Of a stretch of DNA of 64,000 nucleotides, positions 1 through 64,000 are shown piece after piece. The notes under the pieces were generated by a model. That model worked only from the letters and a program-made list of their open reading frames with translations. It searched no databases and was not told the DNA's origin. A program made the position numbers and the translations under genes. Origin of the DNA: an uncultured archaeon (lineage in GTDB: Archaea; Thermoproteota; Nitrososphaeria; Nitrososphaerales; Gagatemarchaeaceae); contig CAWCYD010000003.1 of assembly GCA_963799775.1 (NCBI GenBank), positions 1,152,001 through 1,216,000 of the forward strand, read 5' to 3'. Each line of letters opens with the position of its first letter. Position 1 is the stretch's first letter.

Positions 1-1875
1 CCGGGACCCGGTATATCCGCTGGATCGCGTAAGCCAGGTTCTCTATCTTCCTCTTGTCTCCGTGCTGGACGACGACCTGCTGGAGCTTCGGGCGCATCTT
101 CCCGATGAACCTGATTATCTGGTTGTAGTCGCTGTGCCCGCTGAAGCCCTCGACCTTCTCGGTCTTCGCGTTGACGTCGACTATCTTGATCTTCCCGTTG
201 TCCCCGAGGAGGCTCGCCTGGTGAGTGCCGTCGAGTACCCGCCTCCCCAGCGTGCCCTGCACCTGATATGAGACGAAGAGTATCTTGTTCCTGTCCGAAG
301 GGGCGATGTGCTCGAAGTACTGGAGCACTGGCCCGCCCTCTAGCATGCCCGAGGTCGCCATGATGACTGCAGGCCCCTCCCTCAGCGCCTCGTCGCGGTT
401 GGACGGGTGCTCGATCGAGGTGAAGTATTCGCTGACGAAGGGGTTCACTCCCTGCTCGAGTATCTTGGCCCTCAGCTCGCGCGAGAGGTAGTCCGCGTAT
501 GAGACGTGGATCGCCGTTGCCTCCGATATCATCCCCTCCAGGAAGACCGGGGCCTCGGTGAGGGACCTTGTTCCTCATGTAGTGGTCGAGGACGAGTATG
601 ATCTCCTGCGCCCTTCCGACCGCAGGGATGGGTATCAGGACCTTGCCGCCGTTCGCGAGCGTGCTGTTGATCGCGTTGACGAAGTTCATCTCGACCTCCT
701 CGCGCGGGGGCATTATGTCCTCCTTGTTCCCGTATGTCGCCTCGGTGATGAGCGTCTCGACTCTTGGGTAGTTCCAGCTCGCCGAGTCGAAGAGCTGGGT
801 CCTTCCGTACTTGTAGTCGCCGGTGTAGACGATGTTGTGCACGCCCTCTCCGATGTGGAGGTGGACCGTGGCCGAGCCGAGTATGTGCCCGGCGTTGTTG
901 AGGACGAGCTTGATGTCGGGCGAGATGTCGGTGACCGTCCCGTACTGGAGCGTTATCGTGTGCTGGATGAGGTCCCGGATGTCCTTCTGGTCGTAGAGGA
1001 CCCTCCCGCCCTCCATCTGGGCGATCTTGATGAAATCGTTCTGGAGGAGCGTCATCAGGGGAAGCGTCGGCTCCGTGCAGTAGACCGGGCCGTCGTAGCC
1101 GAACTTGTAGAGCGCAGGGAGGAACCCCATGTGGTCGAGGTGGCCGTGGCTCAGGACGACGGCGTCTATCTCGTTCAGGTTGACGTCCGCCCAGTCAAGG
1201 CGAGGGTAGGCGTCCCAGCTGTTCTTCGCCCCGGGGGAGATCCCAGCGTCCATCAGCACCTTGCTCTCCGAGGTCTCGACGAGCCAGCTCGACCTCCCCA
1301 CCTCCTGTCCCGCGCCGAGGCACTTTATCGTGACATGCTCGGCCGAGGTGAACCGAGGGCGGAAGATGCTCTCGCCCAGCTCCCTGTAGAACCTCTCCCT
1401 CTCGTCGCTCCCGGTCCTCATCGCGTAATACATGGTCTGGATGGCAGAGGACGCGATGTGAGGGGCCTTTCTCACCTTGATCTTCCAACCCGTGCTCCCC
1501 ATCAGCTCGCCCAGGTCGTAGCCCACGTCGGGGGAGAGGGCAGCTTGGGTTGCTGGCCTCGATCGTGACCTCGCCCGTGGCGTCGTCGAAGAAGAAGTTC
1601 GAAGCGCCGGCCTCGACTGGGAGCGCCTTCTCCAGTATCGCCTTTGCGTCCTGCTCCTGCTTCCTTATCGACTTCTCAGTGCGCGTCACGACCCGCTTCT
1701 TGACAGTGTTTACTATCTCAGAGATGATGTAGTTGTTCTGGTGCAGATACTTTGGGTTCTTGGTATAGAGCGCGATCCTCGGCCCTTCGTACTCTATCCT
1801 CGTGATCTGAGCCTCCGCTGGGATACTGTTGAGAATCGTCCCCATGAGGCTTACGTGGTTTGCCTTCTGCGCCAA
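1..1875 (-). CDS. fttA: beta-CASP ribonuclease aCPSF1/FttA (KH-KH-MBL-betaCASP); runs off window start; frameshifts near 1540 and 565
   Basis: N-terminal ITRIEYEGPRIALYTKNP; second frame has GAGQEVGRS, SHGHLDH and VLIPIPAVGRAQE; typical position downstream of psmB. Confidence 0.93.
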
Positions 1876-1878
1876 GCG

Positions 1879-2538
1879 TTAACTGCGTCCCGCGAACTGA
1901 GCGAGGAGCTTTTCCTTCTCCTGCTCTGAGACCTCCCTGAACCCCGCCTTGTCAATGATGGCGATGTCGAAACTGTCGCCTGTGAAGACGTTGCGCCTCA
2001 TCGCAGCGATGATCGCGTTGCCGGCCAGGGTGACGCCCTTTGCGACAGTCATGCCCTCCTGGTAACCCTCCTCAAGCACTCCCAGGGCGACAGGCGAGCC
2101 GCTCCCCGTCGCCGTCACCTTCTCGGGCAGGGCCGACCCGAACAGGTCGACGTTGTAGATCGAGCCGCCGGTCGAGTCGTATCCTCCGACTATAACGATG
2201 GCGATGTACGGGTAGTATCGGGAACCGAAAAGGATGTTCGAGACTATCCTCGCGGCCGACTTGACCGGGAGGGGGACGTTCTTCTCGATCCTGTAGCTGT
2301 TAGCGTAATACTTCAGGCTGTCCACGACGTTCTGGGCGTCCGCGACGCCTCCGGAGATCGTCACCGCGAGATGGCGGTCGACCTGGAGGAGCTTCTTGCC
2401 CCTCTTGTGGGCGATGAACCCTCCGGCCGTGACCCTCGTGTCGGTGGCCAGGACGACGCCGTCGGAGCAGACCAACCCCACGGTGGTCGTGCCGTGATAT
2501 CTGGTGTGTTCCGGTATCTTTTGGGTCGTGGCGCTCAA
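1879..2538 (-). CDS. psmB: Proteasome subunit beta (catalytic type)
   Basis: Propeptide then HG|TTTVG, DTRVT and GSGS motifs. Confidence 0.95.
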   Translation of the reverse strand: MSATTQKIPEHTRYHGTTTVGLVCSDGVVLATDTRVTAGGFIAHKRGKKLLQVDRHLAVTISGGVADAQNVVDSLKYYANSYRIEKNVPLPVKSAARIVSNILFGSRYYPYIAIVIVGGYDSTGGSIYNVDLFGSALPEKVTATGSGSPVALGVLEEGYQEGMTVAKGVTLAGNAIIAAMRRNVFTGDSFDIAIIDKAGFREVSEQEKEKLLAQFAGRS

Positions 2539-2749
2539 ATCGATTTCTCTCTTTCTCAGTGTCTATGGTTCTTAGTTATATGCGGAAAGTCCCCCGTAGG
2601 AGGACAGGACTGCTAGGTCTCTAACGCTTAATTAACTTTTGCGTGGACGGTGCCATCGCCCGGATGAAAAGTCCAGGCTCCCGCCGCGTTGGGGCTCTCA
2701 GGCCCCGGCTTGCGAAGTTTTTATTCTCCGGATTGTCGACCACGACACG

Positions 2750-3790
2750 ATGCCGCTGGGCTCCCACACGATGGAGTTCCCTCGGCGAATCCGGATCGGC
2801 GACGGGATTCTCAGGGAGCTGGGCGAGTTTGTCGAGTTCCCGAAGGGCGCAAGGTCGGCCGTGATAGCCTCGGGCGTCAACGTGAAGGAGAAGGTGAGAG
2901 ACGTCGTGACCAAGTCGATGGAAGCCCGCCTGGACTGGGTGGAGGTCGACTCCTCGGACCTGAGGAACGTCCAGAAGGTGATCAAGGCTGCTTCCAAGGC
3001 GTATTGCATCATCGGGATCGGCGGCGGCAAGAGCGTGGACGTCGGAAAGCTCGCCGCCTACAGGATCAACAAGCCGTTCTTCTCCGTGCCGACGAGCGCC
3101 TCGCACGACGGGATCTCCAGCCCCTTCGCGTCGATAACCGGGAGCGGGACGCACTACTCGGAGAGGGCGAAGCCGCCGGTGGGGATACTGGCGGATGTCG
3201 ACGTGATAGCGGCAGCCCCGAAGAGACTGGAGGCAGCAGGGTGCGGGGACCTCGTCTCGAAGCTCACCGCGGTCAAGGACTGGGAGCTGGCGAGCCGGGA
3301 GACAGGAGAGTACTTCGGCGGCTACGCCGCGAACCTCGCCATGATGAGCGCGCAAGTCTTCATGGAGGGCTCCAAGAAGATCGGCTCCTACGACCGAGCG
3401 TCCGCGAGGGCCCTCGTGGAAGGGCTCATCAGCGCAGGGGTGGCGGCCGGCATCGCGGGGAGCAGCCGACCCTGCAGCGGGTCGGAGCACCTCTTCAGCC
3501 ACGCGCTGGACGCCATATGCCCCGGGAAGGGCCTTCATGGCGAGCAGTGCGGTATCGGCACGATAATGATGGCCTCGCTCCACGGCCTCGACTGGATGGG
3601 TGTCAGGAGGGCGCTGAAGGACGTGAAGGCCCCGACCACCGGGGCAGAGCTCGGGATCTCGGACGTCGAGATAAAGACGGCGCTGGTCAAGGCTCCGTCG
3701 ATAAGGCCCGACCGCTATACGATATTGACGAAGGTCAAGCTCAACAAGAAGAGCGCAGGGGAGCTGGCGAAGAAGACGGGCGTGACCTGA
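2750..3790 (+). CDS. egsA: sn-glycerol-1-phosphate dehydrogenase
   Basis: GGGKSVDVGK, PTSASHDG, SGSEHLFSH, HGEQCG; ATG 2750 follows TTTTTAT box. Confidence 0.95.
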   Translation: MPLGSHTMEFPRRIRIGDGILRELGEFVEFPKGARSAVIASGVNVKEKVRDVVTKSMEARLDWVEVDSSDLRNVQKVIKAASKAYCIIGIGGGKSVDVGKLAAYRINKPFFSVPTSASHDGISSPFASITGSGTHYSERAKPPVGILADVDVIAAAPKRLEAAGCGDLVSKLTAVKDWELASRETGEYFGGYAANLAMMSAQVFMEGSKKIGSYDRASARALVEGLISAGVAAGIAGSSRPCSGSEHLFSHALDAICPGKGLHGEQCGIGTIMMASLHGLDWMGVRRALKDVKAPTTGAELGISDVEIKTALVKAPSIRPDRYTILTKVKLNKKSAGELAKKTGVT

Positions 3791-3795
3791 GCAGG

Positions 3796-4584
3796 CTAGG
3801 CGGTCTGCTTTGCTTCCTGCTTCTTCTCGGCGGCAGACTCTGGCTTGGCTTCCTCGGAGGCCTCCGGGGAGGACTGCTTGCCCTTGGCCTTCGCGGCTTC
3901 CTCTTTCCTCGGGTAGACCTCGGTGAACGTCACCTTCTTCACGTCCGGGACGAAGTGCAGGATGTCGTTCGCTATGCCCCTCTTGATGAACTGCAGCCCT
4001 TCGACAAGGAAGGCCTCGTCCGGGACTGACACGTCGACCTCCCCTTCCTTCTGGGTGAACGCGAGCTTCTCCCCTTCTCCGGGGAATCGCCTCTTCATGA
4101 GCGAGCGTATGGTGTCCTCTCCCGGTTCGACCTTTCTCAATGCCTCGATGTCGTAGACGAGGGTCTTGCCGGCGAGCTTGTGGTTGAAATCGACCTGAGC
4201 GCGGCCCGAGCCGATGAACCTGATTACTGCGACCCTGTTGTCTATCTCGACCTCGTCGCCGACCCTCAGCTCGTCAGCCTTGTCCCCGAACTTGCGCAAC
4301 GGGACCATGCGCATCAGGGTCGGGGCCCCTCCGCCCCAGGCCCTGTCTGGCGGGAGCTCCGCCGTCTTCTTCTCCCCGACGTCCATCTTGGATATCTCCT
4401 CGTCGAGGCCCTTTAGCACCCACTCCTCGCCGACCGCCACCAGCCGAGGCTCGTAGCGCCTGTCGGCGTCGTAGATGTCCAGCTTCTTCGCCTCGTCCTC
4501 CACGGTGGTCTCTATCGGCTCACCCGTGTCCTTGACCTTCGCGCTGTAGTTCACATAGACGAGAGTCCCTTTGGTAAACGGCAT
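3796..4584 (-). CDS. Long-type FKBP peptidyl-prolyl isomerase (SlyD-like)
   Basis: VNYSAKVKDTGEPIETT, VDFNHKLAGKTL, archaeal C-terminal domain; alternative GTG start at 4602. Confidence 0.92.
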   Translation of the reverse strand: MPFTKGTLVYVNYSAKVKDTGEPIETTVEDEAKKLDIYDADRRYEPRLVAVGEEWVLKGLDEEISKMDVGEKKTAELPPDRAWGGGAPTLMRMVPLRKFGDKADELRVGDEVEIDNRVAVIRFIGSGRAQVDFNHKLAGKTLVYDIEALRKVEPGEDTIRSLMKRRFPGEGEKLAFTQKEGEVDVSVPDEAFLVEGLQFIKRGIANDILHFVPDVKKVTFTEVYPRKEEAAKAKGKQSSPEASEEAKPESAAEKKQEAKQTA

Positions 4585-4697
4585 TGGGTATGAAGCACTC
4601 ACCGTCGCTGGTGGTCAGTTTTTAAATGCTTAGTGCTCGGTAACTGGTAACTCCTCGGCGCATGGGTGATTTTATACCTCTTCGACATGTCTGGAGC

Positions 4698-4979
4698 ATG
4701 TCGGGGCGCTCGACGCGCGGGGAGGAGCTCCGCGATCCTGCAAAAAAGGGGAACGTCGAGCACGACCGGACGGTATGTCCGGATGGGTCGGGGCCCATCC
4801 AAGCGGGGGCGGTCGAGGTTCCACCGTTCCCATCCTCTGTCGCAGGAGGCTACCTACCTCAGTGCGAAGGGGAGGAAGGGCTGGCAGGTGAAGCGATGAC
4901 CGGGAACGGGACGACGACCCTAATCCTCCGAGTCGATGCCAGCAAGTTGGCTCGACAGCGGCGTGAGCCGAAGAGCTAA
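4698..4979 (+). other. Orphan 93-aa ORF or structured non-coding RNA
   Basis: TTTTATA at about 4670, ATG about 28 nt later; several hairpins; no recognisable protein motif. Confidence 0.3.
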
Positions 4980-4997
4980 CAGAACCAGTGCTCGTCT

Positions 4998-6143
4998 CTA
5001 ACGGACCGCGACGTCGACGGCGGCCTTCAGGTCGACCGGGTGGCCCAGCTTGGTCAGCGTCTTCGCCATCGCGGCGACGGTCGTCTGGATGTCGGAGCTC
5101 GTCACGTTGCCCATCGAGCCCAGCCTAAGGATCTTCCCCTTGAGGGGGCCGAAGCCTCCGGTTATCACGACGTCGAACTCGTCGCTCATGATGCTCCTGA
5201 AATGCTCGTCGTCGACGCCTTTCGGACACTTTATGGTGATGACGGTGTTGGAGCGGTTGTCTCTCTCGGCGAAGCACTCGAGGCCCATCGACTCGGCGGC
5301 GGAGTAGAGCTGTGAGGCGCACTTTGTGTGTCTCGCCACCCTCTTCTCGAGCGTCTCCTCTTCCAGGACGGCGAGCGCCTCGTCAAGCGCGTAATAGAGA
5401 GAGACGGCGGGCGTGAAGGGGGTGTATCCGTGCTCCAGAAAGTCCAGGTGCTTGGCGAGGTCGAAGTATCTCACGGTCGCCGGGGTGCGCTTGAGGTAGT
5501 CGGCGACGGCCCGGTTCAGCGAGATGAGCACCAGCCCGGGTGGCGCCGCGATGCACTTTTGGCTGGCCGTGACGCACATGTCTACCTCCCAATCGTCCAC
5601 CGGGACCGAGTAGCCCCCTATGCTCGAGACTCCGTCGACGACCATGAATGCGTGCTTCTCGTGGGCGGCCTTCGCGAGCTCGCGGATGTACGGGATGGCG
5701 ACCCCCGTGCTCGTCTCGTTGTGCACCGTGTAGACCGCCTTTAGGTTCTCTGTCCTCCTGATGGCCTCGCGGACCTCTTCGAGGCGCGGGACGCTCCCCG
5801 GCTCCGCGAAGACCTTGACGACGTTCCCCCCGGCGAGCTCGATAGCCTCGGCGAGCCGCTGACCGAACTCTCCATAGACGGGGACGACCACGTTGTCTCC
5901 CCGCCTGACGAGCGCGAAGGCGACCGCCTCGACGCCTCCGGTCCCCGACGCAGTTATCGTGACTATGTGCTCCTTCGTCTGGAAGAGGTACTTGCTCCTC
6001 TCCGTGATGCTCGCTAGGAGCTGCGTGAACTCCTCAGACCTGTGGTTGATCATGGGCTTTAGCATCGCCTTCATGACCCTGTCCGAGACGTTGGTGGGGC
6101 CCGGGACCATCAGGAGCTTCTTCTTCGGCGAGACCGTGGGCAT
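4998..6143 (-). CDS. Class V PLP aminotransferase (serine-pyruvate/alanine-glyoxylate family)
   Basis: LLMVPGP, HNETSTG, DGVSS, ASQKC (PLP lysine). Confidence 0.93.
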   Translation of the reverse strand: MPTVSPKKKLLMVPGPTNVSDRVMKAMLKPMINHRSEEFTQLLASITERSKYLFQTKEHIVTITASGTGGVEAVAFALVRRGDNVVVPVYGEFGQRLAEAIELAGGNVVKVFAEPGSVPRLEEVREAIRRTENLKAVYTVHNETSTGVAIPYIRELAKAAHEKHAFMVVDGVSSIGGYSVPVDDWEVDMCVTASQKCIAAPPGLVLISLNRAVADYLKRTPATVRYFDLAKHLDFLEHGYTPFTPAVSLYYALDEALAVLEEETLEKRVARHTKCASQLYSAAESMGLECFAERDNRSNTVITIKCPKGVDDEHFRSIMSDEFDVVITGGFGPLKGKILRLGSMGNVTSSDIQTTVAAMAKTLTKLGHPVDLKAAVDVAVR

Positions 6144-6155
6144 GCTGCTCTCCCC

Positions 6156-6686
6156 CTACCCCTCTCCTTCAAGGTCTTTGTGAATCATGCTTCTAACCCT
6201 CTCCACCCCACCGATGCTCTTGACCATCGACGCGACCGTCTCTGGGACGAGCTTGTCCCACTCCTTCATCTCGAGGATCCTGTTCCGGACGTTCGTCGCG
6301 GAGTAAGACGACCTCTCCAGGTACTTGACCGCCTCCACGTTGACTCCTTCTTCCTTCAGGAGCCTTGTCGTGAGGCCGTCGTTGGTGAAGACGGTGTCGA
6401 AAGGAGGCACGCTCGCTCTTAGGATCGCCGGCCAGAGCGCGTGAGACTCTGTGTCTGCAATCGGGATTGCCATCCACTTCGACGGGTCGACGCCGCTAGA
6501 GTCGAGCGCGGCCTTGATCATCGCTATCCTCTCACCCGAGGTGAAGGGGTTGTCGCGTTCGTGGTTCCTCTGCGAGCTCCCGACGACGATGTAGAGGTAG
6601 TCCACCTTTGTCAGGGCATAGCGGACCGCTTCTAGATGCCCGTTGTGGAAAGGCTGGAATCTTCCCACAAGTACGCCGACGGCCAA
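6156..6686 (-). CDS. nadM: Nicotinamide-nucleotide adenylyltransferase
   Basis: GRFQPFHNGH, NPFTSGER, SATNVR; TTG start at 6686 (the ORF-track extension overlaps rtcA). Confidence 0.93.
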   Translation of the reverse strand: MAVGVLVGRFQPFHNGHLEAVRYALTKVDYLYIVVGSSQRNHERDNPFTSGERIAMIKAALDSSGVDPSKWMAIPIADTESHALWPAILRASVPPFDTVFTNDGLTTRLLKEEGVNVEAVKYLERSSYSATNVRNRILEMKEWDKLVPETVASMVKSIGGVERVRSMIHKDLEGEG

Positions 6687-6792
6687 AGACCCTCTCACGC
6701 TGCGGATTTTCGGTGAGTATTTAAGACGTTTATGCCCCGCTCGAGCACTTACGACAAGTGCGAACGGCGGCCCTTCGCCGAGCTCCACGCCG

Positions 6793-7829
6793 GTGGAGGT
6801 GGACGGTTCTTTTGGCGAGGGCGGCGGACAGATCCTGAGGACAGCGATCTGTTTCGCGATGGTCTTCGGCATCCCAATCCACGTCACGAAGATCCGTGCT
6901 GGGAGGAAGGTCACGGGGCTCAGGCCCCAGCACTCGGCGACGATCAAGATCCTTGGGGAGATATGCTCTGCCAAGGTCGAGGGAGCTGAGGTCGGCTCGA
7001 CAGAGTTGAGGTTCTTCCCCGGCCAGGTCGACGAGGAGAGAGGCTCTTTCAACCTCGGGACCGCAGCGAGCATCCCACTCGTCCTGCAGGCGGTGATACC
7101 TGCCGTCTCCCTCATGGGCAAGGCATACGACCTGGACTTGGTGGGGGGGACGGACGTGCCATGGAGCCCCACCTCGGACTACCTCGAGAAGGTGGTCCTT
7201 CCTGCGATGAGGGAGGTAGGGATCGGCTTCTCGTTCCAGGTCGGAAGGCGGGGGTATTATCCCAACGGGGGAGGGACGGCCAAGATCCACATTGAGGCAT
7301 GCAAGAAGGTGCTGGCCCTGGACCTCTCGAAAGAGAGGAGCGGCCCGAAGCGGGCTTCTCTGGTGAGCCGGTGCGCAAGGCTGCCCGTGAGCGTAGCCGA
7401 GAGGCAGGCGAGGGCGGCAAGCTCCTTCCTCGAGAGAGGGGGTGTCGACGTGGTTTTGAGGGACGTCCGGCTCGAAGAGGCGGTCTCGCCGGGGAGCTCC
7501 ATCCTCGTCTCGCTGGTCGAGGCAGGTTCCTATCTCGGTGGGGACTCGATGGGGCCAGAGGGAAGCCCGCCGAGACTGTGGGGCGAGAGGCGTCGGAGAG
7601 GTTCCTCGCCGCCCTCGAAACTGAAGCGAGGGTGGACGCGCACCTCGCGGACATGCTCGCCCCTGTCCTCTGTCTCGCGGAGTCGCCCTCAGCCCTCCGA
7701 ATCCCCTTCGTCACGGAGCACCTCAGGACGAGCCTGCAAGTGGCAAGACAGTTCACCTCGGCGAATCACAGGTTCGAGTCGGTGGGAGACGCGACGCTGC
7801 TCCTAATCTCGCCGGAGAGAGCAAAATAG
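6793..7829 (+). CDS. rtcA: RNA 3'-terminal phosphate cyclase; frameshift near 7552; start uncertain (ACG 6751 or GTG 6793)
   Basis: DGSFGEGGGQILR, GLRPQH, GGTDV, RRGYYPNGGG; second frame VDAHLADML and TEHLRTS. Confidence 0.92.
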
Positions 7830-7874
7830 CTAATAACACCGCACCAACGGCGAATCCTAGGTAATCAGATCAAG

Positions 7875-8483
7875 ATGTCTTTCGACGCTTACATCCCCGG
7901 TGCGACGGCGGTCGGGATCACGTACAAGGACGGGGTCGTGCTGGGAGCGGAGAGGAGGATAACGCTAGGAAACTACGTCATCAGCAAACGAGGGAAGAAG
8001 ACGTTCAAGGTGACGGAGAACACCGGAGCGGTCTGCGCGGGAATGGTCGCCGACATGCAGAACCTGGTCAAGGAGGTCGGGGTGTATGCAAAGCTCAAGG
8101 AACTCGAGGCGAAGAGACAGCTGAGGCCTTCGGCCGTCGCCAAGCTGACCTCGGTGATAATGTTCGAGAGGAGGTTCTCCCCCCTGCTCACGCAGGTCAT
8201 ACTCGGAGGCGTCGATTCCAAGCCGAAGATTTGGGTCTTGGACCCTCTCGGGAGCTTGATCGCGGACGAGTACGCCTCGGTCGGGACGGGTGCCGAGATG
8301 GCGACGGGGGCCATCGAGGCGGGCTACAGCCCAGGGCTCTCCGAGAAAGACGCGAGAGAGCTCACGGTGACCTCGATAAAGGCGGCCATCGAGAGAGACG
8401 CGATGAGCGGGAACGGGATCGACCTAATCACCCTGGACAAGCAGGGCGTCCGCGAAGAGTCCCTACCGGCCAAGGCCGAATAA
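7875..8483 (+). CDS. psmB: Proteasome subunit beta, second paralog (no catalytic Thr1)
   Basis: PGATAVG in place of GTTT; GMVADMQ; RDAMSGNG. Confidence 0.9.
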   Translation: MSFDAYIPGATAVGITYKDGVVLGAERRITLGNYVISKRGKKTFKVTENTGAVCAGMVADMQNLVKEVGVYAKLKELEAKRQLRPSAVAKLTSVIMFERRFSPLLTQVILGGVDSKPKIWVLDPLGSLIADEYASVGTGAEMATGAIEAGYSPGLSEKDARELTVTSIKAAIERDAMSGNGIDLITLDKQGVREESLPAKAE

Positions 8484-8496
8484 GCGATCGCAGGCA

Positions 8497-8643
8497 CTAC
8501 TCGGGGACGCTTTCCGAGTGGACCTTTCCGTCCTTGAGAGACACGAAAAGGAACCTGTTGTCCTCGAAGACTAGAGTAAGCTCGTTCTCCTTCTCAGTGA
8601 CCGTTAAGAGCCTCTTCTCAACTATACCATCGAACTTTGCCAT
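8497..8643 (-). CDS. Small hypothetical protein, 48 aa (MAKFDGIVEKRLLTVTEKENELTLVFEDNRFLFVSLKDGKVHSESVPE)
   Basis: Hand-translated ATG-TAG ORF below the track cutoff; protein-like composition; A-rich box upstream. Confidence 0.7.
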   Translation of the reverse strand: MAKFDGIVEKRLLTVTEKENELTLVFEDNRFLFVSLKDGKVHSESVPE

Positions 8644-8703
8644 CTAGTTCTCAGCCTCTCTTGGCTCTGTTTATTTCTGTCTTCCGTCGGGCGCGGGGAC
8701 GAC

Positions 8704-8892
8704 TCACTCGGCGAACGACGATAGCCGCGCGTTGTTCTTCTGGGTCGCGTATTGCTCGATCGTCTTGCCCGTCGCCCCTTTGACAAGCGACCTGATCACC
8801 TCGTCCATGCTCCCGCTCCTGTTCTTGTCCCTGATGGCCTTCAACACCCTGTGGGTGTCATCGTGGACCTTCACCGTCTTCGAGACGACCAT
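8704..8892 (-). CDS. Small ribbon-helix-helix (VapB-antitoxin-like) DNA-binding protein
   Basis: KTVKVHDDTHRVLKAIR...SMDEVIRSL pattern. Confidence 0.7.
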   Translation of the reverse strand: MVVSKTVKVHDDTHRVLKAIRDKNRSGSMDEVIRSLVKGATGKTIEQYATQKNNARLSSFAE

Positions 8893-8948
8893 CCTGTCCG
8901 ACGTCTAGGTCGCGCGGCGCTTGAAAAGCTTGCTAATGGTTTCGTGGG

Positions 8949-9035
8949 TGACTCAGTTTCGTCGCGAGTTCATCATCTGGCCCCGGAGCTAATCTGGGGC
9001 CTCTGACTGGGACGGCGTTTACCTCATCGTCGATC
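8949..9035 (-). ncRNA. Box C/D guide sRNA, predicted to guide 2'-O-methylation of 23S G2251 (E. coli numbering)
   Basis: C ACGATGA 9030-9024; D' CAGA 9005-9002; GGCCCC/GGGGCC hairpin; C' ATGATGA 8976-8970; D CTGA 8956-8953; both guides complementary to conserved 23S domain V sequence. Confidence 0.65.
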
Positions 9036-9182
9036 GATGAGGCGGGCCCCCGGCTTTTTAGTCTTACCCCGTGCGCGTCCTCTTCACGACCGCCACACTC
9101 TGCAAACGCTCGGAGCGGTGAAAAGACGGCCGCTGACAGCGGCGAACGTTAATATCCCCATCGCGCCCAATCCTTTGCGTCG

Positions 9183-9890
9183 ATGTCCTTTGACCCTACG
9201 ACGCTCCTGATCGGGGTTGCCGCTGGTGGGGCGGCGGGGCTCGGGATTTCTTACGCTTCGTTCTACCCTAGGAGCGGCAGGACCAAGAACGTCCGCGTGA
9301 CGCAGAGAGACGAGACCGGCCAGCTCCGCAAGAAGACGGTCAGTGTAGAGGAGCTTGAGAGGTCCAGGAGGGAGATGCGGACTCTGCTGCTGGAGAGGAA
9401 CCTTCTCTCGGCAGCCCTGACGAAGATCTACGAGGCGGAGAACGAGGGGAAGATAACCCGCGAGGAGCGGGAGATGATAGCAAAGCGCTACAGCACCCAG
9501 ATCAGGGCACTAGAGTCCAGGTTGAGCGACAGGGAGCTCTTGGTGGAGGTCGGCGAACTGGAAGGTCTGAGGGACGAGCTCGTGACGCTCTTCAGGGAGA
9601 AGATCCAGAACATAGAGACGAGGCTGGACCAGGCCAAGGAGAGGCTGCCTGTCGCTTCGCAGGCGAGCGCCCAACGGACGGAGCCCGCGGTCGTGACGAG
9701 CGCTCGCAAGTCGGCAGCGACCGTGGTCGCGACGACGTCTTCAGCTCAATCCTCGCAGGGCGAGGAGCCTAGAGAAGGTCGTAGAGCGCAAGTCGCCTAG
9801 GAGGGACGACACGGAAGGAGAGAGGAGGGTCAAGGCGATCCGTGACGAGGTGATGGAGGCGCTCGAGAGGTTGGAGCAGATCGACTCTAG
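9183..9890 (+). CDS. N-terminally membrane-anchored coiled-coil protein; frameshift near 9768
   Basis: TM helix, heptad-rich region; second frame ends VKAIRDEVMEALERLEQIDS. Confidence 0.75.
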
Positions 9891-9908
9891 GAAAGAAACC
9901 GAGTCAAG

Positions 9909-10610
9909 TTGAGCCGACAGCCATCAGACCACACCGAGAAGCTCGGGAAGGAACTGGCAGCCGGCATCCGTGACGGCGACACGGTCGGGCTGGGGAGCGG
10001 GTCAACGGTCGCGCGGCTGCTCCCGGCGATGGTCAAGGCGATGCGAGACAAAGGCGTGGAGGCGACGTGGGGCCCGACATCGCTCCAGATCCAGGCGGTC
10101 GCCCAGGAGCTGAAGGTCAGGGTGGGCCCGCTCACCACGCCCGACATCGTGAAGGTAGTGGACGGGGCGGACCAGGTGGACAAGAAGCTGAACCTCATCA
10201 AGGGAGGGGGCGGGGCGCTCCTCAAGGAGAAGGTCCTCCTCGGGAGCGCGAAGGACTCTGCGATCGTCGCGGACGAGAAGAAGTTCGTCGAGAAGCTCGG
10301 GATGGGAGACTATCGGGTCCCGATCGAGGTGAGCCAGTTCGCAAGGGAGACGGCGATGGCGAAGCTGAAGAGCAAGGGGAGCAAGGACGTGAAGATCCGC
10401 TTGGACGCGAGGGGATATCCCGCATACTCTGAGAACGGTAACATGCTCTTCGACGCTCTCTTCGCCCCGATAGACAATCCAAGACAGCTGGAGATCGAGC
10501 TCAAGTCGATCCCGGGGGTGCTTGAGGTCGGGATCTTCGTAATCAGGCCCATCACTGTCTATAAGATCAAGCCAGATGCCAGTTACGAAGCGTTGAAATC
10601 CGCTGTCTGA
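9909..10610 (+). CDS. rpiA: Ribose 5-phosphate isomerase A
   Basis: GLGSGST, DGADQVD, IKGGGGALLKEK. Confidence 0.95.
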   Translation: MSRQPSDHTEKLGKELAAGIRDGDTVGLGSGSTVARLLPAMVKAMRDKGVEATWGPTSLQIQAVAQELKVRVGPLTTPDIVKVVDGADQVDKKLNLIKGGGGALLKEKVLLGSAKDSAIVADEKKFVEKLGMGDYRVPIEVSQFARETAMAKLKSKGSKDVKIRLDARGYPAYSENGNMLFDALFAPIDNPRQLEIELKSIPGVLEVGIFVIRPITVYKIKPDASYEALKSAV

Positions 10611-10653
10611 GAACAGCTTTATAACGTGGATTTCGGGCAAGCCTGATTCGAAC

Positions 10654-11082
10654 ATGGGACGAGATCTTGGTTACAAGTCCAAGCCGATCGATCAGGCTTT
10701 CCTCTCCAAGCCTGACGAGTATCCGATTACCGGAGAACACAACGGTCACAAAGTGAGGGCTGCAGGGGTTCAGAGGATGGATGGGGAGGGAAAGCCTCTC
10801 CCAACGGCCCACGGGATACACGGGACCAACACTGCCGTGGACTGGGACGCTTGTATTGCCGATGGCGTCTGCATGGACGTATGTCCTGTCTTCGTATACG
10901 AATGGGCACTAAACACCGGTCAGTCTGGCTCTGGGAAAGATATGGTCCTCGCCCCCAACTCGCCGGATTGGCAGGCCTGGAGGTCTGACAAGTCGGACCC
11001 GGTCAGGGAGAAAGACTGCATCTACTGCATGGCGTGTGAGACTTCCTGTCCTTCGCAATGTATCAAGATCACGCAGCCGTAG
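10654..11082 (+). CDS. zfx: Zinc-containing dicluster ferredoxin (Zfx type)
   Basis: GEHNGH...GIHG extension, CIADGVCMDVCP, KSDP, CIYCMACETSCP. Confidence 0.85.
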   Translation: MGRDLGYKSKPIDQAFLSKPDEYPITGEHNGHKVRAAGVQRMDGEGKPLPTAHGIHGTNTAVDWDACIADGVCMDVCPVFVYEWALNTGQSGSGKDMVLAPNSPDWQAWRSDKSDPVREKDCIYCMACETSCPSQCIKITQP

Positions 11083-11185
11083 AACTCTGGGTCGCCAGGA
11101 CAGCGCTAGGTCTTTCGGGACCGCAGGGCCTTCGTCGACCACGACAAAGTATTTAGCGGCAGAAGAGCGCCTCGTTCTCCGGACC

Positions 11186-11594
11186 TTGGACGAAGATCAA
11201 GAGCTGGCTCTCATCAACGCGCGGAAGCTAGCCGAGATGAAGAGGCGAGCCGAGATAGCTTCAGCCTCGTCCGCCCTCGCAAAGTCCCGACAGTCGAGCA
11301 GGCCGGCCAAGAGCAGCAAGGACGTCCTCGTCGAGGCGCTCTATGACAGGGGAGACGAGGCTCATCGAAGCAGCCTATCAGGCTTATCCCCGACAGACCG
11401 AGATAGTCGTTGACCAGCTCGCGAGGCTCCTGATCCAGAACGGGATGAGTGAGAGGATCTCGGGTGGAGAGCTCTACCAGCTCTTCCGCAACCTTGGGCT
11501 CAGGTTCGCCCTGAAGACGACGATCAAGGTGCAGGACAAGGGGAAGTTCGTCGACCTCAAGGACAAGCTGAAGATGGACATGGAAAAGGGCTGA
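11186..11594 (+). CDS. PDCD5-like dsDNA-binding protein; frameshift near 11359
   Basis: DEDQELALINARKLAEMKRR; AYQAYP...ISGGELYQLFR...TTIKV. Confidence 0.75.
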
Positions 11595-11601
11595 GAAGGC
11601 C

Positions 11602-12390
11602 TTGAGGCTCGTCGAGTTCCCTCAGCTTCCAGGAATCCAGGTCCGAAGCGTCTCCTCGGCCTCGCCCGTCAACCCCGTGCTCGTCTGCGGCCTCCCCGGA
11701 AGCGGCTACGTGGGCAAGCTCGCTGCTGATTACCTCATCAGTTCGTTCAAGGCGAAGAAGCTCGTAGAGTTCTACTCCAGCTCCTTCCCACCCCACGTCA
11801 ACATCGACGAGCGGGGGGTCGCGCTCCGACTAAGGGGCGAACTCCATCATGCCACGACGGGCCAGGCCACCGACCTCCTCGTCTTCACCGCAGATGCCCA
11901 GCCCGCGACCTCGGCGGGCGAGTACGAGCTCTCGGCCGTGGTGCTGGAGGAGGCGAAGAAGCTCAACGCGAGGGAGGTGTTCGCGCTCGCCGCCTACGTC
12001 ACCGGGGGCTTCGTCAAGGGCCGCCGGGTATTCGGAGTCGCGACCTCGAAGGAGCTGATCCCTCGCCTTTCCGACAAAGGCGTGCAGATAATGAAGGAGG
12101 GCGGGATAAGCGGAATGAACGGCGTCATCGTCGGGATGGCGAAGCTGCTCGGGCTGGATGGGATGTCGCTTCTGGGCGAGACGTCGGGCTTCCTGCTAGA
12201 CCCCGCGGCGTCCCATGCGGTGCTGGAAGCCCTCTCAAAGATACTCGGGATCAAGATAGACATGGCTTCGATCGAAGAGAGAGCGAAGGAGGCTCAGCAG
12301 ATACTCAGCCGCGTCCAGGGACTCACCGAACAGAACATCGAAGAGGCAAGGGGCCAGAAGGACGAGACGAGGCCCGGCTACATAGCCTGA
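11602..12390 (+). CDS. PAC2-family proteasome assembly chaperone
   Basis: GLPGSGYVGKLAADYL, LLGETSG, DPAAS, C-terminal GYIA. Confidence 0.88.
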   Translation: MRLVEFPQLPGIQVRSVSSASPVNPVLVCGLPGSGYVGKLAADYLISSFKAKKLVEFYSSSFPPHVNIDERGVALRLRGELHHATTGQATDLLVFTADAQPATSAGEYELSAVVLEEAKKLNAREVFALAAYVTGGFVKGRRVFGVATSKELIPRLSDKGVQIMKEGGISGMNGVIVGMAKLLGLDGMSLLGETSGFLLDPAASHAVLEALSKILGIKIDMASIEERAKEAQQILSRVQGLTEQNIEEARGQKDETRPGYIA

Positions 12391-12413
12391 GACTCGCGCT
12401 GCAAGGCTGGCGC

Positions 12414-13871
12414 TCAGCCCTTGATGTTGCCTATCGGACGAAGCGCCGCGACCTTGAGAGAGATGCCCGCCTGGTGCATGGTCTCTACGACCTCGGAGAT
12501 GTCCTTGTAGGCCATCCCTGCTTCCTCTGCCAGCCCGTCCATCGTGGCGGCCTTGACGTAGATCCCGCGCTTCTCCATGCTCCTTTGGAGCTCGACGCCG
12601 CTGACCTGCCTCTTCGCAGCGGTCCTAGACATGGTCCTTCCCGACCCGTGGGCGGTCGAGCCGAAGGTCTCCTCCATCGCCTTCTTCGTCCCCAGGAGGA
12701 GGTACGAGCCGGTCTCCATCGAGCCGCCGATGATCACGGGCTGTCCGAGCTCACGGTAAGCCTGAGGGATGTCGTGGTGCCCGGGCCCGAAGCTCCTTGT
12801 AGCCCCCTTCCTGTGGACGAGGAGCTCTTTGGAGCTGCCGTCGACCTCGTGCCTCTCGACCTTGGCGATGTTGTGGCAGACGTCGTACACTATCTGCATG
12901 TCCATGCTCTCGGGGTCCTTGTGGAAGACCTGCTTGAACGCCTCGCGGATCCTCTGGACTATCACCTGCCTGTTCGCAAACGCCATGTTGGCCGCGCACG
13001 CCATGGCCCCGTAGTAGTCAGCACCCTCTTTCGAAGAGAACGGGGCGCAGGCAAGCTCCCTGTCGCGGACCGTGATCCCGTACTTTTTCATGGCCGTGTC
13101 GAAGACCCTGAGGTAGTCGGTGCCCACCTGGTGCCCAAAGCCCCTGCTCCCGCAGTGCACCATGACGACGACCTGGTCCTCGTGCACCAGGCCGAAGTGC
13201 TTGGCCAGACCGACGTCGAGGAAACGAGCAGGGTCGACCACCTGCACCTCGCAGTAGTGGTTCCCAGACCCCAGGGTGCCGAGCTGGCTTATCCCCCGGC
13301 TGGACGCCTGCTGACTGACCTTCGAGGGGTCGGCACCCTTGATGTATCCTCCCTCCTCGACCTTCTGGACGTCGTCGTCCCATCCGTAGTCGTTCTCGGC
13401 GCACCACTTGACCCCCCACCTCATGACCTCCTCGAACTGCGGCTGGTTGAGCTTCACGAATCCCTTGACGCCCACACCGGTGGGGATGAGCCGGAAGAGG
13501 AGGTCCACGAGCTCCTTTATCCTCGGTTTCACTTCGGCCAGCCGGAGGTTGGTGCGGACGAGCCTCATGCCGCAATTTATGTCAAACCCGATTCCGCCGG
13601 GAGAGATTACTCCCTTCTCGGGGTCAAACGCAGCCACTCCCCCGATCGGGAAGCCGTATCCCCAGTGCGCGTCTGCCATCGCGTAGGAGTACTTCACTAT
13701 CCCCGGGAGGGATGCGACGTTCGTGACCTGCTCTATGACGCCGTTGTCCATCCCCTCGAGGAGGTGCTTCGTGGCGTAGATCCTGGCCGGGACGTTCATC
13801 CCTTCCTTGAAGGAGGTAGGGATTTCCCAGACCACGTCGGAGATTTGCTTGGCAATCTTTGCATCTGTCAA
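12414..13871 (-). CDS. rtcB: RNA-splicing ligase RtcB
   Basis: DAHWGYGFPIGG, GFDINCG, GSGNHY, HCGSRG, HRKGAT, HGSGR; probable TTG start at 13871 (ORF open to 13919). Confidence 0.97.
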   Translation of the reverse strand: MTDAKIAKQISDVVWEIPTSFKEGMNVPARIYATKHLLEGMDNGVIEQVTNVASLPGIVKYSYAMADAHWGYGFPIGGVAAFDPEKGVISPGGIGFDINCGMRLVRTNLRLAEVKPRIKELVDLLFRLIPTGVGVKGFVKLNQPQFEEVMRWGVKWCAENDYGWDDDVQKVEEGGYIKGADPSKVSQQASSRGISQLGTLGSGNHYCEVQVVDPARFLDVGLAKHFGLVHEDQVVVMVHCGSRGFGHQVGTDYLRVFDTAMKKYGITVRDRELACAPFSSKEGADYYGAMACAANMAFANRQVIVQRIREAFKQVFHKDPESMDMQIVYDVCHNIAKVERHEVDGSSKELLVHRKGATRSFGPGHHDIPQAYRELGQPVIIGGSMETGSYLLLGTKKAMEETFGSTAHGSGRTMSRTAAKRQVSGVELQRSMEKRGIYVKAATMDGLAEEAGMAYKDISEVVETMHQAGISLKVAALRPIGNIKG

Positions 13872-13928
13872 ATTGGGAGAGCGACTTGTCGGCGGGCGCG
13901 GACTAGTGGACTTAAGCATTCTCCGATG

Positions 13929-14390
13929 TCAGATGTCCAGGACGACCGTCGCTTCCCACCAGCCCGGTCTCGCCTTGTCTCTCTTGACGCCGAACATGTG
14001 CATGGTGACAGCCTTCACGTCGTTCCTCAGGGCGTGCCTGGCGCGATCGATCTCCTCGCCACGGAGGACGCAGGTAAGCCTCTGTCCCTTCTTCTTGGGC
14101 GAGATGGAGACGTGGAAGTCTTTGAAGAGCAGCGAGTCGACGTCCTTGATCACAATCAGCTCTGTGAGGAAGTCGTAGAGGAGCCTCTCGATGTCGGGGG
14201 AAGCGAGCTCGATTCTCCTCTCGAGCCGCCCGACCACCGTCCTCCTGTCGACCATCACCTCTGTCAGAGCCCTGCCCGCCGTCTCGAAGAGGCGTGGGAG
14301 CGAGTCCGCTCTGGCGACGAAGGCGATGTCCGCGAGGGCGATGTTGGAGAGGAACCTGAAGCTGGAATGCCTCGCTGCTCTGCCGACCAA
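13929..14390 (-). CDS. Archease
   Basis: ADIAF, DVKAVTMH, C-terminal VVLDI; adjacent to rtcB. Confidence 0.93.
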   Translation of the reverse strand: MVGRAARHSSFRFLSNIALADIAFVARADSLPRLFETAGRALTEVMVDRRTVVGRLERRIELASPDIERLLYDFLTELIVIKDVDSLLFKDFHVSISPKKKGQRLTCVLRGEEIDRARHALRNDVKAVTMHMFGVKRDKARPGWWEATVVLDI

Positions 14391-14491
14391 TGGGCCGCCG
14401 GCGACGCAGGGCCTTTAAGAAGGTGATTCGGTCGTTGCAATCCGCCGATGTGCCCTCTTCTCGCTTCTGGGACGCGAGGACTCTGAGCCCG

Positions 14492-15316
14492 ATGACTGGA
14501 ACCGACCCGAAGGAGACGATCGCTCTGGCTCTGCTCTCGCCGGGACCCGGAGAGGGGAGCCGTCATCCTAACATGAACATGGCGCTGGAGGAGGCCATCT
14601 TTCTGAGGAACGAGGGGCTCGTGGTCAGGGTCTGGGAGAACTCCGAGTCGGTGATAATCGGTCGTGCCCAACTGGCCGAGTTCGAGACGGACGTCGCGTA
14701 CTGTCGCAAGAACGGGATTCCCGTCGTCAGGCGTTTCACGGCGGGAGGGGCCGTCTACAACGGGCCCGGGAACGTCAATTGGTCTGTCTTCGTCGGGAGG
14801 GATGCGGCGGGAGGAGCGTTGAGGTACGACTCGAGCCCGTACGCCATCTTCAGGACCGCATCGGGCCCGATAATCTCGGCGCTCGCCGCACTGGGCGTTG
14901 ATGCGAGACTGAACCCGCCCAACAGCCTCGTGACGGACGAGGGGAAGATATCCGGGATGGCAGCCTATGTCTCGAGGAAGGGCTTCCTCTGCCACGGCAC
15001 TCTGCTGGTCGACGCCGACCTCGAGAGGGTCAAGGCGCTTACCACACCGGCCCGTGATGTCCTGCAAAGGAGGTATACCCGGAGCCGCGATGTCAAGACG
15101 GTCAACGCCGGAGTGGAAGTAGATTCGTTTATTCGCATGCTGGTAGGCACTCTGGGAGAGGAGACGAAGTTGCAGGTGAAAGATAGGCCCCTCCTGAGGA
15201 GCGAGGAAGAGTTGGCGAGGGACCTGGTCGAGAAGAAATACGCTAGGGAAGAGTGGAACCTCGGCGACCCCTTCGAGCCGAGCAGCGAGAGAGCGACCCC
15301 GTCACCTGTGAGTTAG
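14492..15316 (+). CDS. lplA: Lipoate-protein ligase A catalytic subunit (no C-terminal LplB domain)
   Basis: NMALEEA, VRRFTAGGAVY, KISGMA, HGTLL. Confidence 0.85.
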   Translation: MTGTDPKETIALALLSPGPGEGSRHPNMNMALEEAIFLRNEGLVVRVWENSESVIIGRAQLAEFETDVAYCRKNGIPVVRRFTAGGAVYNGPGNVNWSVFVGRDAAGGALRYDSSPYAIFRTASGPIISALAALGVDARLNPPNSLVTDEGKISGMAAYVSRKGFLCHGTLLVDADLERVKALTTPARDVLQRRYTRSRDVKTVNAGVEVDSFIRMLVGTLGEETKLQVKDRPLLRSEEELARDLVEKKYAREEWNLGDPFEPSSERATPSPVS

Positions 15317-15328
15317 GGGAGTTTCGAG

Positions 15329-16547
15329 ATGGAAGACCAGGAAGTCACTCTTGCAGAGATAGAGCGGGCCGCCGCAGTGCTCAAGGGAGTGACCCGGGTG
15401 ACCCCGTTAGACCACTCAAGGACTCTCAGCGAGCTGACCGGAATCGACCTGTATCTGAAGCTAGAGAACTTCCAGAGGGCGGGGTCGTTCAAGATGAGGG
15501 GCGCGTACTACAAGATCCACTCTCTCACAGACTCTGAGAGGAAGCGAGGCGTCGTGGCGGCCTCGGCAGGTAACCACGCGCAAGGTGTCGCGAACGCCGC
15601 GACCTTGCTCGGCGTAAAGTCGACCATCGTCATGCCCGAAGGGGCCTCTCCCGCGAAGATAGATGCGACGAAGGGGTACGGCGCCCGAGTGGTGCTCCAC
15701 GGGGCGAACTTCGAGGACGCCCTCGAGATGGGCAGGCAGATAGCACGCAAGGAGGACGCCACGTTCATCCACGCCTTTGACGACCCGATGGTCGTGGCGG
15801 GACAGGGCACTGCCGGCCTCGAGATGATGCAGGCGGCGCCAGAGCTGGAGACGATCGCGGTGGCGATCGGTGGAGGAGGCCTCATCTCGGGCGTCGCTGT
15901 CGCGGCCAAGAGCATCAAGCCGTCGGTCAAGGTAGTCGGGGTCCAGTCGGAGGCCTTCCCCAGCATGTACATGGCGTTCAAGACTGGCAAGATGGTCCCT
16001 TACAGGCCCAGGAGACCATAGCGGACGGCATCGCCGTCAAGCAGCCCGGGAAGCTGACCTACAAGCTCATCAGGAAGTACGTCGACGACGTGGTCCTGGT
16101 CGGTGATAGCGACATCGCGAGCGCGATCTTCTTCATGCTCGAGAGGATGAAGCTAGTCGCAGAACCCGCGGGGGCAGCCACCGTCGCCGCGTGCATGAAC
16201 GGGCTCGTGAAGGCCAGGGGCGAGATGTGCGCGGCGGTAGTCTCAGGGGGAACATCGACATGTATCTGCTCGACCAGATAGTGACGAAGGTCCTTGAGAA
16301 GCAGCACAGGCTGCTGAGGGTGAGGATTCTCATATCTGACAAGCCCGGAGCGCTGAGGGACATTATCGAGGTGGTGGCCGAGTCGAAGGCCCATGTCATC
16401 AGCATCGAGCACGACAGGGTAGGCGAGGGCGTCCCGATCGGCAAGGCAGAGGTGATATTCAACCTGGAGACTCAGAACGCTCAGCACACCAAGACGTTCA
16501 TCTCTGCGCTGGGCAAGTCAAGGATCAAGTACCGCGTCGAGAGCTGA
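15329..16547 (+). CDS. ilvA: Threonine ammonia-lyase with C-terminal ACT domain; frameshifts near 16012 and 16250
   Basis: KLENFQRAGSFKMRG, ASAGNHAQG, GGGGL, EPAGA, DKPGAL. Confidence 0.92.
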
Positions 16548-16561
16548 GGGACCGGTCTCCC

Positions 16562-17677
16562 TCAGTCCTTCCTGCCGTGGAGCGCCTTGATCTCCACGAG
16601 CGCCCCAGAGAGGGCCCTTATCGAGTCAAGATAGTCGGGGACCTCCACGAACTCCGACTCTGTGTGCCCTAGGTTGGAGTCCGCAGGCCCGTAGGTCACA
16701 CAGGGAGTCCCCATCCTTTCCGCGAGGGTGTTCATGTCGCCGGTGCCGGTCTTGTTCGTCAGGACCGGGCGCGTGTTGAGCGTCTTCAGTATCGAACGCT
16801 GGAACGACCTGACCACGACGGAGTCGAGGGGCGCGTCGTAGGGCTCCGTGAAGCCTTCGAACTCTATCCTCGCCACCACCCCCTCTCGCCCTCGGGCGAA
16901 ACCTTCCACCAACGAGGTCAGTTGCTCCTTGACGGTCGAGGAGTTCATCCCGGGAGGGATCCTGACGTCCAACGTCAAGGTGCAGCGCTTCGGGACGACG
17001 TTCGAGTAAGAACCCCCCCTGATCATTGTGAGGGAGGCGCTTAGGGACTTGTAGTGGTTGCCTTCCACTGTGTTCTTCTTCTCGTACTCCTTGATCAGGC
17101 TCAGGATGCCCAGCGACTCGTCGACGGCGCTGGGATGCGCCCACGAAGAGGAGGCGTGCCCGCCTTGAGTCCCGACCGTGATCCTTGCTGCCGTCCTTCC
17201 TCTGTAGCCAACGGTTACCCTTCCAGCGCCCGCCGGCTCGCCGAAGACCGCGTAGTCGTAGTCGCCCCCCGCGTCTATCAAAGTCTCCACTCCAAGGCTG
17301 TCTCCCTCCTCCCTCGTCACGCAGGCCATCGTGACCTTCATCGGCGTACCCTTGGGCAGGGAGCTGGCGGCCATCAGCATCGCGCACATCGGAGACTTGG
17401 CGTCCGCGGCGCCTCGGCCGTAGACGCGCTGTCCTTCCAACCGCACTTTGAGGAAGCCGGGGACCGTGTCCATGTGGCCGCAGAAAAGGACGTGAGGGCG
17501 GCCGCTCCCCATCTCGCCTATGGCGTTGCCCGCCTTGTCGGTCCTCACGTTCTTGAACCCCATCCGGCGCATCCTCTCACGGAGGAGTTTCGAGAGCTTC
17601 TCCTCCTTCATCGAGACGGAGTAGGTCCGGAGGGTGTCCAGGAGGAGGGCGACCGCTGGGTCGTCGCTGCCTTTCAC
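16562..17677 (-). CDS. lysK: [LysW]-lysine/[LysW]-ornithine hydrolase (M20 family)
   Basis: [26 protein letters not shown]; downstream of lysW-lysX. Confidence 0.9.
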
Positions 17678-17726
17678 CGTCGATGTCCCTCCACTCGCAG
17701 GGAATTCTGGGATGAGCGCAAGAGTC

Positions 17727-18579
17727 TCACCGTTTGGCTAGCGAGGCGAGGTATTCCATGGCCAAGCCGGGGATGTCGATGCCGGTGGCCGGGACCGTGT
17801 TCTTGAACTCTGTCGTGTTGTTCACCTCGTGGCAGACCAACCCCGAGGGAGACTCCATCAGGTCCACTCCTACGAAGTGCCCCTCGACAGCCTTCGCCGC
17901 TTTGCGAGAGATGTCGTCTATCTCCTTTGTTATCTTGCACGGCTCGGCCTTCCCGCCTCTGGCCGTGTTGGTGCGCCAGTCCTCCGCCGAGGTGCGGTAG
18001 ATCGCGGCTATCGTCTTCCCGCCGAGGACGAAGTGCCTGATGTCTCGCGGGGGGCGCTTCACGTATTCCTGGACGTAATAGACGTGGTAGCTCGGGTGCA
18101 TGAACTCCCTGTCCTCGATGATCGCCTTTGCAAAGTCGGGGTGCCTTGAGCTTGGCAGCGAGCCTTCCCCAGCTCCCAACGACCGGTTTCAGGACCGCGG
18201 GGTAGCCCAGGTCCTCCAGCGCTTTGAGCGCGCCTTCTTCGGTGAACGCGACGATGGTCTTGGGCGTTGGGACGCCTGCCTTTGAGAGGGCGAGGCTCCC
18301 GAGGAGCTTGTCGCTGGAGGTTAGCGCCGTGTGGAACGAGTTGATCATCGTGTGACCGAGGTTCTCGAGCAGCGCGGTCGAGTAGATGTTCCTGTAGTGG
18401 CTCACGCACCTCTGGAGGACGAGCTGCTCTTTGATCGGGGACTTTCCGCTCTTGCCGATGGTCAGAGCCATGTCCCTGGAGTCGACCATCGAGAGCTTGA
18501 CGCCCCTCTTCTCGGCCGCCTGCGCGAGTGCTTTCTCTTCCCACCTTATGACATCGTATAGGAGAGCAAGTGAAGCCGT
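17727..18579 (-). CDS. lysX: ATP-grasp LysW ligase (LysX, aminoadipate type); frameshift near 18143; apparent ACG start
   Basis: [48 protein letters not shown]. Confidence 0.9.
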
Positions 18580-18584
18580 GGCCT

Positions 18585-18758
18585 CTACTCGCCCCAGTCC
18601 TCTTGCTCTTTCTCAGCTGGTTTTAGCGTCACGAGCCCGGAGGCTTCGTCCTTCTTTACCTCGTACGAGGCGCCGCAGTCCTTGCAGCTGACAATCTCTC
18701 CGTTTATCGCGTCGCTCGGAATCGTCAGCTGAGCATCGCATTCTTCGCAGTTCGTCAG
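18585..18758 (-). CDS. lysW: Amino-group carrier protein LysW (copy 1), 57 aa, CTG start
   Basis: CEEC...CKDC zinc ribbon, C-terminal EDWGE; GGAGGTGA 4 nt before the CTG; absent from ORF track. Confidence 0.93.
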
Positions 18759-18926
18759 GGACTCACCTCCAGGTGCCTTCTTCGAGCGCTCGCCCTCGGA
18801 CGATATTTAACGCTACCTTTTCAGCACCGATTGAATACTCCAAACGAAGACGAACCGCGCTATGGTTGTTAGTTCGTGCGGAAGGCTTCTTAAAAGAGCG
18901 CCGTTCCGTACGCCCGTTGACGAGGT

Positions 18927-19418
18927 GTGAGCGACCGTGACGGTTATCTCGAGCAGATAGCTCGAAGGTTTGAGAGAGAGGGTTTCGCGGTTAGTAGGGC
19001 TGTCGAGTTCGACGGCTATCAGCTCGATGTCTTGGCTGTCAAGACCTCCTTTGAACTGTTCAAATTCGGCAACTTCGCCAGTTTCGTAGGAGGTGCGTGG
19101 ATGGAGGCCGCCGACACGAAAGCGATTCGTGAATTTTCTTCATCATTCACCCAATATGCCCTTGAGAAAGGCCCTCCCTTTCGGGGGTTAGGAGCCGGTC
19201 TTGTCTCGTTCCCCGTAATCGTGTCCCAGGACTTTGACGACGACGTGAAAGAGTGGGTGAGGAGCACGCCAGCTCCGAAGCACTGGGGGGCTGGCGAGTT
19301 TCCCGTTCTTGTCTCGTTGAAGGAGAGACGGATATTCGTCTTGGAGAAGTCGCCCCTGTGGGGCAGGGTTTACTGGGGCGGACTCCGGAAGTTCGCAAGA
19401 AAGCAACTGGCGTTCTGA
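18927..19418 (+). CDS. Hypothetical protein, possibly degenerate restriction-endonuclease-like fold
   Basis: 163-aa ORF with upstream TTAAAA; FEREGFAV...LDVLAVK pattern. Confidence 0.7.
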   Translation: MSDRDGYLEQIARRFEREGFAVSRAVEFDGYQLDVLAVKTSFELFKFGNFASFVGGAWMEAADTKAIREFSSSFTQYALEKGPPFRGLGAGLVSFPVIVSQDFDDDVKEWVRSTPAPKHWGAGEFPVLVSLKERRIFVLEKSPLWGRVYWGGLRKFARKQLAF

Positions 19419-19679
19419 TGACCTTGGTGCCGCAAGGGCTCGACCTTCGGGGGAGGGGTACGTTGATGACCTCCGCGGTGGCGACTAGGCTTCCAGACTA
19501 GAAAGCCAGTTTTTTGCACGGCACTCGTCAATATCCGTTATAGATATATCAAATAATTAACGATGATGATTCCAAAGAGTCGTTATCCTAAGGGTTGAAC
19601 GGAAAGGGGAGCAAAAAGACCCGCCAGCATCTGGACAGCCGTTCTAAAACCCGATGCACGATTTCTCGCAGAGAGAACG

Positions 19680-21656
19680 CTATAGGGCGTTTGCGCCAGT
19701 CCCGCCTATCCTGCTCCTTCTAACCAAGTATAGGACTGGAACGAGAACGGCTAGCATGACAAACATGAGAGACCACGACGGAAATTCGGGCGTGGGGGTA
19801 CCGATTGTCCCGACCGCGATGTTGGTACCTTGGAGGTCGGCGACAGGGATGTTGCCGCAGACGGTTGTGCCGCTCGTGGACGTTCCAGTGGCGTTCGCCC
19901 AGTCGACAGAGTTCCAGTATTCAATGATGCTCGAGCTGGTGGCGGCCTGGTTGGTAATGCAAGTGTTCGCCGTCCCGTCTGTGACCCCTTCAACCTGCAC
20001 ATCGTAGTAAAGAGCCGTCCTCATGTTATTGGGGGGTTGAGCTTGAGTCGGTCCGCTTAGGTCATTTGTGACGACCAGGACAGGCGTCCCGGATGGGGCG
20101 GATATTCCGCTCACAGCCAAATTTATGCCTGTCGTTCCCTGATTGACTGAGAATACGCCGGGGCCGACCGTCAAGAAACTGCTTTGCGTCGCCGTGACCG
20201 CCGAAGATGGGTTCTTCGTGTAGGTGAAGGTGATGAGGCTAGTCGTGGCCGTGTTCACCGTGAAGGTCAAGGTCGTTGTCTCCGCGCTGAATTGGTAGGT
20301 GTAGGTTGTCACGCTACCATTCACAAAAGTATACGTCAGGGTGACCGTTGGAGTCTGGACCACCGTAATAATCGCCGTAGAGGTGAACATGCTCGTGGAG
20401 GTGCTCGTCTGCGTATTGCTCGTGCTGGTGGTGGTTTGCGTAGTGGTCGTTGGCGGTTCCGTGGTTGTCGTCTCCGCCGATGGCTCGACCTCGGCGTCGT
20501 AGACCACACTTTCGTCGGAGCCTCCTATGCCGATTATCCATTCACCGTCTTCTCCGAGGTATATCACAAAGCCCATGAAATAGAGGGGGGCTGGGTCATC
20601 GCCGTAGTTTGTGGTCTGCCTCCAGGAACCGACGCCGCTTGTCGAGAGCGACGAGAAATAGACGCTCGCTATCGTCGAAGAGGAAGTCGACCCGTCGGCG
20701 CAGATGATCGTCTGGGAGTAGTCTGCGCACTCTACTCCGTAGATCGGAATCCCGCCACTGCCGCTAGTCCCCGAAGTCGCGCCGTAGTCTATCGACTCTT
20801 TCCAGGCGCCGATGCCTGAGGAGGATAACGGAGCGTAGAAGACGTCGCTGATGTTCGCGAAGCTGCCGCCTTGGCCTCCCACGCAGTAGATGCTGGCGAG
20901 GGCAGAGTCGGCGACGCAGGACGCAGCGGATTCGGGGACCCCGCCGCTTCCCGAGGTGCCGGAACCGGCGCCATAGTCGGTGGTCTCCGTCCAGGGACCT
21001 ACGCCCGAGGGAAGGAGTTGCGAGTAGTATGTCTTGCTCTTGCCTAGTCCGCCGACGCAGTAGATGTAGCCGCTATTCTGAACGCATGAGGTCTGGAAGG
21101 CGTAGACCTTGCTGGCCCCGGTCGAACCGGACGACGCGCCATAGTCGGTCGTCTCGGTCCAAGGGCCGACTCCGGAAGACGATAGTGGAGCGAAGTAGAC
21201 GGAGCTAAGGGGGCCGGGGTTGGAGCCCGCCTTCATCCCATTTCCTCCGACGCAGTAGATGTTGTGGTTATAGGCTACGCAAGAGTTCCACTCGATGGCG
21301 ACTCCCCCGTTTCCGGAGGTACCTGCGGTCGCCCCGTAGTCGGTCGTCTCAGTCCATGCACCGATTACGCCAGATGCGGAGATCGCCGCGAAGAAGACCT
21401 GGCTTGAAATCCCGATGGAGCCGCCTGGCCCTGCCTTGGTGCCCGTGTAGCCACCTACGCAGTAGATGTAGTTTGAGTCAGTGACGCAAGGTTCGGACTG
21501 GACTGTTACCCCGCCGGTCCCTTTCGAGCCCGATGAAGCCCCGTAGTCCGTCTGTTCTGACCAGGTCCCCAAGCCGGTCACCGGGGATTGACCGTGGGCG
21601 GCGTTGCCGGTGGACGCGGCGATGATCGATATAGCGAAGAGAGCCAAGAGAAACAT
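19680..21656 (-). CDS. Secreted Cys-rich kelch-like repeat surface protein with Thr-rich stalk and PEF-type sorting signal
   Basis: Signal peptide; about 5 repeats CV...YIYCVGG...APLSSSG.G.W.ETTDYG; TPEFP-TM-RRSR. Confidence 0.88.
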   Translation of the reverse strand: MFLLALFAISIIAASTGNAAHGQSPVTGLGTWSEQTDYGASSGSKGTGGVTVQSEPCVTDSNYIYCVGGYTGTKAGPGGSIGISSQVFFAAISASGVIGAWTETTDYGATAGTSGNGGVAIEWNSCVAYNHNIYCVGGNGMKAGSNPGPLSSVYFAPLSSSGVGPWTETTDYGASSGSTGASKVYAFQTSCVQNSGYIYCVGGLGKSKTYYSQLLPSGVGPWTETTDYGAGSGTSGSGGVPESAASCVADSALASIYCVGGQGGSFANISDVFYAPLSSSGIGAWKESIDYGATSGTSGSGGIPIYGVECADYSQTIICADGSTSSSTIASVYFSSLSTSGVGSWRQTTNYGDDPAPLYFMGFVIYLGEDGEWIIGIGGSDESVVYDAEVEPSAETTTTEPPTTTTQTTTSTSNTQTSTSTSMFTSTAIITVVQTPTVTLTYTFVNGSVTTYTYQFSAETTTLTFTVNTATTSLITFTYTKNPSSAVTATQSSFLTVGPGVFSVNQGTTGINLAVSGISAPSGTPVLVVTNDLSGPTQAQPPNNMRTALYYDVQVEGVTDGTANTCITNQAATSSSIIEYWNSVDWANATGTSTSGTTVCGNIPVADLQGTNIAVGTIGTPTPEFPSWSLMFVMLAVLVPVLYLVRRSRIGGTGANAL

Positions 21657-21888
21657 TGGAACGAAACGAGTAGCCGTGCCCGTCTTGTTCCTCCGGACTG
21701 GCCCCGAAACCCCTTTCGCAGCTCCCTAAGAAAGGCTGACTCGATTCAACCTATATTACCGTTTCCGGGCCGAAAGACGTTTGGCGAGCCAAGGGCAAGA
21801 AGATCACATCGCTCGAGTTTCTTGTTCGATGCCGGAGTCATACCTGACGATACTCCTTTCGTGAGGGAGCTGGACGACCGGCCAGTGA

Positions 21889-22197
21889 TCATCGATTTCT
21901 CTTGGTCGAGGACATTCTTTCGGACTCGAGCAGCTTCTTCAGCCCCTGGACGTTCGTCCTGAAATAGACAAGGTCGGAATGGAATAGCACCACACCCTTC
22001 GTCAGGCGTGAGAACTCGCTCGAGAATTCTCGGGACTGCAAGAGTCGTTCAAGCGCGTCGAGATGACTCAACAAGGGATCGATTCTCAGAGTGGTCCAAT
22101 CGGTCTTTTTCTGGGCCAGCTTCGAGAAGTCTTCTTTCAATCGCTGAAGAGAGTCCCTCAGCTTAGGTAGGTCCGCCTTGTATGCTCTGTCCACCAT
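21889..22197 (-). CDS. Hypothetical helical protein
   Basis: 102-aa ATG ORF, amphipathic composition, TTAAGTAA upstream. Confidence 0.6.
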   Translation of the reverse strand: MVDRAYKADLPKLRDSLQRLKEDFSKLAQKKTDWTTLRIDPLLSHLDALERLLQSREFSSEFSRLTKGVVLFHSDLVYFRTNVQGLKKLLESERMSSTKRNR

Positions 22198-22309
22198 TTT
22201 TGGTCGTTTCTCATTGTCGAATCAGCGACGATTTGTTACTTAACGATATTGCGGGGAGTCCTCAGATTTCACGACGATGGTGTCGGGCAGAGGCCGAGAG
22301 CCGGGAGGC

Positions 22310-22726
22310 TCAGTTTATCGTCCTGAGGATTATTGTCGTCTCGGTCTTGAGGATCCCGTCTATCCTCCGGATCTCTTCGACAGACCTGTTGATCTCGGTG
22401 ATGCTCGAGCCTTTGATTATCGCCGCGATGTCGAACGGGCCCGTCGTCTCGTAGATTGTCTCCACCCCCTTTACTGACTTTAGCTTCTTGCTGACGTCCG
22501 CGGTCGGGGCTGTCGGGCTCACGGAGACGTAGGTGATGGCGCTGGTCGCCGTCCGAGGCTCCTCAACCTCAATGGTGAACTTCTTGATGATCCCCTCCTT
22601 CACGAGGTTGGAGACGCGGCGCCTCACCGCCGCCTCTGAGAGGCCGACCTTGGTCGCGATGTCGACGAACGCATGCCTCGAGTCCGTGCGGAGAATCCGG
22701 AGTATCTGCTCGTCGATCTCATCCAC
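22310..22726 (-). CDS. lysM: Lrp/AsnC regulator LysM
   Basis: DEIDEQIL...GLSEAAVRRRV HTH and RAM domain (YETTGPFD); directly after lysJ. Confidence 0.85.
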   Translation of the reverse strand: MDEIDEQILRILRTDSRHAFVDIATKVGLSEAAVRRRVSNLVKEGIIKKFTIEVEEPRTATSAITYVSVSPTAPTADVSKKLKSVKGVETIYETTGPFDIAAIIKGSSITEINRSVEEIRRIDGILKTETTIILRTIN

Positions 22727-23957
22727 TGCTGCCGCCACCGCCGCTAGCCCGTCTCTTCTCCTCGGCAGCGATCGCCTCGCCAAGGATCCGCACCGATCTC
22801 TCGATCTGGCGTTCGGTGATGACGAGAGGCGGGAGCATCCGGAATATCGTTCTCCCCGAGTAGGTGAAGATCACGCCCATGGACATCGCCTCGTTGAGGA
22901 GCTCCTGGATGTCGACCCTCAGCTCAAAGGCGAGCATCAACCCGAGGCCGCGGGCCTCACGAGTTAGCGCGTACTCTTTGCCCATGGAGTTCAGTTTTTC
23001 GAGGAAGAACTTCCCCTTGGCCTTTGCCTGAGCAGGGAGGTCGTTGTCCAAGATGTAACGCAGCGTGGCGGTCCCGGCCGCGCACGCGAGTGGATTGCCG
23101 CCGAAGGTGCTCGTCGCCTCTCCTTTCTTGAGCGAGTCGAGTATCTCGGCCCTCGTGACGGTGGCCCCCAGTGGGACGCCGCCGGCCAGCCCTTTCGCGA
23201 CCGTCATGATGTCCGGGACGACGCCCCAGTTTTCCATGGCCCAGAGCTTCCCTGTCCTGCCGAGGCCCGTCTGGATCTCGTCAGCGATCATGAGGATCCC
23301 CTTCTTGTCGCATATCTCCCTCACTCCTTGAAGGAACCCCTTCTGCGGCAGCACTATCCCGCCCTCTCCCTGGATGGGTTCGACTATGACCGCCCCGATG
23401 TCCTCGTCGACCTCGCGCTCGAGCGCCTCGAGGTTCCCGTTCTCGACGTGCTTGACGCCTTGCAGCAGAGGCTCGAAGGGCTCTCGGTATCTCTTGCTCC
23501 AGGTCGCTGAAAGGGCGCCTGCCGTCTTTCCGTGATAGGCCCCTTTCATTGCGATCAGCCCCTTCTTCCCTGTCACCTTGCGGCCCAGCTTTATCGCGAC
23601 CTCGACCGCTTCGGCGCCGCTGTTGGAGAGGAAGGCCGCGTCGAGACCCTTTGGGGAGCATGAGGTCAGGGTGTCGAGGAACTCTGCGCGCGCGTCGTTG
23701 TAGAGCGAGCCGTGGCAGGTGATCAGCGTCTCCGACTGGCGCTTTATCGCGGCGACGACGGCGGGGTTCGAATGGCCCACTATCGCGACGCCATAACCTC
23801 CCATGCAGTCGATGTATTCGTTCCCCTTGTCGTCCCAGACCAGGGAGCCCCTCCCCCTGACTATCGCCACGGGGAACTTCTGGTAGGTGTGCGGCCCGTG
23901 GGCGTCTTCCGTCGCGATTATGTCAATCGCCTTCTTCTTCATAGCTTTCTTCGGCAT
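22719..23957 (-). CDS. lysJ: [LysW]-aminoadipate/glutamate semialdehyde transaminase (LysJ/ArgD)
   Basis: NSGAEA, EPIQGEGG, DEIQTGLGRTG, AKGLAGG, TFGGNP. Confidence 0.92.
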   Translation of the reverse strand: MPKKAMKKKAIDIIATEDAHGPHTYQKFPVAIVRGRGSLVWDDKGNEYIDCMGGYGVAIVGHSNPAVVAAIKRQSETLITCHGSLYNDARAEFLDTLTSCSPKGLDAAFLSNSGAEAVEVAIKLGRKVTGKKGLIAMKGAYHGKTAGALSATWSKRYREPFEPLLQGVKHVENGNLEALEREVDEDIGAVIVEPIQGEGGIVLPQKGFLQGVREICDKKGILMIADEIQTGLGRTGKLWAMENWGVVPDIMTVAKGLAGGVPLGATVTRAEILDSLKKGEATSTFGGNPLACAAGTATLRYILDNDLPAQAKAKGKFFLEKLNSMGKEYALTREARGLGLMLAFELRVDIQELLNEAMSMGVIFTYSGRTIFRMLPPLVITERQIERSVRILGEAIAAEEKRRASGGGGSSG

Positions 23958-23970
23958 GTTCTAAGTCGAC

Positions 23971-24782
23971 CTAGGCCCTCGACATGACAGTGCAGCCCCT
24001 GTGCATAATGGCGTTAGTCAGTGGCTCCGGGCCGAACCCTGACGCGATTATCGCCTCCCCTACGCCTGCCTCTATCGCCTCCACTCCTGCGAGTATCTTC
24101 TTCTGCATCCCGAAACCCGTCTTCGGGAGCAGCGCCCTCGCCTCTTCGGGCGTGAGCTTCTCGACCACCTTTCCGTCCACCAGGAACCCCTTCACGTCGG
24201 TGAGGAAAAGGACAACGTCTGCGCGCAGCCCCATCGCCATGAACGCGGCTGCTCTGTCAGAGTCTACGTTGAGCGGCTCGGCTTCCTCGCCCATTGCGAC
24301 AGGAGAGATGACCGGCACCACCCCCCTCTCAAGTAGGGCCTCTATGACAGGCACACTCCGGCCGACTGCATCTTGCCTGTATAGCCTCCCTCGATGGCCA
24401 CCTTCCGGCCCCGCTCGTCGACTATGAGCAGCCTCTTCTTCCGGGTGGCCCGGAGTATCCCGCCGTCGAGCCCTGAGAGCGAGACGGCCGTTATCCCTCC
24501 CCGCTCCAGGAGTTCCACTAGCTTCTTCGCGATCAGGCCGCACATGACCATCGTGAAGATCTCCACAGTGGGTCTGTCCGTGTACCTGCTCTTCATCCCA
24601 TCGGGGGAGACGACGAAGCGCTGCTCCTTCCCCAGCTTCGTCGCAATCTCTGTGACCACGTCTCCCCCGCCGTGGACGAGGACCACCTGGTTGGTCTGGA
24701 CCAGCTTCTTGAGGTCTGCCATGAAGTCTGGTGGTATCTCTCCCTTTACGATGTCGCCACCCAGCTTCACCACTGTTCTCAT
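23971..24782 (-). CDS. lysZ: [LysW]-aminoadipate/glutamate kinase (LysZ/ArgB); frameshift near 24355
   Basis: VVKLGG, VHGGG, SRYTD, GGYTGK, LNVDSDRAA. Confidence 0.92.
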
Positions 24783-24788
24783 GCTAGG

Positions 24789-25850
24789 TTACACCGGGTG
24801 GAGCGGAGCGGCTGCGATGCCTTGGGTCTCGTCGAAGCCTAGCATCAAGTTCATCACCTGGACGGCGTTGCCTGCGGCCCCTTTCAGCAGGTTGTCGATC
24901 GCGCCGAGGGCCACGATCCTGTGGCCTCGCTCGTCTATCTCGAAGCCTACGTCGCAAAAGTTGGACCCGATGACGACCTTCGGGTCAGGGAGCCTGAACG
25001 GCCCCTGCTTGTCCTTTATCATGCGGATGAAAGGCTGGCCGGTGTAGAGGCCCCGGTACATCTTCCAGACGTCGGAGTTCTTCACCTCGCCCTCGTAGAA
25101 GACGTGGCACGTCGAGAGTATGCCCCTCACCATGTTTATCGCGTGAGCCGACATCGAGACGGTGACCTTCGAGCCGGAGAGCTGGCCCATGACCTGCTCT
25201 ATCTCGCCGCTGTGTCTGTGGCCAACCGGCTTGTAGGGCCTCACGACCCCGTATCTCTCGGAGAAGTGCGTCGCCAAGGACGGCTTTCCGCCCGAACCTG
25301 AGGACGCGATCTTTGCGTCCACGACAACGTGGTCCTTGTCGATCTTCACGTCCTTCTGCTTGAAGAGAGGGGCGAGCGCCAAGATCGAGGTGATCGCCAT
25401 GCAGCCCGGCGAGGCCGCGAGGCTCGCTCCTCGGATCTCCTCCTTGTTCAGCTCTGGGACGGCGTAGACGAACTTCTCGAGCATCTCCGGTGCAGGATGC
25501 TTGATCCCGTACCAGGTCTCGTAGTCGGCGGGGTTCTTGAGACGAAAGTCGGCGCTGAGGTCGACGACCTTCACCCCCGTCTTGATGAGCTGGGGAAGGA
25601 ACTTCATCGACTCGCCGTGTGGGAGGGCTGTGAATATCACGTCAGCTCCCGGGGAGACCTTCGAGAGGTCGTTCCCGACGAACTGCATCTCCGTCACCCC
25701 TCTCAGGTTGGGGTGCACGCGGAAGAGGTACTCGCCCTGGTGTCTTCTGGAGCTCGCGAAGGCGAGCTCTACCTTCCCGTGGCCCAGCAGGAGGCGGAGG
25801 AGCTCCCCTCCAGCGTAACCTGAGGCTCCCAAGACGCCGACGCGGACCAT
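24789..25850 (-). CDS. lysY: [LysW]-phosphate reductase (LysY/ArgC)
   Basis: GASGYAGGEL, DLSADFR, SPGC, DNLLKGAAG. Confidence 0.93.
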   Translation of the reverse strand: MVRVGVLGASGYAGGELLRLLLGHGKVELAFASSRRHQGEYLFRVHPNLRGVTEMQFVGNDLSKVSPGADVIFTALPHGESMKFLPQLIKTGVKVVDLSADFRLKNPADYETWYGIKHPAPEMLEKFVYAVPELNKEEIRGASLAASPGCMAITSILALAPLFKQKDVKIDKDHVVVDAKIASSGSGGKPSLATHFSERYGVVRPYKPVGHRHSGEIEQVMGQLSGSKVTVSMSAHAINMVRGILSTCHVFYEGEVKNSDVWKMYRGLYTGQPFIRMIKDKQGPFRLPDPKVVIGSNFCDVGFEIDERGHRIVALGAIDNLLKGAAGNAVQVMNLMLGFDETQGIAAAPLHPV

Positions 25851-25853
25851 GCT

Positions 25854-26711
25854 CTATCGCTTCGCCTCCCTCATCACGTACTCTACCATCTTCTTCGCTA
25901 TCCTGTGCTCCGTAGCGGCCTGCGCGCCCTTGAACTCGACCGTGTTGTTGACTTCGTGGATCGTGTAGCCGGTCTCCTTGGATTCCATCGCGTCGACGCC
26001 GAGTATGCCCCCTCCTACCGCCTTAGCCGCGCGGAGCGTGATCTCCTCTATCTCCTTGTTCAGCTTGAAGCCTGTCGTGGTCCCCCCTCTCGCGACGTTC
26101 GTCCTCCATTCTCCCACAGGCGCGTTCCTGTAGACCGACGCGATGACCTCGTCTCCGGCCACTATGAGGCGGATGTCGCGAGGCGGCCTCTTCACGAACT
26201 CCTGGAGGTAATACATGTGCTCGACCGGGCTCTGCATCGACTCCCTGTACTCGACGATCGTCCCCAGGGTCTGCGGCTCCTTTGCGATGTCGACCATCCT
26301 TCCCCAGCTTCCCGTGAAGGGCTTGATCACCACTGGATAACCCAGCTTCTCCGCGGTCTCGAAGACCGATTCAGAGGAGAGGGCGACGAAAGTCTTCGGT
26401 GTCGGGGCACCAGCCTTCGCTAGGAGCATCGATGTGACGAGCTTGTTGCCGCACGCCTCCGAGACCTTGGTCGTGTTTACTACCGTGATCCCGAAGTTCT
26501 CGAGGATCCTCGTCAAGAAGGCGGAGCGGTAGTAGCTGATGCAGCGCTGCAGCACGACGTCCCCGAACCCGTTGGCCAGCCTCTTCGCAGTGACGTTGAA
26601 GGCGAGCTTCCTCACGTCGATGAGCTCTGTCTTGCATCCTGCCTTCTCGGCCTCCTTCTTCAGCTCCTTCTCCTCGAGCCGAAGTCTGTCGAATGTAATC
26701 GAGAGCTTCAA
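25854..26711 (-). CDS. argX: ATP-grasp LysW ligase paralog (probably ArgX, glutamate type)
   Basis: QRCISYYR, GSWGR, WRTNVARG, HEVNNTVEFKG; next to argH. Confidence 0.85.
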   Translation of the reverse strand: MKLSITFDRLRLEEKELKKEAEKAGCKTELIDVRKLAFNVTAKRLANGFGDVVLQRCISYYRSAFLTRILENFGITVVNTTKVSEACGNKLVTSMLLAKAGAPTPKTFVALSSESVFETAEKLGYPVVIKPFTGSWGRMVDIAKEPQTLGTIVEYRESMQSPVEHMYYLQEFVKRPPRDIRLIVAGDEVIASVYRNAPVGEWRTNVARGGTTTGFKLNKEIEEITLRAAKAVGGGILGVDAMESKETGYTIHEVNNTVEFKGAQAATEHRIAKKMVEYVMREAKR

Positions 26712-26718
26712 GGCCCTG

Positions 26719-26892
26719 TCACTCTCCCCAGTCTTCCTCGGCGACCTCTGCCGGCTTGAGCTTGACCTCTCCCTTGGAGATCGACTCGACTTCGTAATCG
26801 GAACCGCACTCCTTGCACTTTACAATCTCCCCGACTATGGCGTCATCTGGGACGTTGATGTCGGCGTCGCATTCTTCGCACTTTGTCTTCAT
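26719..26892 (-). CDS. lysW: Amino-group carrier protein LysW/ArgW (copy 2), 57 aa
   Basis: MKTKCEEC...CKECG...EEDWGE; absent from ORF track. Confidence 0.93.
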   Translation of the reverse strand: MKTKCEECDADINVPDDAIVGEIVKCKECGSDYEVESISKGEVKLKPAEVAEEDWGE

Positions 26893-26895
26893 TTG

Positions 26896-28386
26896 CTAGC
26901 TTCTCACCTCTCGTTTCAGGTACGAGCGGAATTCGCCACGAAGGACCCTGGCAGATTCATCTAGCCTGTCCTCTTTCTCTCTGAGCCAGACGCTTAGGTT
27001 TTCCAATTCTTTCTTGTTCTGCACGACTTGCCGTGGGTTGAACTTTGGGTTCGCTCCGCCTGCGCTTCCGATAAGCATCAGGGTTTTGAGTGCATCGAGC
27101 ACCGCCCGGAGACGCGCTTTATCAATCTTTATCGCTCGGCTCGTCACCTTGGCTGAAACCTCGGCCAACGACGCCGTCGCAGCCTCTTCGAGGCTCGAGT
27201 GGTTCTCTATCGCCATTCGGACCAGCTCGCCGACAATCTGATGGGCCTGGCGGAACGAGACGCCATGGGCGCGGACCAGCTCGTTCGCGAGCTCCGTCGC
27301 GGTCGACATGTCCTCCTCGACAGCTTGCTTGAGCCGCGAGGCGTTGAACTTCACGGACGAGAGCATGTCCGCCATCAACGACAGGGATGACTCGCAATCG
27401 TCGAGCGCCTTCCAAAGATGCGGTGTGATCTCCTGGAGGTCGAGGTTGTAGGCATTGGGAAGCGCTTTCGCTATGGCGAAAGCGGCGGTGGCCTCGCCCA
27501 TCACGGAGCCGCACTTGGCCCTGATCGTCTCCGCCACGACCGGGTTCTTCTTTTGCGGCATTATGCTGCTCGTGGCGCTGAACTCGTCCCCAAGCTCGAG
27601 GAAGGCGAACTCACTTGACGACCAGAGGATGAGTTCCTCGGCGATCTTGCTAAGATCCACCATCGTGATCTCCAAGACCGCCAGCGTCTCGAGCGCAAAG
27701 GCACGAGACGATACGGCGAGCATCGAGTTTGAGACCAGTCCGTCGAAACCGAGCAGTGAAGCAATCCGCTCCCTGTCGATATTGAAGGACGTGCCCGCGA
27801 ACGCCGCCGACCCCATCGGAGACCGGTTGACCCTGTCGTAGAGCTGGGAGAACCGCTCAGTGTCCTCCGCTATCGCCTCGAAGTGAGACTGCATGTGGTG
27901 GAACACGGTTGTAGGCTGGGCGCGCTGCAGGTGCGTGTACCCTGGAATCGGTAGCGCGCCGGATCGGCCCATCACGTGAAGTAGGGCTGACTCTAGTCGC
28001 GTCGCCTGACCTTGTATCTTCAGCACCCTCTCCCTCACCTCCATCCTTAGGGCAGTCGCGACCTGGTCGTTGCGGCTCTTCCCCAGGTTGAGGTAACCTG
28101 CTGCCTCGATCCCGATCGAGGCCGTCGCCTTCTGCTCCAGCCAGTGATGGACGTCCTCGGTCGAGGGGTCTATCTTCGGGTTGGCGGGGAGGCCTTCCAG
28201 GAAGCGGAGGCATGCGATACCCTCCTTCTTCGGGACTTGGCCTGACCGTAGCAGCCACGACATGTGCGCCAGGTTTATCGCGACCACGTGCCGGCTCAGC
28301 GGACCGTCGAAAGCGACCGAGGACGTGAAGTCGTTGGCCTTTCTACTTGAGCGCTTGACTCTGCTTCCTCTCAGGATGTTGTCCAT
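26896..28386 (-). CDS. argH: Argininosuccinate lyase
   Basis: GKSRNDQV, PGYTHLQRAQP, SSIMPQKKNP. Confidence 0.96.
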   Translation of the reverse strand: MDNILRGSRVKRSSRKANDFTSSVAFDGPLSRHVVAINLAHMSWLLRSGQVPKKEGIACLRFLEGLPANPKIDPSTEDVHHWLEQKATASIGIEAAGYLNLGKSRNDQVATALRMEVRERVLKIQGQATRLESALLHVMGRSGALPIPGYTHLQRAQPTTVFHHMQSHFEAIAEDTERFSQLYDRVNRSPMGSAAFAGTSFNIDRERIASLLGFDGLVSNSMLAVSSRAFALETLAVLEITMVDLSKIAEELILWSSSEFAFLELGDEFSATSSIMPQKKNPVVAETIRAKCGSVMGEATAAFAIAKALPNAYNLDLQEITPHLWKALDDCESSLSLMADMLSSVKFNASRLKQAVEEDMSTATELANELVRAHGVSFRQAHQIVGELVRMAIENHSSLEEAATASLAEVSAKVTSRAIKIDKARLRAVLDALKTLMLIGSAGGANPKFNPRQVVQNKKELENLSVWLREKEDRLDESARVLRGEFRSYLKREVRS

Positions 28387-29606
28387 GGTAGCTCCATCTT
28401 GTTCTTCTCGCCTTTCAGGCTAGCAATAGCGTTGGCAGCTGTCCGTGACTGGAGGCCCCAGAGTTCGATGAACCCCACCGATGAGTTCTGGTCAAATGTC
28501 GACTCTTTCGAGTAGGTGGAGAGCTTCAGGCGATAAAGGGAGTTCGGCGAGGAGCGCCCGACTACCCTCATCGACCCCCGATGGAACTTCAGTCTGACCA
28601 CTCCGGTCACCCTGCGCTGCGTCGTCTCGATGAAGCTGTCCAGGGCGGTGCGGAGCGGCTCCATCCACAGTCCCGAGTAGACGAGCCAGGACCATTCTTT
28701 CTCGACCGAGGCCTTGAACGCGAGCTCGTTTCTTGTCAGGACCAGCTGCTCGAGATCCCTGTGCGCCTCGATGATCGCAAGGGCGGCAGGGCATTCGTAG
28801 ACCTCGCGCGACTTTATCCCGACTAGCCGGTCCTCGATCATGTCGACTATCCCGAACGAGTGGTTCCCCGCGATCTCGTTGACCTGCTGGATCAACTCGA
28901 TCCCGTCCAGCCTTCGACCGTTCAGGGAGACCGGGATGCCACCGTGGAACCCTATCTCGAGATACGTGGGCGAGCCTGGTGCGGAGTCGACGGGAGAGAC
29001 CCACTCGAACGCATCCTGGGGTGGCTCCGTCGCTGGGTCCTCGAGAGGCCCGCTCTCAATGGACCTCCCCCAGAGGTTCTGGTCGGTGCTGAAGATGGAT
29101 TTCTTGGGCTTGACGTTGATGCCGTGCTTCTTCGCATATTCCATCTCCTTGTCTCTGCTCATGTTCCACTCCCTCACCGGAGCGACGACCTTGATGCCCG
29201 GGTTCAACGAGCGGACCGTCACGTCCATCCTGACCTGGTCGTTGCCCTTTCCCGTGCAGCCGTGCGCGACGGCGGTGGCGCCCTCTCTCTCGGCCACCTC
29301 GACGAGCTTCGTCGCGATGAGGGGCCGTCCCAAGGCGGTCGCCAGCGGATACCTGCCCTCGTACATCCCGTTTGCCTTTATCGAAGGGAAGACGTAGTCG
29401 TCGACGAACTCCTTCCGCGCGTCCATCTGGAAGTGCTTGATGGCTCCCGTCGAGTGGGCCCTCTCTGCTATCTCGCGGAAGTCTTCTCTCTGTCCGAGGT
29501 TGAGCGTAAGCGTGATGACGTCAGCGTCGAACTTCTCCTGCAGCCACTTGATCGATACGGAGGTGTCGAGCCCGCCCGAGTAGGCCAACACTATCTTCTG
29601 CTTCAA
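28371..29606 (-). CDS. argG: Argininosuccinate synthase
   Basis: AYSGGLDTS, HGCTGKGNDQ, GIKSREVYE; TTG start at 29606. Confidence 0.96.
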   Translation of the reverse strand: MKQKIVLAYSGGLDTSVSIKWLQEKFDADVITLTLNLGQREDFREIAERAHSTGAIKHFQMDARKEFVDDYVFPSIKANGMYEGRYPLATALGRPLIATKLVEVAEREGATAVAHGCTGKGNDQVRMDVTVRSLNPGIKVVAPVREWNMSRDKEMEYAKKHGINVKPKKSIFSTDQNLWGRSIESGPLEDPATEPPQDAFEWVSPVDSAPGSPTYLEIGFHGGIPVSLNGRRLDGIELIQQVNEIAGNHSFGIVDMIEDRLVGIKSREVYECPAALAIIEAHRDLEQLVLTRNELAFKASVEKEWSWLVYSGLWMEPLRTALDSFIETTQRRVTGVVRLKFHRGSMRVVGRSSPNSLYRLKLSTYSKESTFDQNSSVGFIELWGLQSRTAANAIASLKGEKNKMELPWTTS

Positions 29607-29646
29607 TGATGTTTTTTCTGGCCGCCCTGAAATCCTTTTATAGATT

Positions 29647-30375
29647 TTGGCCAGCAACGTCCCAAAACTGGAGGCTCTTGACACGAAATTGGTCACGCCT
29701 GGCGCGATAATCGCTGCGGTAAGGGACGAGATCAGCTACGACCTCTCGATACAGGACGCGCTGGCCCGCGACTACGCCAACGTCAGCGCCATATCGAGGA
29801 TGCTGCAGCCAAGGATCAAAGAGAGGCTGGGAAAGGACGTCAACGTCGAGAGCATCATCACGTCTCTCAAGAGGCTGAAGGGCAGCTACTCTCCTGCCTC
29901 GGGGGAGATCCGTGCGATAATCGCTGACAGCGTCGTGAACGTGAGGACCAACGTCTCCAAGATCTCGGTGGAGAAGACAAGGAAGACTCTCGAGGCCGTC
30001 AGCACGCTCATTGCCACCCACCAGCAGGGTTTCCTTCACGTCTCGGAGAGCATCTCGAACATAACTCTCATCTTCGACCAGAAGCTGCACAAGAAGGTGA
30101 GGAGCAAGCTGTCGGATTCCGCGATACTCGAGGAGGGCGACGACTACGCGGCCATAATCGTGCAGAGCCCGATAGAGATCACCAACACCCCTGGCTGCCT
30201 CATCAACTTCTACAACCAGATCGCGAGGAGACACGTGAACATCGAGGACACCGTGAGCTGCCACACAGACACAATCATCGTCGTCAAGATGAAGGAGGTC
30301 GGAAAGGCGTTCACGGCCCTCACAGACCTCATCTCCGAGGAGCGGAAGGCCATCGAGGAGAAAAGTCACGCATGA
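29647..30375 (+). CDS. Archaeal HTH-like + double-ACT-domain protein, candidate amino-acid-responsive regulator
   Basis: DYANVSAISR N-terminal domain; TPGCL...VNIEDTVSCHTD ACT pattern; divergent from argG, upstream of carA; start may be 29668 or 29689. Confidence 0.75.
   Translation: MASNVPKLEALDTKLVTPGAIIAAVRDEISYDLSIQDALARDYANVSAISRMLQPRIKERLGKDVNVESIITSLKRLKGSYSPASGEIRAIIADSVVNVRTNVSKISVEKTRKTLEAVSTLIATHQQGFLHVSESISNITLIFDQKLHKKVRSKLSDSAILEEGDDYAAIIVQSPIEITNTPGCLINFYNQIARRHVNIEDTVSCHTDTIIVVKMKEVGKAFTALTDLISEERKAIEEKSHA
29679..29695. promoter_or_regulatory. Candidate operator TGACACGAAATTGGTCA
   Basis: TGAC-N9-GTCA pseudo-palindrome; 13/17 identical to 30406-30422. Confidence 0.4.
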
Positions 30376-30405
30376 ATTTGGTATTTGGTCACGATTTCAA
30401 AGTCG

Positions 30406-30434
30406 TGCCCTGAATTTGGTCAAAGGCTTTAAAA
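30406..30434 (+). promoter_or_regulatory. carAB promoter: candidate operator TGCCCTGAATTTGGTCA followed by TTTAAAA box
   Basis: Extra half-sites at 30373-30382 and 30385-30391; TATA-like box at 30428-30434. Confidence 0.5.
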
Positions 30435-30470
30435 AAGGAACAGCGGAACTTTTTTTCTTTAAGAGACGTG

Positions 30471-31649
30471 ATGGAAAAAGCGGAAGGGAGCGGCCCCGCA
30501 ATACTGCTTCTTGAAGACGGGACCGTCTTCTTCGGGAAGGGGTTCGGCGCCGAGGCGACGGTGGTCGGCGAGCTGGTGTTCAACACGGGGATGGTCGGCT
30601 ATCCGGAATCCATGACCGACCCGTCCTATTCGGGTCAGGTGCTCTCCTTCACGTATCCGTTGATAGGGAACTACGGCGTCCCGAACAGCAAGGAGAAGGA
30701 CGTCTACGGACTGCCAAGGCGCTTCGAGTCGGACGGGATCAAGGTGACAGGGATCGTCGTGCAGGAATACTGCCAGAGACCGAACCACTGGACCTCTGTC
30801 CAGACCCTCTCAAGGTGGATGGCCGACCAGGGAGTTCCGGGGATAGAGGGCGTCGACACGAGGGCGCTGGTCACCACGATAAGGGAGCGGGGCGTGATGA
30901 TGTGCGCGCTTGGGACTGGGCCAGAGATCGCGAGCAAGAGGGAGCTCAAGCGGCTCCTGGAGAAGGCGGCGAGATACGACTCTGTGGACTACGTGAGACG
31001 GGTCTCCGTGAAGAAGCCTGAGAGATTCGGCGTCTCGGAGAAGAGGGTGGTGCTCATCGACTGCGGGGTAAAGGAGAGCATCGTCAGGAACGTGCTCGGC
31101 CGCGGCTACTCCGTGGTCAGGATGCCGTTCGACTCGTCGTATGCCGACGTCATGCAGGATGACCCCGCCGGAGTCGTTGTGTCCAACGGGCCTGGCGACC
31201 CGCGCCTGTGCGTCGAGACCGTGAAGACGACCTCGAGGCTCGTCGACTCGGAGGTCCCTGTGCTGGGGATCTGCCTTGGCGAGCAAATACTGGGGATGTC
31301 CCAGGGGGCCGAGACTTACAAGCTGAAGTACGGTCATCGCGGTCAGAACAAGCCGGTCGTAGACGTCATCACTCGGAGGGGCTTCGTTACGAGCCAGAAC
31401 CACGGTTACGCCGTCGACCCCAGGACGCTCGCAAAGACAGAGCTCACGCCGTGGTTCATCAACGCCGACGACCATAGCGTCGAAGGCTTGGTGCACGGGA
31501 CCAAGCCGGCGATAGCCGTCCAGTTCCACCCTGAGGCGACACCGGGGCCTTACGATACCGAGTTCGTGTTCGACAGGTTCGTCGAGTTGATGTCTTCAGG
31601 CAAGAGGAAGAGCGTGGTAGGTGAGAGAGTTCGAAGCATGAGGGCGTGA
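30471..31649 (+). CDS. carA: Carbamoyl-phosphate synthase small subunit
   Basis: GELVFNTGMVGY, SNGPGDP, GICLG, SQNHG, QFHPE. Confidence 0.96.
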   Translation: MEKAEGSGPAILLLEDGTVFFGKGFGAEATVVGELVFNTGMVGYPESMTDPSYSGQVLSFTYPLIGNYGVPNSKEKDVYGLPRRFESDGIKVTGIVVQEYCQRPNHWTSVQTLSRWMADQGVPGIEGVDTRALVTTIRERGVMMCALGTGPEIASKRELKRLLEKAARYDSVDYVRRVSVKKPERFGVSEKRVVLIDCGVKESIVRNVLGRGYSVVRMPFDSSYADVMQDDPAGVVVSNGPGDPRLCVETVKTTSRLVDSEVPVLGICLGEQILGMSQGAETYKLKYGHRGQNKPVVDVITRRGFVTSQNHGYAVDPRTLAKTELTPWFINADDHSVEGLVHGTKPAIAVQFHPEATPGPYDTEFVFDRFVELMSSGKRKSVVGERVRSMRA

Positions 31650-34600
31650 AGAAGGCCCTAGTCCTCGGCAGTGGGGCGATAAAGATCGGAGAAGCAGGCG
31701 AGAGCCGCTAAGCGGCCGCAAATTCGACTACTCCGGTAGCCAATGCCTCAAGGCGCTGAGGGAAGAGGGGATCAGGTCGATACTGGTCAACCCGAACATC
31801 GCGACGATTCAGACGGACTCGAGGATGGCGGACAAGATCCACTTCCTCCCCGTCAATCCTGAGTTCGTCACCGACGTCATAGAGAAGGAGAGGCCCGACG
31901 CGGTCCTCCTCGGCTTCGGGGGACAGACCGCGCTCAACTGCGGGGTCGCACTATCCAGGTCGGGTGCGCTCACGAAGTATGGCGTGAAGGTGCTGGGCAC
32001 CCAGATTCACGGGATCGAGATAACCGAGGACAGGGAGCTCTTCAAGGAGACGATGCAGGAGATAGGCGTCGCCTGCCCCAAGAGCAGCCCTGCGTACTCG
32101 CTTGAGGATGCCCGCTCGACCGTGAAGGGGCTGGGCTTCCCCGTGATAATGCGCGTGGCCTACACCCTGGGCGGGAGGGGAGGAGGCGTTGCGAGGAACC
32201 TGAAGGAGCTGGACGAGATAGTGCAGAGAGGTCTGAACCTGAGCATGGCGCACCAGGTTCTGATCGAGGAGTACATCGGCCACTGGAAGCAGATCGAGTA
32301 TGAGGTGATGCGGGACGCCGAGGACAACGGGCAGATAGTCTGCAACATGGAGAACGTCCTCAGCATGAGGGTGCACACAGGGGACAACATCGTCGTGGCG
32401 CCCTCGCAGACGATATCGAACCGCGAGTATCACATGCTGGTGTCCTTGTCGCTCAAGGCGGCGAGGAGGTGCGGAATCGTCGGCGAGTGCAACATGCAGT
32501 TCGCGCTCGAGCCCAGCTCCGAGACATACCGCGCGATAGAGATCAACGCACGGCTCTCGATGTGCCTCGGCGCTCGCATCGAAGGCCACAGGGTACCCCA
32601 TCGCGTACATCGCCGCGAAGATCTGCCTCGGCTACTCGCTCACGGAGCTGAAGAACAAGATGACAGGGATAACGACGGCGATGTTCGAGCCCTCGCTCGA
32701 CTACGTCGTGGTGAAGATGCCGAGGTGGGACACGAAGAAGTTCGAGGGGGCGTCGCGCGGGATAGGGACGGCCATGAAGTCGATAGGCGAGGTCATGGCA
32801 ATCGGGCGGGGGTTCGAGGAGGCGGTGCAGAAGGCCGCGAGGATGCTCAACATCAGATACGACGGCGTGATCCGGCGGTTCCTCGAGGAGGACGACCTCG
32901 AGCTCTTGAAGGCCAGGCTGAGGAACCCGACCGACCAGATAATCTTCGACGTCGTCGAGGCGCTGATGGTCGGGATCCCTGAGGACGAGGTGGCGAGGCT
33001 GAGCGTCATCGACCCCTGGTTCGTCAGGAAGCTGAAGAACATCGTCGACTCGTATCGCAGGATAGAGAAGAGCGGACGCGAGGGGGTCGACCGGGACCCG
33101 GAGGTGCTCCTGGACGCCAAGCGCATGGGCTTCTCGGACAAGCAGGTCGCCAACGCCGTCGAGATAGACGAGGACGACGTCCGGGCGATGCGAGAGAGGA
33201 TGGAGATCAAGCCGCATGTCAAGGCCATCGACACGCTCGCGGCAGAGTGGCCCGCTCGCACGAACTACCTCTACGTGACCTACAACGCGTCCACCGACGA
33301 CGCGCCGCCGAGCGACAAGAGGAAGGTGATCGTCCTGGGGCAGGCCCCTACAGGATAGGGAGCTCCGTCGAGTTCGACTGGGGGACAATGAACATGGCGT
33401 GGGCCCTCAAGGAGAGCGGGCAGGTCGACGAGATCGTCGTCGTGAACTGCAACCCGGAGACGGTCTCCACCGACTTCGACCTGAGCGACAGGCTCTACTT
33501 CGAGGAGCTCACAGTCGAGCGCATGCTCTCGATCTACGAGAGGGAGAGGCCCTTGGGCGTGGTCCTATGCGTAGGAGGGCAGATACCCAACGACCTCGCT
33601 CTGGAGCTCGACCAGAAGGGGGTCAACGTATTGGGGACGAGCGCCGACTCCATCGAGAAGGCGGAGGACAGGGAGAGGTTCAGCTTCCTGCTGGACAGGA
33701 TAGGCATCCCGCAGCCCCAGTGGGGGAGCTTCAGGTCGATGAAGCAGGCGAGGGAGTTCTGCGACAAGGTGGGGTACCCCGTGATCGTCAGGCCGTCGCA
33801 CGTCCTGAGCGGCTCCGCGATGAGGGTGATCTGGGGCAGCAGGGAGCTCGAGAGCTTCCTCGCAAAGGCCGCGGAGGTCAACCCCAACTATCCGGTGACC
33901 GTCTCAAAGTTCTTCGAGAACGCGAAGGAGATAGAGGTCGACGGCGTCTCTGACGGAGAGACGACGGTCATCGGCGCGATCATGGAGCACGTGCAGAAGG
34001 CGGGAGTCCATTCCGGGGACGCGATTATGACGATCCCCACCGTCTCGATCAGCGAGGTCGCGAAGGGGAAGATCCGCGAGTACACGAGGGCGATAGCGAA
34101 GGAGCTCGAGGTGAAGGGGCCGTTCAACATCCAATATCTCTGCGTCAAAGACGAGGTCCAGGTGATAGAGTGCAACCTGAGGGCGTCCAGGTCTCTCCCG
34201 TTCGTCTCAAAGGCGACGGGGACGAACCTCATCAAGCTGGCCGCCACCGTCATCCTCGGGGGGAAGCTGGAGGGGATGCGGGACGTCCCAGAGCCCACCC
34301 AGTTCGCGGTCAAGGCCCCGCAGTTCTCGTTCATGCAGATGGAGGGCGCCGAGCCCACCGTCGGGGTGGAGATGAGGTCCACAGGAGAGGTCGCCTGCTT
34401 CGGCAAGACGCTCGCCGAGGCGATGAGCAGGGCCTTGATCGCTTCAGGACTGAGGATCCCCGCGAGAGGGGAGAGGGGGATAATCCTCGCCGACGAGAAC
34501 TCCGAGCTGGAAGAGGCGAAGGCCCTCGTCAAAGACTTCAAGGAAGCGGGGATCGAGTTCGTGACCACCGAGTCCCTGGCCAAGCCTCTGGGCGACGCCG

Positions 34601-34813
34601 CCAAGGTCGCGAGCCTCGACTCGATGCTCGAGATGATAGGAGCGGGCAAGGTGGCGATAGTGCTCTCCCTCAACACGAACCTCAACAAGGTGAGGAAAGA
34701 TCTACAAGGTGAGGAGAAAGGCGGTGGAGCTTCAGGTGCCGTTCCTAACGACCGTGGAGGAGGGCCGCGCAGTCCTTCTCTGCGTAAAGTCGCCCTTGAA
34801 GGCCCTGAGCTAG
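31646..34813 (+). CDS. carB: Carbamoyl-phosphate synthase large subunit; 20-nt insertion at 31703-31722; small frameshifts near 32563, 33340 and 34702
   Basis: VLGSGAIKIGEAGE|FDYSGSQ, NPNIATIQT, GPYRIGSSVEFDW, EMRSTGEV; GTG overlaps carA stop. Confidence 0.95.
31703..31722 (+). other. Candidate bulge-helix-bulge/loop intron in carB mRNA
   Basis: AGCCGCTAAGCGGCCGCAAA; removal restores GAG TTC (E-F) and the frame; both cut sites fall after the second nt of 3-nt bulges. Confidence 0.7.
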
Positions 34814-34820
34814 GCCCCGC

Positions 34821-36105
34821 TCACTCGCGTCTTATGCGGGTGAGGAGACCGTCCATCGGGCACCTTCTCCTCGGCCCGGGTCTGCATGTTCCGGAGCGTC
34901 AGCTGGCCGGTCTCTAGCTCCCTCTTGCCGAGTATCACCACCCAGGCGAAGCTCCTGGAGCTGGCGTCCTCGAGCTGCTTGCCGAGGCTCTTCCCCCGAG
35001 TTCCCAGCTCGCTCCGGATGCCTGCCCCTCTGAGGGATGCGACTATGGCAGAGGCGTTCGTAGACAGCGGTGACTCCGTGTATGCCACGTAGACCGAGGG
35101 CGACGCTCCCTCAGGGCCTTCTTCCTTCCCCATCGAGAGGGCGATGCGCTCGACGCCTCCTGCGGCGCCGGTCGCGGAGAGGTCCGGCCGCCCGAACAGC
35201 TTGGGCAAGACGTCGTACCTCCCCCCGCCGCAGAGGGAGCCGAGGTCGGGATGCCTCCTGTCGACGACCTCGAAGACTATGCCTGTGTAGTAGTCGAGGC
35301 CTCTCACGATGCTCAGACTGTACTCGACGTTCTGGATCCCCCGAGAGCGGAGCGAGTCGCGGAGAGCTATCAGGCCGCCGTCTCCTGCCTTGCTCAGGCC
35401 CAGCTCCTCGAGCCTCTTGGAGACCTGGTCGGGCGGCCCTCTCGTCCTACCGAACTTCAGGAGTTCCGAGAGCGCCTCTCTGCTCACACCTTTCCGCGTG
35501 TACTCCTCTTGGAGCTCTGCCTCCGTCTTCTTCTGGACCTTGTCCAAGGCCCTCATCATCTCAATGAGCTTCTCCTCGGAGGAGATGCCCATGGAATGGC
35601 CGATGTATTCCTCGACCACGCGCCGGTCGCCGACCTCGAGAGAGAAGTCCTGGAGGCCGAGCTTCTTGAAGAGGTTGTAGCAGAGGTCCATCACCTCGGC
35701 GTCCCCCTCTATGCTGCTGTCTCCGAAGATCTCCACGTCCCATTGGTAGAACCACCTGTATCTGGCGTGCTGGGGTTCGTCGTAGCGCCACACCCCTCCG
35801 TAGGATGCGAGCTTGACGGGGGGCTTCAGCCCCTTGTTCGCCGAGACGTTGCGCGTCATCCCCACCGTGAGGTCGAAGCGGAGGCCGATCTCGCGGTCCG
35901 CCTTGTCCCTGAACGCGTAGATCTGGTCGTCCACCTGGTCGCCGCTCTTCGCCCTAAGTATCGATATGTTCTCGAGAGGGCCGGGCTCCATGAGCCTGAA
36001 GTTGTAGGCGCGCGCCACCTCCTCGAAGGCCCGCCGTATCTTGAGGTGGAGGTCGAACTCCTCGGGCTCGATGTCGCGGATTCCTCTTGGTTGGGAGAGG
36101 TCCAT
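34821..36105 (-). CDS. hisS: Histidine--tRNA ligase (fused to rfcS in the ORF track only through a frameshift; terminal frameshift near 34860)
   Basis: PRGIRD, LRFDLT, RYDEPQ..RYRWFYQ, RGLDYYTG, GGGRYD. Confidence 0.95.
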
Positions 36106-36107
36106 CC

Positions 36108-37086
36108 TCAGGCCTTCCTGCCGGCCTCTCCCTTGAGCGCCGCGAGCTCGGCGAGGAGGGCCGTCAGCTGGACCTCCGGGTTCGCGCCCATCGCGAGCCG
36201 ATAGTCGTACTCGGCCAGGATCTTGATCGCCTCGGCGGTCCTTCCGCTCTTCCCCTTCACTATCTCCTCGTTGGCGAAACGGAGGAAGTCGGACTCTGCG
36301 ATTCCGTAGACCCTCGTGAGCTCGACCAGCTTGAGCCGCGCTGCGGAGAAGTCTCCTCCCAGAGCGAGGTCGACTATCTCGGCGGCCCTCTCCTTGACCG
36401 TCGACCCGGTCGCCGCGTTCACCCTCTCTATCGTCACCTCTCCCCCTCCTGCGGACGCCGCCTGGAGCAGGTTGATCGCCTGCCTGAGGTCTCCGTCGAC
36501 GGCGATGCTCACGGCCTGCATGGACCTTCTCCGTGACCTTGATCTCCTCGGCCTTTGCTATCTTCTTGAGCCGGGCCGTCACCTCCTCTTCTCCTATCTT
36601 CTTGAACCGGAATATTGCGCACCGGCTCTGGATCGCCTCGATAAGGTTCGAAGAGTAGTTGCAGATCAGCACGAAGCGCGTGTACCGCGAGGTCTCCTCC
36701 ATTATCCGCCGGAGCGCCGTCTGCGCGTCCCTGGTCATCTCGTCTGCCTCGTCCAGGATGACGAGCCTGAAGGGGACTCCCTCGCTCAGGTTCGAGTAGC
36801 TCGCGAACGTCTTGATCCTCTCCCTCACAGTGTCTATTCCCCTCTCGTCGCTCGCGTTGAGTTGGAGAGAGTACTCGCCCACGAGGTCTCCGAGGAGCTC
36901 CCTCGCCAGGACCAGGGCGGTCGTGGTCTTGCCCGAGCCCGGTGGACCCGCGAAGAGCAGGTGTGGTAGCTCGTCCCTGTTCTGGAGGAGGGGCTTCAGA
37001 CGCGCCTTGACCTCTTCCTGGTTGACGACGTCGTCGAGCTTCCGCGGTCTAAACTTCTCTACCCACATGAGGGACTCTAGGGACAT
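36108..37086 (-). CDS. rfcS: Replication factor C small subunit; frameshift near 36522
   Basis: WVEKFRP, GPPGSGKT, LNASDERG, DEAD, SRC motifs. Confidence 0.95.
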
Positions 37087-37284
37087 GAGGACGCTATGCA
37101 CCGATGATTTGTTGGTTACGGATAGCAGCCGTGGGTTTCGTCATCTCTGGCGAGTGACGCACGGGATGGTTTTGAGTATATATCCATGCGGACAGGTCTT
37201 TGGGTTCGGTCGACCTAATGGGGACGATGTGCGTTCTTGCTCGACATGTTTATTACGATTGATGACCAAAAATCCCGATTAGCA

Positions 37285-37989
37285 ATGCGTTTCAGCCGGC
37301 CAGGTGCTGGACGAGGGTCTGGAGAGGTGAGGGTGGGGTTCCACTCCCTGTCCCCGGCACTTTCGGGCGTTCTCCTTCTCTTGCTCCTCTTAGGCGGAGC
37401 TCTGCAGGTCGAAGCAGCGACGACATCCTCCACGTCCTCCTCGACAACCAATCCGTTCCCGTTAAAGACAGACAAATCAAGCTATACAGGAAACGCGACC
37501 ATAATCGTCTCGGGAACACTCGCCGGGACGAACGTCACGGGGGCCAGCGACGTAGCGGTGTATGTCTACAATCCGAGGAACGTCCAGATGACAGTCCAGA
37601 ACGTTGGAGTCCAGAACAACGAGTCCTTCAGCGAACCGATCCAAGCAGGAGGGCCGTCTTGGAACGTGAGCGGCACGTATCAGGTCGCTGTCGAGACCGA
37701 CATACCCGACTTCACTGGCGTGCCGCCGACATCGTACACCACGTTCCAGTACACCTATGTCCCGCCCTCCACCACCACGACGAGCTCGACATCTCTTGTC
37801 AGTGTGAGCACGAGCAACCCAGGGTCAGGAATCACACTGTTGAGTATCCTTCCCGTGTTGGTGGTGCTAGTCTTGGCCATCGGCGTGGTCGGGTACGTCC
37901 TGAGTTCGAGAGGCCGTGGTAGGCCTGCTAGACCCGGCGGCGGATCGGCCCCCCAGCCTCCCATGACGCGCGCCACTAGGGAAAGATAG
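37285..37989 (+). CDS. Secreted Ig-like-domain protein with Ser/Thr linker and C-terminal TM anchor
   Basis: Signal peptide, TDKSSY..SGT pattern, TM helix then RGRGR. Confidence 0.75.
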   Translation: MRFSRPGAGRGSGEVRVGFHSLSPALSGVLLLLLLLGGALQVEAATTSSTSSSTTNPFPLKTDKSSYTGNATIIVSGTLAGTNVTGASDVAVYVYNPRNVQMTVQNVGVQNNESFSEPIQAGGPSWNVSGTYQVAVETDIPDFTGVPPTSYTTFQYTYVPPSTTTTSSTSLVSVSTSNPGSGITLLSILPVLVVLVLAIGVVGYVLSSRGRGRPARPGGGSAPQPPMTRATRER

Positions 37990-38029
37990 TGACGCGAACT
38001 CGAACGATCGCTAGTCTCCGAACGAGCTG

Positions 38030-39025
38030 ATGGGATTCGAGAGCATGAGGATTCTCACTCTGGACGCCGGTCAGGTCGCCGCCTCCCTCCCCATGAGGGA
38101 GTGCGTTGAGGAGATGTCGCGAGCCTTCGCGATGGAAGCCGAGAAGAGGTTCCAGTCGCCGGCTAGGACAAGGTTGGCTGCCCCGGCTGGCGACATACTC
38201 GTGATGCCGGCCCTCGCGGAGAGGAAGTCGACCGAAGGGTCGGTCAAGGTCGTGAGCATCTTTCCCAATAACAAGGGAGGGACGCCGCCGATCACGTCTA
38301 TCGTGATACTCCTCGATGGGGAGACCGGCGAACCTCGGGCGCTGATGGACGGGAGGAGGCTGACCGCCATCAGGACGGGCGCCGTCTCGGGCCTGTCGTG
38401 CAGATACCTCGCGAGGAGAGACTCGGTCTCGCTCGGGATAATCGGCGCGGGCGCTCAGTCTTTCGAGCAGGTCAACGGAGTCGCGAGCGAGCTGCGACGA
38501 ATAGAGAGGGTGAAGATATACTCGAGAGAGCTGGCCCGAAGCAAGGCACTCGCTAGGCAGTGCAAGAGGGCGCTCGGCCTCGACTCGGTGGCCGTTGACG
38601 ATCCTCGAGATTGTGTGAGGGGAAGCGACGTGGTGGTCACCGCAACCACCTCGAAGACGCCAGTCTTCGACGGGAGGACAGCGGGCCAGGGAGTCCACGT
38701 GATAGCGATCGGCTCTTATCGGCCGGACGCGAGGGAGCTTGACTCTTCGTTGGTCTGCAGGGCCTCCATCTTCGTCGACTCTCGCGAGGCGGCCCTTGCG
38801 GAGGCGGGAGACCTCTTGATCCCCATCTCAGAGGGGAAGCTCTCGAGAGACTCTGTCAAAGGCGACCTCTCCGAGTTGGTCACGGGAAAGGCGAAGGGCA
38901 GGGGCTCGTCTACAGAGGTGACGCTCTTCAAGAGCGTGGGCCTGGCCCTCGAGGACAACGCGGCAGGATGGCTCGCCTATCGTCGCGCGATCAGGAAGCG
39001 GGTCGGAAAGTGGAAAGACCTCTAG
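38030..39025 (+). CDS. Ornithine cyclodeaminase/alanine dehydrogenase (mu-crystallin family)
   Basis: LTAIRTGA, GAGAQ, FKSVGLALED. Confidence 0.9.
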   Translation: MGFESMRILTLDAGQVAASLPMRECVEEMSRAFAMEAEKRFQSPARTRLAAPAGDILVMPALAERKSTEGSVKVVSIFPNNKGGTPPITSIVILLDGETGEPRALMDGRRLTAIRTGAVSGLSCRYLARRDSVSLGIIGAGAQSFEQVNGVASELRRIERVKIYSRELARSKALARQCKRALGLDSVAVDDPRDCVRGSDVVVTATTSKTPVFDGRTAGQGVHVIAIGSYRPDARELDSSLVCRASIFVDSREAALAEAGDLLIPISEGKLSRDSVKGDLSELVTGKAKGRGSSTEVTLFKSVGLALEDNAAGWLAYRRAIRKRVGKWKDL

Positions 39026-39096
39026 AAGACGCGTATAGACTTAATTATCCGGGCCTGACCGTTTGCCAGTCCCCTAGCAAAATCAGGAGTCGTTGA

Positions 39097-39663
39097 GTGT
39101 TTCTCTTGGATGACCCCGGGACGGATGTGGCGAGGATGTTCGAGCAACGTGAGAGGGAGTTCTTGATCGCACCGGTCGGGGTCATGATGAAGAGCTCGAT
39201 AGAGCAGATGGAGGTGGGCGACCTCGTGCTCGCGAAGGCCAAAGAGGGGGAGAGAGTAGAGCTCCCCAGGTGGGTCGCCGAAGAGCTCGTCGAATCAGGG
39301 ATTGCCGAGCTTCAAGAGGAGCCTTTCGACGTCGAGATATTCAAGGCGCTCACCAGAGAGAAGATGCTGGCTTCCCCGCAGCTCTCGCCGCTCGCGCCCA
39401 GCTTCTACGTCAGGATGCGTCGGAGGCTCGCGGTCATCAAGGCGGGCGTCGAGAAAGGCAAGTACAGGCGCGAGGACTATGAGAAGCTCAGGATGGCGAG
39501 CTACGACCTCATCGGAAGGAGGCTCAGCAAGCTCCTGTCCATCAGCTCGTCGACGAGCGTCAAGACGATAACGGACAGGATAACGCCGGAGGAGAAGGCC
39601 TTCTTCACGGTCTCCAGCTCGATCTCGGCGGCGTGGAAGACGGCGCTTCTGGGAGACCAGTAG
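39097..39663 (+). CDS. GINS subunit (Gins23 type)
   Basis: ELPRWVAEEL B-domain, FY..RR...RLSKL, TPEE; directly upstream of mcm. Confidence 0.85.
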   Translation: MFLLDDPGTDVARMFEQREREFLIAPVGVMMKSSIEQMEVGDLVLAKAKEGERVELPRWVAEELVESGIAELQEEPFDVEIFKALTREKMLASPQLSPLAPSFYVRMRRRLAVIKAGVEKGKYRREDYEKLRMASYDLIGRRLSKLLSISSSTSVKTITDRITPEEKAFFTVSSSISAAWKTALLGDQ

Positions 39664-39686
39664 GAAAGAGGATCAGGGACCGCACC

Positions 39687-42600
39687 ATGGCTGTCTTGTC
39701 AAGAGGGCTGTCAGAGCGTTTCGAAGAGTTCCTCCGCGGGTTCGAGGACAAGGATGGGGAAAGGAAGTATCAGGTCATCCTTGCCCAGCTCGCGGCCTCC
39801 GGCAGGAAGTCCGTCCTGATCAAGTACGATGACCTGATCCACTCCGACACGGACCTTGCCGAGAGCCTCCTCAACGACCCGGACAGGGCGCTCAAGGAGT
39901 TCAAGTCGGCGACCTTCGACGGTTCATGAGCACCGAGAATCCGGCCTACGCAGGCGAGATCCGCGAGAGCCTCACGGTGAGGATACGCGGGATCACCGAC
40001 AGGATTCCTCTGCGAAAGGTGGACACCTCCCACCTGGACAAGATGATCGCGTTCTCCGGGATGGTGACGCGGACGTCAGAGCTCAGGCCGCTCCTCGTCG
40101 ATGCCGCTTTCGTCTGCCCGGACGGGCACACGACGAGGGTCCCTCCAATCTGGCCCGAGCATAAAGAAACCTGCGAAGTGCGAAGGCTGTGACGAGACTA
40201 GGAACCTGGAGCTGGATCAGAAGGAGAGCAGCTTCATCGACAGCCAGATACTGAGGGTGCAGGAGCTCCCCGAAGAACTCCCGCCAGGGCAGCTCCCGCG
40301 CTTCTTCGACATCGACGTCGAGGGGGACATCGTGAACCAGGCCAGACCCGGGGACCGCGCGATCATGACCGGGATAGTGCGCGCAGAGCCAGACTTCTCG
40401 TTGGGCCAGCCCAAGAGCAGGTCGTTCAGGTCGAAGATCGACGCAAACGACATCGAGGTGGTCGGGAAGGAGCCCAGTCAGGTGCAGATAACCAAGGAAG
40501 ACGAGGCGATAATCAAGAGCATCGCAGCAGGGGAAGACGCATACAGGAAGCTGACCCGTTCGATGGCGCCCGGGATACTGGGGCATGAGGAGGTCAAGGA
40601 GGCCATCCTCCTTCTCTTGGTGGGAGGTCCGCAGACGGTCCTCCCCGACGGGACGAAGCTCAGGGGGGACATCAACATCTTCCTCGTCGGAGACCCGGGA
40701 GTCGCGAAGTCTGAGATGCTAAAGTTCGCGGCAAGCGTCGCGCCGAGAGGGATGTTCGCATCGGGGAGGGGCTCGACGGCGGCGGGCCTCTCAGCCGCTG
40801 TCATCAGAGAGAAGAACACGCTCATGCTCGAGGCGGGTGTCGTCGTGCTGGCAGACCAGGGGATCGCATGCATCGACGAGTTCGACAAGATGAAGGCGGA
40901 GGACAGGAGCGCCCTCCACGAGCAGATGGAGCAGCAATCCTACCACCCGTCTACGGAGATTCTGCTGTCCAGCGGCAAGGCGAAGATAGGCGACTATGTG
41001 GAAGAGGCGATCCGCTCGCACCCCGAGAGGACCGAGCAGGGTAAGGACTGCGAAGTCGTCAGTGTCAGCCCTTCGGAGAGGATCTTCTCGACCGACCTTG
41101 GCACCGGGAAGATAGAGAAGACTGCCATCGCAAACCTAAGCAGGCATCGGGCGCCGGACCGTTTCATCAGGGTCACGTTCTCCAATGGGAGGTCGGTTGT
41201 GGTGACGCCAGAGCATCCCATCTTCGTCTACCATGAAGGCGTGTCGACCGTCGCAGCCGAGAGGCTGCGGGTGGGAGCGTTCGTGCCTGGCCCGACCCAC
41301 ATACCGAACTCCTCGGCGCCAGTCGCCCTGGCTTCCGTCACCCGCTCCAAGTTGTCAAAGGAGATCGTCCAACCTAGCACCCTGACGCTTGGGATTGCGA
41401 GGATACTCGGGTATCTAATCACCGAGGGCAACTTCTATGTTGGTTCGTCCGTCGAAGTCGATTTCACAAACCTGGACGAGAGGCTGCTTAACGAGATGAC
41501 GACCCTGATGCGGGAGGAGTTCGGCCTCGAGCCAACGATCAGAATGTCTGAACAAAGACGGGCGGGTCTAAGGTACAGCTCGACCACGTTCCACGCTTGG
41601 ATGAGCGAGAACTTCCCCGAGATGGTGTCCAAGGCCAGGAGCAAGAGGGCGCCTGAGAAGATCATTGGCGGTTCGGTCGCTCACATCAACGAGTTCCTGA
41701 CTTCTGCGTTCCTCGGCGACGGCGGTGTCGAGACCGAGGCAGTCTGCTACCGCACAGCATCCCGTGGTCTGGCGGAGGACTACCAAGACCTTCTGCTCAA
41801 ACTGGCGATCGCATCCAGGATAGACGTCGACACGTCCAACGACTCCTTCAAGGTGTACATATGCGGGGACTCGCTGGGTGAGTTCCTTGAAAGAGTGGTG
41901 GACCGGATGGACCACAGACGAGCGAAGATCCAGAGGCTCGTCGAACGCAGCGAGGGGAAGAACAGAATCCACGACGTGCTTCCGACGGGCGTGGCGAAGA
42001 CCCTCGTCCAGCTCCTTGACGACGCAGGAATGAGCTACGACGGGTACTTCTGGAGACACCTCAGGTCAGGGAGCGGAATAACCAAACCCACGGTGGAGCG
42101 ACTCCTGGGTCGGATAGAGGAGAAACGTCGGAGCGTCCTGTCGCTCTTGCCCGGGAAGGGTACTGTGAAAGAGTTGCGTGCTGCCGCGGGCTGGTCACAG
42201 GAACGGCTTGCAAGAGAATGCGGAGTGAAGAGGGGAGCAATAGACTATGCAGAGCGCGGAGGGTATGGAAAGGAGGAACTTGGCGAGCTTGTCGAGACGG
42301 TCAGGAGCGCCATCCGCGAGAGTTTCGCATCAATAGGCGGGACTACGGAATTCATCAGAGGCCTGATTGGCCTGCGCTTCCTGAGGGTGGTCAAGGTGGA
42401 CACCGTGCTCAACGAGGGAGCGGCAAAGACAGAATGGGTTTACGACGTCACGGTAGAGCCCCGGCACAACTTCGTGTCGGCGGGAGTTGTCCTTCACAAC
42501 ACGGTGACGATAGCAAAGGCAGGGATCTACGCCACGCTGAACGCAAGGACGGCCATCCTGGCCGCGACCAACCCCGTGTTGGGCAAGTACAACCCGTACC

Positions 42601-43302
42601 AGAACCTGATAGACAACATCACGCTCCCGATCCCTCTGCTGACGAGGTTCGACCTGATCTTCGTGCTCAGGGACACGCCGACGGCTGCGCAGGACGAGAA
42701 GCTCGCCACGCACATACTGGACGTCCACAGGAAGAGGAGCCTACGTCGAGGCCCCTCCCATCCACTTTGAGCTCCTGAAGAAGTACATCGCCTATGCGAA
42801 GAACTTCTCGCCAGTCCTCACCATCGAGGCGGAGAACAGGATAAAGGAGTACTACCTCCAGCTGAGGAGGAGCGTCACCGAGGGACAGATAGGCGCGACG
42901 CCCAGGACGCTAGAGTCCCTGATACGCCTGGCGAGCGCGAAGGCTAGGCTCATGCTCAGGGAGCAAGTACTCGAGGAAGACGTCCACACAGCGATTTCCC
43001 TGATGAACAAGATGGTCGAGGATGTACTGACCGACACCGCGACGAATACGAAGGGAGACTTTGGGATACTGCTCGGCAAGCCCGCAGGCGAGAGGACCAA
43101 GTCGGAGTCGGTGATGAACGTCCTCAGGCAGCTCGAGGGCCCCGACAAGAAGCCCGTCGAACTGGGGGTGCTGAAGCAGGAGCTCATGAGGTCCAACAAG
43201 TTCGCAAACGAGGACGAGCTGAACAAGTTGCTCCAAAAGATGACAAAGGAAGGCATAACCTACGAGCCGAAGCCTGGATACATCAGACGCGTCCAGGGCT
43301 AG
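39687..43302 (+). CDS. mcm: Replicative helicase MCM with intein; frameshifts near 39922, 40141 and 42740
   Basis: GDPGVAKS, IDEFDKM, MEQQ|TVTIAKAG, LLTRFD, TPRTLESLIR. Confidence 0.96.
40938..42500 (+). mobile_element. Intein (521 aa) with LAGLIDADG homing endonuclease and XRE-type HTH insertion
   Basis: Starts SYHPSTEI, block B TPEHP, LGYLITEG and AFLGDG, ends VYDVTV..HNF...VLHN followed by Thr. Confidence 0.93.
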
Positions 43303-43374
43303 CGGCAAAGGGAACGGGCCGAGAGGTGACCGGGGCACGGCGCGTGGATTAGGGGAGAGCGGGGCCGGCTCGCC

Positions 43375-45524
43375 ATGAAGGTCAAGGAACTCCCGCTCCC
43401 GGAGACCTTCACGTCGTTTCTGGACTCGCAGGGCTTCCACGAGCTCTTCCCGCCTCAGGCCGCGGCCGTCGAGGCGGGGCTCCTCGAAGGGAAGAACCTG
43501 CTAGTCGCGAGTCCCACAGCGAGCGGGAAGACTTTGATAGCATCGCTGGCCGCGTTCAAGAGGATCGTAGAGGAGCACAGGAAGGTCGTCTACCTGAGCC
43601 CTCTCAGGGCCCTCGCGTCAGAGAAGTACTCCGAGTTCAAGAGCCTCTTCGAGGGCTTCGGCGTCAAGTGCGTCATCTCGACAGGCGACTTCGACTCGGC
43701 GGGGGAGGCCCTCAAGAGCTACGACCTGCTGGTCCTGACGAACGAGAAGTTCGACTCTCTCCTAAGGCACGGCATCCCATGGCTCCCGGACGTCGGCCTC
43801 TTCATCTCCGACGAGGTCCACCTGGCAGGGAGCGGCGACCGGGGGCCCACGCTCGAGATGATCCTCACGAAGGTCATCCACAGCGGCGTGAAGGCCCAGC
43901 TCCTCTCGCTCTCCGCCACCGTGAGCAACGCGGAGGAGATGGCGGGCTGGCTGCGGTCGGAACTGGTGGAGCTCACATGGAGGCCCGTCCCCCTCCGCCA
44001 GGGCGTGTACGACCACGGGAGGGTATGGTTCGCCGACCTTCAAGGCGAGTTCCAGACGGTGAGGTCGACCTACGGCCCGCCGATAGACATTGCGATAGAG
44101 TCCGTCTCGACCGGCGGGCAGTCTCTGATATTCGCCTCCACGAGGAGGAGGGCCGTCAGCCTCGCAGGCAAGGCCTCCGAGCTGACCTCGAGATACCTGG
44201 GAGAGTCTGACGTGAAGGCTTGCAGAGAGGCGGCGAGGAAGATCCGCGAGTCCGGGGAAGAGACGGGTCTGAGCAGGATGCTCGCTGACATGGTGGGGAA
44301 GGGAGCGGCCTTCCACCACGCAGGCCTGCCCCACGAGCACAGGAAGATAGTCGAGGACGCCTACAGGGCGAGAGCCGTGAAGGTGCTCGCGAGCACCCCG
44401 ACCCTCGCCGCCGGCGTCAACCTCCCCGCGAGGCGGGTCGTCATAGCGGACCTCTCGAGATACGACGGCGAGACGTCATCGAACGCCCCCATCTCCGTGC
44501 TCGAGTACAGGCAGATGGCCGGACGGGCCGGGAGGCCCCAGTACGACGAGTACGGGGAGACCGTGATGGTCCCACCACCCAGCCTGGGGGCGGAGGAGGC
44601 GATGCGCCATTACGTGGAGTCGAGCCCGGAGCCCATCGAGTCGAGGCTCGGAGGGGAGAGGGGCATGAGGGTCCACCTTCTCGCTGTCATAGCCAGCCGA
44701 TTGGGGACAACGAGGCAGGAGATTGACACGCTGTTCTCGAAGACGCTCTTGGCGGTCCAGACCGGGAGGGAGAGCGTCGCGAGGCACGTCGACGCCGCCT
44801 TGGGATACCTCTTCGCGGAGCAGCTGATCATCGAGAAGGGAGGCCTCTTCCAGGCGACGGGGTTCGGCAAGAGGATCTCGACGCTCTACATCGACCCGGT
44901 GACAGGGGCCTCTTCAAGAAGCACCTGGGGAACATCGTGCCCGGCCCTGACAACACGCTCAGGCTCCTCCACCTGGTCGCCAAGAGCCCAGACTTTGAGC
45001 CGAAGTTCCCGATGCGGGAGAAGTACCTCCAAAAGGCCTACGAGTTCCTTGAGGAGCACAGGGGCGACCTGCTCCTGGGAGGGCCTGGCAAGAGCGTGAC
45101 ATTCATGGAGTACGACGAGGCCGTGGAGGAGATGCGGACTATGATGGTCCTAGAGTCGTGGATAGACGAGCGCAAGGAGGACGACGTCCTCGAGAGTCTC
45201 GGGGCGGAGCCCGGCGACCTGCACAGGGCCGTGGACAGCGCAGACTGGCTGCTCTACTGCCTGTCAGAGCTCGCCAGGCTATTCGGAAGACAGGAGGTCA
45301 TCAAGGAGGCGAACTACCTCGGGAAGAGGGTGGCGATGGGAGTGAAGGGAGAGCTCGTGGAGCTGACGAAGCTCAGAGGGATCGGGCGCGTCAGGGCGAG
45401 GGCGCTCTACAACTTCGGGTTCCGTTCGCTAAAGTCGATAAAGGAAGCGCCGGTCGAGAAGCTCGCGCTCGTCGAGAAGATAGGGCCTACCCTCGCTCAG
45501 AGAATCAAGGAAGAGGCGTCCTGA
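43375..45524 (+). CDS. hel308: Ski2-like DNA helicase Hel308; frameshift near 44908
   Basis: PTASGKT, DEVH, LSAT, HHAGL, QMAGRAGRP, GIGRVRARALY. Confidence 0.93.
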
Positions 45525-46789
45525 GGCGGACGGGGCCCTTCGTGCTGACAAACGGATTCGCCCTCCTTCGCGGTGAGGATGCCCCATCGGCGACGAGGGA
45601 GGCGATCGACCGTGTGGAGAGGTTCTCGAAGCACGTCTTGGTGGACGCCGGGGACGGCTTCGGAGACTACAGAGAGGCTAAGCTCTCCGGGAAGAAAGAG
45701 ATAGCGCTTGCTTACTCGTTGGCCAAGCCGGATGGAGGCCCGCTCGTCCATGGTTACACGCAGGAAGGTTGGGAAGGCGAGACCACAGGGACGATGCCGA
45801 ACGGAGAGTTCTCACTGCTCGCAAGGAGAGATAGGGAGAGCTTCGCGGGAGCGCGGGACGCGCTCGGGACGAGAGGCCTGTGGATCGTAGGAGACGGGCA
45901 GGGGGCCTCGATGGCCAGTGACCACAGGCTTCTGAAGGGAACCCCTCGCCTCGTCGAGCCAGGGTGGGTCTCCGACGGGAAGAGGGCGTGGCGGTGGGAG
46001 GACGGAGCGCCCAGGGATCGCCCGCCTGGATCTTTCGAGTCGGCAGCACGAGACCTCGCGGTGTTGATCGAGGAATCGGTGGGGGAGAGGGTGAGAGGGA
46101 GGAGACACGTGGCAGTCTCGTTCTCAGGAGGACTCGACAGCTCCCTCCTCGCCTTGGTGGCCTCGAGACACACGGATGTCCTGCTCTGTTCCGCATACTC
46201 TGCCGACTCTTTGGACGAGGAAAAGACGGAGACGGCCGCGCAGGTGCTCGGGCTGAGGCTGGAGACTGCAGTCCTTGACGACAAGGTTGTGGAGAAGAAG
46301 CTTGGGGCCCTCGGCCTGCTTCCAGGTGAGACGACGTTAATGGACAAGGCCCTCTGGTGCATCTACTCCTCCACGAGCGAACTGGCCGGAAAGAACGGTG
46401 CCGAGATGATCCTGCTCGGCCAGCTGGCAGACGAGCTCTTTGGAGGCTACAGAAAGTACACGCTCAAGGCGAGAGAGGAGGGGGTGAAGGCCGCCGAGGC
46501 CATGATGGCCCAGGACGTCCGAGCCTGCGGGACATGGGGGTTCTTGCGCGACGAGGCGGCGTGCTCTCGCTTCGCGGAGGCGAGGTTCCCGTACGCGGAC
46601 AGAAGAATCGCCTCCTTCGCCTCGGCACTGCCCTTCGACTACAAGGTAAGAGGAGAGGAGAGGAAGGCCGTCCTGAGGGCCGCGGCCATCGAGCTGGGGC
46701 TACCCGAAGAGCTCGCGATGGCGCCCAAGAAGGCGGCGCAGTTCAGCTCTGGGACATCCAAGCTCCTCAAGAGGTTGACTGGTTTTTAA
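45521..46789 (+). CDS. Asparagine synthase-like protein with degenerate glutaminase domain
   Basis: ARDALG, SFSGGLDSS, GQLADELFGGY, KKAAQF; no N-terminal Cys; CTG overlaps hel308 stop. Confidence 0.8.
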   Translation: MRRTGPFVLTNGFALLRGEDAPSATREAIDRVERFSKHVLVDAGDGFGDYREAKLSGKKEIALAYSLAKPDGGPLVHGYTQEGWEGETTGTMPNGEFSLLARRDRESFAGARDALGTRGLWIVGDGQGASMASDHRLLKGTPRLVEPGWVSDGKRAWRWEDGAPRDRPPGSFESAARDLAVLIEESVGERVRGRRHVAVSFSGGLDSSLLALVASRHTDVLLCSAYSADSLDEEKTETAAQVLGLRLETAVLDDKVVEKKLGALGLLPGETTLMDKALWCIYSSTSELAGKNGAEMILLGQLADELFGGYRKYTLKAREEGVKAAEAMMAQDVRACGTWGFLRDEAACSRFAEARFPYADRRIASFASALPFDYKVRGEERKAVLRAAAIELGLPEELAMAPKKAAQFSSGTSKLLKRLTGF

Positions 46790-46813
46790 CGCGGTGATTG
46801 GTCCCTGAGGCCG

Positions 46814-47074
46814 ATGGCCCCAGAGGCACCGAAGGGAAAGCTGGTCGGATTCAAACCCCTCCAAGAGGGATTCTGCTACTACTCGTTAGACGACGGGACG
46901 GTCCTAGGAGTGAAGCCGGTGATGGTGAAGATCTTCCGCCTGACGGGCCAGGACGGTCGTCCGGCGAGCGGCCCTGACGGAGTCCCTGCATACTTCTACC
47001 AGACTCAGAATGTGACCCAGTTCCTCACCCCTGACGAATACAAGACGATGACAAGCCGAAACCTGCAAGAGTAG
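46814..47074 (+). CDS. Hypothetical protein
   Basis: 86-aa ATG ORF, YSLDDGTVL pattern, TTTTTAA upstream. Confidence 0.7.
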   Translation: MAPEAPKGKLVGFKPLQEGFCYYSLDDGTVLGVKPVMVKIFRLTGQDGRPASGPDGVPAYFYQTQNVTQFLTPDEYKTMTSRNLQE

Positions 47075-47082
47075 CTCGGCTC

Positions 47083-47646
47083 TTGGCCGCTGGAGCCGGT
47101 GCAAGGTATCTCCCGGCCGCGGACACCTATCTCCTCATTGAGGCGCTCCGGCCCTGCGCAGGGAAGGCGTGTCTGGAGATAGGGTTCGGGAGCGGTGCGG
47201 TGATCTCCAGCGTCGCCGAGCGATTCGAACTCGCCGTGGCGACCGACCTGCTCGGCGTGAGCGACGCCAGACTTGCACGGACCCGAGGTGCGGACCTTGT
47301 CCTCTCGGACAGGGCTCGATGCTTCAGAGATGCGTCTTTTGACCTCGTATTCTTCAATCCGCCCTACGTCCCTTCTGACGAGGTGGAGGACCGTAGTGTG
47401 GACGGTGGACCAGAAGGGATCACGGTGCCCCTCGCCTTCCTCGAGGAGGGCTTGAGGGTCTTGAGGTCGGGAGGGAAGATCTTCGCACTGCTCTCTTCGG
47501 AGGGGAATCAGGAGTCGTTCCTCTCCCGCTGCGAGGCCCTCGGCCTTGTCGTAGAGAAGGTTGCGGAGAAGAGGCTGTTCTACGAGACTCTCTCCGTCTT
47601 TTCGATACGGAAGGGCTTGGAAGACCGAAAGCCTCACCAAAGCTAA
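47083..47646 (+). CDS. HemK2/PrmC-family glutamine methyltransferase
   Basis: YLPAADTYLL, LEIGFGSG, FNPPY, DGG. Confidence 0.88.
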   Translation: MAAGAGARYLPAADTYLLIEALRPCAGKACLEIGFGSGAVISSVAERFELAVATDLLGVSDARLARTRGADLVLSDRARCFRDASFDLVFFNPPYVPSDEVEDRSVDGGPEGITVPLAFLEEGLRVLRSGGKIFALLSSEGNQESFLSRCEALGLVVEKVAEKRLFYETLSVFSIRKGLEDRKPHQS

Positions 47647-47664
47647 TACTCCGTCGTCGAGGGA

Positions 47665-48825
47665 GTGGCGGCGTTGGAAACGTCGAAGAGGGTGCTCGCG
47701 GTATCAGTCACGTTTACGCTCATGGCGCTTCTTCTTGTCGCGCCCCTGCAGACGGCGCACGCGGAATCGGTCGGGTCGTGGACGTCGACCACAAAGTACC
47801 CTCTCGCCCTCGCGGGCGAGTCGTGCGTCGCATTCTCATCCAGCGTCTACTGCATAGGAGGGTTCGGAGGGGGCGGAAACAGCCACAACCAGGTCTATCA
47901 CGCCAGCCTCGGCGCATCGGGGATCGGGACCTGGTCCGCAGGGACTGCATATCCGACCCCGGTGGACAGCGCAGCCTGCGTCAACGCCACGGCAGGGATC
48001 TACTGCGTCGGCGGAGAGGACTACCCTAACAACATATCCAACGTCTACTTCGCTCCGTTCTCCTCTTCAGGCCTGGGGGCTTGGTCGAGCGAGACCCCCT
48101 ATCCCAACGCCCTCGCCGGGATGTCCTGCGTCGTATACGGTGGATACATCTACTGCGTCGGCGGGTTCGACAGCAACGGCGACGAGGTCAGCTCGACGTA
48201 TTACGCCTCGCTGTCATCTGGTCTGACCTCTTGGTCAGGCACGACCCAGTACCCGCTCGCGGTGGACAGGGAGTCCTGCACCGCCTCTGCCGGGTACATC
48301 TACTGTGTGGCGGGAGAGATGGAGGTGGACTCGAACCAGAACAACCCTGTGACATACGTCTACTACGCCCCGCTGAGCTCCTCCGGGATAGGGCAGTGGA
48401 CAGCCACGCTCTCGTACCCGACCGCGCTCACGGCCTCGAGTTGCGCTCAATACTCTGGATACGTCTACTGCATCGGGGGGTTCGACAGCAGCGAGCTGAG
48501 CAGCGCCGACTCCTACTTCGGTCCGACGACTTCGACCGGGATAGCTTCATGGACGGACCTGCCACAATACCCGGTGGCCATCGACACCAGCTCCTGTGTT
48601 GCTGATTTGGGATACCTCTTCTGCATCGCAGGGAACTCGGTGACCCAGAGCAGCCAGTCGACGTTGAATCCTGTAAACTTTGCTTACTATGCCCCGATCT
48701 CAGGTGCGTCGACCCAGACCTCGACCACGCCGGAGTTCCCTCTCACCTTGGCGATCCCGACGATCCTCGCCCTGGCGCTGGTCGCGGTCGCTGGAATGGG
48801 ACGCCTCTACAACAAGAAACGCTAG
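47665..48825 (+). CDS. Secreted Cys-rich kelch-like six-repeat protein with PEF-type sorting signal
   Basis: Six W...T.YP......C.....IYC.GG repeats; TPEFP-TM-KKR. Confidence 0.88.
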   Translation: MAALETSKRVLAVSVTFTLMALLLVAPLQTAHAESVGSWTSTTKYPLALAGESCVAFSSSVYCIGGFGGGGNSHNQVYHASLGASGIGTWSAGTAYPTPVDSAACVNATAGIYCVGGEDYPNNISNVYFAPFSSSGLGAWSSETPYPNALAGMSCVVYGGYIYCVGGFDSNGDEVSSTYYASLSSGLTSWSGTTQYPLAVDRESCTASAGYIYCVAGEMEVDSNQNNPVTYVYYAPLSSSGIGQWTATLSYPTALTASSCAQYSGYVYCIGGFDSSELSSADSYFGPTTSTGIASWTDLPQYPVAIDTSSCVADLGYLFCIAGNSVTQSSQSTLNPVNFAYYAPISGASTQTSTTPEFPLTLAIPTILALALVAVAGMGRLYNKKR

Positions 48826-48831
48826 AGCGGT

Positions 48832-49953
48832 CTAGAGCCCTATGCTGTTGATGGCTGCCCCGGAGCTCCCGTCCAACACGAAGATCATCTTCTTCCCCTT
48901 GTGGTCGTACCTCACGAACCACACAGGGACGTGGAGCAGCTCGCCGTCATCGACGTCCATCTGCGTTTGAATCTGCTGAATCATATGGTGAGCCTCGTGG
49001 GCCTTTTGCGACTGGAGCTGGTCGACGAGCGTCTTTGCCTGGGACTTGGCCACGTCCTCGCTGATGTCCCCGTTCAGGACCTTGATGCTCTTGTCTATCT
49101 TGGAGACGTCGAAGAACACCCTCTCGTCGAGCGCGAATGTGTAGTCGTGAGGCTGGTACTCCGTGATGGTCCCTTCATCGCGACGACGGGGAAGTTGTAG
49201 TTCTGGTCTAGCTGGTAGGTCTTCCTGGCCCCGCCTCCCATCCCCATGCCCATCCCGTAGAACATGGCTCGCGGATAGCGGCCTCCCAGGGCCATACCCT
49301 TCCCCAGGCCGCCGAAGAGCGGCAGGCCGAACGGACTGATCAGACCAGCCATGTCGAAGTGACCTTCTCCTTCCACCTCCTCCAAAGCCGCCGCCACCCC
49401 TCGCTCCGCCCATCCCGCCCAATATGATCCCCATCAGGGCGGCGCTGGTCGCGGTCTGGCCGAGCTGTTGCATCTCGTCTATCGCCACGATTGTCGTCCT
49501 CGCAGAGACGGGGATGATCCAGTAGGGGATGAAGGTCGCGCTCATCTCCTCGAGCGTCGACTCCTCCTGGAGATGGTGCTTGAAGATCCCCTTGTCCATC
49601 ATATCGCGGATAGCGGAAGTGACCTGGTCCTTTGTCAGCTTCATGGGGAGCATGGTGTGCTTCTGGATGTCCTTCCAACCTTGGTTGCCCAGCGTGATGC
49701 CCGTGCCGCAGTACTCGCACGTGATCACCATCTCTCCGAACTTCGGCGATATCGGAGCGCCGCAGCTGGGACACTTTAGAGCGGTCGCGCCTGCGGGGGC
49801 GATGACCTGCGCAGCGCTCTGCTGAGTCGCAGGAGCTGGAGAGGTCCTGGCCGCGCCCGCCCCTCCAGACGAAGAGGCGAGGGACGAGCCGCACTTGTAG
49901 CAGAACGCAGCCCCGTCGGGAAGCTGAGTGCCGCAGTTCGGACAATAAATCAT
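48832..49953 (-). CDS. Multi-zinc-ribbon protein (YdjG-like); compensating internal frameshifts
   Basis: CPNCG..FCYKCG, CPSCG..CEYCG, FIPYW, LLHVPVW, VLDGSSG. Confidence 0.8.
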   Translation of the reverse strand: MIYCPNCGTQLPDGAAFCYKCGSSLASSSGGAGAARTSPAPATQQSAAQVIAPAGATALKCPSCGAPISPKFGEMVITCEYCGTGITLGNQGWKDIQKHTMLPMKLTKDQVTSAIRDMMDKGIFKHHLQEESTLEEMSATFIPYWIIPVSARTTIVAIDEMQQLGQTATSAALMGIILGGMGGARGGGGFGGGGRRRSLRHGWSDQSVRPAALRRPGEGYGPGRPLSASHVLRDGHGDGRRGQEDLPARPELQLPRRRDEGTITEYQPHDYTFALDERVFFDVSKIDKSIKVLNGDISEDVAKSQAKTLVDQLQSQKAHEAHHMIQQIQTQMDVDDGELLHVPVWFVRYDHKGKKMIFVLDGSSGAAINSIGL

Positions 49954-49968
49954 GCTGCTCTAGTCCCT

Positions 49969-51109
49969 TTACATCTTCGTCCCGCAGTTGGGACAGAACT
50001 TCGGCTGCCCTGTGATCGCAGTCCCACAGTTGGGACAGAACTTTGTTTTGGCTGCCGGCGCTGTCGATGGCTGTGGTGCGCCCTGTTGCTGCTGCTGGCT
50101 CTGCTGGGGTGCGGACAGCGCAGCGCCGCAGTTGGGGCAGAAGGCGCTGTTCAACGGGATGATCGAGCCGCAGTTGGAACAAGACCTTGTCGCGCCCTGG
50201 CCCATCGCTCCCATCATGGCTTGGCCGAACACTCCCCCTACGCCGACGCCCGCGCCGAGTCCGACTCCGAGGCCTGCCCCCACTCCAGCGACTCCAGACG
50301 GGTTCGAGGCAGCCTCGGTCATCGCCTGGCCCGCCTGGTACTGGAGATAGTTCACCCCGAGGGCCTGCATCTGGGGACCTGGTGTCGATTGCCTTCTGGA
50401 CCTCGTCGGGCAGGCTGATCGTCAGCCCGGAGATCTTGTTTATCTCGACTCCGTACTGGCCGAAGTTGTCCGGCGCGGTGGAGAGGACCATCTGCTCCAA
50501 GTTCGTGAGGTTTCCTGCGAGGTCGGTGACCTTTAGGCCCTGACCCTTCATCTTGCCGAGGGCGTTGTAGAGCAATATCAGCATCTGCTCCTTGAGCCTG
50601 TCCTCGACGTCGGCGGAGGTCTCGACGCTGAAAGTCCCCACGAACTGGTTGATGAAGTTCTCAGGAGAGGAGACCCTCCACCTGTATTCCCCGAAGACGC
50701 GCAGGCTCACGATCCCGAAGGTCGGGTCCGTGAACTGGTAGGGCTGGGTGCTTCCGAACTTTCCGTCCATGTACCTCTTCTGGAGGTAGTAGACCTCAGC
50801 CTCCTGGACGACTCCTGTGAAGAACTTTAGGAGGTTCCCCACTATCGGGGCGTTGAAGTCTGTGAGAGCGTATCTGTTGGGCTGGTCGAAGTAGGTCATG
50901 AACTTTCCGTCCCTGTAAAAGACGGCGATCTCGTCTTCCCTTACGACGATGTTGTCGTTGAGCCTGATGTTGCGGGTGACCTTCCACATCACGTTGTTCT
51001 GCTTGTATTGGTCTTCCCAGGTGACCGTGGTCGAGCCGAGGACGCTGCCTCCGGTCGCGGGTATCGAGCCGCTCCCTGCGGCGGGCTTCTTTCCGAAGAG
51101 GTTTACCAT
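49969..51109 (-). CDS. SPFH-domain protein with C-terminal zinc ribbons (YdjI-like); frameshift near 50375
   Basis: VVREDEIAVF.RDG, LRVFGEY, SLPDEVQKAID, GAGLGVG, CPNCG repeats. Confidence 0.88.
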
Positions 51110-51134
51110 TCTTCTATCTTCTCGCTTTTCTGGC

Positions 51135-51683
51135 TCACTGCTTGACCAATATACCCTTTACCGCTTCCATCCTCACGCCCCACTTTTGCTTGAAGTCCGA
51201 GATGGCTGCGCCCACGCGGGCTAGCGACGCCATGACCGAGGCCGCGTTGGCTGGGTCGTAGACCAAGTTGGGGGATGACGTGGCTGCCACGAGCGCGAAG
51301 GCGGAGGCGACGAAGTCATAGTCGTAGTCATAGAGCTGGTTCAGCCTGTTCTGGTCAATCGTAATGCTCGCGACCCAGCCAGAATAGCCCTGCTCTGCGT
51401 GCCTCACCTCCCCTGCGATCTGCTGCAATTGGAAGATCAAGGAACCGATGTTCGTGAGGTTCGAGTAGTCGCCGGCGGTCGACATCTGCTTCCTCACGTC
51501 CTCTAGGTTGGCCTTTGCCGCGTTGAGCTTGTCCGCCACCTGGTTCCGGAGCATGTCGTCGGCGACCCGGAGGTCGTCCAGCTTCCTGTAGTTCCTCAGG
51601 CCCGGTATGAGCAGTTCGAGGTTCTTCTGTGGACCCCTGCTCGCATTCACTTGGTTCCTAATGTCAGAATTGTCTTGGGACAC
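51135..51683 (-). CDS. Conserved helical hypothetical protein, first gene of SPFH operon
   Basis: IPG...Y...DDLR..D..LR, HAEQGYSG, LYDYD motifs; TTTATAA upstream. Confidence 0.8.
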   Translation of the reverse strand: MSQDNSDIRNQVNASRGPQKNLELLIPGLRNYRKLDDLRVADDMLRNQVADKLNAAKANLEDVRKQMSTAGDYSNLTNIGSLIFQLQQIAGEVRHAEQGYSGWVASITIDQNRLNQLYDYDYDFVASAFALVAATSSPNLVYDPANAASVMASLARVGAAISDFKQKWGVRMEAVKGILVKQ

Positions 51684-51749
51684 GAAAGCTCACTTGTAGA
51701 GTATCTAAGCGGGTATTCCTTGTTATAAAGGGTATAGGTGATTACGGGA

Positions 51750-52703
51750 CTAGAGAACGACTAGGCTGGGACCTCTTCTAGCCTGCTCGCGAAGGAACTT
51801 GTCCGCGTCGAGGACCGCTTTGCATCCGTCCGCGGCGGCAGTGACCGCCTGCCTGTATCTGTAGTCTCTCACATCGCCGGCGGCGAAGACGCCGGGGACG
51901 TTCGTCTCTGTCTCGTTCTTCACCCTGAGATAGCCGTTCGGCTCGAGGTCGAGCTGCCCCTCGAAGAGCTTGGTGTTGGGCTCGTATCCGATCGCGACGA
52001 AGACACCCTCGACGTCGAGCTTGCTCTCTTGGCCGGTCTCGGTGTTCTTGATCGTTACTCCCTCGACCTTCCCGTTTCCGTTGATCTCCTTCACAACCGA
52101 GTTCCAGTTGAAGCGGATCTTCGGGTCCTCGAGCGCCTCGGTCTTCAACGCGGCGCTGGCCCTCAGGTCTCCCTTTCTGTGTATAACCTGTATCGAGGAG
52201 ACAAGGTTGGAGAGGTAGGTGGCTTCCTCCATCGCCGTGTCCCCTCCACCGACTACTGCTACCCTCTTCCCCTTGAAGAAGAAGCCGTCACACACGGCGC
52301 AGTTTGAGACTCCCTTCCCCTGGAGCCTCGCCTCGGACGGGATGTTGAGGCGCCTGGGGGTCGCTCCGGTCGCGACGATGACCGAGAGAGCCCGGACCGA
52401 CTGTCCTCCAGACGTCGTAAGCTCGAAGGGATACTTGTCGAAGCGGACCGCGACGACATCCTCCTGGATTAGCCTGGCGCCTAGCCTCTCCGCCTGGCCC
52501 CTCATCTTGTGCATCAGTTCCGGCCCCAAGATTGGGTCGACGTAACCCGGGAAGTTCTCGACCTCGCTCGTCAGCATGAGCTGCCCGAAGGGGACGCTGC
52601 CCATGAAGACGACGGGCTTTAGGTCGGCCCTGGACCCGTAGATCGCTGCGGTGAGCCCTGCTGGCCCTGACCCGATGATTACCAGCTTCTCCAGCGACTC
52701 CAT
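51750..52703 (-). CDS. trxB: Thioredoxin reductase
   Basis: GSGPAG, CAVCDG, GGGDTA, GVFAAGD. Confidence 0.96.
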   Translation of the reverse strand: MESLEKLVIIGSGPAGLTAAIYGSRADLKPVVFMGSVPFGQLMLTSEVENFPGYVDPILGPELMHKMRGQAERLGARLIQEDVVAVRFDKYPFELTTSGGQSVRALSVIVATGATPRRLNIPSEARLQGKGVSNCAVCDGFFFKGKRVAVVGGGDTAMEEATYLSNLVSSIQVIHRKGDLRASAALKTEALEDPKIRFNWNSVVKEINGNGKVEGVTIKNTETGQESKLDVEGVFVAIGYEPNTKLFEGQLDLEPNGYLRVKNETETNVPGVFAAGDVRDYRYRQAVTAAADGCKAVLDADKFLREQARRGPSLVVL

Positions 52704-53045
52704 ACCGAGAAATCCGCGAAAGGGACTGATAAAGATATGCGAAGGGAGGAGCGACTAGGTAAGGAAACGTATACTTTGTCTGATGTGAGACTGAGGGAAA
52801 ATCAAGACTTTCCGCGAGTCAAGAAAGGAGCAACCGCTTTCACGGTTCTCCCTTCTGTTCCACGTCCGTTCCAGGCCATTTTCGCCGCTGGAACTCGGTG
52901 GAGACACCGGCCCGGGATTATTTAAGGTCTGTGCCCAGCGGGATTGGCGGACCGGTCAGGGCAGGCCCTGCAAAAAAAAAGCTGACCGAAACGCAAGGAA
53001 CAAGCCCGTGAAACATAATTAAGCTCTGAAGGCGGATAGAGTTCC

Positions 53046-53465
53046 ATGAAGCCTGCACAGAAGGGCACGGGGTTCACGGACGAGGAAAAAGCCGCGATGA
53101 GGGAGCGCGCCAAGGAGATGAGAGCGGACGAGAAGGACGGGGAAAGTGCCGTGCTCGCGAAGATAGCCGGGATGAAGGAGCCCGACCGCACAATGGCCAA
53201 GCGGCTCCATGCCATCATCAAAGCCAGCGCGCCAGACCTCTCGCCGAGACTGTGGTACGGGATGCCAGCGTATGCCAAGGACGACAAGGTCGTCTGCCAC
53301 TTGCAAGATGCGAAGAAGTTCAAGACGAGGTACTCGACGTTAGGATTCAGCGACAAGGCGAACCTCGACGAGGGCTCGATGTGGCCGGTCGCCTACGCGC
53401 TGAAGGCGTTGACCGCTGCCGAAGAGGCAAAGATTGCCTCGCTCGTGAAGAAAGCGGTGAGTTGA
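53046..53465 (+). CDS. DUF1801 (YdhG-like) protein
   Basis: [35 protein letters not shown]. Confidence 0.85.
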
Positions 53466-53607
53466 GGACCGAGCTCGCTTCTAGGGCCTGCCTTAAGCAG
53501 TCCAATTCTTGATTGATTGGCGGGCGCGGCTGGATTCGGAGCCCTCGTTGTGTCAAAGGATCGCCAGAAAGGCGGCATAACGATGAGAACACTAGCACAA
53601 ATAGGGC

Positions 53608-53886
53608 TTGACACGTTTATCAGCCGGCGCAAGTGTCCGCTCTCCAGAGGAAATGAGAAAGTTGCCGAGAGCCCAGCATGATGACGGGATCGATGGCTTG
53701 ATGAAGAAGGCGATAAAGGCGCGTACTCCGAAGGGGGCGATTGCGACGATTGACGAGCTTGGGAAATACGGCCAGGACGCGGTATACGCATTAGAAGAGA
53801 TTGTTGATGAAACCGTATTCGACGAGGTGCGCGCCCATGGATTGCAGGTCATAAGAGACATCAAGAGTGAGGACACTCAGTTCTGA
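53608..53886 (+). CDS. Hypothetical helical (HEAT-like) protein; start uncertain
   Basis: AIATIDELGKYG.DAVYALEEI...VRAHGL helical pattern. Confidence 0.55.
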   Translation: MTRLSAGASVRSPEEMRKLPRAQHDDGIDGLMKKAIKARTPKGAIATIDELGKYGQDAVYALEEIVDETVFDEVRAHGLQVIRDIKSEDTQF

Positions 53887-53930
53887 GTTCTCGTTTCAGA
53901 GTTCAAGCCTGTTTGTGGCGAAGTACTTGC

Positions 53931-53955
53931 GGCACGCCCGGCAGGACTTGAACCC
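53931..53955 (-). mobile_element. tRNA 3'-end fragment, possible att-site remnant
   Basis: Minus strand GGGTTCAAGTCCTGCCGGGCGTGCC = T-loop plus 3' acceptor strand; no 5' half nearby. Confidence 0.4.
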
Positions 53956-54090
53956 GAACATGCTCTCGAAAAAGGATTGCAAGGGCCGGTTGGGTGCGAG
54001 AGCACTTGGGATGCCACAAGCAAGTTACAATCCGGCACAAAAAATACCTCTACCTTAAGCGCGCCCGCGCAGTGAATTCATCGATAGATC

Positions 54091-54516
54091 ATGATGACCG
54101 CTAACAGCACGACAACGATACCTAAGGACGCAGCAGCATGGCTCAACCTGAGCTTCCAAGGGAAGAACAAGGACCTTGACGCGCTCTCTCAGCAGATAGA
54201 GCAGCAGCTCAAGGCTGATGGATACAAGACCCAGTCGATGAAGGCCCCGATCGGGAACATCGTCCAGGCCCAAAAGGCTGGAGTCCTCCGCGGAATCGTC
54301 GACGCGAACAGGGCGTTCTCGATACTCATCTCCGGACAGCCCAACGACTTCTCAGTCCACATCGGCATCGGGAAGTGGCTTCAGAACGCCGCCGTAGCAA
54401 TCGGTGAGTCGCTGATCTTCTCGCCGCTCGTCTTCCTCGTCGATGGTGGGGAGGTCCTCTGGACGACCCACGTCGAGAGCGGGATCGCGAAGCAGATAAC
54501 CCAAATCGTCGGCTGA
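54091..54516 (+). CDS. Hypothetical protein with hydrophobic C-terminal hairpin
   Basis: 141-aa ORF after CCTTAAG; strong GC3 bias. Confidence 0.75.
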   Translation: MMTANSTTTIPKDAAAWLNLSFQGKNKDLDALSQQIEQQLKADGYKTQSMKAPIGNIVQAQKAGVLRGIVDANRAFSILISGQPNDFSVHIGIGKWLQNAAVAIGESLIFSPLVFLVDGGEVLWTTHVESGIAKQITQIVG

Positions 54517-54604
54517 TCACTCAGACCAACGAGCCAGACTGGAGACCCGCGCCATGAAGAGCCCAACGCTCGTTCAAGAAACTCGAGCAAACGTCGATGC
54601 CGGG

Positions 54605-55592
54605 ATGAAGATGAGGGCGATCACTCGCACAAGGTACGGGTCTCCAGACGTTCTTCGGTTGGAGGATGTAGCCAAACCTACTCCCAATGACAACGAAGTC
54701 CTGGTGAAGATCAGTGCGGCATCCGTGAATGCGGGCGACTGGCATATCCTGAGAGGCAAGCCGTTCTTGATACGCCTGATGGGCTTTGGTCTGCTGAAAC
54801 CAAAGGGCAAGATCATAGGTGCAGACATCGCGGGGAGGGTCGAAGCTGTTGGCAAGAACGTGAAGCAGCTTCATCAAGGTGAAGAGGTTTTCGGAGACTT
54901 GGCCAAGTGTGGTCTCGGTGCTTTTGCCGAATATGCGTGCGTCCCCGAGAGTGCGCTAGCGTTAAAACCGGGCAACATTTCGTTCGAGGAAGCAGCGGCC
55001 GTACCCAGAGTAGGAGTCGTCGCTTTGCAGGCACTTCGCGACCATGGGCACATTCGGGCGGGGCAGAAGGTCTTGGTCAATGGTGCGTCTGGCGGTGTGG
55101 GCACTTTTGCGGTGCAGATCGCCAAATCGTTCGGAGCGGAAGTGACCGGCGTGTGTAGCACGAGGAATCTAGACAAAGTGCGGTCGCTCGGCGCTGACCA
55201 TGTCATCGATTACACCAAAGAGGATTTCACCAAGGACGGGCAGCAATACGACCTGATCCTTGCGGCCAACGGATATCATCCCATCTCAGATTACAAGCGC
55301 TCCCTAAAGCCCAACGGAACATACGTCATGAGTGGAGGTTCCAACGCCCAGCTCTTCCAATCTATGCTCCTATGGACCTCTGAACTCGATGACCGGGAAC
55401 AAAAAGATGGGCAGCATGATGCACAAGCCAAACCAAGGGGATTTGGACGTCATGAGAGATCTCATCGAAGCCGGCAAAGTCATACCTGTGATCGATAGAC
55501 GCTTCCCGTTGAGCGAGACTGCGGAGGCTATCCGATATCTTGAGCAAGGACACGCTCAAGGCAAAGTCGTCATCAGTATTTCCCCTGCGTAA
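54605..55592 (+). CDS. Zinc-independent MDR/quinone-oxidoreductase-like dehydrogenase, copy 1; frameshift near 55372
   Basis: YGSPDVL, NGASGGVG, GHAQGKVVI. Confidence 0.9.
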
Positions 55593-55637
55593 CAAAGGGC
55601 AGTATCCGACCAAGACCCAATTGGAGCTTCCTTAGAT

Positions 55638-56661
55638 ATGAGCGGTCAGTCCCTCTCTCTAAAGACCGCTGAGAGAATGATAGCAATCGTCTGCACAAAG
55701 TACGGACCTCCGGAAGTCCTTCAGCTCAGAGAGGTGGGGAGGCCGACTCCCAAGGACAATGAGGTGCGGGTAAGAGTCCATGCGACGACTGTGACGATGG
55801 GAGATTGCGAGATTCGAAGGTTCAAGATGCCCGCATGGCTATGGTTGCTTGCGCGAATAGGATTTGGTTTCAGGGGCCCGAGAAAGAGAATACTGGGGCA
55901 AGAGCTTGCCGGGGAAGTTGAATCTGTCGGCAGAGACGTGAGCCAATTCAAGAAAGGCGACCAAGTCTTCGCCCTCACCGGTCTCCACTTGGGCGCGTAT
56001 GCCGAGTATGACTGCCTGCCTGCGAGAGGGCTGATCGCAACAAAGCCGGCCAACATGAGCTTCGAGGAAGCCGCCGCAATCCCCCTAGGCGGGCTTCATG
56101 CGCTACATTTTCTTCGAGAAGCGAAGATTCAGAGAGGCCAGAAGGTCTTGATCGTTGGTGCGGGAGGAAGCATAGGCACCGTTGCAGTGCAGCTAGCCAA
56201 GTCGTTCGGAGCGGAGGTGACAGGTGTAGACAGCACGAGCAAACTGGACATGTTGCGCTCCGTTGGTGCTGACAAGGTCATCGACTACACAAAAGACGAC
56301 TTTGCCAAGAGCGGTGAGAGCTATGATGTCATCTTTGACGTGGTGGGCAAGACATCGTTCTCGGTTTGCATGAGTGTCCCTCAAGGAAAACGGGTTCTAT
56401 CTGATGGGCAACCCAGGGCTGTCGCAGCTTTTCGGAAAGCTGAGGCGTTCGGGCAGCAAGAAAGCGATCGGCGGGATGGCGTCGTACAAGACCGAGGATT
56501 TGGTCATGCTCAGACAGCTCATAGAGTCAGGGAAGATAAGATCGGTCATAGACAGGCAGTATCCACTGGAGCGCATAGCCGAAGCTCACAGATATGTTGA
56601 CACAGGGCAGAAGGCAGGGAACGTGGTCATAACCGTGGGCCCAGACAGCCTGCACGGCTAG
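55638..56661 (+). CDS. Zinc-independent MDR dehydrogenase, copy 2; frameshift near 56378
   Basis: [23 protein letters not shown]. Confidence 0.9.
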
Positions 56662-56684
56662 CACTTTCTGAGGGTGCGGGCACC

Positions 56685-57653
56685 ATGAAAGCGATTGTGT
56701 ACACAAGATATGGGCCTCCGGAAGTTCTTCAAATCAAGGAGGTAGCGCAACCAGCCCCCAAGGACGACGAGGTTCTGGTCAAGGTTCACGCGGTCTCGTT
56801 GAACAGATCTGACTGGGAGAGACTGAGAGGCACGCCGTTGTTCGTCCGTTTCGGAGGGCTTCTACGACCTCGGCACCATATACTCGGGTCGGACATAGCC
56901 GGGCGAGTCGAGGCGGTTGGCAGAAAGGTCACGCGATTTCAGCCAGGCGACGAGGTCTTCGGAGACCTGATGGGGCCCGCGGGCGGGTTTGCCGAACATG
57001 TCTGCGTCCTTGAAAAGGCCTTGGCTTTGAAACCAGTCGGTCTGACGTTCGAGGCGGCGGCCACTATCCCGCAGGCTGGGGTAATCGCCTTTCAGGGGAT
57101 TCGCGACAAAGGACGGGTCAAACAGGGGCAAAAGGTTTTGATCAATGGCGCGGGCGGCTGCACCGGCACGTTCGCAGTGCAGCTCGCAAAATCATACGGA
57201 GCTGAGGTGACAGGAGTGGATAACAGGGGCAAGCTCGATTTCATGCGCTCGCTTGGGGCGGACCATGTCATCGACTACAACCGGGAAGACTTCGCCAAGA
57301 ACGGGCAGCAGTATGATCTCATACTGGATGTCGTCGCGAATCGGTCTGTCTTCGCCTACAAGAATGCGCTGAGGCCTAACGGGCTCTATCTTGCTGTCGG
57401 AGGTTCTCTATCGGCGCTCTTCCAGATCTTGTTCTTGGGAACATGGATTGGGGGGACGACGGGAAGAAAGATGCGCATCTTGGCCGTTCGACCAAGGCTG
57501 GAGGACATGCTCGCTATGGCGGAACTCTGTGAAACAGGCAAGATAGTCCCTGTCATCGACCGACGACTTGCGCTAGGTGAAGTTCCCGAAGGGCTACGGT
57601 ATCTGGGAGAAGGACGCGCCAAAGGAAAAGTCGTGATAGTCTTGGGTGCGTGA
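56685..57653 (+). CDS. Zinc-independent MDR dehydrogenase, copy 3
   Basis: YGPPEVL, NGAGGCTG, GRAKGKVVI. Confidence 0.92.
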   Translation: MKAIVYTRYGPPEVLQIKEVAQPAPKDDEVLVKVHAVSLNRSDWERLRGTPLFVRFGGLLRPRHHILGSDIAGRVEAVGRKVTRFQPGDEVFGDLMGPAGGFAEHVCVLEKALALKPVGLTFEAAATIPQAGVIAFQGIRDKGRVKQGQKVLINGAGGCTGTFAVQLAKSYGAEVTGVDNRGKLDFMRSLGADHVIDYNREDFAKNGQQYDLILDVVANRSVFAYKNALRPNGLYLAVGGSLSALFQILFLGTWIGGTTGRKMRILAVRPRLEDMLAMAELCETGKIVPVIDRRLALGEVPEGLRYLGEGRAKGKVVIVLGA

Positions 57654-57686
57654 CGGGCCGCTTGACCCTCGATTCGGCACACCGGG

Positions 57687-57720
57687 CGTATTCTTTGTTA
57701 CAATTCGTAATTTTTCGTAA
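57687..57720 (-). promoter_or_regulatory. TTRCA-repeat operator array 1
   Basis: Minus strand ttacgaaaaa ttacgaattg taacaaagaa tacg, 10-bp period. Confidence 0.55.
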
Positions 57721-57817
57721 CCAGACCCAAAACGGGTACTTATCGCAACATGAGCATCAGTAATAGACAGTAGCGTCATGCTTAAGAAATTGCAGGCCCG
57801 ACCAACGTTGGGTTCAT

Positions 57818-58336
57818 ACGAAGCCGAAGACATCGACTGCCTCGTTCAGAGTGGATGAGCTGGCTCTAGACGCACTCCATAACGATGCGAAGAAGCAAAA
57901 TGTGAGCGTCAATACCTTGCTGAACCAGCTCCTACTTGGGTACGCGAGCTACGACCAGCCGATGAAGAGGTTCCAGATGATAAAACTACCCGCCGCGACC
58001 TTCAGATATGTCTTGCAGGCGGCCACCAACGAAAAGATAGCCGAAGCCGGTAGGCTGGCTGGGGACGACGTTCCCAAGACGTACATCCTCGCAAAGTGGG
58101 GTGTACTTACTCCTGAGAACTGTCTCGATTATCTGAGGGCCATGTCCAAGCACGCCAAACTCTTCGACTACAGTGAAGTCGTTCACGACGGAATGCTTAG
58201 CGTCACCTTGTCGCATGGCTTTGGGGCGAAAGGAAGCCTGTTCCTGCAGAACTACGTGACGGAGGTATTCGCACGGTCTGGCAAAGTGCCGAGGTTCTCC
58301 GCAGACGAGAATGCCGTCGTGTTCGAACTCTCCTGA
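57818..58336 (+). CDS. RHH (CopG-like) regulator with C-terminal V4R-like domain, copy 1; apparent ACG start
   Basis: ASFRVDE...DAKKQNVSVNTLLNQLL; colinear with 63065-63583. Confidence 0.85.
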   Translation, partial: TKPKTSTASFRVDELALDALHNDAKKQNVSVNTLLNQLLLGYASYDQPMKRFQMIKLPAATFRYVLQAATNEKIAEAGRLAGDDVPKTYILAKWGVLTPENCLDYLRAMSKHAKLFDYSEVVHDGMLSVTLSHGFGAKGSLFLQNYVTEVFARSGKVPRFSADENAVVFELS

Positions 58337-58377
58337 CAGAGCATGAATTAGGCCGCGTCTCGCTCCTTCGCGTTCTC

Positions 58378-58400
58378 TGACAAATAGTTACGAAAAATAC
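58378..58400 (+). promoter_or_regulatory. TTRCA-repeat operator array 2
   Basis: tgacaaatag ttacgaaaaa tac upstream of HMA-like gene. Confidence 0.5.
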
Positions 58401-58443
58401 CATCACCCCATTAGCCTCGAGACCTGCCATTCACCGGACTACG

Positions 58444-58650
58444 ATGCGATCAAAGAGCGGGGATGCAATGGTGATCTTCAGGGTCGACAGAATGAGCAGC
58501 CGAGGACGAGCCAAGAACCTCGGGCTGGAGCTCGGCAAGCTTGATGGAGTCCGCGCAATTGAGTTCAACTACATCTTGGATACAGTGTCGATCAAATACG
58601 ACGGCAAGAAGCGGACTCTAGGTTTCATAAGAAACACGCTAGTCAAGTGA
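58444..58650 (+). CDS. HMA-fold small protein lacking CxxC, copy 1
   Basis: FRVDRM....A..L...L.KLDGV...FNYILDTVSIKYD. Confidence 0.75.
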   Translation: MRSKSGDAMVIFRVDRMSSRGRAKNLGLELGKLDGVRAIEFNYILDTVSIKYDGKKRTLGFIRNTLVK

Positions 58651-58822
58651 GCACCGAGTTGCGGCAGCGTTCCGTTGCCGCAAACCGGTCTCCTGCACGT
58701 CCTAAGTGCTCATTATCCGTTTTCCTGCTCGACGCTTCTTTACGGGGACCTTTCCCGCCAGGCGCCTTGGCGGCGCGCGCCTTTGCCGCTGTCATCCTGC
58801 CGCCTCTGCTCTTCTTTGCCAT
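58643..58822 (-). CDS. Small basic Lys/Arg/Ala-rich protein
   Basis: MAKKSRGGRMTAAKARAAK; GGGGTGA RBS upstream. Confidence 0.45.
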   Translation of the reverse strand: MAKKSRGGRMTAAKARAAKAPGGKGPRKEASSRKTDNEHLGRAGDRFAATERCRNSVLT

Positions 58823-58859
58823 TTTTGAGTTCACCCCCACTACTGTGTGCTTTTGGCCT

Positions 58860-59030
58860 CTAGAGTACTATTCCAAAGACGAGTGCTAGGACGAAGAGAA
58901 CGAGAAACAGGACAATCAATATCTTGGCGATGTCCATCGACAAACCTGCTACTCCCTTTGCGCCGAGCAAATAGGCGACGAGAGCTATGACCAGGAATAA
59001 GACGGCGAGTCCGAGTAACGATGTTGCCAG
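58860..59030 (-). CDS. DUF1328/UPF0391 small two-TM membrane protein; CTG start (or ATG 59037 with a 1-nt error)
   Basis: LGLAVLFLVIALVAYLLGAKGVAGLSMDIAKILIVLFLVLFV; absent from ORF track. Confidence 0.8.
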   Translation of the reverse strand: MATSLLGLAVLFLVIALVAYLLGAKGVAGLSMDIAKILIVLFLVLFVLALVFGIVL

Positions 59031-59080
59031 TCCTCATCGTCCCCTATCCAGCATCTCTGAATAGCGCCCTTTTGCACTAC

Positions 59081-59392
59081 TCAGGTGTGCTTATCGGTCT
59101 GCGTCTCGAGAAGAGCGCTCCGTCCGAGCAGCTTCTTGTCTAGGATGAAGATTATTACTTGGTCGCCCACGTCCACACCGACGTTTCCGCCGATGGGCTG
59201 GACCACGAACTTTCCGCCTCCGGTGAGCCTCGCCACCGTCGCTTCGACGACCGCGACGCCTGTCTTGGATTTGAAGACCGTCGCTCTCTCCCTGCCGCCT
59301 CCGGCCCTCGAGACGTTTCTGCCGGTGTCAGATTTTCGCTCTCTCTCAACCTCTTTGTCTGCGTCTGATGGCATGTCTAATTCGTGGCCCAT
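59081..59392 (-). CDS. Hypothetical protein with possible AbrB-like C-terminal beta domain
   Basis: ARLTGGGKFVV....VGVDVGDQVIIFI pattern. Confidence 0.55.
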   Translation of the reverse strand: MGHELDMPSDADKEVERERKSDTGRNVSRAGGGRERATVFKSKTGVAVVEATVARLTGGGKFVVQPIGGNVGVDVGDQVIIFILDKKLLGRSALLETQTDKHT

Positions 59393-59421
59393 ATTCCTCA
59401 CGCGCGATATATGAATACCGT

Positions 59422-59444
59422 GTATTTTCTGCAATGGATTGTAA
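59422..59444 (-). promoter_or_regulatory. TTRCA-repeat operator array 3
   Basis: Minus strand ttacaatcca ttgcagaaaa tac, then TTCATATAT. Confidence 0.55.
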
Positions 59445-59525
59445 GATGAGAGAAGGGGTGAGCCTCGGTTGATACCTACGCTGGCAACACTCTAATAGAG
59501 AAGGGGGCCGGAAAAAAGAGTCGGC

Positions 59526-59762
59526 ATGAAAGAAGACAAGCGCGCCGAGTGGCTTGGCGCAGTTCTCTCGCTCCTCTATGAGTTCAACTGGCCAATGGGC
59601 GAGACGGAGATACTGCAGCGCTCGATGGAATCCTCGAACGTCGAGGACCTGCGTTCGCTGCTAGCTGATCTCAAGAAGGCAGAGCTGATTTCGGACGCTG
59701 TTCCCGGGAACTGGAAATTGACGAAGAAGGGGAAAGAACTCGTTAGAAAGTCGCTCGGGTAG
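59526..59762 (+). CDS. Small winged-helix protein
   Basis: LRSLLADLKKAELI......WKLTKKGKELV. Confidence 0.7.
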   Translation: MKEDKRAEWLGAVLSLLYEFNWPMGETEILQRSMESSNVEDLRSLLADLKKAELISDAVPGNWKLTKKGKELVRKSLG

Positions 59763-60771
59763 GAAGAGCAGAGCGAAGAACTCGACGTAGTCCACTTCCG
59801 GTTTCCTCCCCATGAACCGCCAAAGCCACGCAGAAGGACGGCCGGCCAGCTCGCCTATCCGCGCCGGTTTTTGGGATAGTGGTCCTGGGCCGACCAATCC
59901 TGACGTAGGCAAAAGCGGCCGCACCGTAGAAACCAACGAAGAGGACGTACCCTATAACCTCGTGGAGACTCGTCAGCAATTGTAGCCCGCCGATGACGCC
60001 GGCCCACACGATTGCCGCTATCCGCAGAGCGTTAAGGACCACCAAGGCGACGGTGCCCAAGACGGCTATCATTGTCGTTGACGACCAGTCCTTCCCCAGG
60101 TCGATGTGCATAAGGGCGACGACGAGGAGGAAGATGCTAATCGAGGAGATGCTGCTGCAATATGGTGTTATGTCGATGCTCAGGCCCGTCCCCAGTCGAG
60201 AGGAGAACTGGATTTGGGGCCCTGGGAGCGCAGAGTAGGAGTAATGAACGCCGGAAGCGCTCAATATGGCCCTGCTGAAGAGCGAGGCCATGCCGACCAG
60301 CGGCCCACCTACGAGAGCGGTGAACGGGTCCACCAGGAGCGTCGCCGCCAGAAGCACCCCCGCGTATGGTAGAGTCATCTTCAGCGTTGACGGGTTGAGC
60401 ACGAGCGATACACCCCAGAAGACCAGGAACACCGGCAAGACGGCGACCGAAATGGAGTTCTCGTAACTCTTCAGCAGGGGGAGAAATATCAACGGCGAGA
60501 GCGTGAGCAAAAGCCCCGCCAGCCTAACCAGGGGCCTGGTCCGGAGGCCGCCCTCCTCCATGAGCAAGCCGCGAAAGTCCCGCCACCTGAGCAGAAGGAA
60601 GATTCCTACGAAGAGGACCGCCGCTATCGGGTAGTTGATGCCGAGATTCGACGGCGATATTCCGTCAAGCGACGAGATGAGAGTGGACACTTGTTGCGGA
60701 TAGAGCACCTGGCACAGGATCGCGGCCATGCCCAGCCATAGTGCCAGCCGATAGCGAACGTCTAGAGTCAA
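59743..60771 (-). CDS. Exosortase/archaeosortase-family transpeptidase; C-terminus probably extended by a frameshift
   Basis: Multi-TM; ITPYCSSI (Cys), NALRI (Arg), LHEVIG (His). Confidence 0.85.
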   Translation of the reverse strand: MTLDVRYRLALWLGMAAILCQVLYPQQVSTLISSLDGISPSNLGINYPIAAVLFVGIFLLLRWRDFRGLLMEEGGLRTRPLVRLAGLLLTLSPLIFLPLLKSYENSISVAVLPVFLVFWGVSLVLNPSTLKMTLPYAGVLLAATLLVDPFTALVGGPLVGMASLFSRAILSASGVHYSYSALPGPQIQFSSRLGTGLSIDITPYCSSISSISIFLLVVALMHIDLGKDWSSTTMIAVLGTVALVVLNALRIAAIVWAGVIGGLQLLTSLHEVIGYVLFVGFYGAAAFAYVRIGRPRTTIPKTGADRRAGRPSFCVALAVHGEETGSGLRRVLRSALPTRATF

Positions 60772-60887
60772 GCCAGCCCTCCAATCTCTTGCCTTCTTCC
60801 TTCCTCATGAAAGGTTCTTGCCAGATGCCCCCACTTGGGAAGTACTTACCGTGAGGACGTTGTTAAATGAGTCGCTTGCGAGTTGGT

Positions 60888-61785
60888 CTATCTACTGCTG
60901 GCGAGCTGGAGCATTGTCAGAGCCCATGCGTCCGCTAGGCGAGTTCGTGCGCCGAGACTGACTCCCTTCCCCCTCATGAAGAGGTAGATTGCCAAGACCG
61001 GAACCGCTAGGACTAGGATTCCTGTTGGAAATTCTGGGACGCTAGGTCCATCCTGCTCCTGCCGTTAACGCATCAGTTATTTGTTCTGATGCGGCGGGCC
61101 ATCCGCTTGTAAACGAGCTGGAGTAAGTGCCTGCCGAACTTACAACGTCATACGAGACGCATGATATTGCTGCGCTTCCATAACACTGTGCATCGACTTC
61201 CGTGTTGGGGGCAGCCACGGCGAATTGAGTGGAAGATCCCTGAATGGCGCCTATTATCATGTCATTGGCGTTTGTAGTCGTGATTGCAAGGGTGAATGGC
61301 GTGGATGCACCCATGACTGTGGCCGGAATGCCGCCGTGTGGATCGAATGGGGAGGCCGTATTCGCACCCGAGACTGCGAAGGTGTAGATGGTATTAGTGG
61401 TGCCCGCCACAACTGCAGTCACAGTTATCGTGTCGGCAGTGAGCACACCCGATGAGACCGCCCAATATTCGTACAATATTCCCCCCGTATTGGAAACACT
61501 CGTGCGGAGGCTCCACGACAAGCTGTTTGCATCAGTCACGGTCGGTGGATTATCTGTAGGAGTAATAGTGGAGGTAAAGAACAGAATTATCACGTCGTTT
61601 ATGGTGCCTGTTGTCAGAGCAACGGTGCAAAATGGAGTGCAAGCGCCCTGGTACTTGGCGTTGCCGTCTAACGCAAGCGAAGTGGCATGCGCCGCGGGGA
61701 TGGAGGCGCCGAACAGGATGGCCAACGCCAAGGTCGCCATTAATGCGAGGCTGAGGACGCGCCTCGCGCCCCCAGACGTGGCATA
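60888..61785 (-). CDS. Secreted surface protein with PEF-type sorting signal hidden by a frameshift near 61051; start uncertain (ATG 61785 with homopolymer error, or 61874/61887)
   Basis: Signal peptide ending AHA; Thr-rich beta domain; shifted frame GPSVPEFPTGILVLAVPVLAIYLFMRGK. Confidence 0.75.
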
Positions 61786-61810
61786 TTTCCCACCGGTCAG
61801 GAGCCCTGCG

Positions 61811-61872
61811 TAACCTTTAGAGTGTCGGAACTTGTAGAAGGATGAGTTCATCGAAACCGTCCCTGTCTTGTA
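61811..61872. repeat. 62-bp dispersed repeat, copy A (promoter module)
   Basis: 46/62 identical without gaps to 62821-62882. Confidence 0.7.
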
Positions 61873-62069
61873 CATCGGGCCCCTCACGTGGCGAGAACCA
61901 CTACAAAAGCCGAGCCGTCAAAAAGTTAGGAAAAAAGAAGCGGAATGGTCAAGTCTGGAGTCAAGGATGAGCAATAAGCCCAAATTCCCCGATGAAGCTG
62001 AAGCAAGATGTGTTCGGTTGATGACTCGCGGTTCGTCCTACTTGTGAGGAATCGCACCAGTCAAAGGCT

Positions 62070-62579
62070 TCAAAGCTTGTCGATGATTGAGGATGGTACC
62101 GACCTCTTCTTGCCTATGACACGGACTATCTCGCTCCATATCACATCTTTTACGTCATCAATAGCTTTCACCGATTCGAGCAGTTCAAGCAGTTCTGAAT
62201 TATCTTTGATGACCACCTCTGCCCTCAAATCAATCGTGTGCTCTCCAATGGAGCTGCCGACATACACAACTTCGTCGCGGCGTAACAGTTCTTGTGCGAT
62301 TGCCTGGGTGGCCCCGCCTCCAGTATAGATCAGCAAATCTACGCGCCTAAACCCCAGGTTTGCCAGATTAAGGGAGTAGGCATGTTCCAGATAGGTCCGT
62401 TGAAGATATCTTCGCCTTCGCTGGATGGTGCTGCGAGGGATTCCAAGTTTTACTCCCAACGTGCGGGAGGAAACTTCGCCTTCAGGTCCCCGAGGATTGA
62501 GGAAAATCTTCAGAATCTTCTTATCAACCGAGGAGAACTTTGTACCTCGCACATGGCTCTTCCCTGCAGCGACAGCCAT
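62070..62579 (-). CDS. Lrp/AsnC-family regulator
   Basis: KLGIPRSTIQRRR HTH; SIGEHTIDLRAEV RAM-like domain. Confidence 0.85.
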   Translation of the reverse strand: MAVAAGKSHVRGTKFSSVDKKILKIFLNPRGPEGEVSSRTLGVKLGIPRSTIQRRRRYLQRTYLEHAYSLNLANLGFRRVDLLIYTGGGATQAIAQELLRRDEVVYVGSSIGEHTIDLRAEVVIKDNSELLELLESVKAIDDVKDVIWSEIVRVIGKKRSVPSSIIDKL

Positions 62580-62820
62580 TGATTGGATTAGTGGCGCCGA
62601 TATATATTAAGATTCATTGGAACGGTTCCGAAGTCTCATCGAGGCATGAGCCCGATTTTCACTCTTGCTCCCTTCGACTCAAAGGATTCCCATCGCCGTC
62701 TGACAATTCTTGATCGTTCGTCCACCAAGAAAGCCCTATCCCACCGGTATCATTGCCGCTTTCTCTTCAGAGCTGAGCGAGTTTCTGTTGGTATGTGGTT
62801 CTTCCTGCCAACAACTTCTA

Positions 62821-62882
62821 TAACCTGCGGAATGTCTGAAGCTGTAGAAGGATGAATACTTCCCGACCTGCCCTATCTTGTA
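62821..62882. repeat. 62-bp dispersed repeat, copy B
   Basis: 46/62 identical without gaps to 61811-61872. Confidence 0.7.
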
Positions 62883-62936
62883 GGACTTCGTTTTCGGAGC
62901 AAAGGTAGTCTACATCATATTGAATTTAGATCTTGC

Positions 62937-62969
62937 GCAATTTCTGCAACGAATCGTGTTTTCTTGCAA
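62937..62969 (-). promoter_or_regulatory. TTRCA-repeat operator array 4
   Basis: Minus strand ttgcaagaaa acacgattcg ttgcagaaat tgc. Confidence 0.5.
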
Positions 62970-63064
62970 TTGATTACTATAATGCAAGAGGATCGCCTTC
63001 AACGACCCCGAACTAGCATGACGTTAAGCAAATAAGTTGCGAATCCCAATAGCCTTACGCTAGG

Positions 63065-63583
63065 ATGAAGCCAAAGACGACCACGGCCTCGTTCAGATTG
63101 GACGAATCCTCGCTGGCCGCCATTCAAGAGGACGCAAGAAAGCAGAACGTGAGCGTTAACACCTTGCTGAATCAGCTTGTGCTGGCGTACGCCAAGTACG
63201 ATCGACCCATGAAGAGGTTTCATATGGTAAAGCTGCCGGCGTCGACCCTCAGGCACCTCCTTGAGGCGGCGACGAATGAGACGGTACACGCGGCCGGAAG
63301 CGCTTCGGGCAAGGACGTTCCGAAGACGTACATCAGGGCCAACTTGGGAGAGCTCACAGATGAGACCGCTCTAGATTATCTCAAGGTCACCGCCGACCAT
63401 ACGAACCTCTTCGAATATAGCGAGGTCGCACGAGACGGGAAGACTAGTATCACTCTCACGCATGATTTCGGTCCCAAGGGGAGCCTCTTCCTGCAGCGAT
63501 TCGTGCAGGCGATCTTCGAGCCGCTGAGAAGGACTCTAAAATTCGTTCCGGACGAGAACGCGGTCTCCTTCGAGCTCGAATGA
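63065..63583 (+). CDS. RHH (CopG-like) regulator with C-terminal V4R-like domain, copy 2
   Basis: MKPKTTTASFRLDE...NVSVNTLLNQL; HDFGPKGSLFL. Confidence 0.88.
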   Translation: MKPKTTTASFRLDESSLAAIQEDARKQNVSVNTLLNQLVLAYAKYDRPMKRFHMVKLPASTLRHLLEAATNETVHAAGSASGKDVPKTYIRANLGELTDETALDYLKVTADHTNLFEYSEVARDGKTSITLTHDFGPKGSLFLQRFVQAIFEPLRRTLKFVPDENAVSFELE

Positions 63584-63627
63584 AGAACGGCAGCCCCCCA
63601 CCGGCACTCTAGGTACTCCGCTCCACA

Positions 63628-63650
63628 TTGCAATCTGCTACAGAAAATAC
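63628..63650 (+). promoter_or_regulatory. TTRCA-repeat operator array 5
   Basis: ttgcaatctg ctacagaaaa tac upstream of HMA-like gene. Confidence 0.55.
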
Positions 63651-63701
63651 GTGCCCTTCAATAGACACCGCGCTCCGGTTATACCGAGTTCCGATCGCGA
63701 T

Positions 63702-63917
63702 ATGGCACAGGAAGCAACGGCAATCCTGAAGATTTATGGCCTGCACGAATCGGGCCGAGCCCAGCGACTAAGGCGCGCTGCTGGCACGCTCGACGGAGTC
63801 GGCCTGGTGCATATCAACTACATCCTCGACAGCTTGACCATAAAGTATGATGCTGAGAAACTCACCCTCGCACAAATCAGGACGACTCTAGACCCGCGCA
63901 AATCTGCCCCGGTCTAA
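63702..63917 (+). CDS. HMA-fold small protein lacking CxxC, copy 2
   Basis: LKIYGL....A..L......LDGV...INYILDSLTIKYD. Confidence 0.75.
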   Translation: MAQEATAILKIYGLHESGRAQRLRRAAGTLDGVGLVHINYILDSLTIKYDAEKLTLAQIRTTLDPRKSAPV

Positions 63918-63956
63918 CCTCAGTCCGCAGGGAGCGCGAACGTTGCTCCCCTGGAA

Positions 63957-63991
63957 TTACATTTCCTTGCAGAAAATACGTCCACTTAAAA
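63957..63991 (+). promoter_or_regulatory. TTRCA-repeat operator array 6 plus CTTAAAA box (gene lies beyond window)
   Basis: ttacatttcc ttgcagaaaa tac gtcca cttaaaa. Confidence 0.55.
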
Positions 63992-64000
63992 TCAGCACTT

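Follow-up and report, generated by a model that had tools for sequence, protein, structure and literature searches.

A probable tRNA-type intron within the carB pre-mRNA of an archaeon, with same-site inserts across Nitrososphaerales

The carB locus and its interruption

The window analysed here is a 64-kb stretch of archaeal DNA; all positions below are window coordinates, and the genome that holds it is referred to as G000. On the forward strand, carA, encoding the glutamine amidotransferase subunit, occupies an open reading frame at 30468..31649 (Pfam CPSase_sm_chain, 3.6e-50; GATase, 2.2e-46), and its stop codon (31647-31649) is overlapped by the carB start, a GTG at 31646. The first part of carB on this strand, exon 1 (31646..31702), comprises 19 codons translated as MKKALVLGSGAIKIGEAGE, in a frame kept in all aligned relatives; reading on past 31702 adds the residues SR and then meets an in-frame TAA at 31709-31711. 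carB restarts from 31723 in a different frame with FDYSGSQCLK and continues on the forward strand as exon 2 (31723..34813), delimited by frames and alignments, with Pfam matches to CPSase_L_D1, D2 and D3 across three open frames. The Pfam preATP-grasp match in the exon 2 frame begins only at position 19 of 118 in the profile, and about 18 profile positions are therefore absent from that frame.

Between GEAGE and FDYSG of carB sits an insert of 20 nt, AGCCGCUAAGCGGCCGCAAA (31703..31722, forward strand), removal of which gives GE-FDYSG in frame. An earlier reading of the DNA letters (hereafter the sequence-only reading) had described carB as broken by an in-frame TAA, with the frame regained at FDYSG, which translation confirmed, and had presented 31703-31722 as the exact frame-restoring deletion. 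The frame is restored by this deletion; its register is less unique at the protein level, because moving the 20-nt deletion leftward by 1 or 2 nt also gives GEFD, as the letters show. Within the G000 genome the 20-mer has no other copy, and since it and its 13-15-nt cores were each found only once there, a repeat or mobile element was rejected as its source. Rfam gave nothing at E <= 1 within 31500-31900, and the sole match in G000 to a covariance model of the intron, R1, was the carB intron itself (87.3 bits). A search of G000 with three pieces of carB found no second copy, a check proposed in the sequence-only reading, the result of which favours an intron.

Three further breaks interrupt exon 2: one surplus base near 32564, the loss of one base from the G run at 33337-33340, and two bases missing between 34700 and 34701. 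This bears out the earlier remark that the other lesions measure 1-2 nt. The relatives shown in the alignments are free of these indels (four shown of seven searched for the first two breaks, and two of two for the third). Other genes in the same window are also split, MCM into four frames, FttA/aCPSF1 into three, and the RFC small subunit and a Hel308-like helicase into two each, and the G000 assembly comprises 3 contigs with 81.67% completeness by marker genes. Because MCM, FttA and RFC are broken in a similar way, the three additional carB breaks are probably assembly indels.

Same-site inserts and motif structure among relatives

For comparison, 90 loci were fetched, 88 of which were readable at the carB site; the 60 loci beyond the first 30 were chosen from the matches listed and spread over families, and the fractions given here thus describe a non-random sample. 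Inserts of 17-33 nt were present exactly between GGNGAR and TTYGAY at 60 of the 88 readable sites, including 16 of 16 in the genus of G000, and by family in 27 of 31 (f1), 6 of 6 (f4), 10 of 12 (f12) and 12 of 12 (f15). Among 79 named records, many of them from the same genomes as the fetched loci, 70 likewise had a same-site insert; those with the insert include records under the names Nitrosotenuis, Cenarchaeum and Nitrososphaera, ammonia oxidisers among the relatives. All 60 inserts block translation, through a frameshift in 26 and an in-frame stop in 56, and the open carB frame past the insert extends over about 1034-1037 aa in relatives.

At least 8 changes of intron state were counted on a CarB tree (a quick LG+G4 inference from 278 columns, rooted at the midpoint), on which gains and losses are indistinguishable. 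The intron is probably old within carB of the Nitrososphaerales type and has probably been lost precisely several times. Among 131 genomes of other orders in a phylum sample no intron-type match to R1 was found, a result that holds for this model, tuned to these exons, and that does not amount to absence. The one R1 match in another order is a 23-nt intron in G438, whose CarB is 69% identical to that of G000, vs. 44-54% in seven order-mates. This pattern makes transfer or a mis-binned contig likelier than greater age of the intron, and the match was set aside as a sign of such age.

The positions given in the sequence-only reading for the elements of the motif, all on the forward strand, were correct throughout. 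In G000 the exonic strand GGCG (31697..31700) faces the intronic strand CGCA (31717..31720) in a 4-bp central helix, and the 3-nt 5' bulge AGA (31701-31703) is closed on the intron side by a 5-bp hairpin, h' (31704..31716), in which GCCGC and GCGGC enclose a UAA loop that carries the stop codon. AAU (31721-31723) spans the 3' cut, and an outer helix joins AUCGGAG in exon 1 (31685..31691) to CUCCGGU in exon 2 (31731..31737). Besides the hairpin and the outer helix, the minimum-energy fold of G000 contains three of the four central pairs. Its energy of -20.7 kcal/mol is not unusual (z = -1.87; 12 of 200 shuffled sequences were as stable) and, not being significant, was dropped as evidence for an intron. 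The case beyond chance rests on comparative and RNA evidence and not on thermodynamics.

Among 56 distinct sequences, 94.3% of cells were paired, vs. 86.3 +/- 0.5% after shuffling, none of 500 shuffles reached the observed value, and the covariation score was 0.300 vs. 0.151; the compared sequences are kin, so that shuffle-based counts overstate their independence. Sliding the helix partners lowered pairing to 23-51%. RNAalifold recovered the same helices on its own. The inner helix h' was 95.3% paired, with changes on both sides at four of its five pairs; with the same-site inserts described above, this supplied the covarying stems that the sequence-only reading had proposed to look for in relatives. 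The central helix was paired in 93.3% of cells, and C-G is replaced by U-A in three of the 56 sequences. Its composition in G000, three Watson-Crick pairs and one G.A, is as had been described, and the G.A proved to be a minority state, the position being unpaired in 15 of the 56 sequences and G-C or G-U in most. The four letters that precede the last two intron bases (n = 60) were CGCC in 26, CGCA in 18, CGCT in 9, CGTC in 4, CACC in 2 and CACT in 1.

The outer helix, which had been proposed as able to close the structure, was 94.1% paired and was predicted independently by RNAalifold. Synonymous exon sites that form the helices are frozen in intron-bearing genes only. In 55 of the 60 intron-bearing genes the Gly codon in the GGCG strand ends in C, vs. 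a near-even spread over the four bases in 27 intron-less genes. On the exon 1 strand of the outer helix, 57 of the 60 intron-bearing genes share one third base in the Ile codon and 58 share one in the Gly codon, positions that vary freely in intron-less genes; on the exon 2 strand, TAC occurs in 60 and TCC in 52 of 60.

The sequence-only reading had proposed a motif of the bulge-helix-bulge (BHB) type with two 3-nt bulges. The 5' bulge, the hairpin and the central helix between the cleavage sites were upheld; no exonic helix adjoins the 3' bulge to close it. In the strict hBHBh' form, helix h has at least two Watson-Crick pairs according to a footnote in PMC7714728, and the carB motif falls short of this because after A-A-U at most one A-U pair stands next to the central helix. 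Since the closing helix is 7 bp long and distal, the motif is better described as relaxed and HBh'-like: its 5' half is canonical, and its 3' cut falls within an internal loop that the distal helix closes.

A LAGLIDADG endonuclease gene was absent between carA and carB at all 28 loci with upstream DNA. Between the last aligned position of carA and FDYSG lay 76-163 nt in 27 of these and 488 nt in one, where the carA alignment stopped 132 residues early; carA thus abuts carB in 28 of 28 loci, which leaves no room for such a gene. A homing endonuclease adjoining the intron was therefore rejected for the loci examined. As an alternative and rather doubtful origin, an ancient homing-endonuclease cassette might have left the carB intron behind as its 'immunity' half.

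RNA junctions, splicing enzymes and competing explanations

In genome G173 of family f15, which is not the family of G000, an intron of 33 nt was predicted at positions 1448-1480 of the fetched locus. RNA-seq contigs from three independent studies join 1447 directly to 1481, skipping these 33 nt, whose ends are AG..AA and whose position is unambiguous. In X1 the joined contig had a depth of 1869, vs. 155 for an unspliced contig of 92 nt, a ratio of about 12:1; the joint was crossed by a contig of 2270 nt in X9 and by one of 3222 nt in X15. Raw reads of run X22 had zero depth over positions 1306-1645 of the locus, and their coverage was patchy and seemingly duplicated, which made them uninformative on the junction. 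BHB motifs are cut after the second base of each bulge, and such positions were found in silico in G000 and at the RNA junction of G173. A spliced junction, which the sequence-only reading had suggested seeking in RNA-seq, was thus found in a relative, and it falls where the bulges had been predicted. In the RNA of this one relative the homologous intron is excised exactly; for G000 itself, we infer that splicing occurs in the same manner.

The machinery that an intron of this type would need is encoded in G000, as the sequence-only reading presupposed. Two matches to the EndA domain (PF01974; 92.2 and 79.1 bits) fall in distinct genes, with products of 187 and 201 aa. Among solved structures, the first is best matched by 2cv8_A, 3p1z_B, 3ajv_B and 2zyz_B; the other, a divergent paralogue, has 3iey_B among its matches as well. 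Two such genes point to a two-subunit splicing endonuclease, of the type with broad specificity. Within the window, on the reverse strand, are rtcB, encoding the RNA-splicing ligase (open frame 12417..13928; PF01139, 574 bits, Pfam match 12417-13730), and the adjoining archease gene (13932..14414; PF01951, 3.2e-34). ARAGORN in intron mode flagged 25 of 37 tRNAs of G000, many with implausible predicted introns of 200-2000 nt, and this result is only a hint of tRNA introns in this genome.

We consider it likely, at a probability of about 0.88, that 31703-31722 is a genuine tRNA-type intron of the BHB class in the carB pre-mRNA and that the other carB breaks are most likely assembly indels. Under this reading, exonic GGCG and intronic CGCA would pair as the 4-bp central helix. 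The 5' cut would fall between the second and third bases of the 3-nt bulge (AG/A) that the intronic hairpin closes, and the 3' cut after AA/U, in an internal loop shut by the distal 7-bp exon-exon helix. The two-subunit endonuclease would cut both sites (31702/31703 and 31722/31723), the exon-exon helix may keep the mRNA halves together until ligation, and RtcB with archease would presumably join GCAGGCGAG to UUCGACUAC, a predicted junction that can also be written as GCAGGCGAG followed by TTCGACTAC. The spliced product would encode an intact CarB N-terminus, IGEAGE-FDYSG, with the junction peptide IGEAGEFDYSGSQ.

The intron family might be real and carB of G000 nevertheless a decaying pseudogene with three true mutations of 1-2 nt, in which the intron no longer matters. 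That the three indels are missing from the relatives shown, that no second carB was found in G000 and that marker genes put the completeness of this genome at only 81.67% would suit such decay. Comparable frame breaks in indispensable genes of the window (MCM, FttA/aCPSF1, the RFC small subunit, and also the Hel308-like helicase) argue against it, as 3 contigs and that same completeness fit an indel-prone assembly; the carB exons and intron motif of G000 are otherwise intact, with an R1 score as high as that of any relative (87.3 bits), and we regard decay as distinctly unlikely. Removal of the insert from the RNA by another RNase or a self-cleaving fold, instead of the tRNA-splicing endonuclease, appears less probable still. 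The 3' site, which is not a canonical bulge, speaks against EndA as the cutter; the conserved features are nonetheless those of an EndA substrate, with a helix of 4 bp, a 5' bulge of 3 nt and, on either side, cleavage past the second base of the bulge, and the RNA junction of the relative falls at EndA-type positions. Against a ribozyme, no Rfam family matches the insert region, and to our knowledge a hairpin of 17-33 nt is too small for any ribozyme class. Two-subunit endonucleases are described as accepting relaxed motifs in non-tRNA contexts (PMC2738675), which likewise counts against another nuclease.

Translational bypass, in which the ribosome would hop the hairpin of an unspliced RNA as in phage T4 gene 60, is extremely improbable: the RNA contigs of the relative physically lack the insert, insert length varies from 17 to 33 nt, and none of the 60 inserts has GAR as its final triplet, as would be needed for landing on a codon like the last one of exon 1. 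A stop codon in or near a hairpin, soon after a pair of Gly-Glu codons, bears a superficial likeness to a take-off site. We give a similarly negligible chance to an artefact, whether an assembly error or a cloning or adapter remnant, the latter raised in the sequence-only reading on account of the NotI site (GCGGCCGC) in the insert. The assembly is rich in indels; however, homologous inserts occupy the same site at 59 further loci fetched from separate genomes and in the 70 of 79 named records, and NotI sites are common in the G000 genome (125 at 59% G+C). The site itself is structural, consisting of the 3' strand of the stem and a strand of the central helix, and independently assembled genomes of the genus have it too.

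Relation to known introns

The carB intron interrupts coding sequence, so that splicing is required for the protein. In most of the members sampled from this abundant order of archaea, a central metabolic gene would thus need tRNA-type splicing, and hundreds of genomes probably have carB mis-annotated (as truncated, as a pseudogene or with a wrong start). Splicing of archaeal mRNA would become testable in organisms that are apparently in culture, the frozen exon-exon helix provides a concrete model for holding an mRNA between cleavage and ligation, and the state changes on the CarB tree (at least 8) offer a natural system for the study of intron loss. More tentatively, and on balance doubtfully, the intron could be a selected checkpoint instead of a neutral relic, long kept across most Nitrososphaerales, by which synthesis of carbamoyl-phosphate synthase depends on the tRNA-splicing endonuclease and RtcB-archease. 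If so, arginine and pyrimidine supply might, speculatively, be coupled to the state of RNA processing or RNA repair, a link to splicing capacity that the sequence-only reading had suggested, and the mRNA would outlast its cleavage into two pieces with the exon-exon helix as an inbuilt clamp.

A full-text literature search found no description of a carB intron, within a coverage that did not extend to Yoshinari 2006 or the Cenarchaeum genome paper, either of which possibly mentions introns in protein genes. Like canonical hBHBh' introns of pre-tRNA and pre-rRNA, the carB intron combines a 4-bp central helix, a 3-nt bulge and the same cut positions with EndA and RtcB/archease encoded in G000. 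Unlike these, it resides in an mRNA, where no tRNA body holds the halves, its 3' bulge is replaced by an internal loop, and it is very small (17-33 nt).

The BHB intron in the cbf5 pre-mRNA of Crenarchaeota was reportedly described by Watanabe in 2002, Yoshinari in 2006 and Yokobori in 2009. According to PMC2738675, relaxed BHB motifs are frequent at the exon-intron borders, the intron is tied to a splicing endonuclease of hetero-oligomeric type and occurs patchily, having been gained or lost, and the number of cbf5 introns given in Table 1 there for Cenarchaeum symbiosum and Nitrosopumilus maritimus is 0. The carB intron shares the relaxed motif, the patchy distribution and a probable link to a hetero-oligomeric endonuclease; it differs in its host, a metabolic enzyme in Nitrososphaerales instead of an RNA-modification enzyme, and in a 3' site closed by a distal exon-exon helix with frozen synonymous sites. 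By the account in PMC7714728, cbf5 held the sole archaeal mRNA BHB intron reported before that of HVO_1309 in Haloferax volcanii, a splicing endonuclease substrate in the 5' UTR. The two cases share a BHB-type intron within an mRNA, which in HVO_1309 lies in the untranslated leader and in carB within the coding sequence.

A further parallel is offered by XBP1/HAC1 splicing in eukaryotes, a regulated stress switch in which IRE1 cuts the mRNA and RtcB ligates it. The role of RtcB in XBP-1 splicing is treated in PMC8718801. In both systems a tiny intron leaves a coding sequence non-spliceosomally, with the frame restored or changed and an RtcB-family ligase as the likely joining enzyme; in carB, unlike XBP1/HAC1, the endonuclease would be EndA and not IRE1, and regulation as a stress switch is a feature of XBP1/HAC1.

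The carB insert and its counterparts in relatives

The carB gene of the source genome, an uncultured Gagatemarchaeaceae archaeon (G000), starts with GTG at 31646, overlapping the stop codon of carA, which ends at 31649. Its first exon, MKKALVLGSGAIKIGEAGE, runs to 31702 and is followed by the residues SR and an in-frame TAA (31709–31711), while the conserved FDYSGSQCLK... is read in another frame from 31723. Removal of the 20 nt at 31703–31722 joins GE to FDYSG in frame. A 20-nt insert with the frame restored on its deletion had been claimed by the sequence-only reading, and re-reading of the sequence confirmed this and all of its coordinates: the insert is real. The 20-mer occurs once in the 2.47-Mb genome, and the NotI site inside it is uninformative, since NotI sites are common in this genome (n = 125). 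A second carB was not found in the genome, where all matches were the gene itself or internal-duplication matches (28–31% identity), and Rfam contained no family matching at the insert region. Back to back with carAB (30468–34813, + strand) lies an arginine-biosynthesis cluster (22722–29735, − strand) encoding a class-III aminotransferase, an amino-acid kinase, a semialdehyde dehydrogenase, a LysX/ArgX-like ATP-grasp protein, argininosuccinate lyase and argininosuccinate synthase.

With the first 278 residues of carB exon 2 as the protein query, a search recovered carB in 41/41 related genomes, in which the downstream open frame is approximately 1034–1037 aa vs. 446 aa in the source genome; an order-wide search gave a carB match in 354 of 401 genomes. 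The site was read in 30 loci from the related-genome search and in 60 further loci, hand-chosen among the matches listed in the order-wide search to span families and genera. Two of these 90 loci stop short of the site, leaving 88 readable (L053 was judged continuous by eye). The insert lies exactly between GGNGAR and TTYGAY in 60 loci and is absent from 28. Counted as loci with/without insert, the coded families comprised f1 (27/4; the genus of the source genome 16/0), f12 (10/2), f13 (1/2), f15 (12/0), f4 (6/0), f2, f3, f8 and f10 (1/0 each), f14 (0/6), f7, f9 and f19 (0/3 each), and f5, f6, f11, f16 and f18 (0/1 each). Insert length was 17–33 nt (mode 21); 26/60 shift the frame, 56/60 carry an in-frame stop, and every one of the 60 does at least one of these. 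Among named genome records, 70 of 79 readable loci (80 in total) contained the insert, although many of these records overlap the coded genomes and the counts are not independent. They included Candidatus Gagatemarchaeum stordalenia, which is 82% identical and has a row in the CarB tree identical to one from a same-genus genome; Candidatus Nitrosotenuis chungbukensis MY2; one MAG of Cenarchaeum; and numerous MAGs of Nitrososphaera and Nitrososphaeraceae, titles that set the group within Nitrososphaerales. In all 28 loci with upstream DNA, carA directly abuts carB with no LAGLIDADG gene between them.

Conserved structure and excision in RNA of a relative

The minimum-energy fold of the source sequence holds a 5-bp hairpin, three central pairs and an outer AUCGGAG/CUCCGGU helix; the fold energy of the region is ordinary (z = −1.87; 12/200 shuffles equally stable). 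The structure proposed from the sequence alone was scored on a 78-column alignment (A1) of the 60 intron-bearing sites plus flanking exon sequence. Pairing reached 94.3% of cells vs. 86.3 ± 0.5% in shuffled alignments (0/500 reached 94.3%), figures that overstate independence because the sequences are kin; the covariation score was 0.300 vs. 0.151. With the 3′ partners slid as a control, pairing was 23–51%. The inner helix was 95.3% paired, with both sides changing in four of five pairs (variants GCCGC/GCGGC, GCUGG/CCAGC, GUCUC/GAGAC, GUCAC/GUGAC and GUUAG/CUAAC); same-site inserts with covarying stems, which the sequence-only reading had proposed to look for as a check, are indeed found in relatives. 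The central helix was 93.3% paired, with U-A in place of C-G in three sequences, and the outer helix 94.1%. RNAalifold, run without a supplied structure, returned the same three helices. The stronger argument for the structure comes from the slid controls and from the large number of distinct stem sequences.

Synonymous sites in the exons were also informative. Where the intron is present, the third codon position is near-fixed for Ile (C, 57/60), Gly (A, 58/60), a second Gly (C, 55/60), Tyr (C, 60/60) and Ser (C, 52/60), and these are exactly the exon positions within the outer and central helices. The same positions are near-maximally variable in 27 tallied intron-less genes, and synonymous positions outside the helices vary similarly in both sets.

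Excision was examined in RNA of G173, a genome of family f15 with one carB match in the order-wide search, chosen because its closed genome hinted at pure-culture RNA-seq. The intron predicted in its carB locus (L094) spans 33 nt at 1448–1480. This stretch was present in 20 RNA runs from five studies, and four runs from four studies were examined. Contigs from three of the four contained the joint 1447→1481 (skips 33, ends AG..AA, both = 0), exactly at the positions predicted from the bulges. Run X1 gave a joined 59-nt contig at depth 1869 and an unspliced 92-nt contig at depth 155; X9, a 2270-nt contig (depth 166.7) continuous across the joint; and X15, which carries a different organism label, a 3222-nt contig spanning it (depth 274.8). 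The raw reads of X22 had zero depth over the junction. At L094:1000–2000, X22 showed block-like coverage, reads with fixed starts and ends, adapter read-through and a joint going back 110 nt (1842→1733), more in keeping with a low-complexity or duplicated library than with biology. The spliced junction was observed as an exact 33-nt excision, which is direct evidence that the homologous intron is removed in this relative; for the source genome, splicing is a prediction.

The bulge-helix-bulge (BHB) motif first proposed was upheld in its hairpin and central helix but not in a strict 3′ bulge: beyond A-A-U, no more than one pair can adjoin the central helix, and the helix that closes the site is several bases away. 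With its 3′ site lacking a strict bulge, the motif is of the relaxed kind; PMC2738675 links relaxed motifs outside tRNAs to hetero-oligomeric endonucleases. In the source genome, two separate genes encode the catalytic domain of the endonuclease (PF01974; 92.2 and 79.1 bits), in ORFs of 187 and 201 aa. The closest solved chains to the first protein are 2cv8_A, 3p1z_B, 3ajv_B and 2zyz_B, and the second, a divergent paralogue, also matches 3iey_B; we take these chains to be from two-subunit crenarchaeal and nanoarchaeal enzymes. Adjacent rtcB and archease genes (12417–14414, − strand; RtcB 574 bits), with apparently intact frames, lie approximately 17 kb upstream of carB. ARAGORN in intron mode called 25 of 37 tRNA genes intron-bearing, with about a dozen plausible introns of 9–64 nt and many others implausibly long.

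Other frame breaks in the window

Relative to its relatives, carB carries three further lesions: an additional base near 32564 (position 32561 is also mismatched), a G run at 33337–33340 that is one base short, and two bases absent between 34700 and 34701. Taken as real, these would mean that the gene is decaying. Scanning 68 coding-like open frames against Pfam showed comparable breaks elsewhere in the window, with MCM split over four frames, FttA/aCPSF1 over three, the RFC small subunit and a Hel308-like helicase also split, and matches truncated for a PALP enzyme, a RimK-like ligase and an amino-acid kinase. These genes lie at 2–1878 and 36111–37140 (− strand), 39483–43299 and 43330–45521 (+ strand), and 15317–16018, 17730–18188 and 24345–24788. 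Breaks this dense (about one in every 5 kb) suggest that the assembly is prone to indels and that the genes are not pseudogenes. A living cell cannot lose MCM, FttA, RFC and the other broken genes together. Because essential genes are broken alike, and marker completeness is 81.67% even though the assembly consists of just 3 contigs, the three small carB breaks are very probably assembly indels, and decay of carB is improbable. Separately, the MCM P-loop domain is split by a LAGLIDADG_3 intein (40068–42767, + strand; Pfam Intein_splicing 9.2e-14, LAGLIDADG_3 1.6e-16).

Distribution, history and comparison with known introns

At least eight state changes, five of them forced by well-supported branches, were required on a quickly built CarB tree, whose 107 rows comprised 93 intron-bearing and 14 intron-less sequences; the count is unrooted and the direction of change not provable from it. 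Since intron-less rows are nested within intron-bearing clades named Nitrosotenuis and Nitrososphaera, and intron sequences track CarB clades, the pattern fits vertical descent with repeated precise loss.

A covariance model (R1) built from A1, and tuned to these exons, gave a single match in the source genome, at carB. Across 151 genomes sampled from the whole class, it gave 55 intron-type matches (64–71 nt, at least 67.7 bits; one in the unpublished genome G283) and 41 intron-less matches (45 nt, 21–38 bits), with 55 genomes unmatched. Within one genus of family f12 (g32), 9 of 33 genomes were intron-type and the other 24 intron-less, a polymorphism that suggests recent precise losses, or gains. 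The only intron-type match outside the order in this sample, in genome G438 (L210, G438:C32:4700-5100), which is assigned to a different order of the class but has a carB of Nitrososphaerales type, has a 23-nt intron with a new compensatory stem, GCCGG/CCGGC. As its CarB is nearer to that of the source genome (69% identical) than those of seven order-mates are (44–54%), transfer or a mis-binned contig is a more likely explanation than greater intron age. In a phylum sample, the 131 genomes from other orders yielded no intron-type match, which, for an exon-tuned model, is weak evidence of absence.

Comparative signature and RNA from a relative together bear out the tRNA-type intron of the sequence-only reading, and splicing of such an intron from the carB pre-mRNA is the best-supported mechanism (probability about 0.88). 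Full-text literature searches, which barely covered subscription journals, returned no published carB intron and no mRNA introns in Thaumarchaeota/Nitrososphaerota. In the portions available, PMC7714728 counts the cbf5 intron as the sole reported case before its own 5′-UTR case, PMC2738675 lists no cbf5 intron for Cenarchaeum or Nitrosopumilus, and PMC3082918 mentions tRNA and rRNA introns alone. An archaeal tRNA-type intron in a pre-mRNA is of a known kind, the gene and lineage being new, and the carB intron adds an unusually clear comparative signature with RNA proof in a relative.
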